This document shows, in pieces, positions 1 through 63,504 of a stretch of DNA of 63,504 nt (positions are counted from its first letter, which is position 1; each line of letters starts with the position of its first letter). Origin of the DNA: Perkinsus olseni. Taxonomy: Eukaryota. The position numbers were made by a program, and so were the translations under genes. The DNA lies in contig JABANN010000136.1 of the NCBI GenBank assembly GCA_013115125.1, forward strand, positions 1-63,504, in the 5' to 3' direction. The notes under the pieces were generated by a model, which saw nothing but the letters and a program-made list of their open reading frames with translations, made no database searches and was not told where the DNA came from.

Positions 1-1401
1 CTCCTGGTACCTCACCGAGTTCAGACGGCCCTCAACTGTGGTGAAGCACAACTTTCTCCCTCCAACGATCGCCAGTCCCTCAGCATTTCCCGAGCTTTGA
101 GCTTGCGTGGGCAGGGGCATAGTGCGATTTCCACGATAGTTCCCCCAATGGGGTCCATTCGTCCCCACCCACGCCGGTCATTATTCCCGGGAACTAAAAC
201 AGGAATCATTGGGGAAGGGAAGAATGATTCTTCCTCAGCCTTCAGCCACCCTTAGTGACACTAAGTGACTATAGTCGTGAATGTTTCTGATACCACGATG
301 TGCTCTGAGTTGCGGCTTCATCCGACCCCTAGAAGAGATAAGAATGGGCGAATCAATCCATCACGGTTTCGGAATCCCCTCGTAAGACTGTGAAGCCGCC
401 AGACCGGATGCAATTAGAATTGGCGAATTTATACTGGGTAAGTTGCACCTTCGCGTGGAATGACAACTGGATTGGATTATGCTGGGTAAGATGAGAAACA
501 CCCGTCTGAAGCTGGAAGAAACTGGTTTAGCAATCGTTTAAAAATCCAGAAAGGTTGATGCAGATCAAAGAGCCGTCGCGAGCTAGGAAGCTGCTAACTG
601 AGCGACGCGGAGGGTGACTGCGATGTCGATTGAAGCTTCCCTTATACATCGCGCTGACAGCAGAAGTACATAGCGGGACTGTCACCGGTTGGTGGCTTCA
701 TCTAGCAAGCTGCCCTCCGTCACGAATAACGCCGAGTACAGCCGTCTCAGCACAGAGACTTCCCGGGAGCGTGACGCTGTACATGAAGTACAGTTTCACT
801 GGACGACTTTGCGGAGTCGCTTCTGAGAAAAAAACAATTCTCAGAAACGATTCGATAAACGCAATGAGGGACATGAGGGAACTCTGTGGAATTCTTTCCG
901 ATGTGGGTTTTTTTATCACTCTGGTTCTATCGTGCTGTTGAGACCGAAAACTTCAGGGGAAATTGTGCTGGATGGTTGCGAAACATTGCTTCGTCAACTG
1001 CAGATAGGCATCGCAAAGGCATCGCAGATTGTACCGTGCCGGGCAAGCACGCGTAGTAGTTATATCGAAGCTCGTCGAGCTGGAACCTTCAAACGCAGAG
1101 GAAGCGATCAGAAGGTCAACGCTAGTCTGAGCGATTTATCGCCGGGACCTCCTCGAGGGCATCCTAGGTGACCTCCTGGGCACCTAACTGGCCTATAAAT
1201 GGTGACTCCCTCGCATGATCGCCGAATAGCGAAGAAACAGAAGCGGATCTCTCGAGAGTAGGGGATGCAACCATCCGCTGCTGGCTGGTGCTGACGTCGT
1301 TAACCCACACCTACACCACGCTCGAAGGAGACCAGAACCAACCATCCGGAGAAATGGCGCCGAAACTCGCCAGAAAACTCGCCAGCCGCGAGTGCAAGAC
1401 T

Positions 1402-1587
1402 GAATTTCCTCCTAAACTCAACTCACTGGGCTGGATTCAGCAGGCAATGGAAGCTGACCCTCTCCAATGGAATGATAACACTCTTATATAGACGAATTTC
1501 CTCCTGAACTCAACTCACCGGGCTGGATTCAGCAGGCAATGGAAGCTGACCCTCTCCAATGGAATGATAACACTCTTATATAGACGA
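1402..1587. repeat. 92-bp direct tandem duplication (2 copies)
   Basis: GAATTTCCTCCT(A/G)AACTCAACTCAC(T/C)GGGCTGGATTCAGCAGGCAATGGAAGCTGACCCTCTCCAATGGAATGATAACACTCTTATATAGAC starts at 1402 and again at 1494, with two substitutions. Confidence 0.95.
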
Positions 1588-1724
1588 GGACGGGTGAGCG
1601 GAGACTCAATAATACGCAAATCCTCCACGGATCGAACGCGAGAGTTGCTGAGTAAACAGCCCAAGACACACGGTAGTAACTCGGATGACGAGATGTGGAT
1701 GTCTTGAATACTCTAGATGAACTC

Positions 1725-3161
1725 TTATTCACTGGAAAGTACCGTGCGCTGAGCTGGAGTAGTGCCGAAGAGGGAGTCGATCTTAGCACAGGCTAGGAAG
1801 AAGGGATGCTCTTCAAGTGAAGGACGACTTCTCATATTAGAATACCTGAGCGTGCAGATGATGGCCCGGAAAGGTGGCCCGAAAAGACGGCACGATCCTG
1901 CTGTATGCTTCCTAGCTTTCATTGAGTTAAGGCGTTTGCAGAGGAGAGCGAAGAAAAGAGCGTCGTTGTGCCGCGCTCAAGAGGTAATGTCGCGACTCAG
2001 TATACTGGAGAACCTCCAGGTAAGAGTCCCTCTCCGATCTCAGGTGAGCTCACCATCGCTGCAGATTCGGGTAGTCCTTGAGGTCCAACCCAAAGCATTC
2101 TGTCAGCCTGAAAGTCACGGGGTCCCGCTTTCATGCTGTTCGAGACAGCGGGGGCTCACTGTGCCACCAGAGGAAATACCGCGATGTCCGCTAGACTGAA
2201 GTCGTCAACAAGGTACTCCTTGCTGTCTAAATAGCCGTCCCAGATCATAAGCTCTGCCTTGAGGGCCTGAAGCCTTCAGCTCAAGTGCGCTTCGGTATAA
2301 TTAGCCAGATCTGGTCTATATAAGTGATTTGTTTCGTTATTTCCCTCAATGCTAACGTTTGCGTGTTTATTGTGCTTAATATCAGCCGTTCGCTACCCTG
2401 CGACTACTCCCACCTCTATTTCCTCGACCAATTGCGCTCGGCTCATTCTCTGGTAAAGCACTTTGTCAGCAATGTTCTTAGGATCGAGGTTGAGCTCAAA
2501 CTCGTGGATATACTGCAAACACTTCCCGAGTTGAGCCGGGTCCTTCGGTCTCAGTCGTATCTGCTAAGAAGCTGATGTGATAGGGCAGCCGTCCCTCCAG
2601 GCTCACGTCTCGGTTGAAGACGGCCTCGATGTACTGCATAGCGGCACAGCTCTCAGTGATGACGACATTGTCGTGGATAAGACTAGGAATCTTCTGCCTT
2701 GGATTGATCGCGGTGTATTCCGGTGTTTGGTGCTCGCCTTTCACGATGTTTATCTGAGGAACCTCATGCGACTAAGAGAACTCGAAGGACAAAGCTCCGT
2801 CCCACCGTCTTTCCACTATATGTAACACCCTTCTCTCGAAGTGTGAGGTCGACTCTGAAGCCGTCGTGAGATGACTCCATAGTGTACAAGACAACGCGAT
2901 CGTCACCACTCCGCACATCTCGGAACATCGCCGGAGTCTGAAAGGCCGGACGACCGTTCAACCAGCAGGCCCTCTTGATAAGCACGCGTTGCTGCGCAGA
3001 GGCAGCTCGAAGTTCTGTGTTGGACGTCCACACACTTTGGCAGCCTCGAGGCTATCACGTCGATGAAACTCCTGAGAGCTCTTCCTCCAGCGCGCGAGGT
3101 CTTCCACAGTGCAGCCATCCGAACTTCTACATCGGCGTGATCCTGAGTACCCAGTACCCAT
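1725..3161 (-). CDS. Glutathione S-transferase with N-terminal extension (multi-exon)
   Basis: Spliced exons give VVLYTMESSHDGFRVDLTLREKG, GEHQTPEYTAINPRQKIPSLIHDNVVITESCAAMQYIEAVF (GST N-domain with cis-Pro and ES motifs), WDGYLDSKEYLVDDFSLADIAVFP (N-capping SLAD), and LKDYPNLQRW/YSNMRSRPS. ATG at 3161 (MGTGYS). Confidence 0.88.
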
Positions 3162-4829
3162 CTCAATGATGCACTGCGGGTGACTAAACTCGCATGAACG
3201 CTGTTTGAACTCAACACAGTCCAATTCAACACTCGTTAACGCAACACAGTGTATAAGTGCACGCGGGCCAGTGACACCGATGAACCATTGTGATCATACG
3301 AAAGGGGCCAGAGGAACTCACAAATGTCGCCAATACACTACACAACTCGACGCTGTGTGTCCAGCAGTGGACTGGATGATTGAAACCGGCCAATTTCATA
3401 AGAAGGGCCCATAGACGTCGTTGAGCTCGGTAGCTGACAGGTAAGTGCAACTCCCCGTCACTGTGGAGAGTCGGATCGAGGAGACTAGGGGATATGAATC
3501 ATATATCATTCCGATGATCTTCCTGAGCGAAGCAGTCCTCTTCATTCTCAGTTGAGGTAGCGTGTGCTTTGCCCTGCAGTAACAGCGGTGCCGTTGGTTT
3601 AGCCCTCGTACCCTGAGCAATGTTCGCACTCGTTACCTGCTGGTGTGGGCGAGTTTTTAGTCCAATGCTGGACCGGTTCAGTTACCAAGTCTAGTCAAAC
3701 TTGGATCATCACTTGGACTTGGGCCTGACTCTGACATAATTGGTGTTGATGTAGTTAAAATGTCTGAAACTTGCATAGTTAGCGTCAAACTTTCTTGCAG
3801 CTCATCCGTTCACGAGTCGAACTGGGAAAGGGTGTTGGTAGGAATCTCGATACCGATTTAATAAACTGGTACTTGTCGGTCACTTGCAGTACAGCTCCAG
3901 TTGCGCTGTCGTAGCCAACGCGATGATATCAACCGTCAAGTTCTGACTGAGAAACCCGGTTTGGCGAGTGTACCCTAATGCAATACAGCTGAGGAACAGG
4001 GCTCGTTTATCCTACGAGAACGTTATGGCAATATAAAAGTCCGACCGAATCACTGGTGACTCACCCGTGATTAATGCGGGAGTTTCCCGTAGCTGATTGA
4101 AGTATGCCAGTCCATAGGTGATCTTTGCAAAGCGAGCAAGATAGACTGGTCAGCACGAACTCAGCACGTAGATCGCTTCGACCACCAGGAACGAAGAACT
4201 GCAACAGGGATGGCAAGCTTGGTGTCTCTAGAACTGCGGACAACTCGCGGACGAACATCTGTTATGCGGACATATCCGACCCAATATCTCCGGACTCCGG
4301 CAGGAACCCGTCCACTCGGGCCGTGAGTCAAGGCGGAAAAGGCGGAATTTTTTCTGTCGTATGACACCGCGTCCGCATCGGTATGGATACAATTCCGGAA
4401 TCTCGGAGCTGACACGTCGATGAAACTGCTGATACTTCTTTCTCCGGCGCCCCGACCATCCGAGCTACTTGACGGGCCAAAAACTCAGCAACTCAATTAT
4501 TAAAGACCGCAGCCGACCGAACCGACCAACTCGCTTCTTCCAACACGACCCGACTCGACATTCTTATAAACTCAACGCGGAGTGACGGGCCTCTGGTAGT
4601 AATGGTGTTCCTCAACGGAACGAAATAAAACTCAGAATAACGCTAATCAATGATGCACTTGCCATTCGCAGCCATTCAGGAATGGGCTGAATAGTGAAAC
4701 CTAGGGAACTCACCGAGGAGGGCCACTGGTAAATACTCGAACCGTACATGCTGCCTTGTGTGCTTAGAAAAAGTGAATCAAAGGATGAACAAAATAGCGG
4801 TGGGTCAGGACCGACAGGCTAAAATCACT

Positions 4830-7800
4830 TCACTGGGCCGCTCCCGGATCATGTTGAGACAGCTGACTCAAGCTTGAGCTCGTCTGGACGCGCCGTGCAT
4901 CTTTAGCTAGCCGGCGGATGACCAACTGCCGATAATCGTCGCTGCAGTGGGATATGTCGCAGTGAGGAAGCAAACTGTTCTGGCTGTTCATCCATGCCTT
5001 GGCTCCGAGCAACGACCTAACAGCAAACATTAGTACTTAGAAGCTACATCCAATCTAGCTATAAACCCTGATAATCATAAATCTCTATCATGTACTTCAA
5101 GACGCTCACCGTACGCTCAATTCTTTTAATTACTAATACGAAGGGACATAACGGTCGAATCTCTTTCATGGGCCGCCACTTCCCTCAAGGCGGTAACGTT
5201 ATCATAATTCATCGCTCGGTACCGTCACATCGGGGCTCACCTGTGGACTGACGCTGAGATGCCGCTGAGAAGACCCCTCAAAGGCGAGTGTAGCATCATC
5301 ACAGCACTGCCAATTATAGCCATAACCATACCGAACGGTAAGCGGCACAGTACCAAGCCCGACACTAAGAGTATGTAGAATACGGGCTTGGACAGCGGGT
5401 CCCTGATAAGAGATGCACTCGCCGTAGATTGGTCGCATCACAAGCTCACCTCCACATGAGGATGTCCTCACCAAGGTCCAACGAATCAGCGAGAATCCTG
5501 AGTGGTCGCTGAAACCGTGCGGCTGTATCCTTCAGCCACGTAGGGGACAGTTGGGTGAACCTCCGCACTAAGGCGTTGATTGACTTCTCTGCGTCATCAT
5601 CATCATCGCCGTCATCTCCTGACAACAAGTAAGAAAGACTGCAAGACTCGCGATTCAACTCAAGAGCGCGAGGACGGCGAATCTGCATCCCGTCAGAGAC
5701 TCCAGCAGACTTGGCACCGCCAGGCTTTTGAGAGCCATCAATGTTCCTGCCAAGTTGGCTGTCTAAGGCGCGTCAATAAGCGAGGGGCGCTGTACGTTTT
5801 CACCGGCGGTAAATGACGGCCTCGACGCTGGCGTTGCACTATGACGAAGGGAATTGGTGTGAATTACTACCATCTTGGTCCAATGAAACGAAAGCCATAC
5901 TGCCATGCCTGTTGATGTTGGACTCTTGGTCGACCACCTTCTTGTAAGCAGACATCATCTTGTTACGTACCATCACGACCGCTACACCCCAGCACAGACC
6001 AGCGGGCCAGTACTCTACGAAGCAACTGAGAGGAAACTATTGCCACTACCAAGGCAACCACTCCAAGCGGGGGTGACCGACAACTAACGATGGCTGCAGG
6101 CCACGAGCACCCTCGGACTGCTCCCGAGATGAGAGTAGCTATGCAATCGCGTGTATTCATCAACCACTCGACAACCATTCATCAACCGATGAGCTCCGGG
6201 ATTCAACGAGCGATGTGTGAGTTTCGCCGTCGTGTTTTCATCACCCACGGTTATTACCATGCATAGAGGTAGGCGGCCCATACTAAGAGGGATTGCCACC
6301 AGCTGTCCCACCGGAATATAGGATAGACGAACCCCATGAGAAGACCCTTCAGTTGATCTGTCCATAAAGTCTCTAAAATATACCTGACAAACAGCTTCCC
6401 AACACGCAGCTGTGACTACATCCATGCCAATCACGGAGCGATCTTGGATACGTCAGCAGCCGTGCCCGTCAGCGTTAGTTTCCACGATAAAAGCGTCCAG
6501 ACATCCCAACGCTAACTGGTGAGGACCACCGCCGGCACTACATCCCAGGGCCATAAAGGGCATTGACGTCGAACTTAGGCTTGTCCTTAGGCTGGGATTC
6601 CATCAGCATATAATGCTGCATGTAAGCTGATACCTCCGAGGCCACTGTGTAGCTGAACTCAACTTCTAGTCGTACAGCGCCAGCCGGTTTGCCTGATGCA
6701 GTAGGGTTAGTGAGAATTGACACAATGGGCGGCATTACCCTGGTAGCGTAGCGGCACCCAACCGTCCACAGGCTCGTCACGGCGAAGGGTAGACAGGTCG
6801 AGGTCACCGTTACCAATGACGTCATCAGATGATGCTACATCACGGTCGAAACTGAGAAGATGACAAGCGTGGGGAACGAACCAGGGACGGCCGATGCACA
6901 AATGCCTACACTTCCACATGCAGCATCTGTCCCGGTGTTTTCAACACCATCGTTGAGCACCGGTAGTCCCACACTGGCTGCAACGTGTGCTTCAAAAATG
7001 GCGTCCGGCGAGTTATCTAAGAACCGAAAGACACGCGCTAGCTTCCCCAGAAGCGTCTTCAACCGGAATCCAACCAAGCGCGCTTGCACCCAAGAGAACC
7101 GACGAGCTCTGAGCAGTTCACAACAGAGACGCTCCTTGACATCCCGGATACTCAGCACACAGAATGACCCACCTTGTCCTTATTGACCCACAGGACACAG
7201 TAAGGATCAGAGCTCGACTTCCGACCAAAGACATTCGTGTCCGCTGCCCTCAGACCTCTTGCTTCGATGACCCGAACATTTAGCAACGCGTACAGGTCCC
7301 ATCCGAAGTGCACTGAAAGTAATGGCAATCAGTACACTGCCTCGACGCTCATCCACACCCCTCCGATGACGTACAGCACTAGCATTGTAACGAAGCTTCC
7401 GAATGAGCGAAAGTGTCTCTGCCTCTCCTGAATTTCAGGAGCACTTCCAGGATTCAATTTAACATGTACAAGACGATCCTGGGAGCACTCCTCTCAGAAC
7501 TCAGGAGAGGCAGTCTATCGAAGGCCCTATGGACCGTACACTACCTGTAGGGTTGTGCGGGTCGATGTACCTCTGGCCGTCCGACATAACCCTAGCCTTC
7601 CGCCATATGGTGGGCATTCTCCGCGGCTGATACGACGACACCGCCGCCGACTGCTGAACCGCTGGTACATCAGTAACCGCTGTACTCGGGGACTCGCTCG
7701 ACGACGAGACGCCCGACGCTGGAAGAGGCTTTGATTCTGATAACAGGAAGCCTGCCACCGCTCAGGCATTGAGGGATACCCACCTTGGGCTGGTGCTGAT

Positions 7801-8488
7801 GCCAGGGAGCCCGACGCTGCCGAGAACGAGCGGCTGTCCAGAAGTTTGGAGTTGCTGATCTCCTGTCCATTGAAGCATCTGATATTCACAAGGGAGGCTC
7901 CTCGTCAATATTATCGTGTGCACAGCAACTATCATTCTACCGCGCGCCACGAAATTCACCCCAGGCCAAAACCGCCACTACTACCTCTTGCAAATTTTCG
8001 TACCGATGAACCTCCCTGTCTGCAGGCAGTTCCTGCATACAATGTTGCCACACTTGGCGCATCGGTAAGCCCTAAGATCATTACCACCATTGGAACTCTG
8101 AGAGTACTTAACGGGAGAGCCGGCCGTCTCATGGGACCACCTCCCTCTGACTCTGACACCAAGTCCGTTCTCAACCACAATTTTCACCACCTCCTGAGGG
8201 TAGTAGCCAATTAAATCAGGGCTTGTTTGTCATGCTAGTATCAGTTCAAGCAGTCTAGAGAAACCATCGAAGCCGTCCAGTAAAACTACACTCCGAGCGA
8301 TAGTAGTACCTTCTCAACTTTCCTATCCGCCCTCTGCAATGGTTACAAAAATTGTCGTTGTTCTCAACCCATCTGTCCAGTGCAATCCCTTGGAAGTCTC
8401 TGGTGCTCAGCCGCAGCAGCTCGTCCTTCTTACTACCATCATTATTACCAGTAGCGCCTTCTGTCGTTGCTGATGATGTACTTTTCAT
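4830..8488 (-). CDS. FYVE-like Zn finger + C2 domain + MCTP/PRT_C-like transmembrane protein, paralog A (multi-exon)
   Basis: Exons: WVENNDNFCNHC..RRAYRCAKCGNIVCRNC..TKICKRC; GWDLYALLNVRVIEARGLRAADTNVFGRKSSSDPYCVL (~7190-7305); FDRDVASSDDVIGNGDLDL; FQRPLRILADSLDLGEDILMW followed by hydrophobic segments. The last exon is uncertain. Confidence 0.8.
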
Positions 8489-9255
8489 GAAAAAACAACT
8501 GCAAAAATGCATCCCCGAACTATCCAGAACATTATCTAATCAGCACATACCTCGCTGACTTCCCCGTCATACCACAACAATGATATCTTCCATATGATTC
8601 CCGCTACACTATGTCAAAAAGGGCGCTCATCCACGCATTCAGGACCTCTCGTGTCCGCACCAACCCGCTCAGTTACAGTGAGAATAATAGAGGTCCACTC
8701 GACAAGAGCGAGCTCGAGCATCCCATCTTAGCCCAGGCTGAGAAACCCAATGCCAAACCCACTAGTAGGACAAACTAAACGCCTTGGGTATTATAGAATC
8801 TTTGCAGGCAACCGCACTGATTATGCGTTGTTACTATCATCAAGAAGCAATGATGGCGAGGAATAGCGATAGCTACAGACGCCCACACCATCACTACAAT
8901 AAGGAAAGAAGAAGATCAGTAGTATATGAGAGACTAAATGAATAAGCAAAGGAAGACGAGAAGGAGAGCAGTGGTTACTTGACTTTGAGCAACGACTCAG
9001 CAACGGCCTCGCTACCTCACCTACAACAGCAACCATCGTCGATAACAGTATATAAACTCGAGAGCGGCCTGGCTCCTATCGAGCACCACGGCAGAAAGAT
9101 GATGAAGATGACCTCGATCTCCGAGGAAAATGCCAACACTTGGTCGGCAGAGGACCTCAGCTCAACACGTTACACACGACAAAATGGCGAGCCTGAGATC
9201 CCAGAAATAACGGGACAATATCCAGTCTCGGCAGAGACTCACCTTGGTCCATCAT

Positions 9256-11784
9256 TCATATGAGGTCATCAGGGCATCTACTTCTGCTGTTGTTTTCTCT
9301 GTTTTTTGGCTGCCTGTTTCCGGAACTCCTCCGACATTTGGAACTCCTCCATAGCGTCAAGCAGGCCGATATCTCCGGTGGGCTTAGGCCTGGGCGACGA
9401 AAAAATGTAACGACCGAAAGGCTGTGGATACATGACTTACCGGGCTGTTGCCTGTGCTAGGCCAATACTGAGGCCCTTCAAAGGCGAGTTGGCGCAGATG
9501 ATCCCAACACCAACAACCATGACAACAATCCAGAATGGGATGAAGCAGAGGACTACGCCAAGGGCCAGCAGGGCATAGAAGACGGTCTGGGACATCTTGT
9601 GCCTGAATGATGACGATCAATTCAGAAAAGAACGGCGGAAAATGAGGTCCCCTACTTCCACAATATAATCTCTCTGATTTCGTTAACGAGATCGGCTAGA
9701 GTCCTCACAAGTGGCTGGAATCCTGCTGCCAGATCCTTGACCCATCCCGGTGAGAGTCTAGTGAAGGTCTTAATAAGACCGTTGAAGGACTGTTCTTGAG
9801 GCTCATCACCTGAACGACGAAAAAAGGGGTATATGAACGCTCTCAATATTCCAACAACTCTGATGAGCGATGAACTCGTACGAGAAGAGCTCCTAGTGCG
9901 CTTCGAATGAAGAGAGGGGAAATTCATTACCATCGTTGTCACTATCAGAGTCCTCCAATACTAACTTTCCACTCGCATCAACGGTGGACGTTAGAGTCCT
10001 ATTCTGCATGAAACGATCGTAACCCTTGAGGAACTTGTTCCGGACCATGGCAACTGCCAGAGCCCAGCAGCCGAATGCCGGCCAGTAGGCCGCGTAGTAA
10101 CTGATAGAAAAAGTGTAAAACAATTGAGTCACGCGGACACTCCTCACCTTCCGTATATGAAACCTATGAGAACCATTGCGGATAGTAGCCAGTTTTCCCA
10201 CATCAAAATGGGCAGCACGTGATTCATGAGGAACGGCTGGAGCGTGTCAAACCACAAGACCTGTGCCATGAACCTGACGAAGAGAGAATAACGAAATTTA
10301 CGAAATAACGAGGAAATAGGTTGGAATTTCCGGGCTCTCGCGAAGAGTGAAAGAGAAAAACGGCGGGTGCATCATCCTACATGCCGGGTCCATAGAGAGC
10401 GTTGATATCGAACTTCTGCTTTGGCTGGGGCCTCGGCATCATAGCGTTCTGGATGTAGGCGATTCTCTCAGACCCAGGGGTATACATAATCTCCAATTCG
10501 AGATGGATGGCACCAGCAGGCTTGCCTGGGAAATCCACTAATATTCAGAATTACCCACAGGCTAACTCTTACCATCTTCGCCCGTCAAGGGCAACCAACC
10601 GTTCGAGGGCTGGCCGGGGATGAGGTTGGTGAGGTCAATGTAAGCTGTACCAAGGAGATCATCATCAGAGGTCATATCATAATCGTATCTAGCAAGTTTC
10701 ATCGGCAGAGCGAAGCTGATGGCGTGCCACTTACACTTGAACTTCCATCTTCTGGCAGGGGGTATCCACGACCATAGTGGTACACTCGAAGTTCCATACA
10801 GGCGTCAGGGTTTGCTTGCAGATCTTCGTCTTCCTAGTAACCTACAGAAGCAGGAGTGACGATGGTAATGGACTGGTAACAAGCCACTCACGTGATCATC
10901 CAGAAGGGTAAGGACCGTGTAAGGATCAGATGAATTGGAGCCTATGACGTTGATATCGGCGGCAGGCAGACCCGAGGCCTCGATGACCTTCACGTTTAAG
11001 AGAGCGTACAAATCCCAACCGAACTTCACTGAGAGAGGAAAGAGAGTAGAAATCGGACCAGAAGCGAAACGCCTGAGAGTTACTGGTGGTATCGTCCATA
11101 TCCAGCATGCCTCCCTGGTCCGCATCAAAGGTCGACCCGACTCGCAACATGTTGCCGATCTTGCTGTTCTGAGCGACCGCCTTACGGGCTTCCTCGATCT
11201 GCTTCTTACGAGCAGCCTCAGCAGCAGAATCTGCCGGAGTTCCTGATGGAAAAACAGTAAAACCGAGATCGAATCAGCTTCGATTATAGGACTCACCTGG
11301 TTGCGTTGCACTGCCAGCTCCTTGGGGAGTACTGGCTGTTGTCGTTTGAGGGGATGCGGCTTGGCGTTGCTTTGGCGCACCAGCGCTGGTAGAAGCTGCC
11401 CGGCTGCCGGCGCTCTGCTTCTGGGGGCTCGTAGCTTGATCAGGCAGAAGGCCACAGCTGAGATTAGATAGCCATGTAGGTACTGTCATTGTATTTATTA
11501 AAGGTAGTAATAATAATAATCCGTCTAATACCAACAAGATCATACCACACCATACGTAACTCGTCCCAGAATCAATCCCCGGCCTCTTACCATCTCTTGC
11601 ATTTCTTTGTCCCAAAGAGTTTACCCGAAGCTAAGCAGTCTTTACAGACCTCCGTCTCACACAGTTTACACGTGTAGGACCTACAATTGCACTGTCCTCG
11701 ACCCCAACTCCCCAGCCGTCCGCTCAGCCAACCCTACTTTGCTTCTAGGGGCGTCCCACAGTTCGAGCATACGTTGGTTGACAT
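9256..11784 (-). CDS. FYVE-like Zn finger + C2 domain + MCTP/PRT_C-like transmembrane protein, paralog B (multi-exon)
   Basis: MSTNVCSNC../SYTCKLCETEVCKDC..TKKCKRC; GWDLYALLNVKVIEASGLPAADINVIGSNSSDPYTVL; KTKICKQTLTPVWN; YDYDMTSDDDLLGTAYIDL; FQPLVRTLADLVNEIREIILW; TM segments. Colinear with paralog A. Confidence 0.82.
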
Positions 11785-12191
11785 ATTTTCTATTAAAATT
11801 GAAGTAAAAGGCAGTAGCGAGAATCGTTAAGGCATCGGCTCCACGTAGAACACAAAGCATATCTAGCCGCCGTTGTCCCCGAGATATTCCTCTCAGCTTC
11901 TTGTCGTCTTTCGTCATCGATTGCTACTTCCCCGACCTTCAGTCCTCTCTGCTAATATAACGCTGCCCTTAGGTGCAGTCGAGAAGGTTCGATTCCGTCT
12001 GCCGATCATTCTGCAGCGGTTCTGTGGACGGGAATCTCTAGCGCCAATGTCATTAGCTTCAAGATAGGCCGCCTGTGTGAGTCATACCATAATTTAGCTA
12101 ATTCATATTTCGCCGACGCAGTAGCGCGCGCCTGGCTAGTCAGAATGATTCTTTTACACAAGTTAACGCTATTGATCGAGCCATATCAGAT

Positions 12192-12799
12192 ATGGTAAGT
12201 CGCTCCTACATGAATAGTACGAAAGGGCGGTCAGTTTTGCGCTCGTCATGATGGCCGGCAATAGTGTTTGAAATGAATGGATGGCTATTCAACCCGAGCG
12301 GGTTGTCTAGAGAAGCAAACGTTGGCCGCGTAGACGTCTGAGCTTACTCGTGTACGACTTGCCTTGCAGGTTGTCGTGGAAGTGAAGGTTAAGACTGCTG
12401 GTTCTGTCCCTAGACGAGAACAGCGTAGGAATGTAGCTGAAATGGCCGGCTTTCTAAAGTGAATCTTTTGACTCACCGCCTGCAAGCTTCAACCTTGGAT
12501 ACGCCGTCAGGTCGGTACCTAATATCAAGTGTGAGTCCGATCAAGCCGGGTGCTCGGTGTCCGGTGACTACAGCGCTGTCCTGTCTGCCTTGAAGGACAC
12601 TCGCGAGTACATGGACTCTAGGAGACAAGGTTGGTCCTCGACCGCCAGAGCATCGTGCTGCTGGGCTCCGTACGAATCAGGTTACGGCGATTTCCAGGGT
12701 AGCTTTGAGATAATAGCCGACGGTACACCAGGGATGAGGGAGGCCCTCGAGGAGGTCGTCACGCCAACTGTGGAAGCCCGGCCTACTCGCTTCAAGTGA
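12192..12799 (+). CDS. Small (~110 aa) protein, possibly thiamine-binding MTH1187/YkoF-like ferredoxin fold (4 exons)
   Basis: ATG|GTAAGT at 12192, then three phase-consistent GT-AG exons: VVVEVKVKTAGSVPRREQRRNVAEMAGFLK/SVPNIKCESDQAGCSVSGDYSAVLSALKDTREYMDSRRQ/GYGDFQGSFEIIADG...RFK*. The family call rests only on the beta-alpha-beta-beta-alpha-beta pattern and the SGDYxxVL resemblance. Confidence 0.55.
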
Positions 12800-13306
12800 G
12801 TCGACTGGCATAGGCGTTAGAGAGAATCAACCAAACGCTATTTGAGTCCGGCTGAGGTTCCCAGTATGAACGGTGAACGGCATGGTGTCTTAGGATGTTG
12901 GGCGGGCGTGGCAGGTCGTCCTCGTCGGACGGCGTCGTCCAAGTGATGCCTGATATCCCTCAGCGTAAGCGCGTGTTCAGCTATGATGGCTCTGATGAGC
13001 AGAAACAGTTCTATGAGGAGTGGCATAGTCAGTATTAGCCGAGGTAGCGTGGACTATTGTATAGATTCGAATATCGTCTTTGTTGGCGATGTTATGGTAT
13101 TATACCCAGATTTGAATAAATCCGTGAGCAGCTGCTCTGACCCATGAAGCTCGCCAGGAGCTTCAACTCTTTCTTCCAAGTTTGGACGTGTCGAACTGCG
13201 TTAAAAAGGTGGTTTGCCGCCGTGCTAATGGACTTCCTGCGCGCATCGTACGAGTAACAGCTTTCGACGGGAAGCTATTCTAGGGAAGTTTGTTTGGCCT
13301 TACCGA

Positions 13307-13768
13307 ATGAGTCCGGCCCACTTCCCTGACGACAACGAGTATTCGGACAAGTACACGGATGACACCTACGAATATCGTCACGTGATACTCAGCAAGCCCA
13401 CTTACAGGGTAAGGCACATTAGCCTCCTGCTTGCCTTTCGAGGTTGCCTGCGTGCAGATGCTACAACGGTCGGTCCGCGGGTATTCTGCATCGACTCTGC
13501 TAGACGAGAACCAGTGGAGATCAGTGGGTGTCACTCAGTCCCGAGGTTGGGTCCACTACGCTACACATAAACCGGAGCCGAATATCCTTCTATTTCGTCG
13601 GCCCTTGGGAACGAATCCACTGTAGGTCAGTGATAGCACGTCCTCAGTTTGGACGCTACCGCGTGTGTAACCCCTGTTTCCACATCTGCTCGCGCTCGAG
13701 AGGTGGCTATGGCTTTCAGGACGGGGAAAGTTGAGGTTGCACCGCCTAGCTTGAGACAGAGCTGCTGA
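13307..13768 (+). CDS. CKS1: Cyclin-dependent kinase regulatory subunit (CKS/Suc1), 3 exons
   Basis: YSDKYTDDTYEYRHVIL, LLDENQWRSVGVTQSRGWVHYATHKPEPNILLFRRP; last exon TGKVEVAPPSLRQSC*. Confidence 0.96.
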
Positions 13769-14142
13769 GATGACAGCTTGCTGAACCAACGAAAGTCTAC
13801 CCTCTAGAAGGAATGTTCGTGCGGCGTGGTGAAGTCGCGGGATGATGTCTCACCGCATAGAGTGGGATGAATTAAGTACTAACGTGATGATGGTTTCTCG
13901 TGCGGGATCAAGCTGCTTAGCGTTGGAGTGCTCATAGGGTCCTCTGTGTTGCATATGCATTTCTATTCGTATCGGGAGGGCGTGCGCGACAAGGGGACCA
14001 CCAAGGTGTGTTGGCTTGTTAGCTTGCTCACACATAAGCAAACAGGTCCTGTGGGTTATACGTATTTGTCGATGGGGTATGCGACATACGTCCCAGAAGT
14101 GGCTGAAGGTAGGTGGGATGGACAACATTGGAGGAGGAGAAA

Positions 14143-14214
14143 AGTCGCTACCCTGATTTGAACCGGGGTTGTCACGGCCACAACGTGACGTCCTAACCAC
14201 TAGACGATAGCGAC
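14143..14214 (-). tRNA. tRNA-His (GTG)
   Basis: GTCGCTATCGTCTAGTGGTTAGGACGTCACGTTGTGGCCGTGACAACCCCGGTTCAAATCAGGGTAGCGAC folds as a cloverleaf with a 7-bp acceptor stem and GTG anticodon, followed by TTTT. Confidence 0.93.
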
Positions 14215-14489
14215 TTGATGTAGCACGTCGAATATAGTGCTCGTGCGTGCAAATCGTTTATATTCTCACTGTTAGACCGTATCTAGCGCCGCATCGAGCA
14301 GATTCGGAAATTTCCGCAGTAAACAAGGCAAGTGGATCTCTCGAGTAGAATGAGTTGATGCGGAAGTGACTTGGTTTGTGAACCCGATGTGACTCTACGA
14401 TTCCGCTCTTCACGTGAGTGTAGTATGATTGCTTTGGCATATGGATAGTCTCGCACTAGTGAGGCTGGGTACAGCAACTCTCACCCCTA

Positions 14490-17400
14490 ATGGTCTATGA
14501 ACTGTTCATAATGAACAGGAGGGGAACAATTTCACCGGTGAAGGGCCTGCGTTTCACTGCTACAATGAAGGCCACGAGCTTCCAGCAGTTTCATGCATTT
14601 CCATGACACACCGTGGCCGGCTGTAGAGCATCCTTCTTACATGCCAGTATCATCCTCATCAGTGGGGCACGGGTTTGGGAGAGTACGGGTCGACCCTACG
14701 GAGACAGGCTATCTTGCGCAGGAGGCCCTAGCTAAACTGAGGACAGCTGCTGTGAGTTAGTGAGCTAGCGCATCGTGTGGGCGTGGTGAATCATCGCACC
14801 TCAGCTTGAGCTCAGCAGCTCCTCAGTGATTAGATTCTGATAAAGCAAGCAGGGATGCAAGCGATGGCTATGAACCAGCAGATTGCCACTGCGGTGAAGC
14901 AGGGGGAGTTGGCTGCCCACGCTGCGAGAGGCCAGGTCTCGTGATGTCAGACATTCAACGTCGAATGATCGTGTGCGTAGGTAGCAGAGCATATAGGAGC
15001 GGTGGGCCCTGGCCAGGCCGGAGGGAGCGCTGAGGGGCTGGCCAGGTATTTTGCGCGTTCTATTCTAACGTTGTTCACTCCCATGGGAAGCCCGGCTTTG
15101 TGAAGCGAGGCGCGCATTGTCTCTCACTGATGGTTCGTGGTTTTTTGCCACCACATCGAACTATGACTTGTTGTCAATGGCCTCTCACTGGAACCTGAGA
15201 GGATACTTAAGAAACAGATGTATCCTCGCTCCGCGATCGCTGTTGTGCTCTTTCTCTTTCCTTCTGTAGTGCGCTACCAGCAGAGCAAGTCCGAGATTTC
15301 TTGAGAGCCCACCAGACGCTGCCGTTCGACTGGTCTCTCCCTCCCCCTTCTACTCCCCATTCCCAGGCTGTTGGTGTGATGCACGTGAGGTCGGACTATG
15401 CCCCTCTAAGTGCCTCTCGGCATCTGGCCTGGCATGGACACGCACGCCATCACCATGGGCTTGACCGATCACATGACCTGCGATGATGCGCTCCCTGTTG
15501 TCTTGTGTTCGAGTCACAAGCTGGGGAGGCTAGCCGGCTTGCTCGCTCGGTTGAGGTTAGCACGGACGTCGTTCAACGAAGCTGAGCTTAGCGTTTTCCA
15601 CTGGTGGATGTTACCTAGGAGTCTTCTAGCAGCCCTCCTCGCTGTGGCTGCTGCTGCTGCTGCTGCATCGGACGACCGAACGGTGGTGGACTTGAGTCAC
15701 GACCCATGGATAGTAACACCCATGCTGGCGGGTGGGCAGTACGGTCTGCCAGAGGAAGCCGTTGATGTACAGGATTCACCGGGGGATCTTGAACTGGTAC
15801 TAGCGAAGCATGCGGATGGAAACAAAAATCTTTAGTGTGCGTTGGAACCCGTCTTTTCTCTGTCGACCTCGGCCAGACCAACGCTGCTTCTAGGGGGGAG
15901 GAGCATTCGCCGCGGGAGGTCGGTCATTGGCCACCGCTGAGGTTTCTAGTGTAAAAATAATCCGAACTGTCGAATGGCTAGCCCGTGCTGTAGCCTTTTC
16001 TTCTCTGTCAGACTCTGCGGAAACTGGAAAGAGAAGTGGACGCAACCGCGCTAAGGGAGGATGTACTAGCTTCTACCGCTCGTATCGCAGGCCTGGGGAT
16101 TCACAGTTTCACCAATGTACAGTCCGTAGCGGAAAAAAGCATAGTGGCCTCAGTTTTACATGTGGCATAGTGGCCTCATGATTGCATGGGGCTTATTTTC
16201 GTTACAGACTCTATGTCGAGGATGCGGGATCGTATCTCAACTGAACCTCTCACGTTCGTACGGATGGCGAAGATTGTTATTACTTCTTATTGTACAGTCA
16301 ACGTGGTCGTATTACTGAGCACCCCTCAGGAAACCTTCGACCGAGATGAATATGCTCAAGCGGAGCCCGACCTCTGCGGTCGAGCATTCGAGCATCTCTT
16401 TAAGAGGAGCCCTGCGTGGGAGACCGCACGGGAGCGAGTAAACAGCGTTGTCAATGAAATCTTCTCCGCACTGGATCAGGGAGGAGGTAGTATGATAGGG
16501 ACGACGTTATCTCCTCATTGCCATCTTGACCGTCGGATTCGGGCAGTGGGACGACTGTGGGAGTATGACTACTCGCTCCGGTCCGGTATGCCTTACTCAA
16601 CCCTAGTTCGTTTTGCTCCTTGGTCGCTGATGGTCGATGGCGAGGTTGAACGGTTCCTGTTGGCAGGGAAGGTAGGGCCGTGCTACTCCATTCTCGGCCT
16701 TCTACTCTCGAGTGCGAGCGTCGACGGGCGGACGGGGGAAGCACTGGTGTCCGATGAGCAGTTGCAGCGGATACTACTTCTAGTACAGGTGATAGTAGAC
16801 CCGCCGTTGGTAGAGGGGTACCTGGTGTTGACGTCAGGACCTTGGAGGGGACGTAGAGCGCCGGAGACTGCCACCGTCGGTCAGGCTCTACCGGAAGGGA
16901 GCGGATATGGGATGTAGTATGGGAGAGGAAAGGGAGGAGGGATTTCGGATACGGCGCGGTAGTAGCGCTAGAATCTGCTTTTCTACTGCAGCGCTGCTGC
17001 AAAGAAACATAGAGAGTAGGAATGCTAGTAGTAGAGAGACCTAATCCTACTTAGAGTAGAGAGTACTAATCCCGCCTTAGGCGGGCTTCGGTTCGCATCG
17101 AACTCTAGTTGATAGGATACGTGTTCAGCATTTCTGTACAGCTGGGGTTCATCGTCCTTCCGCGTAGGTTCCCTCGGTTCCTTAGCGTTGGTGTCCTCGA
17201 CCAGACTGGGGTATCCGGCAGCAGGCTCATCAGTAGTTTCTCTAGCAACTCAACAGCCCCCGGCCGTTGTAGCTGTCCTTAATGGCGAGTCCGAGGGGTC
17301 GGAAGGTGGTGGTGAGGAGTGTATGGAGATGGCGGCCCTGGTAGCAGTCATTCATTGCCATTGTGGCTGCGTATCATCGCATTGGGCCGGCCGAATCGTG

Positions 17401-20400
17401 AGAGAATCCGACGCGAACATCTCTAGCGGTCCTCTTGCTGCTTTCGCTACCCAACCCTGTCTTATGCTCTTTAGGTAGTCCCAATCCTCGAAGCAGTCGT
17501 TGGGAACATCGGTTGGGATCGGCTCAGAGTTCTCAATGATGCCGATTCCCGCTCCGTGTATCTTGAACCTGGGAAGCCGGCTCCGGATGATGACGTGTCC
17601 ATGTTCTATTCATGGGTGGAAGTAATGAGGGAGTGCTAGGAGAAACTCATGATGCACTATTCTGGCGTTGTGGCGGCGGATGTTCGACTGTTGGTCGCGC
17701 GTAGAAGCATTCTATGATCTTTCTCATGAACTAGAAGAAAAAGTTCGGCCGTTGAGTCTCTCGTCTGAGATAGCGCAGGTTCTGATGGTCTGTCTTGCTT
17801 CCGCCAAGTGCTCGCTTAGCGTGGTTCATGGATTCTGTCTCAGTTGTTGCCCCATAGCCAGTGGTCTAACTTGCAGAATTACCTAAGTAAGGGTGCGATT
17901 GTCGTACATAGTGGGTATTTGACGTTTTGCTCAGCCCAGGAGCAGATAGATGAGCTCACGGCCTTCCTGTCGGACGAGGAGGGCGTGGCAGCAGGAGTTG
18001 CGAAAGGGCAGGTAGGCGATGGTGTGTGGTCTCTCCTCGGAAACCTGAGAGCGGTTCTTTGGGGCTTTTGTGAACGTACTGCATGGTTGCTCGACGGGCT
18101 TTGCTCCAATAGCGGTCCAGCGCTTGAACTCGAAGGGTAGAAGTAGTTGGGGATGTTGGCAGAACGCACGTACTGAACCTCAGCAAGAAACATAAATAAT
18201 ATCCGCCGTCCTCTTCAGTCTGCACTCGATAACATGAAGGAAGGTCCCGCCGAGGTCCACGCCTCCATCCAGGAGTTGCGCTACAACATAGTTGCCGAGA
18301 AGCTCCGGCCAGCTCTGGAAGCCGTAGGGGGTCATAACGAGTCGGCCATGGCCTGTGAAGATGCTCTGGATCGGATACTAGCGGTGGTCATGAGATATCA
18401 TCGGAGTTTGCGGATCCTGGACGGGATGGTAAGGCGGTGTGGCTGGGTTCGGAGGGTCGTTTGCGATGACTCCGCTGTTCATCGACCACTCCGACCTGAG
18501 CAGCCGACAATTGAACAGGAGGTTTTGTTGGCATCGTATCCCTCGGATGAGTGTTACTAGTCGACGAAATTCGCCTTTCTTATGAAGAATTCCGCATTAT
18601 CGCCATACCTACTTGTCAGTCCCACACGCATCCATCGGAAGACATCAAGTTGTTGGCAGCCATGTTCGCTTCCGAGATGGGCACTAAGTCGGGTCACGTT
18701 AATGCGGCCCAGCTGATCACGGAGAGGCAGAAGAATGGTCTGCCGTTGGCGCCGCTCCGTCGGAGGGTAGGCGCCCGTCTATTAGTATAATACTTAGCAC
18801 TAATGTCTACTCAATCGTTGCGTAGATCATTACTGTATGGATTGTTGGAAGGGCATGAAAGATACGAAAGAGATGGTATAGTGGTAGAAATGACTGCTGC
18901 AAATACACAAAGAAATTGCGCATTACTGCTATTACTGTCAATGAGCAGTGCTGGAAATGATATGGCCATTGATGGATGTTTGCAGGGCTGAGGATGGTTA
19001 GTACTTGATAGGGATGGTGTTAGTTTATGTAGGGGACTTTCACTCAGAGGATTGATATGGGTGTGGATGAGCTCCTAGACTCGCGCTAAGTGAGTGCTGT
19101 AAACATCTCGTTCGCATGCCACATGTGCAAGGCGACGGATAGGTTGCTGTTCTGAGGGCGATCCGTGGTTGATAGTAAGTGTGGTCTTTACTGTCAGGGG
19201 AAATCATGGCCTCTGGAATTGAGGTTGTTTTCCCGCGTTCCCTTGCCCCTTGAACTCATCGCGTAGATTCTGTCATCGATACCCGAGCGAGGTCAGTATT
19301 GCCCCCATAGAGGAGACGCCGCTGAGGGCGATGGGGGATACTTGAAGAACTCGAAAGTTGCTGGATGGGAAGCCGAGTGTGTTCAGGGGTGCCGAGCTAA
19401 CCCCTCATGTAAGGGCTACTGGCTGCTCTTGGATTTACTGTGACGATATGTTTCATCTTTGGACGTCTCCTAGGTGAGTATGCGGTCTACTACCCGGACT
19501 CTGGATACTGCAAGTGGAGCGAAGATTGTTCGCGGTTGTTGCGAACTAAGCAGCATGACACTCGTCTATGGAGGAGGGTTGAACAGGGAATGGCCGCTCA
19601 GCAGGAGTCCCTTCGTCCAGAGAACTTCCGGATGAGGGCGGCAGTTGGGGCGCATGACGCGTACAGCGTCAGGGTCTTGGGTGAGTCATCTAGTCGAGAA
19701 CAGTATTGGTGATGCAAGTGAGAGTCGGGACTTTAAAAGGGAGGCGATGGGGCTCTTAATGGATCGAGATGGAGCGTACGGGGACTTGATACTAAATCGA
19801 TCACTCTAGGGAGGTTAAGAGAGCGGCTCGTCTAGAGTTTAGTCTGATAACTGGGCCACTGCATGTGTGCTAAATGAGATGGTTCATGCGAAGATATTCG
19901 TAAGGATACGCATGATAATCTCTAGCGTGCGCTCACAGGAGGCAGCATCCTTTGGAATGATGGCGATTGCAACGATTGGAGTACTCTGCACTCAACCAGT
20001 TGGCTCATGTAGACTACGGTTGCTAGTCTTTATGGGAACTGACGCTGTGCGATGGTATCGAGATTATGCCTGTGCCCATTTCCCCTCAGTCGCGGAGTAT
20101 CGGGCAAGTGGCTCGTCGGAAGGCACTGCGCTTGCGTACCAGTGGGCGTCGTTTGGAGCGGATACTCTCGGCGATTATCAGTGCATGTATGAACGGGCTA
20201 TGATGGATGCTGTCGATAGGAAGGACTACGCTCTGGCTGTAAGCATTGGCTCCCTTATTCTCTGCTCATTTTCTGCGCTTCCCAGGTCGGGCGGTTGCTC
20301 AACCTGTCCAGATTGCCGGCGGTGGTTTTCCCATGGGAAGTGAATCCATTGGATCAGTTCGCTGACCCTGAGGTGCGGGAGTATCACTGGAGCGTCCAAG

Positions 20401-20554
20401 TCGAGTTCACCAGTGTTCCTGTTAGCTCGAGACGAAGGTGATGGATATGTTGATTGAGAACAATCCCTGGGCGGCGGCTGCAGCTGACTTGGGAGGGGTC
20501 TCGGACGAGGAGGAGCTTCAGGAGATGGGAAGGCCGGGTGACCTCTCTGGATGA
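14490..20554 (+). CDS. Large multi-exon hypothetical protein, possibly a Nup160/Nup120-like nucleoporin
   Basis: Long series of GT-AG bounded, helical-looking exons (e.g. ETFDRDEYAQAEPDLCGRAFEHLF, EQIDELTAFLSDEEG, EYRA..QCMYERAMMDAVDRKDYALA). The C-terminal YR-x-MYE-A pattern only loosely recalls Nup160. The start is approximate. Confidence 0.5.
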
Positions 20555-20940
20555 GGTTGGAGGTGGATTGTCCTTCTGTGCGTGAGTTTCAAATCCACCG
20601 AGATAAACCGGCGCAGTCAGACTAGCACGGTGCTAGTAGCACCGATGCATCTTGTTTCAAGAGTTCGGGTTTAGGCCAGTTTATTGAGCACAGAAATCAG
20701 CGCTCAGACAAGGGGTAGGCCCTCTACCCCCTGTCTGACCTCTAAGAGATTTTCACGGTATTGCGATACACATTCAAAAACACCAAAAAACCCAAGGTAA
20801 ATTGATACGAAGGTAAACCTCAAAGATTTTCTTCCCTACCGGCACTGCCGGGCCGGCTGGATCCGCGTCCACAACTGGGAATGATTGGTGTTTGTCTAGG
20901 TACAGCGGCCGCGGCTCCACCTCCCCATGTGACGGCATCT

Positions 20941-21329
20941 ATGTTGGGTATTGTGGCTGCTTTTGTAGCGTACGCTGCAGACTGCTGTCGATGCGGCCTC
21001 CGGGCGTTGAGGGACGTTCGACAACACACACTCCTGAGCGCATTCCAGGTCGAGTGTCCATTCATCAGAGTGAGTTGGTGAAGGGCTTCTATTGGTGAGG
21101 ATGGATGGCACTCGTCAGGCTCCTGAAGGCTGGCCCTCCCCCGTGATGGTGCAGCTTGCAGTGATTGTGCTTGTCTTTGTTCCTGTCTTACTCTCGTTCA
21201 CGGTGAGATGGGACAGGTTGTAGGAAGCAGTATGTGATGGCGCTTGTGCAGATACTATCGCGGAAGCTGCTACGAAGAATGGTGATTCAGGGAGTTCCGG
21301 AGGCCCCTGACCACCAGCATCAAGAGTGA
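20941..21329 (+). CDS. ~66-aa single-pass membrane microprotein (4 exons)
   Basis: Phase-consistent splicing gives MLDCCRCGLRALRDVRQHTLLSAFQLAVIVLVFVPVLLSFTILSRKLLRRMVIQGVPEAPDHQHQE*. Confidence 0.65.
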
Positions 21330-22171
21330 CCGAGACTTTTGTACCAGAATAATCGAGTCTTTTGCTGTTTCAACTGCTGTCGCATTGGAGAACTTGTGTT
21401 GTGTGTCACATCCTATTCGGCGTCTGCTGATAACAGAGCCTCTCATGAGTCAATGAAAGTCGACTGTTTGCTACTGTATGATAGCGGCCGCGAGAGTGAT
21501 GGAGGATAACGATCCATAAAAGAAATGAGGTCGGCAGTTCGATAGATGGGCGTTTCGCCCAATATTGGACCATACCGGTTTGCCGGGCCAATCCGTGTGA
21601 TATAACAGTAGTGATCATAGGCTGGCTCTGTTAGAATCTCACGGTCAGCGCAGGTTGTTGTTGGCTTCATCGAAGCTAGGCGTAGCATCGTTCTCCGTGA
21701 ACCGATCACAACCTCGAACATCCCAAATTCCTTTTGAGCTGTCAGGCGTCCACCCAGGGTAGCCGGAGCTTGTCGACATCGCTACCCTTGCTGTTGCATA
21801 CGCGCCCAATAGTAGGCACGAGACACAGACTTTGAACGACAGTGTCCGCTTGCAAGCCGCTTCGTCATATCCAAGCGAACTTAAACCAACTTGCCGAAGG
21901 CGCACCATGTGAGGGCAACTTTCTCCAAGATTCTCGGAGGTGTCTCATTGGAAGGATGACTCGGGAGATCTTTCGGTTTCTGGTGGGAAACTGACACTAC
22001 GAAACGGTTCTCCTTTTGCTCGCCTGTTACGGTTTCATCTTCAGCGCCAGATTTCGTGATGATAGGATCTCGTTCATGTTTCTCAAGATTCGAGAATGTT
22101 GTCCCGCAACCGATTCAATTTCGATTCTACGAGGTCTCATCTTCAGCTTGTTCGTCTTGTTAGCCACGTCC

Positions 22172-23209
22172 ATGGCGAGGTTCTCTCGAGTTGCCGTCTT
22201 GATGGTGAGCTTCATCGTTCTGCACCGTGTGCAGGCAGCGAAGTTGAAGAGGCCTGATGAAGAGAAGGATAGATGTGAGTTGTAGTTTTGTTTTCGTGTT
22301 TTCATGGGTTCGCTTTGTCTAGGGGTTCCTAAAGCGAATGCGGCGGCGAAAGATGTCGACTACAGTTTGTTCGCTAATGGCCGAGGGAAGGTGAAGGTCA
22401 AAGATGGGAAGTCGGACTGTGACGGCAAGTGGAAGGATGCGGAGACGTATGGTGCCCGGAAGAAGACTATAAAGCAGTGAGTTTGCGAAGCGTCGCAGTG
22501 CGATCTGATCTGTTGTCTCAGGTTCTGCATCAGACTGCATGAGAAGCATCAAGACGACAAGGGTTATACGGATGCCCCCAAGAGATATGGTGGTTCTCGA
22601 CTATCAGAGATCGATCAGAACTGTGCCTTTCTCAGACTGCCGACTGGATCCTAACGACAAGGGAAATGATCACGGCAGGAAGAATAGAGACTGGCTGTAA
22701 GGGGTATCTTCCCGATCTTCAACTATCAACTCTTCGGAAGGTGCTACGAGAAGAACCCGAAGTACGTCCTGCTTCCTCCTCATGGGCCGGAGCTCAACTC
22801 GACTTGCCCTACATCATGGAATGCTTACGAGCATCGTGCGATCTCGTGTAGTCTAATGCTCTCTCGGCTTCACACTGTAATTGCACACCCATGTAGGGTA
22901 CCCGAAGGACAGTCCGCCGAGCTGGTGTCACTACAACTGGTATGAGAATCTTCAAGTCTGCTGGTGTATGCCGGGCTTCTATCGCGACTCTCCCTACGAT
23001 ACGACACTCAATAAGAGGTGAGCCTACCTAACTACGAAATCTGCTTGGTTATTCTGGTCGTCCTCAGAGCTTGTCCGGATGGAGAGGAGATCTTCATCGC
23101 CCCTCGCTTCGTGAACCGCGACACTGTCCGTCAACTTCAAGCAGCTGATCCCAATACTGGATTCACCGATGCTGGAGAAGAGTGTTCGTGTTCGGCTGAG
23201 TTCCCCTAA
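22172..23209 (+). CDS. Secreted cysteine-rich hypothetical protein (multi-exon)
   Basis: Signal-peptide-like MARFSRVAVLMVSFIVLHRVQA; exons FCIRLHEKHQDDKGYTDAPRDM, SWCHYNWYENLQVCWCMPGFYRDSPYD, ACPDGEEIF...EECSCSAEFP*. Confidence 0.7.
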
Positions 23210-24204
23210 TTTGCACTATACGTCAGTCGCTTTTATCGACTAAGTTTGCAAAAGATACGGTTGGGAGTGCCTCTTTAAGTTCATCTGTATCAACCAGTTC
23301 GCGGTATATTGCCGCACATGGCAATCTGTATCGCTCGAGCTTATCGTATGAAGTGCTGCACGTCTTTTAAGTGAGAACAGTGTCATAGAAAACGGTCGAG
23401 TATTTTCGTGAGAGATGTTTTGGGTTATGTAGTCGCTGGAGATGTGATAGGAAATGGTCTTTGTGTGAATGATGCTGTGACCCACTTGAGTAGTGATGAT
23501 AAGGCTAACGCTTGTACACCAAGTATTCTCCAAGTAACATTGTCGTCCGGATTTTGCCGTGGTCGACTCCACCTCTTGTTCCGGTGAGCGCGTGTGAACT
23601 GGACTTTGTGTTCACATTGGATGTGTCTTCCAAAAGTGTGTGGGTGGTTGATGTTACACGCTGCACTGCTCAAGTCTCATCAGCTGCATTTACGAGTATT
23701 TCTTCCGGTCTTGGAAGCACCCTTGGGTGTTGGCTGTATAATATGGCTACGCGTGACACATCTCATCGTCAGCAGTCCTTCTCTGACTTTCATCTTCCCT
23801 GCCGTGTGTATGTGTGTTTAAAGTCAAACGCCGACCGTACGATTTAGTTAGACTAGCACCGACGTATCATCTGAGGGGGATTAGTTCAGACTGCCAAACA
23901 GGCTCTGTTCATCAAATCAGGAATCTTGCTCTCAGAGCGAGGTCATCGTCAGCCGGGAAGTTCCCGGCGGGAACGTCCTCTACACCACGAAACCGTGGTC
24001 GTCCTCGACCACGAAACACTAGTACAGTCTAGTACAACCTTCCGCCGTACAGCCCTTAGTTTTCAAAGGTTCTTCCGAGGTTCCACTGGTATCAAGTTGT
24101 AATGAATCACAAATTATATGAATCGGTGAGCTTTACTCGAAGGTACAATGACACGGTTTCTGATGAGCCCGCTAGGACTTCCTCAAAACAAAACCCCGCC
24201 GTGC

Positions 24205-25019
24205 TCAAGGATTGTCGGAAAATTCACATATGCATTTTAATGGAACAAGAAATTCGTGCACACCGTCGATGGACTTGCTGATGACTGTCGCCTGACCTTG
24301 ACGTGCGTGTCGAGCTTGAAGAGAGACAACAGCTCCCACAGGCAAACTGTTCACCACGGGTAGGACCACTTCTAGGTTCCTAAAGCGGACGTGGTCACCT
24401 GCGAAACACGACCAGGTCTCAAACCTACCGGCCAGGCGATTTGTCTACCACCGTCTCCAACTGCTTGATCTCAACTGAAGCCGTGCGCCCAGAGTCGACC
24501 ATCCTCCCCGTGCAAATGGCTGATTCACACTTGTCAACGACCATCTTCTGCCGGAAGTGGCGGGACGACTTGTCCTTTACTCGGACCACTAGGCCAGGTT
24601 TCACCCAATTGACGTTGTCTGTGAGATCCACCACGACATCAGGAGCATCTCTCCTGCGTGCATCACTATCCTCGGACGCTACAGAGGTCGGCACGAAACG
24701 GCGCTTCTTCGAGCTCGCACGAGGGCTCCGGACTGTCCTGCGTTCTCGAAGCTCGCGTGCCTTCATAGTGAAGGCAGTCTCGGCAGCCGCCCGTTTCGTA
24801 CCTGAGGCGCGGCGGAGTTATGAGCTAACAGCAACGCCGTCAGAAGCGATCTTCACCTGCTATGGCTGCTGTAACATCACGATGATTGGTCGAAGAGATG
24901 CTGCGTTGGAGAAACTCCGTGTTCACGGCGATTCTGCCTTCCCGCTTCGACTCGTCGCGCCGTCGAGCCTCAGCTTCTTGAATGAGTAGTCCAGCGATCC
25001 ACCGGTCCTCTTTGTCCAT
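24205..25019 (-). CDS. Protein with C-terminal KOW/KIN17-type SH3-like domain (putative RNA-binding or splicing associated)
   Basis: MDKEDRWIAGLLIQEAEARRR..VNTEFLQRSISSTNHR splices to WVKPGLVVRVKDKSSRHFRQKMVV..QLETVV, which resembles the KIN17/GPKOW C-terminal domain. Ends LKCICEFSDNP*. Confidence 0.65.
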
Positions 25020-25266
25020 TTATACTTTTCGAAAATCCTGACCACATCACTCGGTCTCTTTTCGATGGTTGGCCCGACATCTTCCCAGACTCGCAACGCA
25101 AAACACAGATGGTAACAACAGAGCAACCCACCAAGGGGAATTTTGTTGAGTAGTGATTCACCGAGAAAGGAACTCACTGTAAAGGAGTTTGATAAAAGTT
25201 CTGCTTCATGCAGCATGATCAACAATAGGATGTACATGTACAACAACATCGATCATGGAAGACGAC

Positions 25267-28200
25267 TTACACGAGGAGTGGAAGCTTCGTCTCTTCCCCC
25301 ACACGACCCGAATACTGGGTTACATACACGCGTTCGTTTCGACGCTCCCACACCGTCGTGGAATCTTTGGGCTCTTGAGGAGGCCGAAGCTGGCGGAGCA
25401 CGTCTGCGGCCTGCTTGAGCAGAGACTCTCTCGCGTCACTAACACACCGCAACGCTAGCCAAGAAGGACCGCAGGGGCAAGATGGGGACCAATGGGCGAG
25501 TAGATCACCCGAAAGGATATCGAACAGCCAAATCCCTCCCACTCTGTCGCAAACAACGATCGCTTGACCACTGCCTGTCGGTGAGACACTCTGTAGAGGG
25601 AGCTGCGCACCCTTCTCCGAGGCAGACCAGGTGTACAGCACCGACATCCTTCCCTCACAATTACCACTGGCCGCTGAGAGCTGTGAGGTCGACTTACCAA
25701 AGTTGCGCTTCGACTCGCGTCGCGAGGGTACTCCTTCGTTCGGGGCACCGCTGAGTCCCTTGCTCGGAGCTTCGTGGTTCTGTTGATCAGTCGAGCTAAC
25801 GCAAACCACAGAGCCGGAGCCATTCAGAGTGTTCACCACAAGAAAACCATTATCGAGGTCCAACGTTATGGACTTGCTCCCTGTGTTAATCGACCGGTTC
25901 GCTCGATCCTCTGACCCTTGAGATACTCCGGGTGACAGAATGACGAGCGATGCCAAGGAGCCTCGCGTCTCCACCGGTGTTCGAAGTCCACCAGGCTGGA
26001 CTCGTTGCGACGGCTGCCAATCCGCGTCAAGAGGCCCGGAGCTGAACATGAGCACGAATCGGTCTGCAGTGTGCAAGTGCCCCGCAGAAGAGCGCCTTCT
26101 CGCTGCCGTAATGGGTCTACTCGCCCGCCACAAGGTGATCCGGTGAGACGAATCTACGCGATCATCGCCATGCAGCGCTGCTAAGTGAATTGCATCGGAG
26201 CCTGCTCGAGACGATACGACCGTTATATCAGTTATCCCTCCCCAGTCGAGTGCAACGTCCATGACTTCAAGGCAAGAAAAGGGTTGCAGGGCATACCTGT
26301 AGATCTTACCGTCCTCACATCCGCACAGCAGGGTGGCAGAGGAGGGTTCATGAGCAAGCGAGGTACAGGTCACGTGTTTCCCAGCTCGCTTCGACCCTGG
26401 ATGGAAGGCTCGGTAACACCTGGGCCGCCCTGAGCCGCCGTAGCCAGGGGTCGTGCAGAACAGCCAAACCGGCCCACCCTCGTTGGAGTCGGCGCATGAG
26501 GTACTAACTGCCAGAGTGGGTTTCGTGGCGGTAAAAGCTAATACTGCCTTCACGGGGCCTGGTGCAGCCACACTCAGGTCGTTACCGGAGCAGTCCACTC
26601 GATGATCAACAGCCTTCAACTCTACGCTCTCATGCAGTAGAGCAAGGGCTGCTAGTGACGGGTATCGCCGGGTGACAACACCGGAAAATTGGTCCACAAT
26701 CTCAATCAAACCATCTGCACGGCATACAACCAGCATGTCTCGACACCCACCGTCGAGTGAGGAGGACCATGCATGCACTTGTGCTATCGCCGGTGAGCTT
26801 TCCGTTCGACCTCCCACCAGAACCCTGCCGGGCTCTCCAGGCGACCAGCGATGTCGAACGATCTTATCCGTAGCGTCGAGAGTTACGAGCCTCCCTGAAG
26901 CCTCGTTGAGAGTCGCCCAGACGACTTTACTATTGCCGTCACTCGAGCCGGTACCGCCGAAAAAGGATCTCTTCTTCGCTCCGCTGTTAGGACGAATGAT
27001 ATAAAAGCGCTTCCCAGCAAGAAGCAAACGGTTGGGCAAGGGTGTTAACAGCCTGCCCAGTACATTCAACTGACCGAGTCCACCGGGTACCTCGCTGACG
27101 ATACTCAGCGAGGCCGCATCCCAGACTATGACACGCGAACCTTCATCGATACTAGCTACGTAGGTACCATCGAGGCACGATGCAACGTCTGATAGGGGTT
27201 TGGCATGGCCGACCAGTGGCTGCTTGAAACCTCTGAATGAGTTGGCCTCCAGCGTGTACGCCGCCAGGACCGTGCTGGACGTCGCTACGACCAGCAGCGA
27301 CTGCTGTGGCGAGTACGCGACACTTCGTACTACGCTCCTTCCTGACCGCCTGTCTAGGTCACGCCAAGGAGTCACTCTTGCCTCCACCATGAGCCTGCTG
27401 CTCTCGAGCAGACAGAAGGTTCCATCCGAGGATGTCGACAAGAGATATGCGGGAAGAGCGCCTCCTGCTGTTGGACTGGCCAGCCCTACAAGCCTCGTGA
27501 CAGGAGCACTGTGAATCCCTTCAAGTGACTTTGCATGGGAGAGTTCCGCCACTGACCCCGCTCTGATTTCTAGAGCAAAGAGGTGGAAGCCGCCACGCGT
27601 ATCACACATCAACCAAGGCGTCTCTTCGTGTTTGATACACACGATTTGGCTCAGTAGAATGCGCTCCTTCCTCTGACCAAGCGTCAGTTTATGACTTCCC
27701 ACAGCGCGGAAGGTGAAGCCGAATTTTGTTCGGGAGCTCCTCGTCTTGTCGCGTATCTTTTTTTCCTCTTTTATAGGCACCTTTTCCCAGGCACCAACGT
27801 AATTCCCAGCGTACAGCACACAAATGACCTGGAAGTGGCGAATAAGTTTCGAATTCATATTAAGCGTGCATTGCACCTTAGATTTGGGGTCAAAGCTCAC
27901 TGAGATGGCTTCGTTTCGAGTTGGGACAGGGACCTCAGCCTGCGCACGACATGCGCCGACGAGGCCCTAACGGCCGCTCCTACCGATAGATGCAACTCGT
28001 GGACTAATCCGAGTATGTCACGTCTCGCCAACCAAACGCTCACTGCCGAGCACCGACGATGAGTTGTTATCACTGCGTCCAGAGAAGCGCAGTACCTGGT
28101 AGGGCGCCCTCATCAGATTGGCTTTTTACAAGCCTACTGCAAGCTTGTGATGTATTCGCCCGGATGGGTCGCTGAGTCCACGAATTTTGGGCATTTACTC

Positions 28201-29134
28201 CAGGCTGGGCGCTCGGCCAGATCGTCTGCCTCCTCCCTCGCGTCGAGATCAGGCCCTTGAGCCAGTGCCAACCTTAGACACGAATGGTTTCCAGATGACG
28301 CTGCGGCGGGCTAGCCTCAGAACGATCGCGCGATGGCCCAGACGCTACCTGCCGTTCCCGCCGTGGTTTGCCGCAAAGGCGGCCCGACCAAGCAAATAGT
28401 CGACGAGATGAATCCAGGAGACACCTAGGGCTCGGCCTTGATTATCTCGGTCGGACAGCGCGCCGAAGAGCTCGACTATCCCCGCTACGTACGAGTGCAA
28501 TCGCTGTGGATGGTAGCAACCGGTCCTGAAGACCATGTTACGACGAGGATTCATCACAATCATTACTGCTTACTTTAAGAAGAGGTCTACTAGTTGGACC
28601 AGCCTGAGCAGGCGGCGATCTTCCGATGGTACCGGTGCCATGGACCACAGAGCGAGAGAAGATTTAGCTGTCACAGCGGAGTAGCGCAGATGCTGGCGAC
28701 CTGGGAATAGGATGCTCGATGCAACGGAGAATCTAACCTGCGCCATCGTCCAGCAATCAGCCGGCTGCATAGCGCTCTCACTAACACGGGCACACACGAG
28801 TCCATGAAAGGGAGTCCTAAACTCACCATGTCGCTTCTTTCGGGGCTTGGGTACCAGAGGGGGTAGGCGGAATTCATCACCGACCGACTCAGAGTAGCGC
28901 TGCTTGATAAGGGCCTGATGACAAGGACGATAACCGTTTGGACGAAGAACGGTGAGACATGCATAGTAGTAGTTTAGAAGACGGGTCACAAGGGAAACGT
29001 TCATCAACAGCCTTAACCAGCCAAACTGAAAGACATTGGGCGCCCCTCCCCAACCCGAGCGGTACATGCATGTCCACCAGAGCCTCCTTGTCGAGAGCAG
29101 ATAGTATATCGTCGACCTCCATGGGGCAATCCAT
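25267..29134 (-). CDS. WD40-repeat protein with N-terminal EF-hand-like region (WDR49/EFCAB8-like architecture)
   Basis: 877-aa ORF (25267-27900) with GH..WD repeats (LVGHAKPLSDVASCLDGTYVASIDEGSRVIVWD; CGCEDGKIYRY). Upstream exons include ELFGALSDRDNQGRALGVSWIHLVDYLL. The 5' structure is approximate. Confidence 0.75.
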
Positions 29135-29718
29135 TTTACGCCGAGTTAATGCTGCTAGTCGTGAAACGCAGTCTCATTCCAGGCGAGCGCGTCGAGCTTT
29201 CGGCGAACAGAGAATTACTGGAAATTGTGGAGACCGTACGGCGCTTACGGTGGTGACGCCCCTGTAGGCCAGCGTTTATGATTGACATAATGCAATAGGC
29301 ATGGTCATACGAGCGGCTACCTTCAACAGCCTCGTTACTGTCATCTGCTGGCCTCATCGTGTCGTTGACTGCCTTCACTGCAGCACAGATACTCCTTTGT
29401 AACAACTCTTGTGCCAATCTCAGCGCTGTACGTTACACTACGTGACAGAGGTCTGCTAGAGTACTGAGTGCTAACTGGGAATATCGTTCTCCTGGGATGC
29501 GTAATTATTAGTGTCACAACGGATTTCTTCGCGTTAGTATTGATGATGACCATTCTGAGTTGCGTGTGCGTGCCTTGTGCAACGGTCCACAAGCGGGCTT
29601 GGGCAGGCACCGGTGTGCCTTGACAGGGATTGGCGTATGTGCGTTTATCGAACCAGAAACGTAGCTGTCATTCGAACGAGTATTGTCTTCTTGTCTCAGT
29701 GTATTTTCTTGAGTGGTA

Positions 29719-31632
29719 ATGTCGTCAGTATCGCCGTCCGTCAACAACAAGAGTAGTAATGGCGTCACTGTGACCACCGATGACTGCAGCAGCAGCGGGG
29801 ACCTGGTGTCCTGTCCTGGTGGGGTGTGCTCTATGCGACGACGATCGACGCAGGGTACTGATACGTCTATCGGGAGCAGCTCTGATGCAGCAAGCCCCCA
29901 TCAGAAGTTCGAACAGTCCGTGTCGCACGAGCGGGCATATCGAGCGCTGAAAAGGGAGAATCAGCCCGGCAGTCTGTTTGTTAGGGGCCGCCAGACTTTG
30001 ATAATCGACAGGAGGGACAAGAGCCGACATGGGCCGGAGAAGCTTCTGAAGGAGTACGAGTTGCAGAGGGTGATTGGTAATGGCTCTCAGGGGTCGGTGT
30101 GTGAAGCGGTTTGTCGTGCTACGGGTGACCACCGCGCCATAAAAATAATCCCAAAATGTGATGCTGTCCTCACGGGTGGGACGTGCAGTCTCGAAGAAAT
30201 CTCCATAGTCAATCGGCAGATGAAACGGGAGGTCGGCGCCATGGGTCGCCTCGACCATCCCAATATTTGTAAACTTTACGAGATCTACGAAGACAGTATG
30301 TCCTTCTATTTGGTCATGGAACTTTGCCGAGGTCCTGAGCTCACCGACTACCTCCTCAAGGAGCGCTACCTTTCCGAACCCGAAGCTGCCCGGATCCTCA
30401 GAGGTCTTCTTTCCGCCGTCAATTACTGCCACAGCAAGGGTATAATCCACCGGGATATTAAACCTGAGAATATCCTCTTCTCGACGCCCAACGTGAAGTC
30501 TCCAGTCAAACTCATCGATTTTGGCTTCAGCGCCCGGGTCTTTCAGAACTCCTGTGCACTGGGCTGCGATGAAGAGCATTCCCGCGAGATCGATCTGGGT
30601 ACTCGGAAAGTGTCACGGTTCGAGCTTCGGTACTGCGGTCTCCCCAAGTTTGACGCCGTCAAGGCTCAGCGGGAGGCCGTCAACAGCATCCCGCCAGGTG
30701 GAATCTCCCTGGTCAATGACTTCGGCAAGGGCGCTCAGAAGCTGCACGGTCTGGTCGGGACGCCCTACTACGTAGCGCCGGATATCATCGCTGGCCATCA
30801 GCATCACACCGGAATGGATATGTGGAGCCTCGGGGTTCTTTTGTTTGTACTGCTAGGCGGTTATCCGCCCTTCCGAGGAGCCACTACTGGGGAGGTGCTG
30901 GAGTCCATAACGAAGAGTCAGGGCGTGGAGTTCCCGGAAAAATGGTGGGGTGGTGTTTCGGAAGAGGCCAAGGATCTGATAAGACGGCTGATGGAGAGGG
31001 ACTGCAGCAAGCGGCTGACGGCGGCGGAGGCCTGGGAGCATCCCTGGATGAAAAGATACCGCCCGAATAGCGAGCTGGTCCATCTCAGTCCGGAGACCTT
31101 CGAGACCTTTGTCCATGCCAGCAAGTTGCGGAAGGTGGCAGTGAACGCCATCGCCTACAATCTGTCGGTCTGCAGCTGTGCCGAATGGATTCGGGAGATT
31201 TATCGGACCTTCGAAGCCCTCGATGTCACAGGATCGGGCACGATAACACTACCGGAGTTCCGCAGTGCTATGAAGAAGGCAAGGCCCGAAATGGGAGAGG
31301 CTAAGATCGACGAGCTCTTCGCGGGCATCGACACGGACGCCAGCGACGAGATCGACTATACAGAATTCCTTGCCGCTGCGATTTCCCAGGTTACCTTCTC
31401 CCGCATCGATCTGTGCAAGAAGGCGTTTAGGATCCTCGACCGGAAGCAGGATGGGAAGATTTCTTCCGATGAGTTGAGGCAGATCATGGGTATCACCCAA
31501 CGGGACGACTTGGACGAGGAGTCGGTGGCGGAGGTCATTCGGGAGTTCGACACCAACGGTGACGGCTTTATTGATTTTCAAGAGTTCCTTTCGATGATGC
31601 AATCGTACGATGTTGGCTCTTCTACGCCCTGA
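29719..31632 (+). CDS. CDPK: Calcium-dependent protein kinase (kinase + 4 EF hands), intronless
   Basis: GNGSQGSV, AIK, HRDIKPENILF, DFG, GTPYYVAPD, DMWSLGV. EF hands DVTGSGTITLPE, DTDASDEIDYTE, DRKQDGKISSDE, DTNGDGFIDFQE. Confidence 0.97.
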   Translation: MSSVSPSVNNKSSNGVTVTTDDCSSSGDLVSCPGGVCSMRRRSTQGTDTSIGSSSDAASPHQKFEQSVSHERAYRALKRENQPGSLFVRGRQTLIIDRRDKSRHGPEKLLKEYELQRVIGNGSQGSVCEAVCRATGDHRAIKIIPKCDAVLTGGTCSLEEISIVNRQMKREVGAMGRLDHPNICKLYEIYEDSMSFYLVMELCRGPELTDYLLKERYLSEPEAARILRGLLSAVNYCHSKGIIHRDIKPENILFSTPNVKSPVKLIDFGFSARVFQNSCALGCDEEHSREIDLGTRKVSRFELRYCGLPKFDAVKAQREAVNSIPPGGISLVNDFGKGAQKLHGLVGTPYYVAPDIIAGHQHHTGMDMWSLGVLLFVLLGGYPPFRGATTGEVLESITKSQGVEFPEKWWGGVSEEAKDLIRRLMERDCSKRLTAAEAWEHPWMKRYRPNSELVHLSPETFETFVHASKLRKVAVNAIAYNLSVCSCAEWIREIYRTFEALDVTGSGTITLPEFRSAMKKARPEMGEAKIDELFAGIDTDASDEIDYTEFLAAAISQVTFSRIDLCKKAFRILDRKQDGKISSDELRQIMGITQRDDLDEESVAEVIREFDTNGDGFIDFQEFLSMMQSYDVGSSTP

Positions 31633-31728
31633 TGGTCGCTGATGATTTTGCTGGTTCTGGTCTTTTATTTATACACCCCCTTCTTCGATGACCAACGATG
31701 AGGCTATCATCAATTTAATTCTCCCGCG

Positions 31729-31753
31729 TCATCATCATCATCATCATCATCAC
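31729..31753. repeat. (TCA)n microsatellite
   Basis: Run of TCA triplets just downstream of the CDPK stop. Confidence 0.9.
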
Positions 31754-32254
31754 CAGTATAATATTTCTGTAAACTCAGCCATATGTTTGCCACATGGAAA
31801 CGCCTAGTGTTTATTAGTGTGCTCAGTTGACGGCTATTAGTCGGAAGGCAGAATCTCAAGCTTCAGAACGATGAAGGCGGTTGTTGCTCCGCAGTCGTGC
31901 CTCGAAGGGTTTGAAGGGTTTGACTTGCCTCGATGCCAGACACTGAAGGTAGTGGCTCAATCTTGGATACACCACTACGATCAAACCCAGATAGAATTAC
32001 TAACGCGAAGATAGACCTCGCACAGAAGTGAATACCTCCCACTGCAGGCAGTCTATGGACAGTTTGATTATTGGGTCGATCCATCTCGAAATCCGATCTC
32101 GGAATCGCACAGAGCCCCTTCTGTTGACTGATAAGTATACTAGGATCTCCCACTCTGCTGCGACAAGTTCGCTTTCCCATAGGCTCACTTCGGAACTCGG
32201 GATGGTTGTATTGCGTAGAAACGTGTGGGCAGTGATAAGGTTGGAGATACGTTG

Positions 32255-34487
32255 TCACTTGAGTTGCCGTAGAACGGGCTTCTGCTTCTCGCCGACCTTG
32301 GGCCTGCTGCCCGGCTTCGAGTTCTTCACTCTGTTAGCCTCCTTCCTCTTCTGAGCCTCGTCCATGACGTTCATCTTATCTTGACGAAGCTTGATAGCCT
32401 TCGGGAGGTGTTTGTGACTGCACGGAGGAAGGTCCCCGGTTCGAACCCTGGTGACGACATCTTACTTCGCAATTCGCCTTATCTCTGGCATATGCTTGTA
32501 CTTCGCGACCAGCTTCTTGCGATATGCTTGAGCCTTCTTCTCCCGCTTGCTCACGACGCCCAACTTATCCGAAGCCTGCCCATGTAACACGACGGTAAGC
32601 GCAGGTTCGATCCCCGGCCCCACCATCTACTTCATTTTTCCACACCCGAATATTGCAGTCCTCCGAACCGCTGAAAACGAATCGTCCATCACCACTGTAC
32701 TGACAGCAGAGGACTCTTTGCATTCGCTTCGTATGATACACCTGAGCGTTGAGGAAATGCAAGACGAGCAAGTGGCCAACAAGACCACCGACCTCTCTCG
32801 AACGTTGGGTCTCATAATTGAAGATCCTGATGGTCTTGTCGTAGCCAGCCGAGACCAGCTCCTCTCCGGTCGGGCTATAGTCCAGATCCAGTACTGCCCT
32901 CACGTGCCCCTTATGGATGAATACCGCAGAATCCAGTTTTCTGACACCTCTAGCTGTTCAAGTATCACGCGACCAGTGACACTACCTCATATCGAAAGTG
33001 TACAAATTGCCGTCCTCGTTGGCTACACTGAAGCGCAGCGGCTGGCGAGGATTCCAACAGAAGGCGTTGCTTCGGTTTCGAAGGACCACCTGTAAAGACG
33101 ACCGCTTCAAAAATTGCAGGACATCTAGACGAGGACCATGGAACTAATTGCCTTGCCAGAATTCATCCACTGCTGCTGATAAGTTTTATTGAACGAGAGA
33201 ATTGTTCATTTCCGTTCAATTAATCATTTACTGATGGGATTAATAATGAAACAAGAATGGGAATTAATTCTTGGGAATTAATAATGAATTAGTCATTATT
33301 GATTTTTACTGGGGGAAAAAGGGGAGACTATCACCCAAGGAAGCATTCATCGACGGTTCAAAGACGTACTTCTCAAAATCGGAGAGCCGGAGGTTCGCTC
33401 TCTGACATCCCTCGGCACTTTCAAAAGACCCTCCCCCCTTTAGTCAGCCCATAGTACCTTCCTCAAACCGCTCTGCATGCGGACATCGAAGAGCCCAATA
33501 GAGTTGTCCATGGCGGTAGTACCGAGAAGACACTCTTCGCAGGGATTGAACTTAACACTTAGAGTAGCCTCAGTGCCCCACTCGTAGGTGGAGAGAGGAG
33601 TAGTCCTGCAAGGACGGTACAGCGATGGTGGTGGTGACCGAGATAGTACCGGTTGTAATCCCAGATGTCCACAGTCTCTCCGGCAGTGGCAAGCATGGAG
33701 ATCTTACCCCAATGAGCATCGATCGAGGATAGCATGGAAGACTGACATGAGCGAGCTTCGCCAGACTCAATGGACGGCGACGGCTATTACCGAGTTGAGT
33801 ACGTGTACAGGGGCGATCTGGTCGTTGTGGAGGGAGGCTGAGGAGCCCGATTGTAGAGCCCCCACGGTACTGAACTTCTCATCAAGCATCTCCCCAACAG
33901 CCTCGTCCGGGTCGAATCTTAGATCAAAGCCTGCAGTTCCCGATACCATCCCTTCCGTTACTACTTCCACAATTTAATGGTCTTATCCTCGCCGGCGCTG
34001 ACGACTAGGGAATCATCGCTGGTCGTGCACAAACCGCGGACGAAGCCTTCGTGAGCTCTCACTGCCTTGAAGCACCTCCGCTGCCCGACATTCCAGAATC
34101 GAATCTGAAGGAATAGTTCTCTCAGACAGACCCCCAGGGCGTTCTGAGCACCTCGCCATCGCAGCTTCCAGTGAATAAGGGCGCTATAACGGTCCTGCAT
34201 CGGGTCATGCACTTAACGGCATCTGTGTGGCCTTCCAGAGCACATAGGAACGGCTTGGCGAACATTTTTTGGATCTTCGCTCCGTTCAAGGCCCGAGTGT
34301 ACCTGTAGTGGTACGCGCCTCCTAAGATTCGTGGTCACTAAGCCTGCCCTTCGGCAACCCTTCATTACTCTGTAGCCCGGTCGAAGGGGTGCAGAACAGG
34401 ATCCGCATTGCGCTGGTATTTTTGGATGCCTCCTGGCTTGGTTATGGTATACTCGGAAGGATCTCGATGTAGAATCTTGACCTTCAT
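32255..34487 (-). CDS. DCAF13: DDB1- and CUL4-associated factor 13 / U3 snoRNP protein Sof1 (multi-exon)
   Basis: MKVKILHRDPSEY..QRNADPVLHPFDRATEYTRALNGAKIQKMFAKPFLCALEGH; AVLDLDYSPTGEELVSAGYDKTIRIF; YHTKRMQRV; SGSEDCNIRVWK; Sof1 C-terminal domain EIRRIANHKHLPK. Confidence 0.96.
32418..32465 (+). other. tRNA(Val)-like 3' half filling a 48-nt SOF1 intron in antisense
   Basis: The + strand reads CACGGAGGAAGGTCCCCGGTTCGAACCCTGGTGACGACA (variable loop AGGTC, T-arm, 7-nt acceptor strand + A). The - strand intron is GTAAG...TGCAG. Confidence 0.8.
32576..32630 (+). other. tRNA-like 3' half filling a 55-nt SOF1 intron in antisense
   Basis: The + strand reads TGTAACACGACGGTAAGCGCAGGTTCGATCCCCGGCCCCACCA. 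The - strand intron is GTAGA...GGCAG. Confidence 0.72.
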
Positions 34488-34806
34488 CTACGGAAAATGT
34501 AAACTGAGGCAACGGTAGAACTGATCGAGACAGTACCCAAATCTTGGACTTTCCAGTGGAGAGTCTCCACTATGACCGCCATGGGCTACGAAAGTGACCG
34601 ATGGAACACACCATGAGACTCTGCGGTGGAAGGTCTCGACTTGATGTCTAAGCGAGACCGGCACGTATGATACGTGACGTATCCAAGTGAGAGAACTTGG
34701 ACGGATCCGCGACGAGATTGTACAAGGGGGCGAGAATCGTCAAGAACAGACGTCACGTTCCGTGGGCCACCTTGGTGCCCCCAATCACATCGCGCCAATC
34801 ATTCGT

Positions 34807-34878
34807 GGGTGTGTAGCTCAGTGGTAGAGCGGCTGACTGCAGATCAGCAGGTCCTCGGTTCAAATCCGGGCGCGCCCT
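34807..34878 (+). tRNA. tRNA-Cys (GCA)
   Basis: GGGTGTGTAGCTCAGTGGTAGAGCGGCTGACTGCAGATCAGCAGGTCCTCGGTTCAAATCCGGGCGCGCCCT, with U73 and a following T-run. Confidence 0.96.
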
Positions 34879-35102
34879 CTTTTGCTCGCGTCACATTTTC
34901 ATTTCTGCGTTGGACTAAATTGCGAGTTATTGTAGTGAGTTGCCAGCAAGCATATTCTCATCACTGCCGCTCGGTCGACCACAATGCACTCGGTCAGCCG
35001 CCTTGAGTCTCAGGATCTGAGACGATAGCGTTCTCGGAGTTTGATCAAAAACTAGCCCACGCAGCGCAGTTTGTTTCTACTTTTTTGGGATTTGGGACTA
35101 GT

Positions 35103-37269
35103 ATGATGCGGTCCTTCCTCCCTGTCACTCGCCGATTCTGCTCTTCCTCCGCCGCTTCAGTCGCCACGCATACGCCGAGACCAGCCAAGGCGCCGCTGAG
35201 GAAGCCAGAATGGCTCAAAATGACATACCCGTAATTCCCGTTGTAGCAGCGCCGCGACGCTAGCATCTTTGAACCACTCGCGGATTTCGCCGAAACTCGC
35301 TTTCAGTAGCTTCCGTTGTCATCCGTTCATTTCCTTAGAGGATTGACCGACGATGGTCTCGTACGGTATCACAGCCTGAAGGCGAATATCAAAGCTACTG
35401 GGCTAGCCACAGTCTGCCAGGAGGCGAAATGCCCCAACATCGGTGAATGCTGGAGTGGAGGCACTGCCACTATAATGCTGATGGGCGACACTTGTACGAG
35501 GTGAGCGGAATTCCGTTCAGCGTCAAGTGGGGGACTGTATGGTATTCAGGGGATGCCGATTTTGCTCGGTGAAAACGAGTCGTAAGCCGCCTGCGTTGGA
35601 CGCCAGCGAGCCCTTGACTGTAGCGGAGACGATATCGAAGTGGAAGGGGGAGGATGGCAAGCAGCTGAGCTACATAGTAGCGACTCGAGTACGGGGCTAG
35701 GGTTCAGCTGGAGCTTCTGTAGGTGCTGACGAGCGTTGACCGCGATGACGTGCTGGACCAAGGCTCGGTACACATCGGTGAGACTGTGAGAAAGTTGAAG
35801 GAAAAGATGCCTGATCTGCTCGTTGAGGCCTTAGTGCCCGACTTCAAGGGCGACAGGTACGACTCTGTACGTAGGTTTATTGAGAGATACGGTATTGGTA
35901 GTTACTGTGTGAAGGAAGTAGCCACCAGCGGTTTGGATGTTTATGCTCATAACATAGAGACCGTAGAGAGGCTGACGCCCTCTGTGAGGGACCGCAGGGC
36001 AGGCTATCGCCAAAGTCTGCGTAATAATCTCATTATTGAGCTCGCGTGGGTAACCTTATCCCTTTGAAGGTACATTGGAGCTTGCGAAGGAGTACTGTCC
36101 TTCACTATTGACCAAGTCATCCATCATGCTGGGCCTGGGGGAACAGGATGCTGAGGTAGTGTGGAGGGTGATGAAGGGATGCGCCGCTTCATGATAGTCG
36201 TTAGGATGACGGCTAGAGTTACCGTTGGAAGTGCGGTCTGTGTCTTGTCTCAGCTCTGGGTGAGGGCAGTTGTATCGTTTTCGTCGACTCGCAGGCCAGG
36301 CCATTATATTACTCTTCCCCCTTATGTAGCGAAGAATAGTCCTAAGTAGCAATCGCAAGTGTGTCACCAAGTACCTGGGGCCGTGGCCCTTGTAGATTAT
36401 TCAGTTGGCATCATTCTTCAGTGCAATCTAGCGGCGTTTTCTCTCTCCCATTTCGTGGGCGTCATATGATTCTTCTAACCCTAAGGGATGCACTATCACT
36501 GGGCTGTCTCGGAGTCCACTGCGATCTGATACTGTCGTCTATTCTTGTATGGCCGCCCTAGCGCGTCGTGAGTTTCTGTTCAATGGTCGTAGGTTTCAGA
36601 CTGAAGCTGAAATGAGGCATGGCTCCATTGCTCATCAGGCTCTGTTCAGGTCGAACAAGCGATGCAGGATCTTCGAAGCTCTGGAGTAGATGTAGTGACG
36701 TTCGGACAGTAGGCCTCGCTGTGGGGTGATGGAATTTCGTGGCGCGTGACGTTTTTTGTTCAGGTATCTGCAGCCCACTAAGCATCACATGAGGGTTACA
36801 CGGTATGTGACACCGGAGGAGTTTAAGAAGTGGAAGACTGTTGCTGAGAGGATGGGCTTCATGTGAGAGGGGAGAATAAGTTGCATCTCTGCTCATAGAG
36901 GAATCTTTGTCTCACCCTGGCGGAATATCTTGGAGGTCGGAGTCGAACCACGATTAAGATATGACCACTAATTTCTTCCGAATGCGACTTCATCGTATTA
37001 GATTCCGAAAAAAAGGAAAAAATCTTTTTGATATTTTTTGGAATTTTTCAAATCACAGTATTTTCTTCGTGACAGCAGGAAGCCCCCTTTGTGCTGAGAA
37101 ACGTGGCGATTGTACCTTGCATGATGTATAAGGAAAGCTTCTGTCGAGAGAATATCCCTCCCTCAGGTACTGCGCCAGCGGCCCAATGGTACGAAGTAGC
37201 TACCGGGCAGGGGAGTACTATATGGAAGCGATGATACGGCAAAAGAAGATGAGAGGGGTTGTCGAGTGA
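35103..37269 (+). CDS. LIAS: Lipoyl synthase (radical SAM) with mitochondrial-type transit peptide, multi-exon
   Basis: [20 protein letters not shown] (CX4CX5C), CTRGCRFC (CX3CX2C), [52 protein letters not shown]-terminus [15 protein letters not shown]. Confidence 0.97.
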
Positions 37270-38520
37270 TCTTGCAGTCCACATGTTTGTTTAGTGATTA
37301 GACTTTTTCTGGGGTCAGGAGGGAAGGCGTTCCCGGTGGAGGGGGAAGATTGGGGTCCACTTAATTTCGTGGCGCAGTGACGATTTTGTGAGACTCACCT
37401 TTCTTGAGAAATATATCAATTTAGAGGTTGACTCTGGTTGTTATGGAATTTCGTGGCGCAGTGACGCTAAGCCACCAGGTTTTGCTAGTATCTTAATCAC
37501 ATGCCGCTCGGTTCTTCGCCCTACTACTCCGCTGCTGGTTTCGGTGGCCCATTCTCAGCCTGGGTTAGCGGCGAGGAGGAAGTTCAGAAGGGCGCCTTCG
37601 ATAATGCTACCGTAATAATTTCGTGGCGCGTGACGGTTGAGTGTACTCGTTATGTGGTGTATGGTCAGGTTGCGGTGTCGCTGAGGAACGGTGTTACCAA
37701 CATCCGTGAAGGGAGGTTGGAATTCGATCTGGCGAATCCTCATTTTATAACGATTGACGGCAAGAAGCTTGCTATTGGTAAGGGCGCTGCCTTGAGGCGG
37801 CTTAGTGTTCAGAGGGTAGCCCACTCATCCTCGCTGTGATGGTGTACTGTGAACCGAGGTGAAGGCCACCAGGGGGCGCTAACTATTCGATTTGTTGTTG
37901 TATCTCTTTGTCGACTCAGAGGCTGCCCTCTGTAGCCTCCTCCTCCTCCTCCTCCTCCTCCTCCTCCTCTTCGGACTAGTAGTTAGCTATTGGGTAGTTC
38001 TTGGCCGTGATGGCTGCGAGCATGGACTTGACTGTTGTGAAGTCATGCATTGTCTTTAGTCGCCGCTGTCACCGTTCCTCGACCTCGTTCTACTACCTCC
38101 CTTCGTCATCACCCTGTAGGTATCGATAGCGATGAGGTCTCTCTGGAGCATGGCCCATCATGTGATGTCAATGTCGAGGAGCTTCCCAAAGTAGCGGTCG
38201 ATGCTGCTGCTGCCGCTGTAGCTGCTCCGGAAGGAACTCTCGGACGTAAAGTCCGCATCAATGTAAGTTGACGTGCGCACAGTGAAGATTTATAAGATAT
38301 CTGGAGGTCGCACCTTGAAAGATTCATTTTAGGTCGAGGGAGGTGACGACGCCGCGTTCGCAGCGTTAGAGAAGCTCGTGGCGGAGGCCAACCTCGGACC
38401 TCAACCGACTTTCGAGGAGAAGATGGACCAGGCTTTGGATGACTTCGCCGACAAAATGGACGATGCTTGTGATAGGTAGTGATGCGCTAAATGGGTGGAT
38501 GAATTTCGTGGCGCGTGACG
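36733..38520 (+). repeat. Dispersed motif AATTTCGTGGCGC(A)GTGACG, five copies (sixth core copy at 7944-7956, - strand)
   Basis: Copies start at 36733, 37363, 37447, 37617 and 38502, all in non-coding sequence. Confidence 0.93.
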
Positions 38521-38773
38521 GATGGTTACTGTCAGGCTGCAATCGTGGTTGGACAGTTGGGCTGAGGACCCAGCCACTTCACTTGAGGCGGAGGAAGCTC
38601 AGAAAGCCTCCCAAGGAACCCAAACTGGGGAGCACATAACCCTGGGCGTTGAGAAAGAGCAAGATAGCAAGAGTGAGCAAGGCGGCCAAGATGAGACAAA
38701 GAGCGAAGGCACCCAGACCACCCATGTTAAGACCAGCACCAAGCAAGGCGGAGAGGACTGGGTTGTACTATAA
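37501..38773 (+). CDS. Hypothetical acidic protein ending in EDWVVL (multi-exon)
   Basis: Exons MPLGSSPYYSAAGF..FDNAT/VAVSLRNG..KKLAI/GIDSDEVSL..KVRIN/VEGGDDAAFAALEKL..DDACD/RLQSWLDSW..EDWVVL*. Confidence 0.7.
37936..37969. repeat. (CCT)n microsatellite in an intron
   Basis: Uninterrupted run of CCT triplets. Confidence 0.92.
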
Positions 38774-39233
38774 GAATAAGAATTCTTCGCTGTGCGCAGT
38801 GGGAATCTTTTGGTGATGAAGTTGCGATCTATACACCCCTTGTTTCTCTACTATTGTCTTTTTCTTGAGCCCACCATCAGAGCTGCTGTGGCAGCCATCC
38901 CTCAATGGTGACGCTCGTCATCGTCTGCCCTTTTGTAGCAACCCTATCGAAGCCTGTTGTGTGGGAGAGTTCTTCAATACTTGTGCCGCGAATCAGCGGC
39001 GTGTGATTGGTGATGGTGCGAAGTAAGATGGCAGTGTCTGCCGAATGCGGGCTCTGGAATCAACTCCTAGCACTTGGCCCTGGCTGGCTGCTCTCATTTC
39101 CCACCCCAGGGCTCTGTTGATGCTTTGACGGTTTCGGCATAGGGGCTCAGATGCTCTACCTTGAAGGGTATCTTTTGGTATCCTGTACTGTGCGCTAGTC
39201 GATTGAACGTAGTTGTTTATTTTTTGCATTTGG

Positions 39234-40340
39234 ATGTTCTCTGGTCCAATCTACTACCACCGCACTCACGGCGATGGCTCTCACCCGTCTCACGGCGGCT
39301 ACGGGGCCGACCATCTCCAGGAGGAAACTCTGTCGTCGCAGTACTCTATGAAGTACGGTTGGAGTATCATTGATGATGTTAAGGTGAGCAGGCGCTGTGT
39401 GCATGCGTGCGGCTTTTGATACCAACTTTTCACCAGATTTCCACATTCATCGGACACACGTTGTCCGGGTCCCGGACAGGGACCATCTGTGTTAACACCG
39501 CCGAACCTCGTACAATGCTTTTCGAAGGTCGGCGATTCGGAATAGGTGAGCGGCATGCGGGAGGCGCCATCCCTCCGCTCAATAGCTATGGGTTGGGATC
39601 TTCGGATGGTACCGGGTAGTGATAAGTTAGGACTGAGAACTAGACTGCGACGTGAGGCTTTCGTGCCTCATAACGCCGCCAGCGGTATCTTCGTACCCTA
39701 CATACTTCTGAGAGGTCATAGTGCGCTAGAATGGGAATGGGCATCAGTAGCGGTTTCGATTCATGAGGGATGCTTGTCTATTGCGGAGGTGGGTGTTGAT
39801 GTTGCTGCCAGGTCCAGAGGACTACGTGCGCGTAGTGGTTGGGAGGTTCGATGCCTGTGCGGCCGACTATCTTCCAGCCGTTTTGTCACGTACTAGATAC
39901 TCGGACCGAAGGTCTACCATTATAAATGTAATAATCACGTTCAGTGTTATGCTGCTGCGATTAAGCTGCGTTTCGATTTGTGGATGGAGTGGTATGAATC
40001 TGGATGCGTATACTCGAATCCCGCGATAGAGCGTTCTAGCGATTATCCCCGGCCATACGTGCTGTGTCGTCGTTCTCTCGCTGTATGCTCTCGAGCGAGC
40101 GTACTAGAGCGACTTCGAAATGGCGGGTCCGAGCCACCTGTGGTTCAAGAGAAGATTATCATTGCTAGCTATATTCAGGTACCGTCCCATACTGAGACGG
40201 CCGACTTGTGCCGTATCATTACTTGGGCTAAGCTTTCAATGGGGAATAACTATAATCCCAAAGAGGAGGAGGAAGAGGAAGGGAGTGACGACATCTCTGG
40301 TGGTGCTGCTGAGGTCGCCGATGAGATCTACAATGCGTAA
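39234..40340 (+). CDS. Hypothetical protein, divergent paralog of 37501-38773 (multi-exon)
   Basis: MFSGPIYYHRTHG..WSIIDDVK/ISTFIGHTLSGSRTGTICVNTAEPRTMLFEGRRFGI/G..; acidic C-terminus ..EEEEEEGSDD..DEIYNA*. Confidence 0.62.
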
Positions 40341-41044
40341 TATAATCTTTTGCATACCAACTTTCCGACAAATCGTACCAATATAGGGCGAGCGAGTGGC
40401 TGAGTTCCTGGTTTGAGAAGTATGGCGGTCCGTCATCGCCAGCAGCCACTTCCAGTACGGCCTCGAGCTCTCATGTGAAGCATGGGGCGTCTGTCGGCAA
40501 GAGGACGGCCTCCGCGGACAGCACAGCATCGACGACTGCTTGCGCGGGGATAAGCGATGATTGTGCTGCTGTGAGGTGAGGACAGTCGGACCGAGAGGAG
40601 CTCAGCGGGACTGGTCGTGGTTGAAAGATTCCTGAGACTATGGGGACGTGATGATTTGTCATAGTTGCTTGTCGGTCGAAACCTACGTATGCAATATTGC
40701 CGTTTATAATGTAGTTCAACATAGAATAAACTTTCCTGCATGTAGTTTGATTATTATAGTGGTTCTCGCGATCATAGTTTCTTCACGGTTCTCGCTTCTG
40801 GAAAACGGCACTTCGCGTAGTGCGGGTATTCCCGGAAACTCCATTGACGTTGAGGTTCTCCACCGCAGGTCTCCCTCGACAGCTGAAGCTGCTGATTCCA
40901 AAATCACCAAGGGGCCTGCTAGGTCAAATACTGGGAGGCTGAGGAATCTTATGGATACTCTTACTGGTGGGTTGTTCTTTTAATATTTTTTATCATTGCC
41001 ATTTTTATTGCTGCTTCCGTTCTGGATATCTATACGCTATTGTG

Positions 41045-41612
41045 ATGGAGTTCTTACAGGCGTTGTGTGGTGCAGATATATCGATCCATGATGTCACCCC
41101 TCGGAGGGAGGTTGATGGTGGAGACGTTGAGGCCGTCCCAGGTGAGCATCGTACAGGGTCTCTTACGTCGAGTGAAGTCCATTCGACGGGGTCCTAGCGG
41201 GTGGTTGGGGCGCCCCGAGAAAGTCTGGGTCTTTGAGAACGGGTTGTCATCCTTTTCGGTCGGAAAATTGGGTATCTTTCTTCAGGGTTCGAGTTGGAGA
41301 ATACGCCGGTCACGAAGACCTCGCAAGACGATGGAGCTGGGGACATCAGTCCATCTTGGTGAGCAGGGGGTAGAGACGACCAGTCGACGAGTAGGGGTTC
41401 TTGTTTCCTTCAGGCATGGCAGTGATTCTGGCGGAAGCTCACCCAAGGCGTTGCCAATCTTCGTGATTGAAGAGCCCACAGATGAGGCCTCTGCGGATTA
41501 TGGGGTAGCGGAAGAAGATGCGTCTCCCGTCTCGACCACGGCAAGTGAGCCGAGAACGCCTCGGAAGACTATCCATCTCGGCCCAGCGGAAGCTGCTAGT
41601 AGCCGGCCTTGA
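41045..41612 (+). CDS. Small acidic, disordered hypothetical protein (3 exons)
   Basis: Phase-consistent splicing: MEFLQALCGADISIHD..EAVP/GFELENTPV..ISPSW/HGSDSGGSSPKALPIFVIEE..ASSRP*. Confidence 0.6.
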
Positions 41613-42877
41613 AGGCTGGCAAGAGCCTCCACATGGGGCTGTCCCTGTATCGTTGAATGCTGATCCAATTCTGAGCTACTCAGGTGACTCCACTACTACT
41701 GTGGAAGTCGGCGAGGCGACCGTCATGGTCGAGAATGTTATATCATAACGACCAGTGTGAATCGCTGGCTCTATTCATTTCTTCAAGGTCTCTAGTCTGC
41801 GTCGGAACGGGATTACTAACACATATCTTCTCACATTTCTTCTCACTTCCATACCTTGCCACATTCGTTGTTGTTGCTTTCTGCTGGCCTTACCAATTTT
41901 CCGCCGTATCATCGGGCGATGTAACTGTAAAGATACGTATAAGGTTGACCGGAGGAGGACTTACGGTCGACCTTTCTGAGTGTAGTGGCGAGTTTAATCT
42001 GAATACTGTTTTATCTTATCCCGTGGGGTGCTACACCTACTGCTGCTGCTACTACTACTGCTGCTGTTGTCGTCATCCCTCTCGTTGGTTGTTGAAAATT
42101 GTTGTTACCGATGCTAGTGTCCACGCCGTCTACCAGTGCAAATACAGCCATTTCTCTGACCCTCGAGGATTCGTGTTGTGACGATTTCGGGCGACTACTG
42201 TTTTTCTGGGCTGCTGCTGACAGCTTTGCTCCCAGTGTGGGCTGTATGCTTCGACGTTGGTTGCTTGTGAACATGAGGAAGAAATGCCTGGAACTGTCGA
42301 TCCGTAAGCTTGTTTTAATCTCCCCTATGTATTATTATCATATACCCCCCGATATGACTGAGGATGCAGAGGAACGACGGACAGAGGGGCAGAAGGATGA
42401 AGGTGGTTGGAGCATCATTGAAGGTGCTCAGGTAGTAGCTTGGGCCCTGCCTAGCTCACCAAGTTTGGGGATTAAACCCTCATGGTGACTTTCGGTCGGA
42501 TGTATCGATACCTCGGCCGCCGCCGAATTTAGATAGCCTTTAGTATATAGACATAGTAACAGGACTGCGTTGAATAGTGATAGGTCTAATAGTGATATAT
42601 AGACTAGTCTGGACTCACTCTTGTGACTTTTCATGCGCAGTGTGGCTTGATGGCTGCTCGGCACGTAGGCCAGCCTTGATTCACGACTCTAGCGTAGGCT
42701 GGATTTTGGGGGATTCTCTAGGTTTGCCTGATGAAGGACTCGGAGAGGCCTGATGATACCAGGAAGGGTATTGTCTGCGTGAATACGGCCAAACCGAGAG
42801 AGATTATTTTTGAAGGGATTAAATATCGGATAGGTAGGCGGAGATGACGTCTCCGCCAGGGACCGTCTTGTGTTCAC

Positions 42878-43558
42878 TCAGGTGCAGAAGATTCCATTCT
42901 GGTAGTCGTCGGCGAGTTCGATGGGGAACGGGAGGTTGTTGGTGGCGATGACGAGCGGCCGACTGTGATGATCAAAGTGGGTCGAGGAATGGTGTGAAGT
43001 GAGCCCGTCTTTGGTAACGGTGTACTGCTCCAGGTTCCTTTGGTTGCCAATCTCGACGAGTTGAAACGGCTGGAAACATGGGCTCGTCTGTCGGTGGGAA
43101 AGGAGAGACTGCGAGTGCTGTTCCAGAAAAATGTTGAGAACGATGCAGGAGGGACTCACCCGGGAGGGAATCACCGGGAAGGGGGCTTGGCGACGAAGGA
43201 CGACGAGAGGTGTGTTGGGATGAGATCGAGTCTGGTTGAGAATGTTTCGCATCAGTGAGTCGTCTGTTGGCAAATCCGCGACGACCGTGGACACCGAACC
43301 GAGGGAGAAACACCAGGAGGCGAGTGAATCATCATCGGAGGGTGCGGTTGCTTCTGATGAGGAGTGGCCGAGTTCTGACGAGTAAGCATCGTTATGCTCA
43401 CCTATCACAATGGTCTCGGTAGTCATCGTCTTTGGCTCCTCGATAAGAGGTTGGGAATCATTGTCACCTCTTCTCAGGATCGCTTCTAGGATAATAGAGA
43501 ACAGCGACTGGGCGGCCCAATGCATCCAGTCTGGCGCGGGGCATCTGAAAGAGCTCAT
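42878..43558 (-). CDS. Hypothetical protein (may splice to further exons toward ~42011)
   Basis: Long open frame from ATG at 43558 (MSSFRCPAPDWMHW). No recognisable domain. Confidence 0.4.
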   Translation of the reverse strand: MSSFRCPAPDWMHWAAQSLFSIILEAILRRGDNDSQPLIEEPKTMTTETIVIGEHNDAYSSELGHSSSEATAPSDDDSLASWCFSLGSVSTVVADLPTDDSLMRNILNQTRSHPNTPLVVLRRQAPFPVIPSRVSPSCIVLNIFLEQHSQSLLSHRQTSPCFQPFQLVEIGNQRNLEQYTVTKDGLTSHHSSTHFDHHSRPLVIATNNLPFPIELADDYQNGIFCT

Positions 43559-43774
43559 GCGAGGCTTTACAGGTGAGAACGATTCTTGAACGCTGTTGGG
43601 AAGCAATGATTCATTCTCGGATCATAGACTACTTGCTACTGTAGTGAGCGGCTCCCGTTCGCCTGAGATTGATAGCAGGTTAACTCTGGCGCGAGTACAA
43701 CCATTGCTTGATATCATAGAGGCAATGGTTCTCGCGCGTTAGCAGGTCCTGGGAGTATTGTCATGTACATTTTA

Positions 43775-46383
43775 GATTATACAGTCCCCGAAGATTCTGC
43801 AGTAAAGGAGTCCGGATCTAGTGAAGACAATGAGGACGCTAAAGCTGTTTTTGGTAGGATTATGATTCCTGGTTCTCCTCAAGTGTGAGAATACGGGCCT
43901 GTAAAATGGCGTATTTTCACGAATGAGACACCATATGTTGAAGTGACTTTGTTCACAAGAAGGCCGTCACCCGATGAGCTCTTCCCGAGGTCGAATTGTT
44001 TCCGACAGAGCGTTATCTTTCCTCCCTCCAGCGTATTCGAATTTCTCCCGATAACTCGGTCGTAAGCGTTGGTCTCATTGTCTACAGTTGTAGACGAGGA
44101 CTTCACCTGCCCGATAATAGTGAGCCCGCGCCAGCCCTACAGCGAGGCTCACGAGACCTTGAAAGGCTCTATTCTCCCGCGCTAGGGGGGATGCTGTACG
44201 GTATTTACACATATTGTCATTTCGAATTTATCATCAGCATGCATCAAACTGAGATCAAATCATATTTGACTTGATATAACTGGCGTATTTTTTGAATTAT
44301 GCCGCCTTGTCCTTGAGATATCGACAGGATGGAACCTCAGAACGCCGCGACGCCAAGGATCTCTCGAGGACGGAATGATGACAAGGAAGCGACGTTTAGA
44401 TTGGTGAACCGTTGCTGACGGAGGATCAATGGTCAAATGGAAACTGTTACGCAGGTCTAAGACGACACACTATGTCCTCAGCTACAGCTGCCCCTACTCG
44501 AGCAAGAAGGGTTACGATTCCGTACTGATTTACCGCCATGATGATAGACACTGCGCAGGGACCCTTCACCGTGAACGCGGCACCAGGGCCACAGTCGGCG
44601 AACAGATACGGGGTACTTTCAAAGTTCGCTGAAAAATGTGATTTTTGCCAGCGAACGCCTGGCAAACATCAGACATATCACTTATCTTTTGGTCCTGCTT
44701 CGCTGAGTCCGCTGTCTTGGAAAGCCTGTGTAATATGACCTCGCTGTTCCACCACCCGGAGGGTATCATGAATGGAAGACTGAAGTTTCTTCTCTACGAT
44801 TGAGACTGATGTCGTTGCTTTTCCTGTAACGAGTTCTTGCGTGGTACAGAAGAGCACTAACTCTCAACCGCTATTTCTCGATCTTGATGGCTCAGTCGAC
44901 TTACAAGTAGTGTTTTGGAACGTAACCGAACTGGTTCCATCTGGGGGATGGGTCTAGTGATGGCGGCGATCGAACTTCGTATCTGGAGATCCTAGTGAGC
45001 GCGCATCTTCTACTTTCAGAGGGCTTAAAGTCGGCTAGCGGAGCGGTGGCCTCGGCAGCCAATTCCGCAGTGGGGACTGTCGGTGGATATATTGTACGAG
45101 CGGGGAGTTCAGCGGTAGGAAGTGACGTAACAGTGCTGTGCATGCTACGGTGGAGCGATGCTTTATCTTGTTTTTCGTTGGTAGTTGGAGGGGCTACGAG
45201 AAGAGATGAAAGACGACGAGAACTTCGTTGCTGCGGATAAGGTGGGTCGCGAAGCGCTGGGACGGGGTTGGTTGTATTGGACGCAGATGCCGTTGGATAT
45301 CGGTCTGAGCCATATCGGTCGTCTCGTGAACCATGCTGCATGCTAGACCCGAGTCCTATTTGTGCTTCTTGTGGAAGCACTCAAGAGGAAGCCGTCGGAG
45401 TATACGAGACCAGTGTTGAAGTTAGTCTTTGATAGGTTGGTAGTGCAGCGGTGACTGGGATAGCCAAGGTCCTGTCCGGTCTATCATCGGCTAAGTCCGA
45501 CCTACAGGGTGCTGCTGCTGATGAGGTCTCCAAAGCTGCTGCTCGGAAGTACGGCAAGGATGCAGGCAAGTCGAGGGGTGAAGGCGTCGAACGTATCTTG
45601 AACCTGCGTCTGTCAAACACTTTGGCTCGGTCGTAGCGGCAAGTTGTCTTATTCATTATTGTGCTATCAGAGCACACTACTACGACGCTTAAGAGCCGAG
45701 CTCGGGTTCGCTGAGACTGTTGAGCGTAGTATTACAGCGGCTCGTCTCAGGCAGTATGGTGCGGGACAGCTTCGCCACAGCAGGAAACGCTACATCTGTG
45801 TTCTCAGCAGCAACTCCTTCGAATGTTATTTCTCAAGGAATGAAACAGTAAGAGGGGACTCACCTAATCCCGGCCGATTGAGCTAGTCTCGGTTAACGAG
45901 GATTGATGCCGTCTCGGCAATGCGCTCTTCTGCTAATGAGGAAAGAAAGGGGAACTGGCGGCGCACTCAACGGTCCTCAGGTCTTCGACAACTGTACCAG
46001 AAGCTGCACAGGGAAGGTCGGACAAGGTCGAAGAGGTAGATCTTCTTGGGCTGAGCGACGATGAGGTGGCTGATGGGAGCAAGCAGAAGCCGATGGCTGG
46101 AGATGCCCAGGCAGACTCGAGCTCCTTGAAGGTTGCGGAGAAAACAGCCGACGGAGTTTTAGAGGTGTCACAGGAGGTTTCGGCGGAGGCATCCTCTCCT
46201 CATGACGGAGAGGCGTTGAGGAAGCCTGCGGGAGTCGATAACAGACCTTCTGACTCGGAGTCCAACAGTGAGACTGGCAGCGCATCTGAGGGGGGCAAGG
46301 CAGCCTCGACGGTTTCTACTGAGGCTGACAAAGATACCACTGACATCACGAGGCATGAAGTGGATGCCATAGTACCACTGTAA
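43775..46383 (+). CDS. Senescence/spartin-associated domain protein (multi-exon)
   Basis: LKSASGAVASAANSAVGTVGGYIVRAGSSA and VGSAAVTGIAKVLSGLSSAKSDLQGAAADEVSKAAARKYGKDAG match the Ala/Gly-rich ..KYG.DAG end of the Senescence domain. Acidic tail runs to 46383. The 5' end is uncertain. Confidence 0.65.
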
Positions 46384-47415
46384 GGACCGAGGGTATGAGC
46401 TTGTGGAGCCACCCTGAGGAGCCATTGCCATTCGCCCTAATATCACCTTCCTCAGTGCCACTATCGAGGCATTTTGTGCCCTCTTCCCGACCACAACCGC
46501 ATTCATTAGCTTAGTTGTAGCTACTTGTCGTTGAAGGATTTCCGCCTCTTCTGGCCCTGCTATCACCGTTGTTTGCCAATTCTCTGCTGACTTACTACTG
46601 TTCCTATGATGTATCTGTTCGCGCTCTGCTGTTTCACTGTACAATGGACTTTCGTATTTCCCTCTCTGCCGGCTTGTGTTGTAACATCGTCCACTGTCGA
46701 CTTGCCCATAGGACCGCACTCTATAGTTACTTCATCAGGAACTCGTGAGGGCTATCATAGACTATAATCAGTCTATGACTGGGCAAGGGTCTTACTGAAT
46801 AAAGGCATCGCTGTGGTTGGGCGTCCTTTGGTTGAACTTGTGTTGATCCGTTGACAGCTGCCGAGAAAGCGTTTAAGGTGCTGACTGTTGTAGTTGGGTA
46901 GTCAGAAGCACTTATGGAGACATCCCCTCGCGATGCAGCCGAGCAGGGGGACGCAGAGGTTGCGGGTTTCTGGTGAGTTGATTGCGGCTCCGAAACTTTC
47001 AATTGCCGAAGAGTGCGTTCAGGCACAACATGGATGTGGGAATAAGAAGCGCCACGGGCTGCGGGTGAGGGCCTGCCGCTACCATTCCTGCTCGGTCGCC
47101 CGCTGGTGGAGTGCGTGTTTCCTGGAGTTATGTTCAGAGAATTTGCACTGAGCGCTCGAGTGGGACGGCTATTACGTGAATGATAGTTTGATTGGTCGAC
47201 AGGGTTTTGGGTCACCGACCGTTTCCTGGTCAGGTACCTGTCTTGTAGGATAAGCGACGACGCGAGCAGGTGGGGCCTAGTAGGTTAGAGACGTCTTTGT
47301 TGTTGATCGTGTTGATAGCCTGCCTGCGAAGACTGACATCAATGAGAGGCTCAGGGTCCTGGCCACGGGCAGTCATCCCTCCCACGCAGGAGCGGCTGTG
47401 GACGGCCATCCTCAT
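46168..47415 (-). CDS. Possible low-complexity hypothetical protein (multi-exon)
   Basis: Three successive - strand ORFs (47230-47415, 46727-47215, 46168-46719), rich in Ser/Pro/Arg. No recognisable domain. Confidence 0.35.
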
Positions 47416-47983
47416 GGTAGATGGCGTATCTTTTATTCTGTGATGGGCAAGCTCGACTTCTTCCCGCTCAGGCCATTCATCGCAGTGGCGAGTAACCTGC
47501 TGTTCAAAGCAAGAGGGAGTTCTCTGCTACGGCGACGTCATTGGATTGACCAAGAAAGTGAGCCCCATGGCACGCCTGCGATTAAGTAAGTTGTTCCAGC
47601 AAGGTCCGCCCGACAGTCAATGGTCTACCATCGCTGACTGGCGCCGATGAAGCTGCCGGCGGGAGTGATAGGGAGGTGGTCACCGTGGCTCTGTGCATCG
47701 ACAAGGAGGCCTCAGTTGGGGCGGTGGCACTGGTAATGGCACGAAGCTAGTCAACATCAGCCGTACTTTCGGTGTCCGCTACAACTCTTTACGTTTCCTT
47801 CGCGACCTGGAATTGGTTACTACCTGGCCCGAGCGCTGGTTCGCGTTGCCTTTGTAAATCGGGTTTACGCCTGATTGTGTTGGGGTATGTAATCGTAGCG
47901 AAGATATCGAGACTACCTCGAAAAATGAGGCTCGGGATGGTACTCGCTCTTTGCCGTACTTCTGCTGCGCCCGCACGGCTCTT

Positions 47984-50900
47984 ATGTCGGGAATATCTTC
48001 CCATCATGGTTTACAGAGCCTACCGTATCAGGCGGCCCACACGCATGCTGGTGTCCCCACTAAGTTGAGGCTTCCGGAACTATGCCGATGGACGATCATA
48101 TCTCCTGATGATTTGGACGCGAAGAAAGCAGTACCATTGAGGTCGTCTAGAGTTCTCCTTAGGAACAGATGGGGACAGTGAGCACCATGTTCCACCTTCA
48201 ACCTAAGATTCGCTCTGTTCGACCTCAGATATCTCTCGGTGGCTGACGTAACATCGTCTGCTAGCCGGTCTCCTAACCTTTGTTGTCGGGAATCTTCCAA
48301 GCGTCAGGAGTGCCTGTGGCTACTCACCCGCATGGACATTATCCTGCCTCACCACGGAGGAAGTGCCGAGATGACAGATGAGGAAGGTGAGTGGGCTTGG
48401 CAGCGAACGAGCACGGAGTGACTCGTCGTCTTTCCCGAACATGTTTTTCAGCTCACGCTTTAGAACTGGACTGAGCGAATCTGGGTGTGGGGTTTCCATC
48501 AATTCTTGCAGCGCTAGTAGACTTCTCGAAAGGAGCTCAGCTAAGCTGTTATAATGAAGCTCTGGAGATGCTTCGCGGGGCATCCTCGCGTTCCACGATC
48601 TCCGAAAGTTACGGTATCGTTGTAGCGTGTAGTGCCTTGCACGTCAGCGACAACTTGACCAGGATGCCTGTCTCACACGAGCCTGTGCCACGGGGGAGAA
48701 AGGCAGCGCGTTGAGCCCCTTATATCGCCAGATACGTGGCCCTTCGTACCACTGCTGCCGAGGACAGACTTCTCGACGATCCCGATCGAGGATCAGGAGA
48801 GGGTGAGAGCCCTGGAGCTCCCCGCCTCAGCAGCCCTCGCTGTGCTTCCCAGGTGTTGATACTGGAGATTTTGGGGGCGATGCTGGGCGGACGCGTGACT
48901 CATATAACCCAGAAGACCACACACAGGGCCTCGCCTAGGGCCAGCGGGGGAAGGTCAGTCGGTCCATCGCTTCGGAGATTGCTTCTTTCCTTCGGAAACT
49001 CCCCAAATTTCCTTCGCGGTGTGGTTGTGAAGTCGTCGTTTTGGTATCTTTGATGTCAGCTGTAGCATGGGTCAGTTGGTGGAATGCTTCGCCTCGGACG
49101 CATTGCATCTTTAGGGACATGAACTCCGAGGATCGTGTCCTCTTTTGAAGCAAATACCAAAAAAGGCCGTTCGGTTGTTTTGGAATGAAATTTGAATAGA
49201 AGGCAGGTCTCAGTAGACTTACTCGAGGCAGAATGCCGCGAAATCGCTGTTCTGTCTATCAGGGCGATTGGGACTTTGACCTTCTTCCTAGACACCCCGT
49301 TGAACCCCTTGGCGGAATAGGAACTCTTCTAGAGCAGAGGGGCTCATCCCTGCCCTCCCAAGATTCGATCTGTTCTCAGATCGCCCTGGGAGTCCCGCAC
49401 GCGGCTGATGCTGTGCGGCGTCAATGGCTGCGATATTTCCCTACAGCAGGTCGCCGCACAGATCCTGCCGATCGTCGAATATCTGGAGTTCGTGAAGAGC
49501 TACTTGAAGGCAGGTCGAGCCAGGCTGCCCTCTGATCATCTGTTGTCGCCTTGCGCCGTCCTGGACCCTACGGTGTTGAACAAATTCGGCGATTTCGCCA
49601 GTGCGTTTCACTGTACTGTACGATATACGAGGCTTCTATTGTGGTGTCCGTATCGAGGTCCGTGGTTTGCTTTTCGAGGGGCGTGAGTTTTCTCTCAGGA
49701 GCATGAAGGCTGGGGGTTCGGCACAATTTGTGAGGGACTTTGCGAAGAGCTGAACACCCTTGTAGGCCCCCTTGGGTAGGGGGGAATCGAGAGACGTATT
49801 CTGTTCAGATAGCAGACGTCTACGTCAGGGTCGCTGAGCTTCGTACGAAAGTCGAGGCCAACTCGGAGATGACTATCAGCGCAGTGAAGTGAACGGAGCA
49901 GTGGCGTTACTCTCTCGTCTCTGTTGCCTCCCTGTTTTCCGAAGGGGTGTCGCTCAGCCGGCTCCCACCGTTGCCGTGTTCTCTCAGGCTTTGTCTTCTC
50001 CGCACTAGTCAGGAGCTGGAGCTGGTGTGTAGGGTGCTGCGGAGATGCTGGCACCAACGGGGAGGAGCCATTATAGATTCGATACATGATCAGAGGACCA
50101 CCATCCACGGTGAGGCTGCTCGGTCATGAGCCGCGGTTGTCGATTTGGTAGGAAGTGAAAGGAAAAATTCCAGAAAAATTGAAAGACGTTACTCGTTATG
50201 ATCATTCTCGATAACGGGTTACGTCTTTGACCCCCGCAGAGGGCTAGCTCTAAACCACAGTCACGGCGACTGATTCGTTCCCAATAACGGCCTGGCGGTG
50301 TACCGAGCTGAGGTCTTTGGTGCACTCGCTGAGGTGTACCGGGCTTGTCAGATGGCGCGTTGCATCTACGGCTACTCTTCGCGACGGTGACGCCCTTCCT
50401 GTCACTCCTCTTCGACTGGATGCTGCAGGGGAAGTGAGGTCCCCTCTCTCGGCGCTCGTCCCATTAATTGCCGCCTCAGGCTCCTCTCGAGCGCGCCCAT
50501 TCCCCAACAGGAGTTCCTCATAGTTGACAAGGCTCCGGATATGCTATGTAACTCGTCAGAGGCGGAGAAGTCATCACAGCAGCTCTTCACCTCCTCGACC
50601 GTCGGCGTGTAGGTTCTGGAACGACCGATTCATGATCGTCACCGACTTGACGCCCTTCTTCATTACAAACACAATGGAGACCAAGATACTCGAGGCGGGC
50701 CGTGCCCTTCGGGTCAGTGGTGGCCGGCCGAGTTGGGTTGCCTGCTTTCCGCTTGGCTGATTCAACGCCTTCTACGGTCAAGGAGACGTCGTATAGGTTC
50801 TGAAGACGAATACGTTCCTGCTGCCAACCCCTCCTGAAGAGAACATCAGGCTGTGTGCCCTGCCGTAAGGCCGTCACCTGACACGCCAGTTTTGAATAGC

Positions 50901-52967
50901 TAACTCGCAGAGGTACACCAATGCAAGAAGCTTGGCGAAGAGCGCTCGCCATATTGATCGATAAGGCTCGGAAGTGGGCCGCAGAACAGCTTTATACCTA
51001 CTTCATCGACTCCCTTGACCTCAAGGTGGGTCCTTGGGCATGGTGAAGGCGCGTGCTGTGGGGTCACTCAGGGTCGACTGTCATCGATCCACTCCCACTT
51101 CCTGTTGGCCCGGAGTGACTGGTTGTCGCACTTCCTCGATTCTGCGGGCGAGGAGCTCGAGACGCAGCTGGTGGACTCCATCGACATGAACAGGATTAAC
51201 ACTTTACTCGACTTTGCTATACGCTCTAACGTCAGCAGTAAGTCGGGCGGAGCGGAGCAGCCAGGGTTACGCGTTCTGGACAGGCACGCATGCAGATCCT
51301 TATTGTGGAGAGATGGTCGCCTGTATGCACACTTTCCTTACCGAAGAGACACCTAGGAAGTGAGGCTATCTAGTTTTGGTTATCATTAGACGACATCATG
51401 ACAGGCTCGCCTCGAGGAGCTACACTCCCTACACCATAGTACAGCGGAGCAGCACTGATGCCTCGAGGGCACCGACGGGCATACGGTAGGGAGCTGCTTA
51501 TCATTGTGCTTGCCGTGGAGTAGGAGTGTCCATCTGAATCAACCCACTGGCAACCGAATGATTGGGAAACTGATCATGTGGGTGCGTCGCTACGACAATA
51601 GCCGTTTTCATTGTCTAACCTATACCGAGACTCAAAATCGTTCCTCAAAATTTATGCAAATTACGTTCATGATACAGTTGCAGAATGGCTTTCAAAGGAT
51701 TAGTTCACTGAGTATCCCTCACTATGGTTGCAGGCAGAATCACCACGTCCCCCCCGCAGGTGCTTCACGTTGGGATTACGTGAAGTGAAGTGGCCGTTGT
51801 CGCTCATCCTGTCAACCGCCGCTGTCTTCAAGCTTCAAGTCATCTTTCGGCATCTCTGTTATTGCCGGTGAGGCGTATCTCGTCGGGATGGTTGTTCATG
51901 TCTTTGGTAGGTGGGTGCAGAACCGGCTATCACAAGTATGGCTCGACTTCCAGTCTACTAAGCCCTTCTACTCTCCCGGACGTGACACTGAAGGTGGAGG
52001 CGGCTCCCAGCTAGAGACACTCTGTTTCTGTTGAAGGTCTTCAAGCTGTCTTTGACTCATCGGTGCTACTCTGCCGAATGAAGCAATTCGTGACGAACTA
52101 CGTCTACTACGCGACCACCGAGGTCATCCAACCGCGGTTCGAAACGTAGGCGGCCTTGGGCCTCAGCGCCCAGGAGATGAGGACGGTGATGGACTCCATC
52201 AGATGGAGGGGCCCGCTGGCTCAGGTTCCTGCAGATGCTCGAGTCTCCGAGTGATAGACACAACGGCGATGTCTCTCCTGAGGCCTCGTCTCTCGAAATG
52301 GTCATGTCGAGCTTCCAACACCTTCTGGATACCTTGCTGAGGGTGAGTTGTTAAAGTATTGTGAATCGGAACTGAGCCTGTCAGGAGATGTTGTTGACCT
52401 CGGAGTCGGTGTCGTTGTATAAGTACCTCGCAAAGATGCTCTCGACCTGCTCCCTATATGCCAAGCACATGGGCAGCTTCAGTATCGGTGACGCTGGTGA
52501 GTTGGCATGGGTTGGCTGATGACTCCTCGTGGCCGCTCTGGGCCTCACTGAGCATACGGGAGTCGGTTACTTCTTAAAGGTTGGTACAAAAACGTTAACC
52601 CACAGTGTCGATGAGGTCCTCGTCACTCCAGGGCGGGGAACCCTCTGGAGGCATCACTTGGATAACGACCAACGCGGAATAGTTCGGGAGAATTTCGAAG
52701 AGGATATTCATACTCGGCCGTCGCCACACCTCGCTCTGGCCTATCAGAAAGTCGATTATTGGCACATCCTTATCAGGTATCGGGAAGGGTCGTGACGACA
52801 GCAGCTACTACGACGCGAGCTTCATACTGGGTGACTCTAGTGTGGGGAGGTCAGCTCGTGACAGTCGGCTGGATGTGAGAGCTCACGGGGAAAACCACTC
52901 CCGACGAACAGCCATGCACTGCGCACCGGGTTCTCAGAGACAGAGCACTTCTTCATTTTTCCCATGA
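47984..52967 (+). CDS. TUBGCP2: Gamma-tubulin complex component, GCP2/Spc97-like (multi-exon)
   Basis: LILEILGAMLG; CDISLQQVAAQILPI; FWNDRFMI..PFFI..KILEAG; LSSIHSHFLLARSDWLSHFLDSAGEEL; FTLDYEVKWPLSLILSTAAVFKLQVIFRHLCYCR; MKQFVTNYVYYATTEVIQPRF (GRIP1/GRIP2 motifs). Both ends are approximate. Confidence 0.85.
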
Positions 52968-54760
52968 CAGCATGAAGCGTGCATTACGCATATACTCTTA
53001 GCATTTCGGGTCGCCGTTCGCTTGAGCCGCTCTAAGAAGGTCTCACAGGCTCATTCGAAACCCAAGGAATTTATTGGAAATCGTAACAATTGACGCGGTA
53101 CGGTCAACTTTCGATATGTTGTTATGGTGGCATGAGCTCAGCGGCGCAGCACCACGCTGGTCCTGATCACATTTCGTACCATACGAGAGGCGCGTTGATG
53201 GCTACAAATTGCCTTCCTCAGGCCACACGAGAGCATTATGTTAACAAAGTATCAGCGAAACATTACAAGGCCATGATCGATAAATTCCGGTAGGCTCCTC
53301 CAACCTTTCTTTGGCGAGTGCATGCTGGTCTTGGCCTTTGCTCGTGTTTCTTCAGTGATACGTTCGACTCTCACCTCAAGGGGTTCCTGGGAGCACTTCA
53401 AAACCGTACAGCGGAGCGAGGCAGCGCTGGCGGGGCCTATGTTCAGAATTTGGCCCATCGATTAGACTACAATGAGTTCTACACGAAAATGTGAGTTCAA
53501 CTGGATGCTCGTTGCAGGCCCTTTCTCTGCGCATTTCACAGCCTTTGGGTGTTCGGGCGTCTAATGCTCATTTGGTCCGTAGGTACGGTTTCGATGTCAC
53601 TGAAAACTGGGGTACATGAATTAAACTCCTCGGAGGAAGCATGGAAGAAGTTGCATCAGTTTCAGCTGTTTTGGCCTCGTGTTGTAAGAGTGATAAGTCT
53701 CTTGGCACATAGTTATCTCGGGCGGCGATACTATGGTTCACATCTGATAGTCTTAATTGGTCGTCTGGGTTGAGTACCCATGCCCTAATTAAGAGACTAG
53801 TATCGCGTTTACTGTAGTTGGACTTTTTAGCACTGTTCACTTCGTTCCAAGTGGCATTGAGTTGTCAGAAGGAGGGACATCAGAGTGCACAGATGGGAGG
53901 GGCTCGGAGACAGAGAAGCAGAATCGATCATTCAGAAGTCTATTCGACTTAGGGTGAGGCGGTCGCTATGCCGGTGGCCGTCATCACGCTAGCGAGTAAA
54001 GACAGCAGTTTGGCGTTGTTAGGATGGTCGAAATATGTACGTACAACGAGGTGGCGGAATGGAGAGGTCGGTGGAGTGGCGGGTCCGGTCGGGAGTTCAA
54101 TTTCGCCAATAGGGCTCCCGGTTTTAGGACTAGGGAAGAGAATTTTGCCTTCAAGAGCATCTGTATTGGGGACGTCTTCGCGGTAACTGGCCGCTGTAAT
54201 GGCGCCTTAACGTCATTTTCCATCCTTCCACCTCGATCGATCATCGGGGCGCGCCCTTGAGGAAGCCCCGGTTCCCTCGAGCGGCTCGTTTTTCCAAATT
54301 ATGGAGCTGCCACCCTTACCTGGCATGCTCTCATTCGGGGTTCCTCCGCCACGCTTGGTGGGATGCCGTCACAGATACACGCCCCTCGCCGAGGGGCCCT
54401 TGGCTATTCAATACTTAGCGCCCCGGCTGGCCTTCTCCATTGCGCCTGATGTGGACCACAAACTATCCCGCAAACTCGGACTCTGCCTCCTTTCGGGTGT
54501 ATCCAAGAGGGGCTAGGAAGATCCTGGAAAGCTGGACGTATCGACGGAAAGAACTACGCGCTACAGAGGCGTAGTGACGGTTTACCTGATTCCCTCTCCC
54601 CGAGAGAAGAAAGGGAATCTTCCTCCGCCCCCCCATTCGATGCATTACGCAGCTTCTGTGCAGCGCAGACTTCGTTAACGAATTCGGCTAGCGTGAACGC
54701 ATTCTGGATTAGGGCTCAACCCTGTCGAGGAGTAATGATCTAGCTTTGAACCACTCTTCA

Positions 54761-55735
54761 ATGGCCTCCGCGAATGCGTGTCGATGCGTCGCCTTAGTGA
54801 GTATCCTATTGATACATTTCTCCGAGGCTACCAACTTCAGACAACAGGAATTGCTGTATGGAAGAGCCCACGGTGATGGAGCGGAGTATGTTTTCGTAGC
54901 AAGAGACAAAGTCCCCATCAGCGACATCAGCACGGCTCATCGATTACAACTAACCAGGCATGACGCAGACTTTTTCGGAAAAGTCAGGTGTCAAGCCAGT
55001 GGGGATCAGCTAGAGTGGACTGTGTTGCATACAATTAGTCTTCCACTGCACAACTCCTGGCAGAGTAATCATGATGTTGTGACCAAGGCCAGGATTTACC
55101 GTCTGAAAGATGGTGAGACTTCGGAGTACATTGCTGACGTCGTTAAAGGCGAAAGATGCTTCGATAACGTTCGTGAAAGGAAGAATTCTGATAGCGAGGA
55201 AAAGTACGAGGCCGCACCAGAGAGCATCGAACGCGAGTTGCATCTGATCTGCCTGGGCGGCTTCTCTGCACTTCATCCCATCACTGACTTGTCGGTGCTG
55301 GATGGCAATTACACCGGTACCAGGCAGGGAAGGGAATCCTGGTTCGATTTTAACAAGGGTAAGGTTAGGGACGCGAAGCTCACTGTGAAGGAGATCGACA
55401 CGATGCATTTTAATGTAATTCACTACCCGCTTTGCGATGGAGTGATACTTGCCGAAGTGGCAGGGTGGATGGCGTCCATCGAGAAACCACCTTCCTATTC
55501 GCTTTTGAGAAGATCAAAGGTTCAGAGGCAACAGGGCTGGAGTTTTGCTTCGCGGAGAAGGAGACGTCAAAGAGCCGCCGCCCCTGGTGATGAAGGGGCT
55601 GGTCTACTAGACGATGATGATGAGTCGAACGCGCTCTGCAGGGCTAAGCATGTGAGAAGAAGGCTCAGTCACGATGTCCTCTACAACTGGGACTGTCACT
55701 TGCCCAATGACTTCATGCTGAAAGTACGGGTTTAG
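54761..55735 (+). CDS. Secreted family protein, copy 1 (intronless, intact)
   Basis: Signal-peptide-like MASANACRCVALVSILLIHFSEA; family motifs FRQQELLYGR, AAPESIERELHLICL, DGNYTG, YPLCDGVIL, GAGLLDDDDESN, WDCHL. Confidence 0.88.
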   Translation: MASANACRCVALVSILLIHFSEATNFRQQELLYGRAHGDGAEYVFVARDKVPISDISTAHRLQLTRHDADFFGKVRCQASGDQLEWTVLHTISLPLHNSWQSNHDVVTKARIYRLKDGETSEYIADVVKGERCFDNVRERKNSDSEEKYEAAPESIERELHLICLGGFSALHPITDLSVLDGNYTGTRQGRESWFDFNKGKVRDAKLTVKEIDTMHFNVIHYPLCDGVILAEVAGWMASIEKPPSYSLLRRSKVQRQQGWSFASRRRRRQRAAAPGDEGAGLLDDDDESNALCRAKHVRRRLSHDVLYNWDCHLPNDFMLKVRV

Positions 55736-57314
55736 CCTTATATTGGAATTGTGTCACAATTTTTGTGCCTGTGGATAGTCCCGCATGATGGTACCGCGGA
55801 GGATAATAAGCCTCCTGATAATTTCGAGTACGTATAAGTTGATCCAGTTTATTTTTGTATCTTGATCGTGAAGCATCATTGTTTATCGTTGAATGAGAGG
55901 ATTTGTGCGCGTAGGTTGGCTGTTATTAGAGCTGCGTTCACAGTCTAGAACCACTTCTTGTTTGGGGAGGTCTTAGCCGTTTGCCCCCCACCTGGTGAGA
56001 ACTAGGGAGGCCTTCTGAGTACCCGCAAAGCATGACCCTGGGAGCGAAAGGCTTTTGAACTACGAATCCATGCACTCAGTAGGCTACCTACTGTATGCAC
56101 TGCACTTCACTGAGAATCATAGTGAGTGTTTATCTATGAGAGTATGTTACAATTTCATTACCGAGAAATCACACATCTCGTTCTGCACAGGCGGCCTGTG
56201 AGAGGCTGAAAGAACAATGGCGAAGCCTCGCAGAATAGGAGAAATACTCGAAAAGTGATCGGCAAGTTTCAACCTTCCGGCCAGCTTTCATTCTCGTTAC
56301 TATTGGGCTAGAAGGGCAAACATGGTCTGCTGTCTTCTACTTGGACCATCGCATGATGTTCCGCATAGGAGTTTCAGAGTGCTTCGCATCTGTCGGGCAT
56401 GCCATGGCCCGGACGAGGGTCAATGGTACAGTGGCAGCTCGAGCGCTTTCGTTCTGTACGCCTTTGACTCAAAAAGGTTCCAGTCGTATGGTCGCAACTC
56501 GCACAATGTTAACTCGGTTCACGAAACTATTTTGATGGGAGCCGCTACGCAGGTTGTATTAAATGAACGAAACACCCAATATAGACCTGGTAACCGTACT
56601 ATAGGAGTACGATGGAGGACGAACGTAACAGATCGTACTACAGCAATACAGCAGCGACTAATACGTCAATGCAACTAGCGCTAGAGCGACAGCAGAACCG
56701 TGCACAAAGACAACAGTAGCACAGTCGAATCTCATCATCTTGCTGCCTTAGCGACTCTCTACTTCATGCCGAAACCGGCACACCGCTAGGGGTTGACACG
56801 GCAGAAGACTTCACCATTCAAAAGTCTATTCGGTTCAGGGTGAGGCGGCCGCTATGCCGGTGGCGGTCGAGGATATCATATGAGCGAGTAAAGGCAGCAG
56901 TTTGACGTTAGGGTCGAAATAGGGGCATCCAACGAGTTGGCGAGTAGAGAGGGCAGCTTAGTGGCGGGCCCAACAGGGAGTTCAATTGAGCCAAAAACCT
57001 CTCAGTTCCGTGACTAGTTCATAATTGAGAAAGACAATCCCCCTAGCGACGGCGATCTCGTGCTTCGGTATGCTGGAATTGTGCGTCCACGATACTCCCC
57101 TTGCTTCCACTTCGATCGATCATCGGGGTGCGTCCTTTGAGTTGAGGAATCACCGGCTCCCTCGAGCGCCTTGGATTTCCTGAAATTCCCCTCTCTATGC
57201 ATCACGCAGCTTCTGTGATCCTCAAGATACGCTAGACGGATCCGGCTAGCGTGAACGCATGCAACCTCAAGATGCGTTGATAACGAAGGACGATCTAGCT
57301 GCGAACCTTCTTCC

Positions 57315-58304
57315 ATGGCCTCCTCGAATCTCCTCTTCAACAGTACATTCCGGCGCGTCACCTTGATGAGTATTCTGCTGGTATACTTCACCGGGGCCAC
57401 ACAGTTCAGACAGCAAGAGCTGCTGTATGGACGGGTACACGGTGTCGGAGCGGAGTACTTTTTTATACCGAGAGACGAAGTCCCCATCCCCGACATCGCC
57501 ACTGCTCATCGACTCTACCTAACTGACCATTACGCTCTCTTCGAAGGGAAGGTGAGGAGCCAAGCGAGGAGGGATCAGCCTGACTGGACAGATTTGGACA
57601 CAATGAGTTTCCCGCTGCACAACTCCTGGCAGAGTAATCATGACGTTGTGACCAAGGCTAGGATTTACCGTCTGAAAGATGGCGGAACTTTGGAGTACAT
57701 TGCTGACGTCGTTAAAGGCGAAAGATGCTTCGATAACGTTCGTCAAAGGAAGGATTCTGATAGCGAGGAAAAGTACGAGGCCGCACCAGAGAGCATCGAA
57801 CGCGAGTTGCATCTGATCTGCCTGAGCGGCTTCTCTGCACTTCATCCCATCACTGACTTATCGGTGCTGGATGGTAATTACACCGGCAGCCGGCAGGGAA
57901 GGGAATCCTGGTTCGAATTCCGTAAGGGTAAAGTTGCAGACGCGAAACTCACAGTAAAACATATCGACAAGGATTTTTTCTGTGCGATCTACTACCCGCT
58001 TTGCGATGGAGTGATACTTATCGAAGCGCCCGGGTGGCGGAAGTCTATCGAGTAATCGATTCACTATTCGATTCTGAAGAAATCGAAAGTCCAGACACAA
58101 CGGGGCTGGAGACTTGCTTCGTGGCGGAGGAAGAGTAAGAGAAAATTCTCGAGTGGTGAAGAAGGAGCTGGTCTGCTCGACGATGATGACGAGTCGAATG
58201 TGATTTGCGGTGCTAAGGACGTGAGAAGGCGGCTCACCCGTGATACCCTCGATAAATGGGACTGTCATTTGTCCGATGACTTCGCGCTCAAAGTACGTAT
58301 ATAG
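57315..58304 (+). pseudogene. Secreted family protein, copy 2, with premature TAA at 58053-58055
   Basis: GAG TAA TCG here versus GAG AAA TCG in copy 3. The homologous frame stays open to TAG at 58302-58304. Confidence 0.85.
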
Positions 58305-59908
58305 ACGGGCAGAGAGACTTGTTAATCCTGTAGATTTCTGTGCTTACAAAACGTTGTTTGAAGTGAAAGAGACGACGTTATGGAGGATGAACCTGACGAG
58401 AATAATAAGCCTTATAGCAATGTCTAATACGTAAAAGTTCTCTCTCTTTTCTTAGTATGTTGATCGTGAAGCATTGCCGTTCATCGTGGAGTCAAAACGT
58501 TTGTGCGCGAAGGTTATCTGTCATTCATCTGGGCTGCGTTCAGTGATACGTGTCGCGGCGACACTGTCGCCGTACAACTCGAACTAGATGCGCAACACAA
58601 ACCGTGGGTAAGCTGGACAGTAATAGTTGTAGCGTAGGACGATCGGACCTCGAGTCAAGGAGGCTCGAACCGCAAACTGAATGCAAACTCTGAATGATCT
58701 TCCAACGTCTACCAAATCCAGGGAAACCTCAAGCTTAGGGGCACGCAAGTACATAGCTTGAGCGAGGCGAACCGTTGTACCAATACAAAGGCGAGCGAAG
58801 GTAACACGAGTTCCTTCCACTCACGGTCGACTCCCATCCCAAGGGATTCTTGGAAGCACTTTGAAATCGAACAGCGGAGCGGGGCAGCGCTGGCGGGGCC
58901 TATGCTCAGAATCTGGCCCATCGATTAGACTAAAACGAGTTTTACTCGAAAATGTGAGCTAAACTGGATGGACGTTGCAGATCCTCTCTCTGCGCATTTC
59001 ACAGCATTCAATCTTGGGTGTTCTCGAGTGTGGTGTTCGCTCTCGCAGGTGCGGTTTTGGCGTCACTAACAACTAGGGTACATGAACCAAACTCTTCGAG
59101 GAAAGCATTGCAGAATCAGTTACATTTGTCTTATCTCGTGTTGTAAGAGTGCACCGATGGGAGCCGCTAAGGGTTGACACGGCAAAAGACTTCACCATTC
59201 AAACATCTATTCGGTCTAGGGTGAGGCGGCCGCTATGCCGGCGGTGGTCGAGGATATCGTATGAGCGAGTAAAGGCAGCAGTTTGACGTTAGGGTTGAAA
59301 TAGGGACATCCAACGAGTTGGCGAGTACAGAGGGCAGCTTAGTGGCGGGCCCAACAGCGGGTTCAATTGAGCCAAGAAGGCTCCCGTTTTATGATTAAGG
59401 AAGACAATCTCGCCTTAAAAGACGCCAATCTCGTGCATGTCAATTCCTCCTGCTTCCACTTCGATCGATCATCGGGGTGTGCCCTTCGAGTTGAAGAAGC
59501 ACGGGCTCCCTCGAGCGGCTTGCATTTCCCTGGTTGCTCCTCTCTTGGAGGTGTCGCTCTTCCTTAGGATTTGGCATCCCTCATTACTCGCGGTGAGATG
59601 CAGTCACAAGAGGGGCCAAGAAGCTCCTTGAAAGCTGAACGCGTCGACAGACGATCAGCGACGTAGCAATAGTTCATCCGATTCTTCTCTCCCTTCCCGT
59701 TCGATGCATGACGCAGCTTCTGTGCTCGGTGAGATGCGCTTGACGAATAAGGCCAGCGTGAATGCAGGTGAATGATGATTGAGTCCTAAGACTTACATTT
59801 GCATGCGTTCACGCTACCCTAATTGAGGCTAGTTAGCTCGATAAGGCTCTTAACCCCGTCAACGATGCGTTGACAATGAATCTTGACCTGGTTTTGAACC
59901 CTTCTTCA

Positions 59909-60898
59909 ATGGCCTCCTCGAATCTCCTCTTCAACAGTACATTCCGGCGCGTCACCTTGATGAGTATTCTGCTGGTATACTTCACCGGGGCCACACAGTT
60001 CAGACAGCAAGAACTGCTGTATGGACGGGTACACGGTGTCGGAGCGGAGTACTTTTTTATACCGAGAGACGAAGTCCCCATCCCCGACATCGCCACTGCT
60101 CATCGACTCTACCTAACTGACCATTACGCTCTCTTCGAAGGGAAGGTGAGGAGCCAAGCGAGGAGGGATCAGCCGGACTGGACAGAGTTGACAACAATAA
60201 GTTTTCCACTGCACAACTCCTGGCAATATAATCATGACGTTGTCACCAAGGCCAGGATTTACCGTTTGAAAGATGGTGAAACTTCGGAGTACACTGCTGA
60301 CGTCGTTAAAGGCAAAAGATGCTTCGATAACGTTCGTGAAAGGAAGGATTCTGATGACGACGAAGAGTACGAGGCCGCACCAGAGAGCATCGAACGCGAG
60401 TTGCATCTGATCTGCCTGGGCGGCTTCTCTGCACTTCATCCCAGCACTGACTTGTCGGTGCTGGATGGTAATTACACCGGCAGCCGGCAGGGGAGGGAGT
60501 CCTGGTTCGAATTCCGTAAGGGTAGAGTTAGAGACGCGAAGCTCACTGTAGAAGAGGTATACAAGGAGCATCTCCACGCAATTTACTACCCGCTCTGCGA
60601 TGGGGTGATACTTATCGAAGCGCCTGGGTGGCGCAAGTCAATTGAGAAATCGCCTTCTTATTCAATTCTGAAGAAATCGAAAGTCCAGAAGCAACGAGGC
60701 TGGAGTCTTGCTTCGTGGCGGAGGAGAAGGAGTACGAGGAACTCCTCGCCTGGCGAAGGGGCTGGTCTGCTCGACGATGATGACGAGTCGAACGTGATCT
60801 GCGGTGCTAATCATGTGAGAAGACGCCTTACCCGTGATATCCTCGATAGATGGGACTGTCACTTGTCCAATGACTTCGGGCTCAAAGCACGGGTGTAG
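59909..60898 (+). CDS. Secreted family protein, copy 3 (intronless, intact)
   Basis: MASSNLLFNSTFRRVTLMSILLVYFTGA signal-like N-terminus. Full-length homology to copy 1. Confidence 0.88.
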   Translation: MASSNLLFNSTFRRVTLMSILLVYFTGATQFRQQELLYGRVHGVGAEYFFIPRDEVPIPDIATAHRLYLTDHYALFEGKVRSQARRDQPDWTELTTISFPLHNSWQYNHDVVTKARIYRLKDGETSEYTADVVKGKRCFDNVRERKDSDDDEEYEAAPESIERELHLICLGGFSALHPSTDLSVLDGNYTGSRQGRESWFEFRKGRVRDAKLTVEEVYKEHLHAIYYPLCDGVILIEAPGWRKSIEKSPSYSILKKSKVQKQRGWSLASWRRRRSTRNSSPGEGAGLLDDDDESNVICGANHVRRRLTRDILDRWDCHLSNDFGLKARV

Positions 60899-61970
60899 AC
60901 GAGCAGGAAGGACACTTGTTAATCCTGTAGATTTCTGTGCTTGCAAAACGCTGTTCGAAGTGAGAGAGACGAGTCGTCGTGGAAGATGATCCCAATGAGA
61001 ATAAGAAGCTTGCCGGTTATCTCAGATGTGTATAAGTTCGTTCCCCTTTCCTAGCATGTTGATCGTGAAGCATCATTGTTTATCGTTGAATGTAAGCGTT
61101 TGTGCGCGGAGGTTATCATTCAATCATCTGGGCTGCGTTCACAGTCCGGAACCATGTATTGCTCAAGGAAACCTTGGACTCACACACCCTTGCACTTGGC
61201 CGGTGAGAGCCGTTGTAATTGGCCTTCTTGAACTACGCCCGAAGCAAGCGCCTAGGGCGGAGGAGACGCCTATTTGGCCTTGGGTGAGGCGGCCGCTCTG
61301 CCAGCGGTCGAGGATATCACATTAGCGAGTAAAGACAACAGTTTGGCGCTAAGGTCGAAGTAGGGGCCGCCAACGAGTTGGCGAATGAAGAGGACAGTTT
61401 AGCGGCGAGCTCAACGGGGAGTCATGTTCAGCCAAAAATGCTCCCAGATTCATGATCAAGAGACATCAATCTCGGGGATGCTGCCCCGGGATAACCCCTG
61501 GAATCGTGCCTCCACGACATTTCCTATGCTTCCACTTCGATCGATCGCTGGGGTGCGCCCTTCGGGTTAAATAAGCACCAGCCCACTCGAGCGGCTCGGA
61601 TTTCCACGGACTACTCCCCTCTTGAGGCTGCCGCTCCTGCTTAAAATTCGGGATCCCTCATCATGCTCGGTGAGGTGCAGTCATAAGAGAGGCCAAGAGG
61701 TTCCTTGGAAGCGAGACGTGTCGACAGAAAGGACTGCGCGCAGCACCGGCGTAGTCCGAATCTTCCCTCCCTTCAACCACACAGCTCCTGTGCTCGTTGA
61801 GATACGCTGGACGAACGAGGCTAACGTGAACGCATGCAAGATTGAGTCTCAAGAGTTAATCTTGCATGGGTTCACGGTAGAAAATTGAGACAAGTTAGCT
61901 AGTTGGGGCTCTTAAGCCCGTCAAGGATGCGTTGACAACGAACCATGATCTAGCTTCGAACCCTTCTTTA

Positions 61971-62961
61971 ATGGCCTCCTCGAATCTTCTCGTCAACAGT
62001 TTATTCCGACTCGTCAAGTATCTTGGTGGGTATCGTACTGGTATCTTCCACCGGGGCGACTGACTTCAGACAGCAAGAACTGCTGTATGGACGGGTCCAC
62101 GGTGACGGAGCGGAGTATTTTTTCATACCGAGAGACGAAGTCTCCATCCCCGACATCGCCACTGCTCATCGACTCTACCTAACTAAGCATTACGCTCACT
62201 TCGAAGGGAAAGTGAGGAGTGAAGCGAGTGGGCACCAGCCAGACTGGACAGAGTTGGACACAATAAGTTTCCCACTGCACAACTCCTGGCAATATAATCA
62301 TGATGTTGTGACCAAGGCTAGGATTTACCGTCTCAAGGATGGTGAAACTGCGGAATACATTGCTGACGTCGTTAAGGACGAAAGATGCTTCGATAATATT
62401 CGTCGAAGGAAGGATTCTGATGTCGAAGAGTACAAGGCCGCACCAGAGAGCATCGAACGCGAGTTGCATCTGATCTGCCTGGGAGGCTTGTCTGCACTTC
62501 AACCCATCACTGACTTATCGGTGCTGGATGGTAATTACACAGGTATGCGCCAGGGAAGGGACTCCTGGTTCGAGTTCCGTAAGGGTAAAGTTGCTGACGC
62601 GACGCTCACTGTAAAACAGATCGACAAGGAATTTTTCTATGCGATCTACTACCCGCTTTGCGATGGGGTGATACTGGCTGAAGTACCAACCATGCACTCT
62701 TCTGTTGAAAAAGTGCCCACCTATACGATTTTTGAGAAATCGATGGTTCAGAAGCAACGCGTCTGGAGTCTTGCTTCGTGGAGAAGGAGACGTCAAAGAG
62801 CCGCCGCCGGTGGTGATGAAGGTGCTGGTCTACTAGACGATGATGATGAGTCGAACGCACTATGCCGTGCTACGCATTTGAGAAGGAGGCTTAGTCACGA
62901 TGTCCTCTACAACTGGGATTGTCACTTGCCCAATTCCTTCCTCCTTAAAGCAAATTTATAG
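61971..62961 (+). pseudogene. Secreted family protein, copy 4, with a +4 frameshift in the signal-peptide region
   Basis: The ATG at 61971 is homologous to copies 2/3 but out of frame with the 62023-62961 ORF (offset 52 nt): GTC AAGTATC TTG versus GTC ACC TTG in copy 3. Confidence 0.8.
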
Positions 62962-63504
62962 ACGAGCCGGAATGAAGCTTATTATTTCCGAAGGTATCTG
63001 TGAACGCCAGTAGATATGAGTTTTGATGTCGAGGAGCAGCCTTCCGCTGTCATTGAATGTTTATAAGTTCGTGCAGCCTAATCAGTCTTTTTATCACCCA
63101 GAGTATGTATTGGGAGGTCCTGCAGACTCTGGATTCGCATGTCATACAATAAGTTATTGCCGGTAAACAGCGATGACTCATAAGTGAGGCTACACACAGC
63201 CCTGCACCCGGAATAGAGTACTGAACAGAGCTGCGTTCACAGTCAATAACAATTTCTTGCTCGGAAGAGCTTGCGATTCATACCCCCTTGCTTTGGTCTG
63301 GTAGAAGCTGGGGAAGCCTTGCAGCACGGTCGTGTAGAGCGCTACAGAAAAGCGTAGCAAATGCGTGTTTCGGACGCTCTCGGTTGTAACCGCAACCCAA
63401 GGTCGTTCACTCGTATTGAATCGATAGGTGTAAACTGACTGCCGGAGATTGAGATGGCTCAGCCATCATGGCTGTCTCCCGAGTCGGGAATTGTCGGGAG
63501 CGCC

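Follow-up and report, generated by a model that had tools for sequence, protein, structure and literature searches.

A T-arm-like motif antisense to the gene, at the same distance from the splice donor, in two adjacent SOF1 introns of Perkinsus olseni

Two adjacent spliceosomal introns of a SOF1/DCAF13-type gene of Perkinsus olseni, a parasite of molluscs, carry, antisense to the gene, the same T-arm-like motif at the same distance from the splice donor, and one of them also resembles a tRNA 3' half. Both lie in the window, by which we mean the whole 63.5-kb stretch of DNA that was analysed. Judging from the letters of the introns, antisense 3' parts of tRNA genes may have been captured as intron filling at both sites, a reading that we put forward tentatively and rate somewhat below an even chance. 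Its support consists of these introns (n = 2), and we regard it as interesting but unproven.

The SOF1 gene (WD40 repeats plus Sof1 domain) occupies 32255..34487 on the minus strand, with 11 exons, 10 introns and a product of 470 aa. Its CDS runs from the ATG at 34487 to the stop at 32255-32257 and forms a single open frame once the ten introns are taken out. Both WD40 and Sof1 domains of the protein were matched by Pfam; the last exon resembled positions 40-87 of the Sof1 profile (E 6.7e-11), and the 110-nt exon separating the two introns (32466..32575, minus strand) matched positions 3-38 of profile PF04158 (E 2e-13), which is the first half of Sof1. The introns of the gene typically measure 44-66 nt, with one of 368 nt. 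Here, intron 1 denotes the last SOF1 intron and intron 2 the second to last. A kinase gene neighbours SOF1, and a search with it pointed only broadly to alveolates or stramenopiles.

Intron 1 (32418..32465, minus strand, 48 nt, GTAAGA...GTGCAG, phase 2) and intron 2 (32576..32630, minus strand, 55 nt, GTAGAT...GGGCAG, phase 0) are U2-type GT-AG introns whose removal restores the frame. In all three RNA runs (X7, X8 and X12), one contig per run had 32418-32465 and 32576-32630 both spliced out exactly, and the remaining eight SOF1 introns were absent from the same contigs. The position of the cut has an ambiguity of 0 for intron 1 and of 1 nt for intron 2. When the spliced protein was aligned with homologues, it was gap-free at both junctions in each of the nine compared (9/9). 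An earlier, sequence-only reading of this DNA had proposed both introns with these coordinates and had suggested RNA as a check of the junctions; the introns are real and their coordinates exact.

Read on the plus strand, and hence antisense to SOF1, intron 1 holds a tRNA 3'-half-like segment at 32430..32459, composed of a variable-loop-like AGGTC (32430-34), CCCGG (32435-39), a T-loop-like TTCGAAC (32440-46), CCTGG (32447-51), a 7-nt "acceptor" part (32452-58) and a discriminator-like A (32459). Directly after this A stands TCTTAC (32460-65), the complement of the donor GTAAGA, as read from the sequence. The T-arm/B-box-like segment of intron 2 (32601..32625, plus strand, also antisense) contains an exact GGTTCGATCC with a 13-nt spacing to the A, and consists of GCAGG (32601-05), a T-loop-like TTCGATC (32606-12), CCCGG (32613-17), a 7-nt "acceptor" part (32618-24) and A (32625), followed by TCTAC (32626-30), which reads as the complement of the donor GTAGA. 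In both introns, 13 nt after the heptamer, the last of them A, lead to the donor complement TCT(T)AC, and both carry the T-loop consensus (G53 T54 T55 C56 R57 A58 ... C61) with 5 + 7 + 1 nt to the discriminator. An antisense T-arm/B-box-like element with identical spacing to the donor in both introns is what the sequence-only reading had described, and this part of it stands. The intact T stems that it implied do not, as 4/5 pairs form in intron 1 and 3/5 in intron 2; the real tRNA-His of the window has a T-stem mismatch as well.

The introns are identical at the positions common to tRNAs (T loop, stem ends and last two bases), and their "acceptor" parts share 2/7 nt, a divergence that had been expected of two tRNAs. 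Taken together, agreement and divergence form the pattern that two different tRNAs would show. Compared as plain sequence, intron 1 against intron 2 reached a z of 3.0, a value equalled in 6/300 shuffles, among 72 comparisons. The decamer GGTTCGAWCC (plus strand) is common to both introns and occurs at no other locus of the window (127 kb over both strands). Three matches were counted, the palindromic copy being counted on both strands, against a shuffle mean of 0.29, and 2 of the 100 shuffles reached three. The motif GNNTYGAAC had 36 matches, which were screened for a GT lying 12-23 nt upstream; among those GT-in-range matches whose intron status was checked, a part of the total, a proven intron was found only at introns 1 and 2, and several others belonged to a tandem family at 55-63 kb. 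The match at 39854 (minus strand) was rejected as a further case: its register is different, and the genes there seem to be on the opposite strand.

We searched the window with three models: R1, built from introns 1 and 2 themselves; R2, from the 3' halves of the window's own tRNA-Cys and tRNA-His; and R3, from the 3' halves of 36 bacterial tRNAs. With R2, intron 1 headed the 12 non-self matches with a full-length alignment at 19.4 bits (E 0.014). With R3, it followed directly on the real tRNA-Cys (32.1 bits) at 22.0 bits (E 0.0016), and the real tRNA-His scored below it (11.7 bits). Intron 1 is significantly tRNA-3'-half-like by two covariance models not built from it. Intron 2 was missing from the match lists of both R2 and R3 at E up to 10; its likeness is weaker, with the decamer and the spacing alone in common. 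The tRNA 3'-half likeness that had been claimed for both introns is upheld by R2 and R3 for intron 1 and not for intron 2. In the reverse direction, the best non-self match of R1 was the 3' end of the real tRNA-Cys, in register but weak (13.4 bits, E 0.23), and tRNA-His ranked 14/26.

With the general tRNA covariance model of Rfam (RF00005), no match to intron 1 or intron 2 appeared at E up to 10, including on stretches cut so that truncated matches could score, in a test that recovered one of two real tRNA halves (tRNA-Cys, 17.1 bits; tRNA-His, nothing). Over 32000-33000, no Rfam family was found at E up to 10. For intron 2, Rfam offered a weak tmRNA 3'-end match only (6.4 bits, E 0.15), whose alignment reaches CCA only with a 3-nt deletion. 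ARAGORN at default settings called neither segment a tRNA. Relaxed ARAGORN was discarded as support, as its output of 48 "tRNAs" for the window at ps80 and 189 at ps70, including one with its end at 32461, is noise. Position 37 of tRNAs is by rule a purine; numbered as a tRNA from position 32, introns 1 and 2 both have C there.

Plain coincidence is another reading: two GC-rich short introns would happen to hold near-palindromes centred on TTCGA, and the likeness of intron 1 would be a false positive of short models. The silence of the Rfam tRNA model on both introns and the noise of relaxed ARAGORN agree with this. With R3, 18.3 bits (E 0.016) were reached at 15493-15527 too, which is a non-tRNA site, and the margin of intron 1 with that model is therefore about 4 bits. 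The window as a whole has more T-arm-like hairpins than expected, with 7 against 0.89 in shuffles, 2 of the 7 being real tRNAs. However, two independent models both place intron 1 first among non-tRNA matches, in full register, and the decamer occurs twice on the same strand, in adjacent introns and at the same donor offset, for which we infer a chance of ~1e-6 or less. Chance is not plausible as the cause of this arrangement, and we consider coincidence improbable as an account of the whole.

We then looked for a source tRNA. The window contains tRNA-His and tRNA-Cys genes only, and neither matches the acceptor strand of intron 1 or 2; in the real tRNA-Cys gene, the discriminator is followed by CTTTT, which resembles the TCTT of the introns. 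A metagenome scan with the T arm and acceptor of intron 1 returned 17 loci, all outside ARAGORN tRNAs and on high-GC contigs. In a prokaryote scan with a degenerate pattern, neither 22-mer was equalled among the 120 matches listed; one string made up 111/120 of these, and 86 of its 111 occurrences among the matches listed were in tRNA-Tyr genes of Streptomyces and related organisms. What the scan shows is that the T-arm half is typical of tRNAs, and no more. A generic tRNA set assembled from prokaryotic loci (8 sequences) was biased by the query pattern and dropped. Intron 1 may resemble a valine tRNA, and intron 2 serine tRNAs, a likeness on which no argument here is built.

If antisense tRNA-gene ends were captured here, both introns would be ordinary, constitutively spliced short SOF1 introns whose bodies were largely copied from 3' parts of tRNA genes or from their primary transcripts, and neither would need a present function. 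The captured fragment would have begun near the anticodon loop and ended a few trailer bases past the discriminator, and it would have entered the gene either where the DNA had broken or inside an intron already present. In antisense orientation, such a fragment would be close to a ready mini-intron of the length used in this gene (44-66 nt). The complement of A73 and TCT(T) would provide the A-rich donor part, GTA(A)GA-T. At the other end of the fragment, the complement of CTG would give the CAG acceptor. Clean splicing would be possible only in this orientation and register, and hence only such insertions would survive, which is our proposed reason for the identical geometry of the two introns. 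What the data show directly is the two introns with their splicing, the motif with its spacing, and the tRNA 3'-half likeness of intron 1; that intron 2 derives from a tRNA is our inference, as are the kind of molecule that served as source (gene or cDNA) and the way in which it was captured. A wider version, in which a tRNA 3' part in antisense is a pre-adapted mini-intron, so that tRNA DNA or cDNA captured in Perkinsus creates or refills introns and introns 1 and 2 arose independently from two tRNAs, seems to us rather unlikely. In that version, the CAG would come from the complement of positions 32-34 (C-U-G), the A-rich context after the GT from the complement of the discriminator and of the U-rich polymerase III trailer, and the 42-50 nt between them would satisfy the minimal intron length of P. 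olseni. Passages of one study report signs that reverse-transcribed mRNAs re-entered the genome in Perkinsus (PMC3101222).

The age of the intron positions bears on gain versus refilling. Homologous fragments were collected with the translated read-through ORF 32568-32957 (minus strand) as a protein query; the best identity was 53%, and Perkinsus fragments were absent from the search results. Other organisms supplied 117 homologous fragments, of which 111 read straight through the site of intron 2, about 30 of these being demonstrably genomic, and the position is therefore not widespread. At the site of intron 1, homology ends exactly in two ORF fragments (P0209 and P0214) that belong to other eukaryotes. 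The position of intron 1 may therefore be old, which fits refilling and fits gain less well. Where the sequence-only reading had offered intron gain or filling, gain is thus doubtful for intron 1, and refilling is the part that fits.

The introns could also be part of short dispersed repeat families, introner-like or of tRNA-derived SINE/MITE type, with a B-box-like core in the consensus and with splice sites of their own. In DNA run X1, contigs from elsewhere in the genome gave short matches to four consecutive SOF1 introns (32432-32457, 32602-32629, 32740-32772 and about 32937-32957). The third piece was found in several contigs and in 31-nt unitigs at depths of 195 and 280 against ~80-95. 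The piece of intron 2 extends through ATCTA into the donor complement, and those of introns 3 and 4 take in the acceptor and 2-4 exon bases, as would suit elements that bring their splice sites with them. Repeated introner elements are described for Amoebophrya, a related lineage (PMC7789003). Introner elements and transposon-derived introns, in Micromonas, Aureococcus, fungi and Amoebophrya, are precisely spliced introns from a recognisable outside source; their occurrence in this alveolate relative is covered by a review as well (PMC11282704), in whose tRNA and SINE passages no tRNA-derived introner was seen.

However, the X1 pieces measure just 20-31 nt, and sides so short often belong to repeats or to foreign organisms; the copies have unlike flanks (agreement 0.5-0.6), and the 63.5-kb window contains no second copy of these introns. 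Introns 1 and 2 are also unlike outside the tRNA-conserved positions, and their borders, as read from the sequence, have no terminal inverted repeats and no clear target duplications, with no direct repeat at intron 1 (ambiguity 0) and one of 1 nt at intron 2. When nine SOF1 introns (all but that of 368 nt) were compared with the window by self-BLAST, no match exceeded 16 nt; the best matches, 21641-21656 and 40285-40296, were rejected as copies, as they are not intron relatives. Ab initio prediction of the introns across the window recovered 5/10, 3/9 and then 1 of the known introns, a failure that we attribute to codon bias being too weak. On balance, a repeat family is an unlikely explanation. 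Joints between SOF1 positions were seen in X1 as well (32449-32740, 32625-32938 and 32764-32938), with sides of 20-21 nt, below the reliability mark.

Alternatively, the decamer may be kept by selection, as a putative B-box for TFIIIC (an extra TFIIIC site) or as a motif of the intron RNA, with its origin being secondary. A TFIIIC site and an anti-tRNA RNA are putative functions that the sequence-only reading had put forward. Both introns have the complete 10-nt B-box consensus, whereas 2/5 pairs of the flanking stem are broken in intron 2. The sense RNA of intron 2 is predicted to form a hairpin of 9 + 4 bp (-19.7 kcal/mol), three G-U pairs of which are mismatches on the other strand. This hairpin is internal, not at the borders, and is not significant (z -1.3, or -1.34; 25/200 shuffles fold as well), and intron 1 folds worse than shuffles (z +1.5, or +1.48). 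As for a mirtron or structured intron RNA, neither hairpin beats shuffles and no Rfam family lies above threshold. No A box could be shown, and a protein-binding site leaves the fixed 13-nt donor spacing unexplained. We therefore regard selection on the decamer as very unlikely to be the main explanation. The analogy with LTR primer-binding sites, drawn in the sequence-only reading, fails: in both introns the 13 nt after the T loop lead straight into TCT, with no CCA/TGG in a matching register.

The origin of new spliceosomal introns is a long-standing question, and most of the sources described so far are introners of transposon type or filler DNA of break repair. If the capture of tRNA ends is true, antisense tRNA-gene ends would be a new and mechanistically explicit source of introns, in which the tRNA end forms part of the donor; if it is limited to introns 1 and 2, it would be a curiosity. 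In literature searches at the level of listings and abstracts, introns made of antisense tRNA-gene ends did not come up.

Compared with known systems, the introns share with a tRNA 3' half and its B box GGTTCGANNCC, the 7-nt loop and the 13 nt from the loop to the A, along with the AGGTC stretch in intron 1. Unlike tRNA genes, they are without a 5' half, D arm and anticodon stem, and their stems are imperfect. In the extra-TFIIIC (ETC) sites of yeasts, too, a B-box consensus stands by itself, outside any tRNA gene; those sites are mostly intergenic and defined by TFIIIC binding, whereas the B-box here lies in introns and is known from sequence. LTR primer-binding sites are complementary to a tRNA 3' end on the sense strand, as introns 1 and 2 would be, but such a site starts with TGG, the complement of CCA, and measures 18 nt, whereas the likeness of intron 1 runs to ~30 nt and has no CCA register. 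Introner elements, in the passages cited above, resemble introns 1 and 2 in coming from an outside source (putative here), in their exact splicing and in their presence in an alveolate relative; they differ in forming families of many copies that carry inverted and direct repeats, whereas here there are two introns with no border repeats seen and with the X1 pieces as a hint of further copies in the genome. Filler DNA taken up when double-strand breaks are repaired has been described as a source of new introns in Daphnia and others. Such filler is a short foreign insert in coding sequence that survives by being spliced, as would hold for introns 1 and 2; what would set the SOF1 introns apart is their putative origin from tRNA genes or tRNA transcripts, each time in antisense and in a single register.

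In each of three RNA runs (X7, X8 and X12), a single contig skipped ten stretches when aligned to the window, each of them CT..AC on the plus strand, that is, GT..AG in the sense of SOF1. The last SOF1 intron (intron 1, 32418-32465, minus strand, 48 nt) was skipped exactly in the contigs of all three runs, as was the second to last (intron 2, 32576-32630, minus strand, 55 nt), with a cut ambiguous by one base. Taking out the ten skips gave a single open frame of 470 codons, from the ATG at 34487 to the stop at 32255-32257. The exon between introns 1 and 2 matched positions 3-38 of Pfam Sof1 (E = 2e-13), the last exon matched positions 40-87 (E = 6.7e-11), and the upstream exons matched Pfam WD40 repeats; the spliced protein was gap-free at both junctions against homologues (9 of 9 compared). 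Together, the RNA skips, open frame, Sof1 matches and gap-free junctions confirm that both stretches are introns, with the boundaries proposed in the sequence-only reading. P. olseni is an alveolate that parasitises molluscs. Its introns are reported to be mostly shorter than 100 bp (PMC3101222).

Among the ten SOF1 introns (32418-34368), donors start with GTA in eight and with GTC or GTG in the others, G occurs at +5 in only two, and the extended donor consensus is weak; acceptors are CAG in nine and AAG in one. Intron 3 (32742-32792, minus strand, 51 nt, donor GTCGGT) is in frame and stop-free, and its retention would add 17 residues. Intron 5 (33090-33457, minus strand), at 368 nt seven times as long as its neighbours, has an A+T-rich block at about 33180-33310 in which AATTAAT/AATAATGA words recur, and is possibly an inserted element; an unspliced, low-depth RNA-run contig spans 33154-33485. 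Convergent with SOF1, and separated from it by a spacer with a CAT-repeat run (31730-31760), is an uninterrupted ORF for a calcium-dependent protein kinase with a kinase domain and EF hands (29716-31629, plus strand), closest to a P. olseni protein (95% identity), then to P. marinus (89%) and P. chesapeaki (80%). At about 52000-63000 (plus strand), four to five tandem paralogous units lie about 2.6 kb apart, with long near-identical stretches, e.g., around 55341, 57910, 60504 and 62567.

On the plus strand, antisense to SOF1, intron 1 reads AGGTC (32430-34), CCCGG, TTCGAAC, CCTGG, seven bases, A (32459) and TCTTAC (32460-65), and intron 2 reads GCAGG (32601-05), TTCGATC, CCCGG, seven bases, A (32625) and TCTAC (32626-30). 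The shared geometry noted earlier holds: each intron has exactly 13 bases after the loop, the last of them A, and the donor complement begins immediately thereafter. Neither T stem is fully paired, with intron 1 forming 4 of the 5 pairs and intron 2 forming 3. The T-loop or B-box-like decamer GGTTCGAWCC has three matches in the window at two loci, because one match is a palindrome, and these loci are introns 1 and 2 only; shuffled windows averaged 0.29, with three matches reached in 2 of 100 shuffles. A looser T-arm pattern had seven sites versus 0.89 in shuffles; two of the seven are the real tRNAs, one is intron 1, and four lie elsewhere. The seven "acceptor" bases are identical at only 2 of 7 positions, and the best plain local alignment of the two introns was a 14-nt motif (z = 3.0, 6 of 300 shuffles, 72 comparisons). 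The introns are alike where all tRNAs agree and unlike where tRNAs differ, a pattern compatible with an origin from two different tRNAs or with selection acting on the B-box alone.

Covariance models supported the two introns unequally. Rfam reported no family over 32000-33000 at E up to 10, and its tRNA model, applied to each intron core alone so that truncated matches count, gave no tRNA match in either; a tmRNA 3'-end match (6.4 bits) was the sole hit in intron 2. Because the 3' half of the window's real tRNA-His also gave nothing in a control (tRNA-Cys: 17.1 bits, E = 0.07), this test misses real halves. R2, a 3'-half model trained on nothing but the two real tRNAs of the window, placed intron 1 at the head of its non-self matches in the whole window (best of 12), at full model length (19.4 bits, E = 0.014). 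With R3, for which two bacterial genomes supplied 36 distinct tRNA 3' halves (no half among them matching the earlier search pattern), intron 1 ranked second in the window (22.0 bits, E = 0.0016), after the real tRNA-Cys (32.1 bits) and ahead of 15493-15527 (third, 18.3 bits) and the real tRNA-His (fifth, 11.7 bits). R1, built from introns 1 and 2, found the real tRNA-Cys 3' end in register as its best non-self match, which was weak (13.4 bits, E = 0.23), with tRNA-His at rank 14 of 26. Neither R2 nor R3, run over the whole window, matched intron 2 at E up to 10. The earlier proposal of tRNA 3' halves in both introns therefore stands in part: intron 1 credibly resembles one, and the tRNA reading appears good there, whereas for intron 2, missed by both models, it is weak, and the only features that intron 2 shares are the decamer, the spacing and the final two bases.

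The T stem of the tRNA-His called by ARAGORN (14142-14215, minus strand) contains a G-A mismatch, and the 3' half of this tRNA scores poorly. A 44-nt GT...AG stretch at 11972-12015 (plus strand), in a region without long ORFs, carries a T-arm-like GAAGG TTCGATT CCGTC in sense orientation (R3, 10.3 bits); it may represent a tRNA remnant or an intron in a UTR.

As for a source, the window's own tRNAs (His and Cys) have TTCAAAT loops and acceptor strands unlike those of introns 1 and 2. Scanning JGI metagenome contigs for the T arm and acceptor of intron 1, allowing any base at the two mismatched stem positions, yielded 17 loci, none a tRNA by ARAGORN, on contigs all of 56-73% G+C. A degenerate pattern covering both introns matched at least 120 stretches in one genome per prokaryote species; among the matches listed, one string accounted for 111 of 120, with 86 of these 111 inside tRNA-Tyr genes, and neither intron's exact 22-mer was present. 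All that the prokaryote scan shows is that intron 1 has a normal tRNA T arm as its T-arm half.

The intron positions were compared across 120 listed homologous fragments, many of them ORFs on genomic contigs of other eukaryotes. At the intron 2 site, 111 of the 117 listed fragments holding the preceding motif read on with homologous residues, and the remaining six stop within 6 residues past it. About 30 fragments lose homology about ten codons beyond this site, which shows them to be genomic, with an intron there instead. Since listed fragments, including genomic ones, read through, the intron 2 position is not widespread. At the intron 1 site, 43 listed fragments read through, and two (P0209 and P0214) lose homology exactly at residue 416/417, followed by 31-62 unrelated residues. 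Another lineage thus probably has an intron at this exact site, making the refilling of an old intron as likely as a gain.

The observation is real and non-random. Its most economical explanation, which we hold tentatively and which concerns origin and not function, is antisense capture of the 3' part of a tRNA gene or of the gene's primary transcript. In the window, CTTTT comes after the real tRNA-Cys gene; after the A, intron 1 has TCTT and intron 2 has TCT, and the antisense of A plus TCT(T) would supply the A-rich part of the donor GTA(A)GA-T. Likewise, CTGC, the plus-strand start of both introns, would become the GCAG acceptor. Once TCTTAC is taken off, intron 1 measures exactly 42 nt, as do tRNA positions 32-73 with a 5-nt variable loop. 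These correspondences are inferred, and against them stands the C that both introns carry at the would-be position 37.

A dispersed repeat or introner family is a less probable origin, and its main support comes from the DNA run X1. The X1 comparison at the locus covered 28 records other than the contig that holds it, 26 of them matching only in part. Stretches 32432-32457 (intron 1) and 32602-32629 (intron 2, running into the donor complement) lie inside X1 contigs of 26.7 and 13.5 kb, respectively. Stretch 32740-32772 (intron 3) is in several records, including 31-nt unitigs at depths of 195 and 280 (2-3 times single-copy depth) versus about 80-95 for long contigs, and summed depth is raised at about 32937-32957 (intron 4); the intron 3 and intron 4 stretches match several other X1 contigs and take in the acceptor and 2-4 exon bases. 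From these pieces, four consecutive 3'-end introns share short stretches with other genome places, whereas the upstream introns share hardly any with other X1 contigs; the pieces are 20-31 nt with disagreeing flanks, and the mapping tool flags such short sides as unreliable. Two things speak against an introner family: the window lacks copies, and the introns show no visible terminal repeats. One RNA-run contig each begins at 32745 and 32937 with unrelated sequence ahead.

Coincidence is similarly unlikely. False positives can reach 18.3 bits with R3, as does 15493-15527 (plus strand), where a perfect stem of 5 bp carries a TTCGAGT loop; the site follows an ATG in an open frame and is no tRNA by Rfam. 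Elsewhere in the 127 kb of both strands the decamer does not occur, making chance unlikely for intron 2, and a second decamer on the same strand, in the neighbouring intron and at the same donor distance would not be expected by chance. Selection on a B-box or RNA motif is improbable. Nothing pointed to a present function: the introns match no RNA family, and their sense RNAs fold unremarkably (z = +1.5 for intron 1 and -1.3 for intron 2, versus -1.5 to +0.3 for other SOF1 introns).

Listings and abstracts of the intron-gain, introner and Perkinsus literature contained no description of antisense tRNA halves as introns. The analogy with primer-binding sites fails: no CCA register fits introns 1 and 2, so they are not such sites. 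The lack of window copies and of visible terminal repeats counts against their membership of an introner family. On the capture account, they would resemble introners, as outlined in PMC7789003 and PMC11282704, and filler DNA in working as introns made from captured or mobile DNA.

Follow-up and report, generated by a model that had tools for sequence, protein, structure and literature searches.

Four copies of an intronless gene lie in the same direction (+) at 54761-62961 of Perkinsus olseni contig JABANN010000136.1, in a window of 63,504 nucleotides that is the whole stretch of DNA analysed. Copy 1 (54761..55735, +) is an intact frame of 324 aa with a signal-peptide-like N-terminus. Copy 2 (57315..58304, +) contains an in-frame stop at 58053-58055, which leaves an open frame of 246 aa. 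Copy 3 (59909..60898, +) is an intact frame of 329 aa, with an extra in-frame ATG at 59876. Copy 4 (61971..62961, +) has a frameshift at about 62016-62020, in the part coding for the signal peptide, and the remainder is one open frame. The nucleotide identity among the four is 79-90%. An earlier, sequence-only reading had described four intronless copies in an intron-dense region. The coordinates and frames in the window confirm the copies and their lack of introns; however, this lack is not special, since the same window has two other long uninterrupted frames, a 639-aa kinase and an 899-aa WD40 gene. The accessible part of PMC3101222 gives introns in 69.2% of 104 Perkinsus genes.

Growth of the array by DNA-level duplication

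The upstream neighbour is the 3' end of a gamma-tubulin complex component gene (53294..53773, +; Pfam PF04130), which has a GT..AG intron at 53491-53582 (+). The intron is skipped in one contig of run X7, a run taken as RNA by a guess that is backed by one spliced joint. A decayed duplicate of this 3' end is located at 58823..59151 (+) and is 78% identical to 53360-53692. The duplicate retains the intron, with 71 of 88 aligned bases identical to the source; therefore, the array grew through duplication at the DNA level. An upstream spacer block (56783..57187, +) was duplicated together with the genes and has counterparts at 53882-54300, 59146-59529 and 61264-61606, with 66-81% identity between units. 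The origin of the array is thus tandem duplication of whole units, spacers included. Retroposition of the local copies is rejected because the duplication took in spacers and an intron-containing part of the neighbouring gene, a result that covers the local array copies. Between copies 2 and 3 there is also a dispersed repeat of about 256 bp (58564..58820) with matches on more than 10 other contigs. Run X7 also covers spacer DNA at 56587-57255.

Segment exchange among copies and comparison of isolates

The similarity between copies is a patchwork, as had been claimed, and every peptide motif quoted for it is present in the copies named, the SNH/YNH difference being one codon only. The near-identical 5' part of copies 2 and 3 forms a recent conversion tract (57315..57580, + in copy 2; 59909..60174, + in copy 3) with 1 mismatch in 266 nt. 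The tract starts exactly at the start codon, directly upstream of which no bases are identical, and in the last part of the gene the same two copies differ in 74 of 394 columns. Copies 1 and 4 have a common C-terminal segment type (55556..55687, + in copy 1; 62782..62913, + in copy 4), identified by the run test and by the AU test, in which both alternative trees are rejected (p<=0.0003). Among the four copies, the 71 informative sites fall into 23 runs against 36.7 expected (p=4e-5), and the clustering persists when each codon contributes a single site (62 sites, p=0.002). The longest identical runs over polymorphic sites are 48 sites for copies 2/3 and 18 sites for copies 1/4 (p=5e-5 each); the other pairs give 0.03 (2/4), 0.02 (3/4), 0.06 (1/2) and 0.56 (1/3), all six p values being uncorrected. 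The expectation that the tree would change along the gene holds in part. Segment 601-705 prefers (1,3|2,4), a marginal preference (AU p of about 0.05) in a segment picked after looking, but both gene ends give the unrooted tree (1,4|2,3). No four-taxon tree is rejected in the central segment, 301-600.

The patchwork could be an artefact in which alleles or collapsed repeats were stitched in tandem. The contigs available are from short reads and none of them, nor any read, spans the array; they end where the tracts are identical, so it is the assembly that determines how the 5' and 3' halves are phased across these tracts. However, copy-specific contigs match without differences in two studies, at a depth of 37-52 in run X2 (flank 47) and 77-96 in run X4 (flank 91). 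All four copies are therefore at single-copy depth in both runs and are not alleles. Consecutive gene models of the array also occur in two other isolates, with the syntenic WD40 gene on one of the contigs. An artefact is thus very unlikely.

One of these isolates has the same four-gene array as FOZ62_030081-030084, which is annotated as hypothetical and is 72-93% identical. Each of the four consecutive models is full length, and the gene at position 4 has a different N-terminal third. Copy 1 is 93% identical overall to its counterpart P0003. The two are 100% identical at residues 201-331 and 83% at 141-200, a stretch in which copy 1 has 93% identity with the neighbouring copy 2. Copy 4 matches its counterpart P0004 at 88-97% over residues 201-331 and at 48% over 59-100, a stretch in which its identity with copies 2 and 3 is 81-83%. 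The control gene of the window is 89% identical between isolates, so the 48% is far below background. P0010 joins a patch of copy-4 type to a tail of copy-2 type, and a PHI-type test on 12 sequences with 92 informative columns gives p=2e-4. In some segments, paralogues from the same genome resemble each other more than their positional counterparts in another isolate; this comparison is at the protein level alone, and for the two middle copies it is uncertain which genes are orthologous by position. The signal peptide in the 5' tract of copy 3 is 97% identical to the position-2 gene of the other isolate and 77% identical to the position-3 gene, which suggests copy 2 as the probable giver of the tract. 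Taken together, the tract, run, PHI-type and isolate comparisons support an exchange of segments through gene conversion or unequal crossover, and recombination among the four array copies is well supported.

Best matches of the family between isolates are mostly 81-95%. The suggestion of unusually high polymorphism between isolates in this family was given up, as the control WD40 gene (one gene, 89%) shows similar divergence.

Selection, lesions and silent copies

The central block (60209..60508, +; residues 101-200 of copy 3) is homogenised across all four copies, synonymous sites included, and carries exact stretches of 47-78 nt that are common between copies. The pooled pS is 0.15-0.24 in the centre and 0.41-0.51 farther 3', and in five of the six pairs the centre has diverged significantly less at synonymous sites than the 3' part has (p<=0.0022). 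The homogenised centre is the chief effect of conversion. Family-wide, conservation is 38-41% in the centre and 17-48% in other segments; since this ranks the centre with the better conserved parts, the invariance of the block is due in part to purifying selection. The pairwise dN/dS among array copies is 0.29-0.36, and the pooled pN/pS per segment, from four recombining copies, ranges from 0.18 to 0.55. The variable patches have diverged equally at synonymous and replacement sites and are old divergence that homogenisation missed.

The single lesions reported in two of the four copies are real, and both recur in independent runs. At the stop of copy 2, runs X2, X4 and X7 show no other letter, and contigs of X2 and X4 span the frameshift region of copy 4 with 0 differences and 0 gaps. 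The stop is absent in the divergent run X8. The RNA-like X7 contigs cover copy 2 as well as copy 1, so the stop-bearing copy seems to be transcribed; bins that X7 does not cover (the 3' part of copy 3 and most of copy 4) are not evidence of silence. Given the full-length models elsewhere, X8 and the RNA-like cover of copy 2, the lesions look like recent losses. There are further broken family members elsewhere in the genome.

The broken copies 2 and 4 might instead be silent donors in a system of antigenic variation with an archive and an expression site, like that of VSG or VESA1. Half of the copies are broken, and intact copy 3 shares its 5' tract with copy 2, including a signal peptide that the position-2 gene of another isolate also has. 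However, the counterpart of copy 2 is intact in a divergent isolate and copy 2 itself is apparently transcribed, and it is therefore no silent archive. Another isolate has four full-length models in a row, the archive would be tiny, and no membrane or GPI anchor is seen by hydropathy. Two samples of study P1 and P2 do not differ in the pieces listed, and hence give no sign of rapid switching. Bivalve hosts also lack antibodies, as is well established. Such a system is highly improbable here. The proposal that broken copies act as sequence donors is not supported either, although copy 2 may have given copy 3 its 5' tract, an event that nothing dates to after the stop arose.

In Babesia bovis ves/VESA1 genes (PMC6684078) and Trypanosoma brucei VSG genes (PMC3708902), short segments are overwritten with sequence taken from paralogues, and mosaic genes result. 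The Perkinsus copies are likewise mosaics of paralogue segments. Those systems have large silent archives, an expressed member, a surface-exposed antigen and switching during an infection; unlike them, the Perkinsus array encodes a protein with no anchor by hydropathy, and its copies are under purifying selection.

The protein family and its interpretation

The family has at least 27 matches in this P. olseni genome (at least 20 members) and relatives in P. chesapeaki (e.g. FOL47_005636) and P. marinus (e.g. Pmar_PMAR010895), annotated only as hypothetical. A hydrophobic N-terminus is present in 31 of the 32 members having that region, and four conserved cysteines are kept in 36/37, 36/36, 30/34 and 31/33 members. 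The Perkinsus relatives and these signal-like N-termini support the claim of a lineage-specific secreted family, with secretion judged by hydropathy, not by SignalP or proteomics. In copies 1 and 3, the C-termini are hydrophilic and the peak 19-residue hydropathy of the mature part is 1.2-1.5. Host-targeting motifs are defined as RxLR or RxLxE/Q/D shortly after the signal peptide. No RxLR/PEXEL motif was found in copies 1 and 3; the pattern occurs anywhere in the first 90 residues of 6 of the 37 members, in unaligned places.

Copies 1 and 3 match no Pfam family (best E 0.18), and over 37 members four families each match one member at E<=0.05. Searches of PDB by sequence and by profile give a best E of 0.056 and 0.11. 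One non-Perkinsus match from a profile search (E 1.8e-4, 59 positions), to a repeat protein of a tick, was regarded as accidental. The model of copy 3 has a pLDDT of 78 and a pTM of 0.77, and domain 2 modelled separately (residues 176-262) has a pLDDT of 65. ESM Atlas has no usable match to the whole protein or to residues 170-262, which is no proof of novelty, and Foldseek against PDB and BFVD gives nothing at E<=0.001. With VIA-align, the best Z for the whole model is 4.7, and no match to domain 1, as a part of that model, exceeds this value. Domain 2 superposes partly (Z 4.6-6.1) on the eight-stranded barrels of Neisseria NHBA (Z 6.1, rmsd 3.0, 78 aligned), fHbp (Z 5.8, rmsd 4.1, 84 aligned), TbpB and haemophores, and on calycins (avidin, lipocalins); these scores are below the Z of 7-8 that is typical of the tool for models with no clear match. 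The G-x-Y motif of domain 2 opens its first strand, as in the barrels and calycins. Unlike eight-stranded barrels, the domain 2 model has five or six strands, 4-17% identity, Z values generic for a beta-meander and no Foldseek match. The product may be a soluble extracellular protein that has disulfide bonds, two sheets and a disordered basic/acidic loop, and possibly a new two-domain beta fold. There are roughly even odds that it is a non-enzymatic binding protein of the parasite wall or host interface.

Shuffling of intact expressed copies could have been selected by the host, if it yields novel sets of exposed loops that bind bivalve defence proteins or evade them. The old segment types re-assorted round a homogenised core would then be combinatorial secreted-protein variation selected by invertebrate innate defences, which is unlikely. 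In favour of this, the family is a lineage-specific secreted one that has expanded in P. olseni, a number of discrete segment types persist and recur in different combinations from isolate to isolate, and the nearest folds of domain 2, NHBA and fHbp, are bacterial surface barrels that bind host factors. However, no segment has a pN/pS above 0.55, divergence between isolates brackets that of the control gene, and the fold matches are below the typical Z. The host-driven account is therefore doubtful. The earlier proposal that exchange diversifies an effector or antigen is not supported, given the dN/dS values and the lack of an anchor or RxLR/PEXEL motif.

The locus is best explained, with a probability of about 0.72, as a tandem array of a Perkinsus-specific secreted family with DNA-level duplication, recurrent non-allelic recombination and purifying selection. 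After duplication of units with their spacers, gene conversion and unequal crossover recur between non-allelic copies. The near-identical centre may seed further exchanges, which would leave each copy its position-specific 3' type and overwrite its centre and 5' part. Old, diverged 5' and 3' segment types are re-assorted between positions and isolates, and copies are lost now and then in birth-and-death turnover. The recombination looks like that of ordinary duplicated genes rather than a dedicated surface-antigen variation system. It is well established that tandem gene arrays evolve in concert and by birth and death, and tandem, intron-free, slightly different copies with homogenised tracts and occasional loss fit this pattern. 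Dinoflagellates have tandem, intron-poor gene arrays according to the accessible part of PMC2488372. Unlike those arrays, the Perkinsus array is small, its copies are well diverged, and its 3' types are stable and position-specific.

The process is thus already known. The family is undescribed in the accessible text of the literature searched, on Perkinsus gene conversion, secreted hypothetical proteins and effectors, and by accession or locus name; supplements of the genome paper may bear on it. The array is evidence of non-allelic recombination in Perkinsus and an example of how lesions can be concealed in public gene models. Few secreted proteins have been characterised in Perkinsus, and this family is present in three species. 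Its model is confident yet has no match in the structure searches, and its members are reasonable candidates for the study of parasite-shellfish interaction. Should the shuffled segments prove to be under selection, the array would be an example of a parasite varying against a host that lacks antibodies.

Layout and origin of the array

The window (contig G000:C398) has four same-direction copies of one gene on the plus strand, with 79-90% nucleotide identity among them. Copy 1 (54761-55735) encodes 324 aa and copy 3 (59909-60898) encodes 329 aa. Copy 2 (57315-58304) contains an in-frame stop at 58053-58055, and copy 4 (61971-62961) contains a frameshift in the part coding for the signal peptide. 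The array, patchwork and lesions described in the sequence-only reading were confirmed, and each peptide motif it quoted was found in the copies it had named. The copy-specific pieces listed have 0 differences in contigs of sequencing runs X2 and X4 (two studies; one may be the window's own source), at depths of 37-52 versus 47 for the single-copy flank in X2 and 77-96 versus 91 in X4. Therefore, the copies are paralogues, and the single-copy depth rules out alleles. Contigs end at the identical tracts and no contig or record among the runs compared bridges the whole array, so the phase across these tracts rests on the assembly. The array is real. One other isolate has consecutive models there (FOZ62_030081-84, all 324-329 aa), as does a second (FOZ60_005207, 5209, 5210) on a contig that also has the WD40 counterpart.

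The spacers were copied along with the genes (66-81% identity between units), and between copies 2 and 3 sits a degraded duplicate of the upstream gamma-tubulin-complex gene's 3' end, intron included (71 of 88 aligned bases the same as the original). This shows that the array expanded through duplication at the DNA level and rules out retroposition. The lack of introns is a trait of the whole family, in which long genome matches are single frames. The copies had been described as intronless in an intron-dense region; they do lack introns, but this is not rare, as two more long frames in the window are uninterrupted, a calcium-dependent protein kinase with kinase and EF hands (29713-31632) and a WD40 protein (25267-27966). 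PMC3101222 gives introns in 69.2% of 104 Perkinsus genes. A dispersed repeat of about 256 bp (58564-58820) is matched by more than 10 other contigs, and a 60-nt imperfect inverted repeat (61821-61880, 83% self-complementary) lies just upstream of copy 4.

An AG and then a pyrimidine-rich stretch occur 12-31 nt upstream of the ATG in copies 1, 2 and 4 and in most of 12 other family starts inspected. This is a possible trans-splice acceptor, such an AG being common by chance. Copy 3, with its intact frame, has no such element at the aligned place (59885-59895).

Segment exchange and broken copies

The 71 informative sites fall into 23 runs versus 36.7 expected (p=4e-5; p=0.002 with one site per codon). 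Identical runs span 48 polymorphic sites in copies 2/3 and 18 in copies 1/4 (p=5e-5 each); the longest in the other four pairs have p values of 0.02-0.56. Copies 2 and 3 have 1 difference in 266 nt from the start codon, and 74 of 394 columns differ in the last part. The unrooted tree (1,4|2,3) is the same at both gene ends, no tree is rejected at the centre, and (1,3|2,4) is favoured only at columns 601-705 (AU p about 0.05). The mosaic signal within the window is thus one of branch lengths more than topology. The first base of the start codon is also the first base of the tract shared by copies 2 and 3 (from 57315 and 59909), directly before which no base is identical; here an mRNA-templated origin of this start cannot be told from chance. 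An X7 contig at 59999-60207, 5 letters off copy 3, may stem from a transcript of copy 2 or represent another recombinant.

Isolates were compared as proteins only. Over residues 201-331 copy 1 and its counterpart P0003 are 100% identical; over 141-200 their identity drops to 83%, and there copy 1 is closer to copy 2 (93%). Copy 4 and its counterpart P0004 agree at 88-97% over residues 201-331 and at 48% over 59-100, a stretch in which copy 4 matches copies 2 and 3 at 81-83%; the region upstream of copy 4 is also similar to that of copy 3 (71-74%). Since the one control gene, the window's WD40 gene, is 89% identical between isolates, the 48% segment marks a replacement rather than background divergence. 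Best family matches between isolates are mostly 81-95%, a divergence about that of the control. P0010 combines a copy-4-type patch (233-256) with a tail of the copy-2 type. With two partial sequences excluded, a PHI-type test on the other 12 of 14 returns p=2e-4 whichever of the three window sizes is used (92 informative columns). A second tandem family pair (L044:5397-5576 and 7348-7527, contig G000:C1493) shares 82% identity along 181 nt of the 5' end and only 28-55% over most of the remaining protein; the 5' similarity is possibly an older conversion.

The copy-2 stop is the sole reading in X2, X4 and X7 and is missing in three contigs of the divergent run X8, and the copy-4 frameshift is bridged gap-free in X2 and X4. 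Both lesions thus recur in these two runs, one of which may be the window's own source. The counterparts of copies 2 and 4 are full length in another isolate and further broken members occur elsewhere in the genome, which fits birth-and-death loss. X7 skips the intron of the upstream gamma-tubulin-complex gene and is presumed, as a guess, to be RNA. Its contigs extend over portions of copy 1, portions of stop-bearing copy 2 and some spacer; therefore transcription of broken copy 2 is only hinted. The signal peptide is 97% identical to the other isolate's position 2 versus 77% to position 3. The pattern suggests transfer of the 5' tract from copy 2 to copy 3, with copy 2 then either already broken or still intact. 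The public model P0005, recorded for 2 contigs, masks the lesion of copy 4 (61971-62961) by placing a short predicted intron across the frameshift.

A secreted Perkinsus family

All 7 hits among close relatives of the copies, 6 of them named, are hypothetical proteins of Perkinsus olseni. The genome has at least 27 family matches, some of which are pieces of one gene, and a distant query matched three additional places. When 1.84 billion representatives were searched with a profile, 42 hits came back; the 20 looked up comprise 10 from P. olseni, 7 from P. chesapeaki, one each from P. marinus and an unnamed source, and a tick repeat protein regarded as a chance match. A quick tree places the window's copies as one clade inside a P. 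olseni expansion. The N-terminus is hydrophobic in 31 of the 32 members in which it is present; four cysteines are conserved (36/37, 36/36, 30/34 and 31/33 members). Copies 1 and 3 contain no further membrane segment, hydrophobic tail or RxLR/PEXEL motif. At L021:81-1337 (contig G000:C2805), a tyrosine-recombinase frame lies immediately behind a family member, and the public model P0054 merges both.

The predicted model (pLDDT 78, pTM 0.77) is rich in beta structure. Its larger domain covers residues about 31-176, and a second one, of six strands, residues 187-256; the basic/acidic loop at 260-292 is disordered, and the short tail is ordered. Pfam, PDB, Atlas and Foldseek gave no match for the family protein. 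The second domain alone resembles parts of eight-stranded barrels, the best being NHBA (Z 6.1, rmsd 3.0, 78 aligned), a score that generic matches also reach. The copy-3 loop (60686-60784) has an arginine run and then an acidic run, and many P. olseni members have a basic cluster at this position; the loop may be a site of processing or of polyanion binding. The near-invariant residues are chiefly glycines, cysteines and hydrophobics, plus R119, T125, E127 and E164. No recognisable catalytic set was seen among them, though the protein may still be an enzyme of unknown type. No description of the family was found in the literature covered, most subscription journals lying outside it. The family is genus-specific, secreted and previously undescribed, with no structural match.

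Selection and comparison with antigen systems

Pairwise dN/dS among the copies is 0.29-0.36, and pooled pN/pS is 0.18-0.55 across 8 segments (a segment-level and not a site-level measure). In the near-invariant centre (residues 101-200) pS is 0.15-0.24, below the 0.41-0.51 of the part lying 3' of it, and the difference is significant for 5 of 6 pairs; therefore, the centre has been homogenised by recombination. Purifying selection also contributes, since the centre is fairly conserved family-wide. Together with the pN/pS range, the lower pS of the centre indicates that the variable patches are old divergence spared by homogenisation. The sequence-only reading had proposed an effector or antigen family diversifying by conversion. 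Segment exchange acting on a genus-specific secreted family agrees with that proposal, but replacement changes are not in excess in the variable patches, and host-driven diversification of the shuffled segments is unlikely.

As in the ves genes (PMC6684078) and the VSG genes (PMC3708902), segments have been copied between paralogues. However, those systems have a surface anchor and a silent archive, and testing the array found neither, which places it outside them and leaves the antigen part of the proposal unsupported. It is an ordinary tandem array under conversion, a known process acting on an undescribed family.
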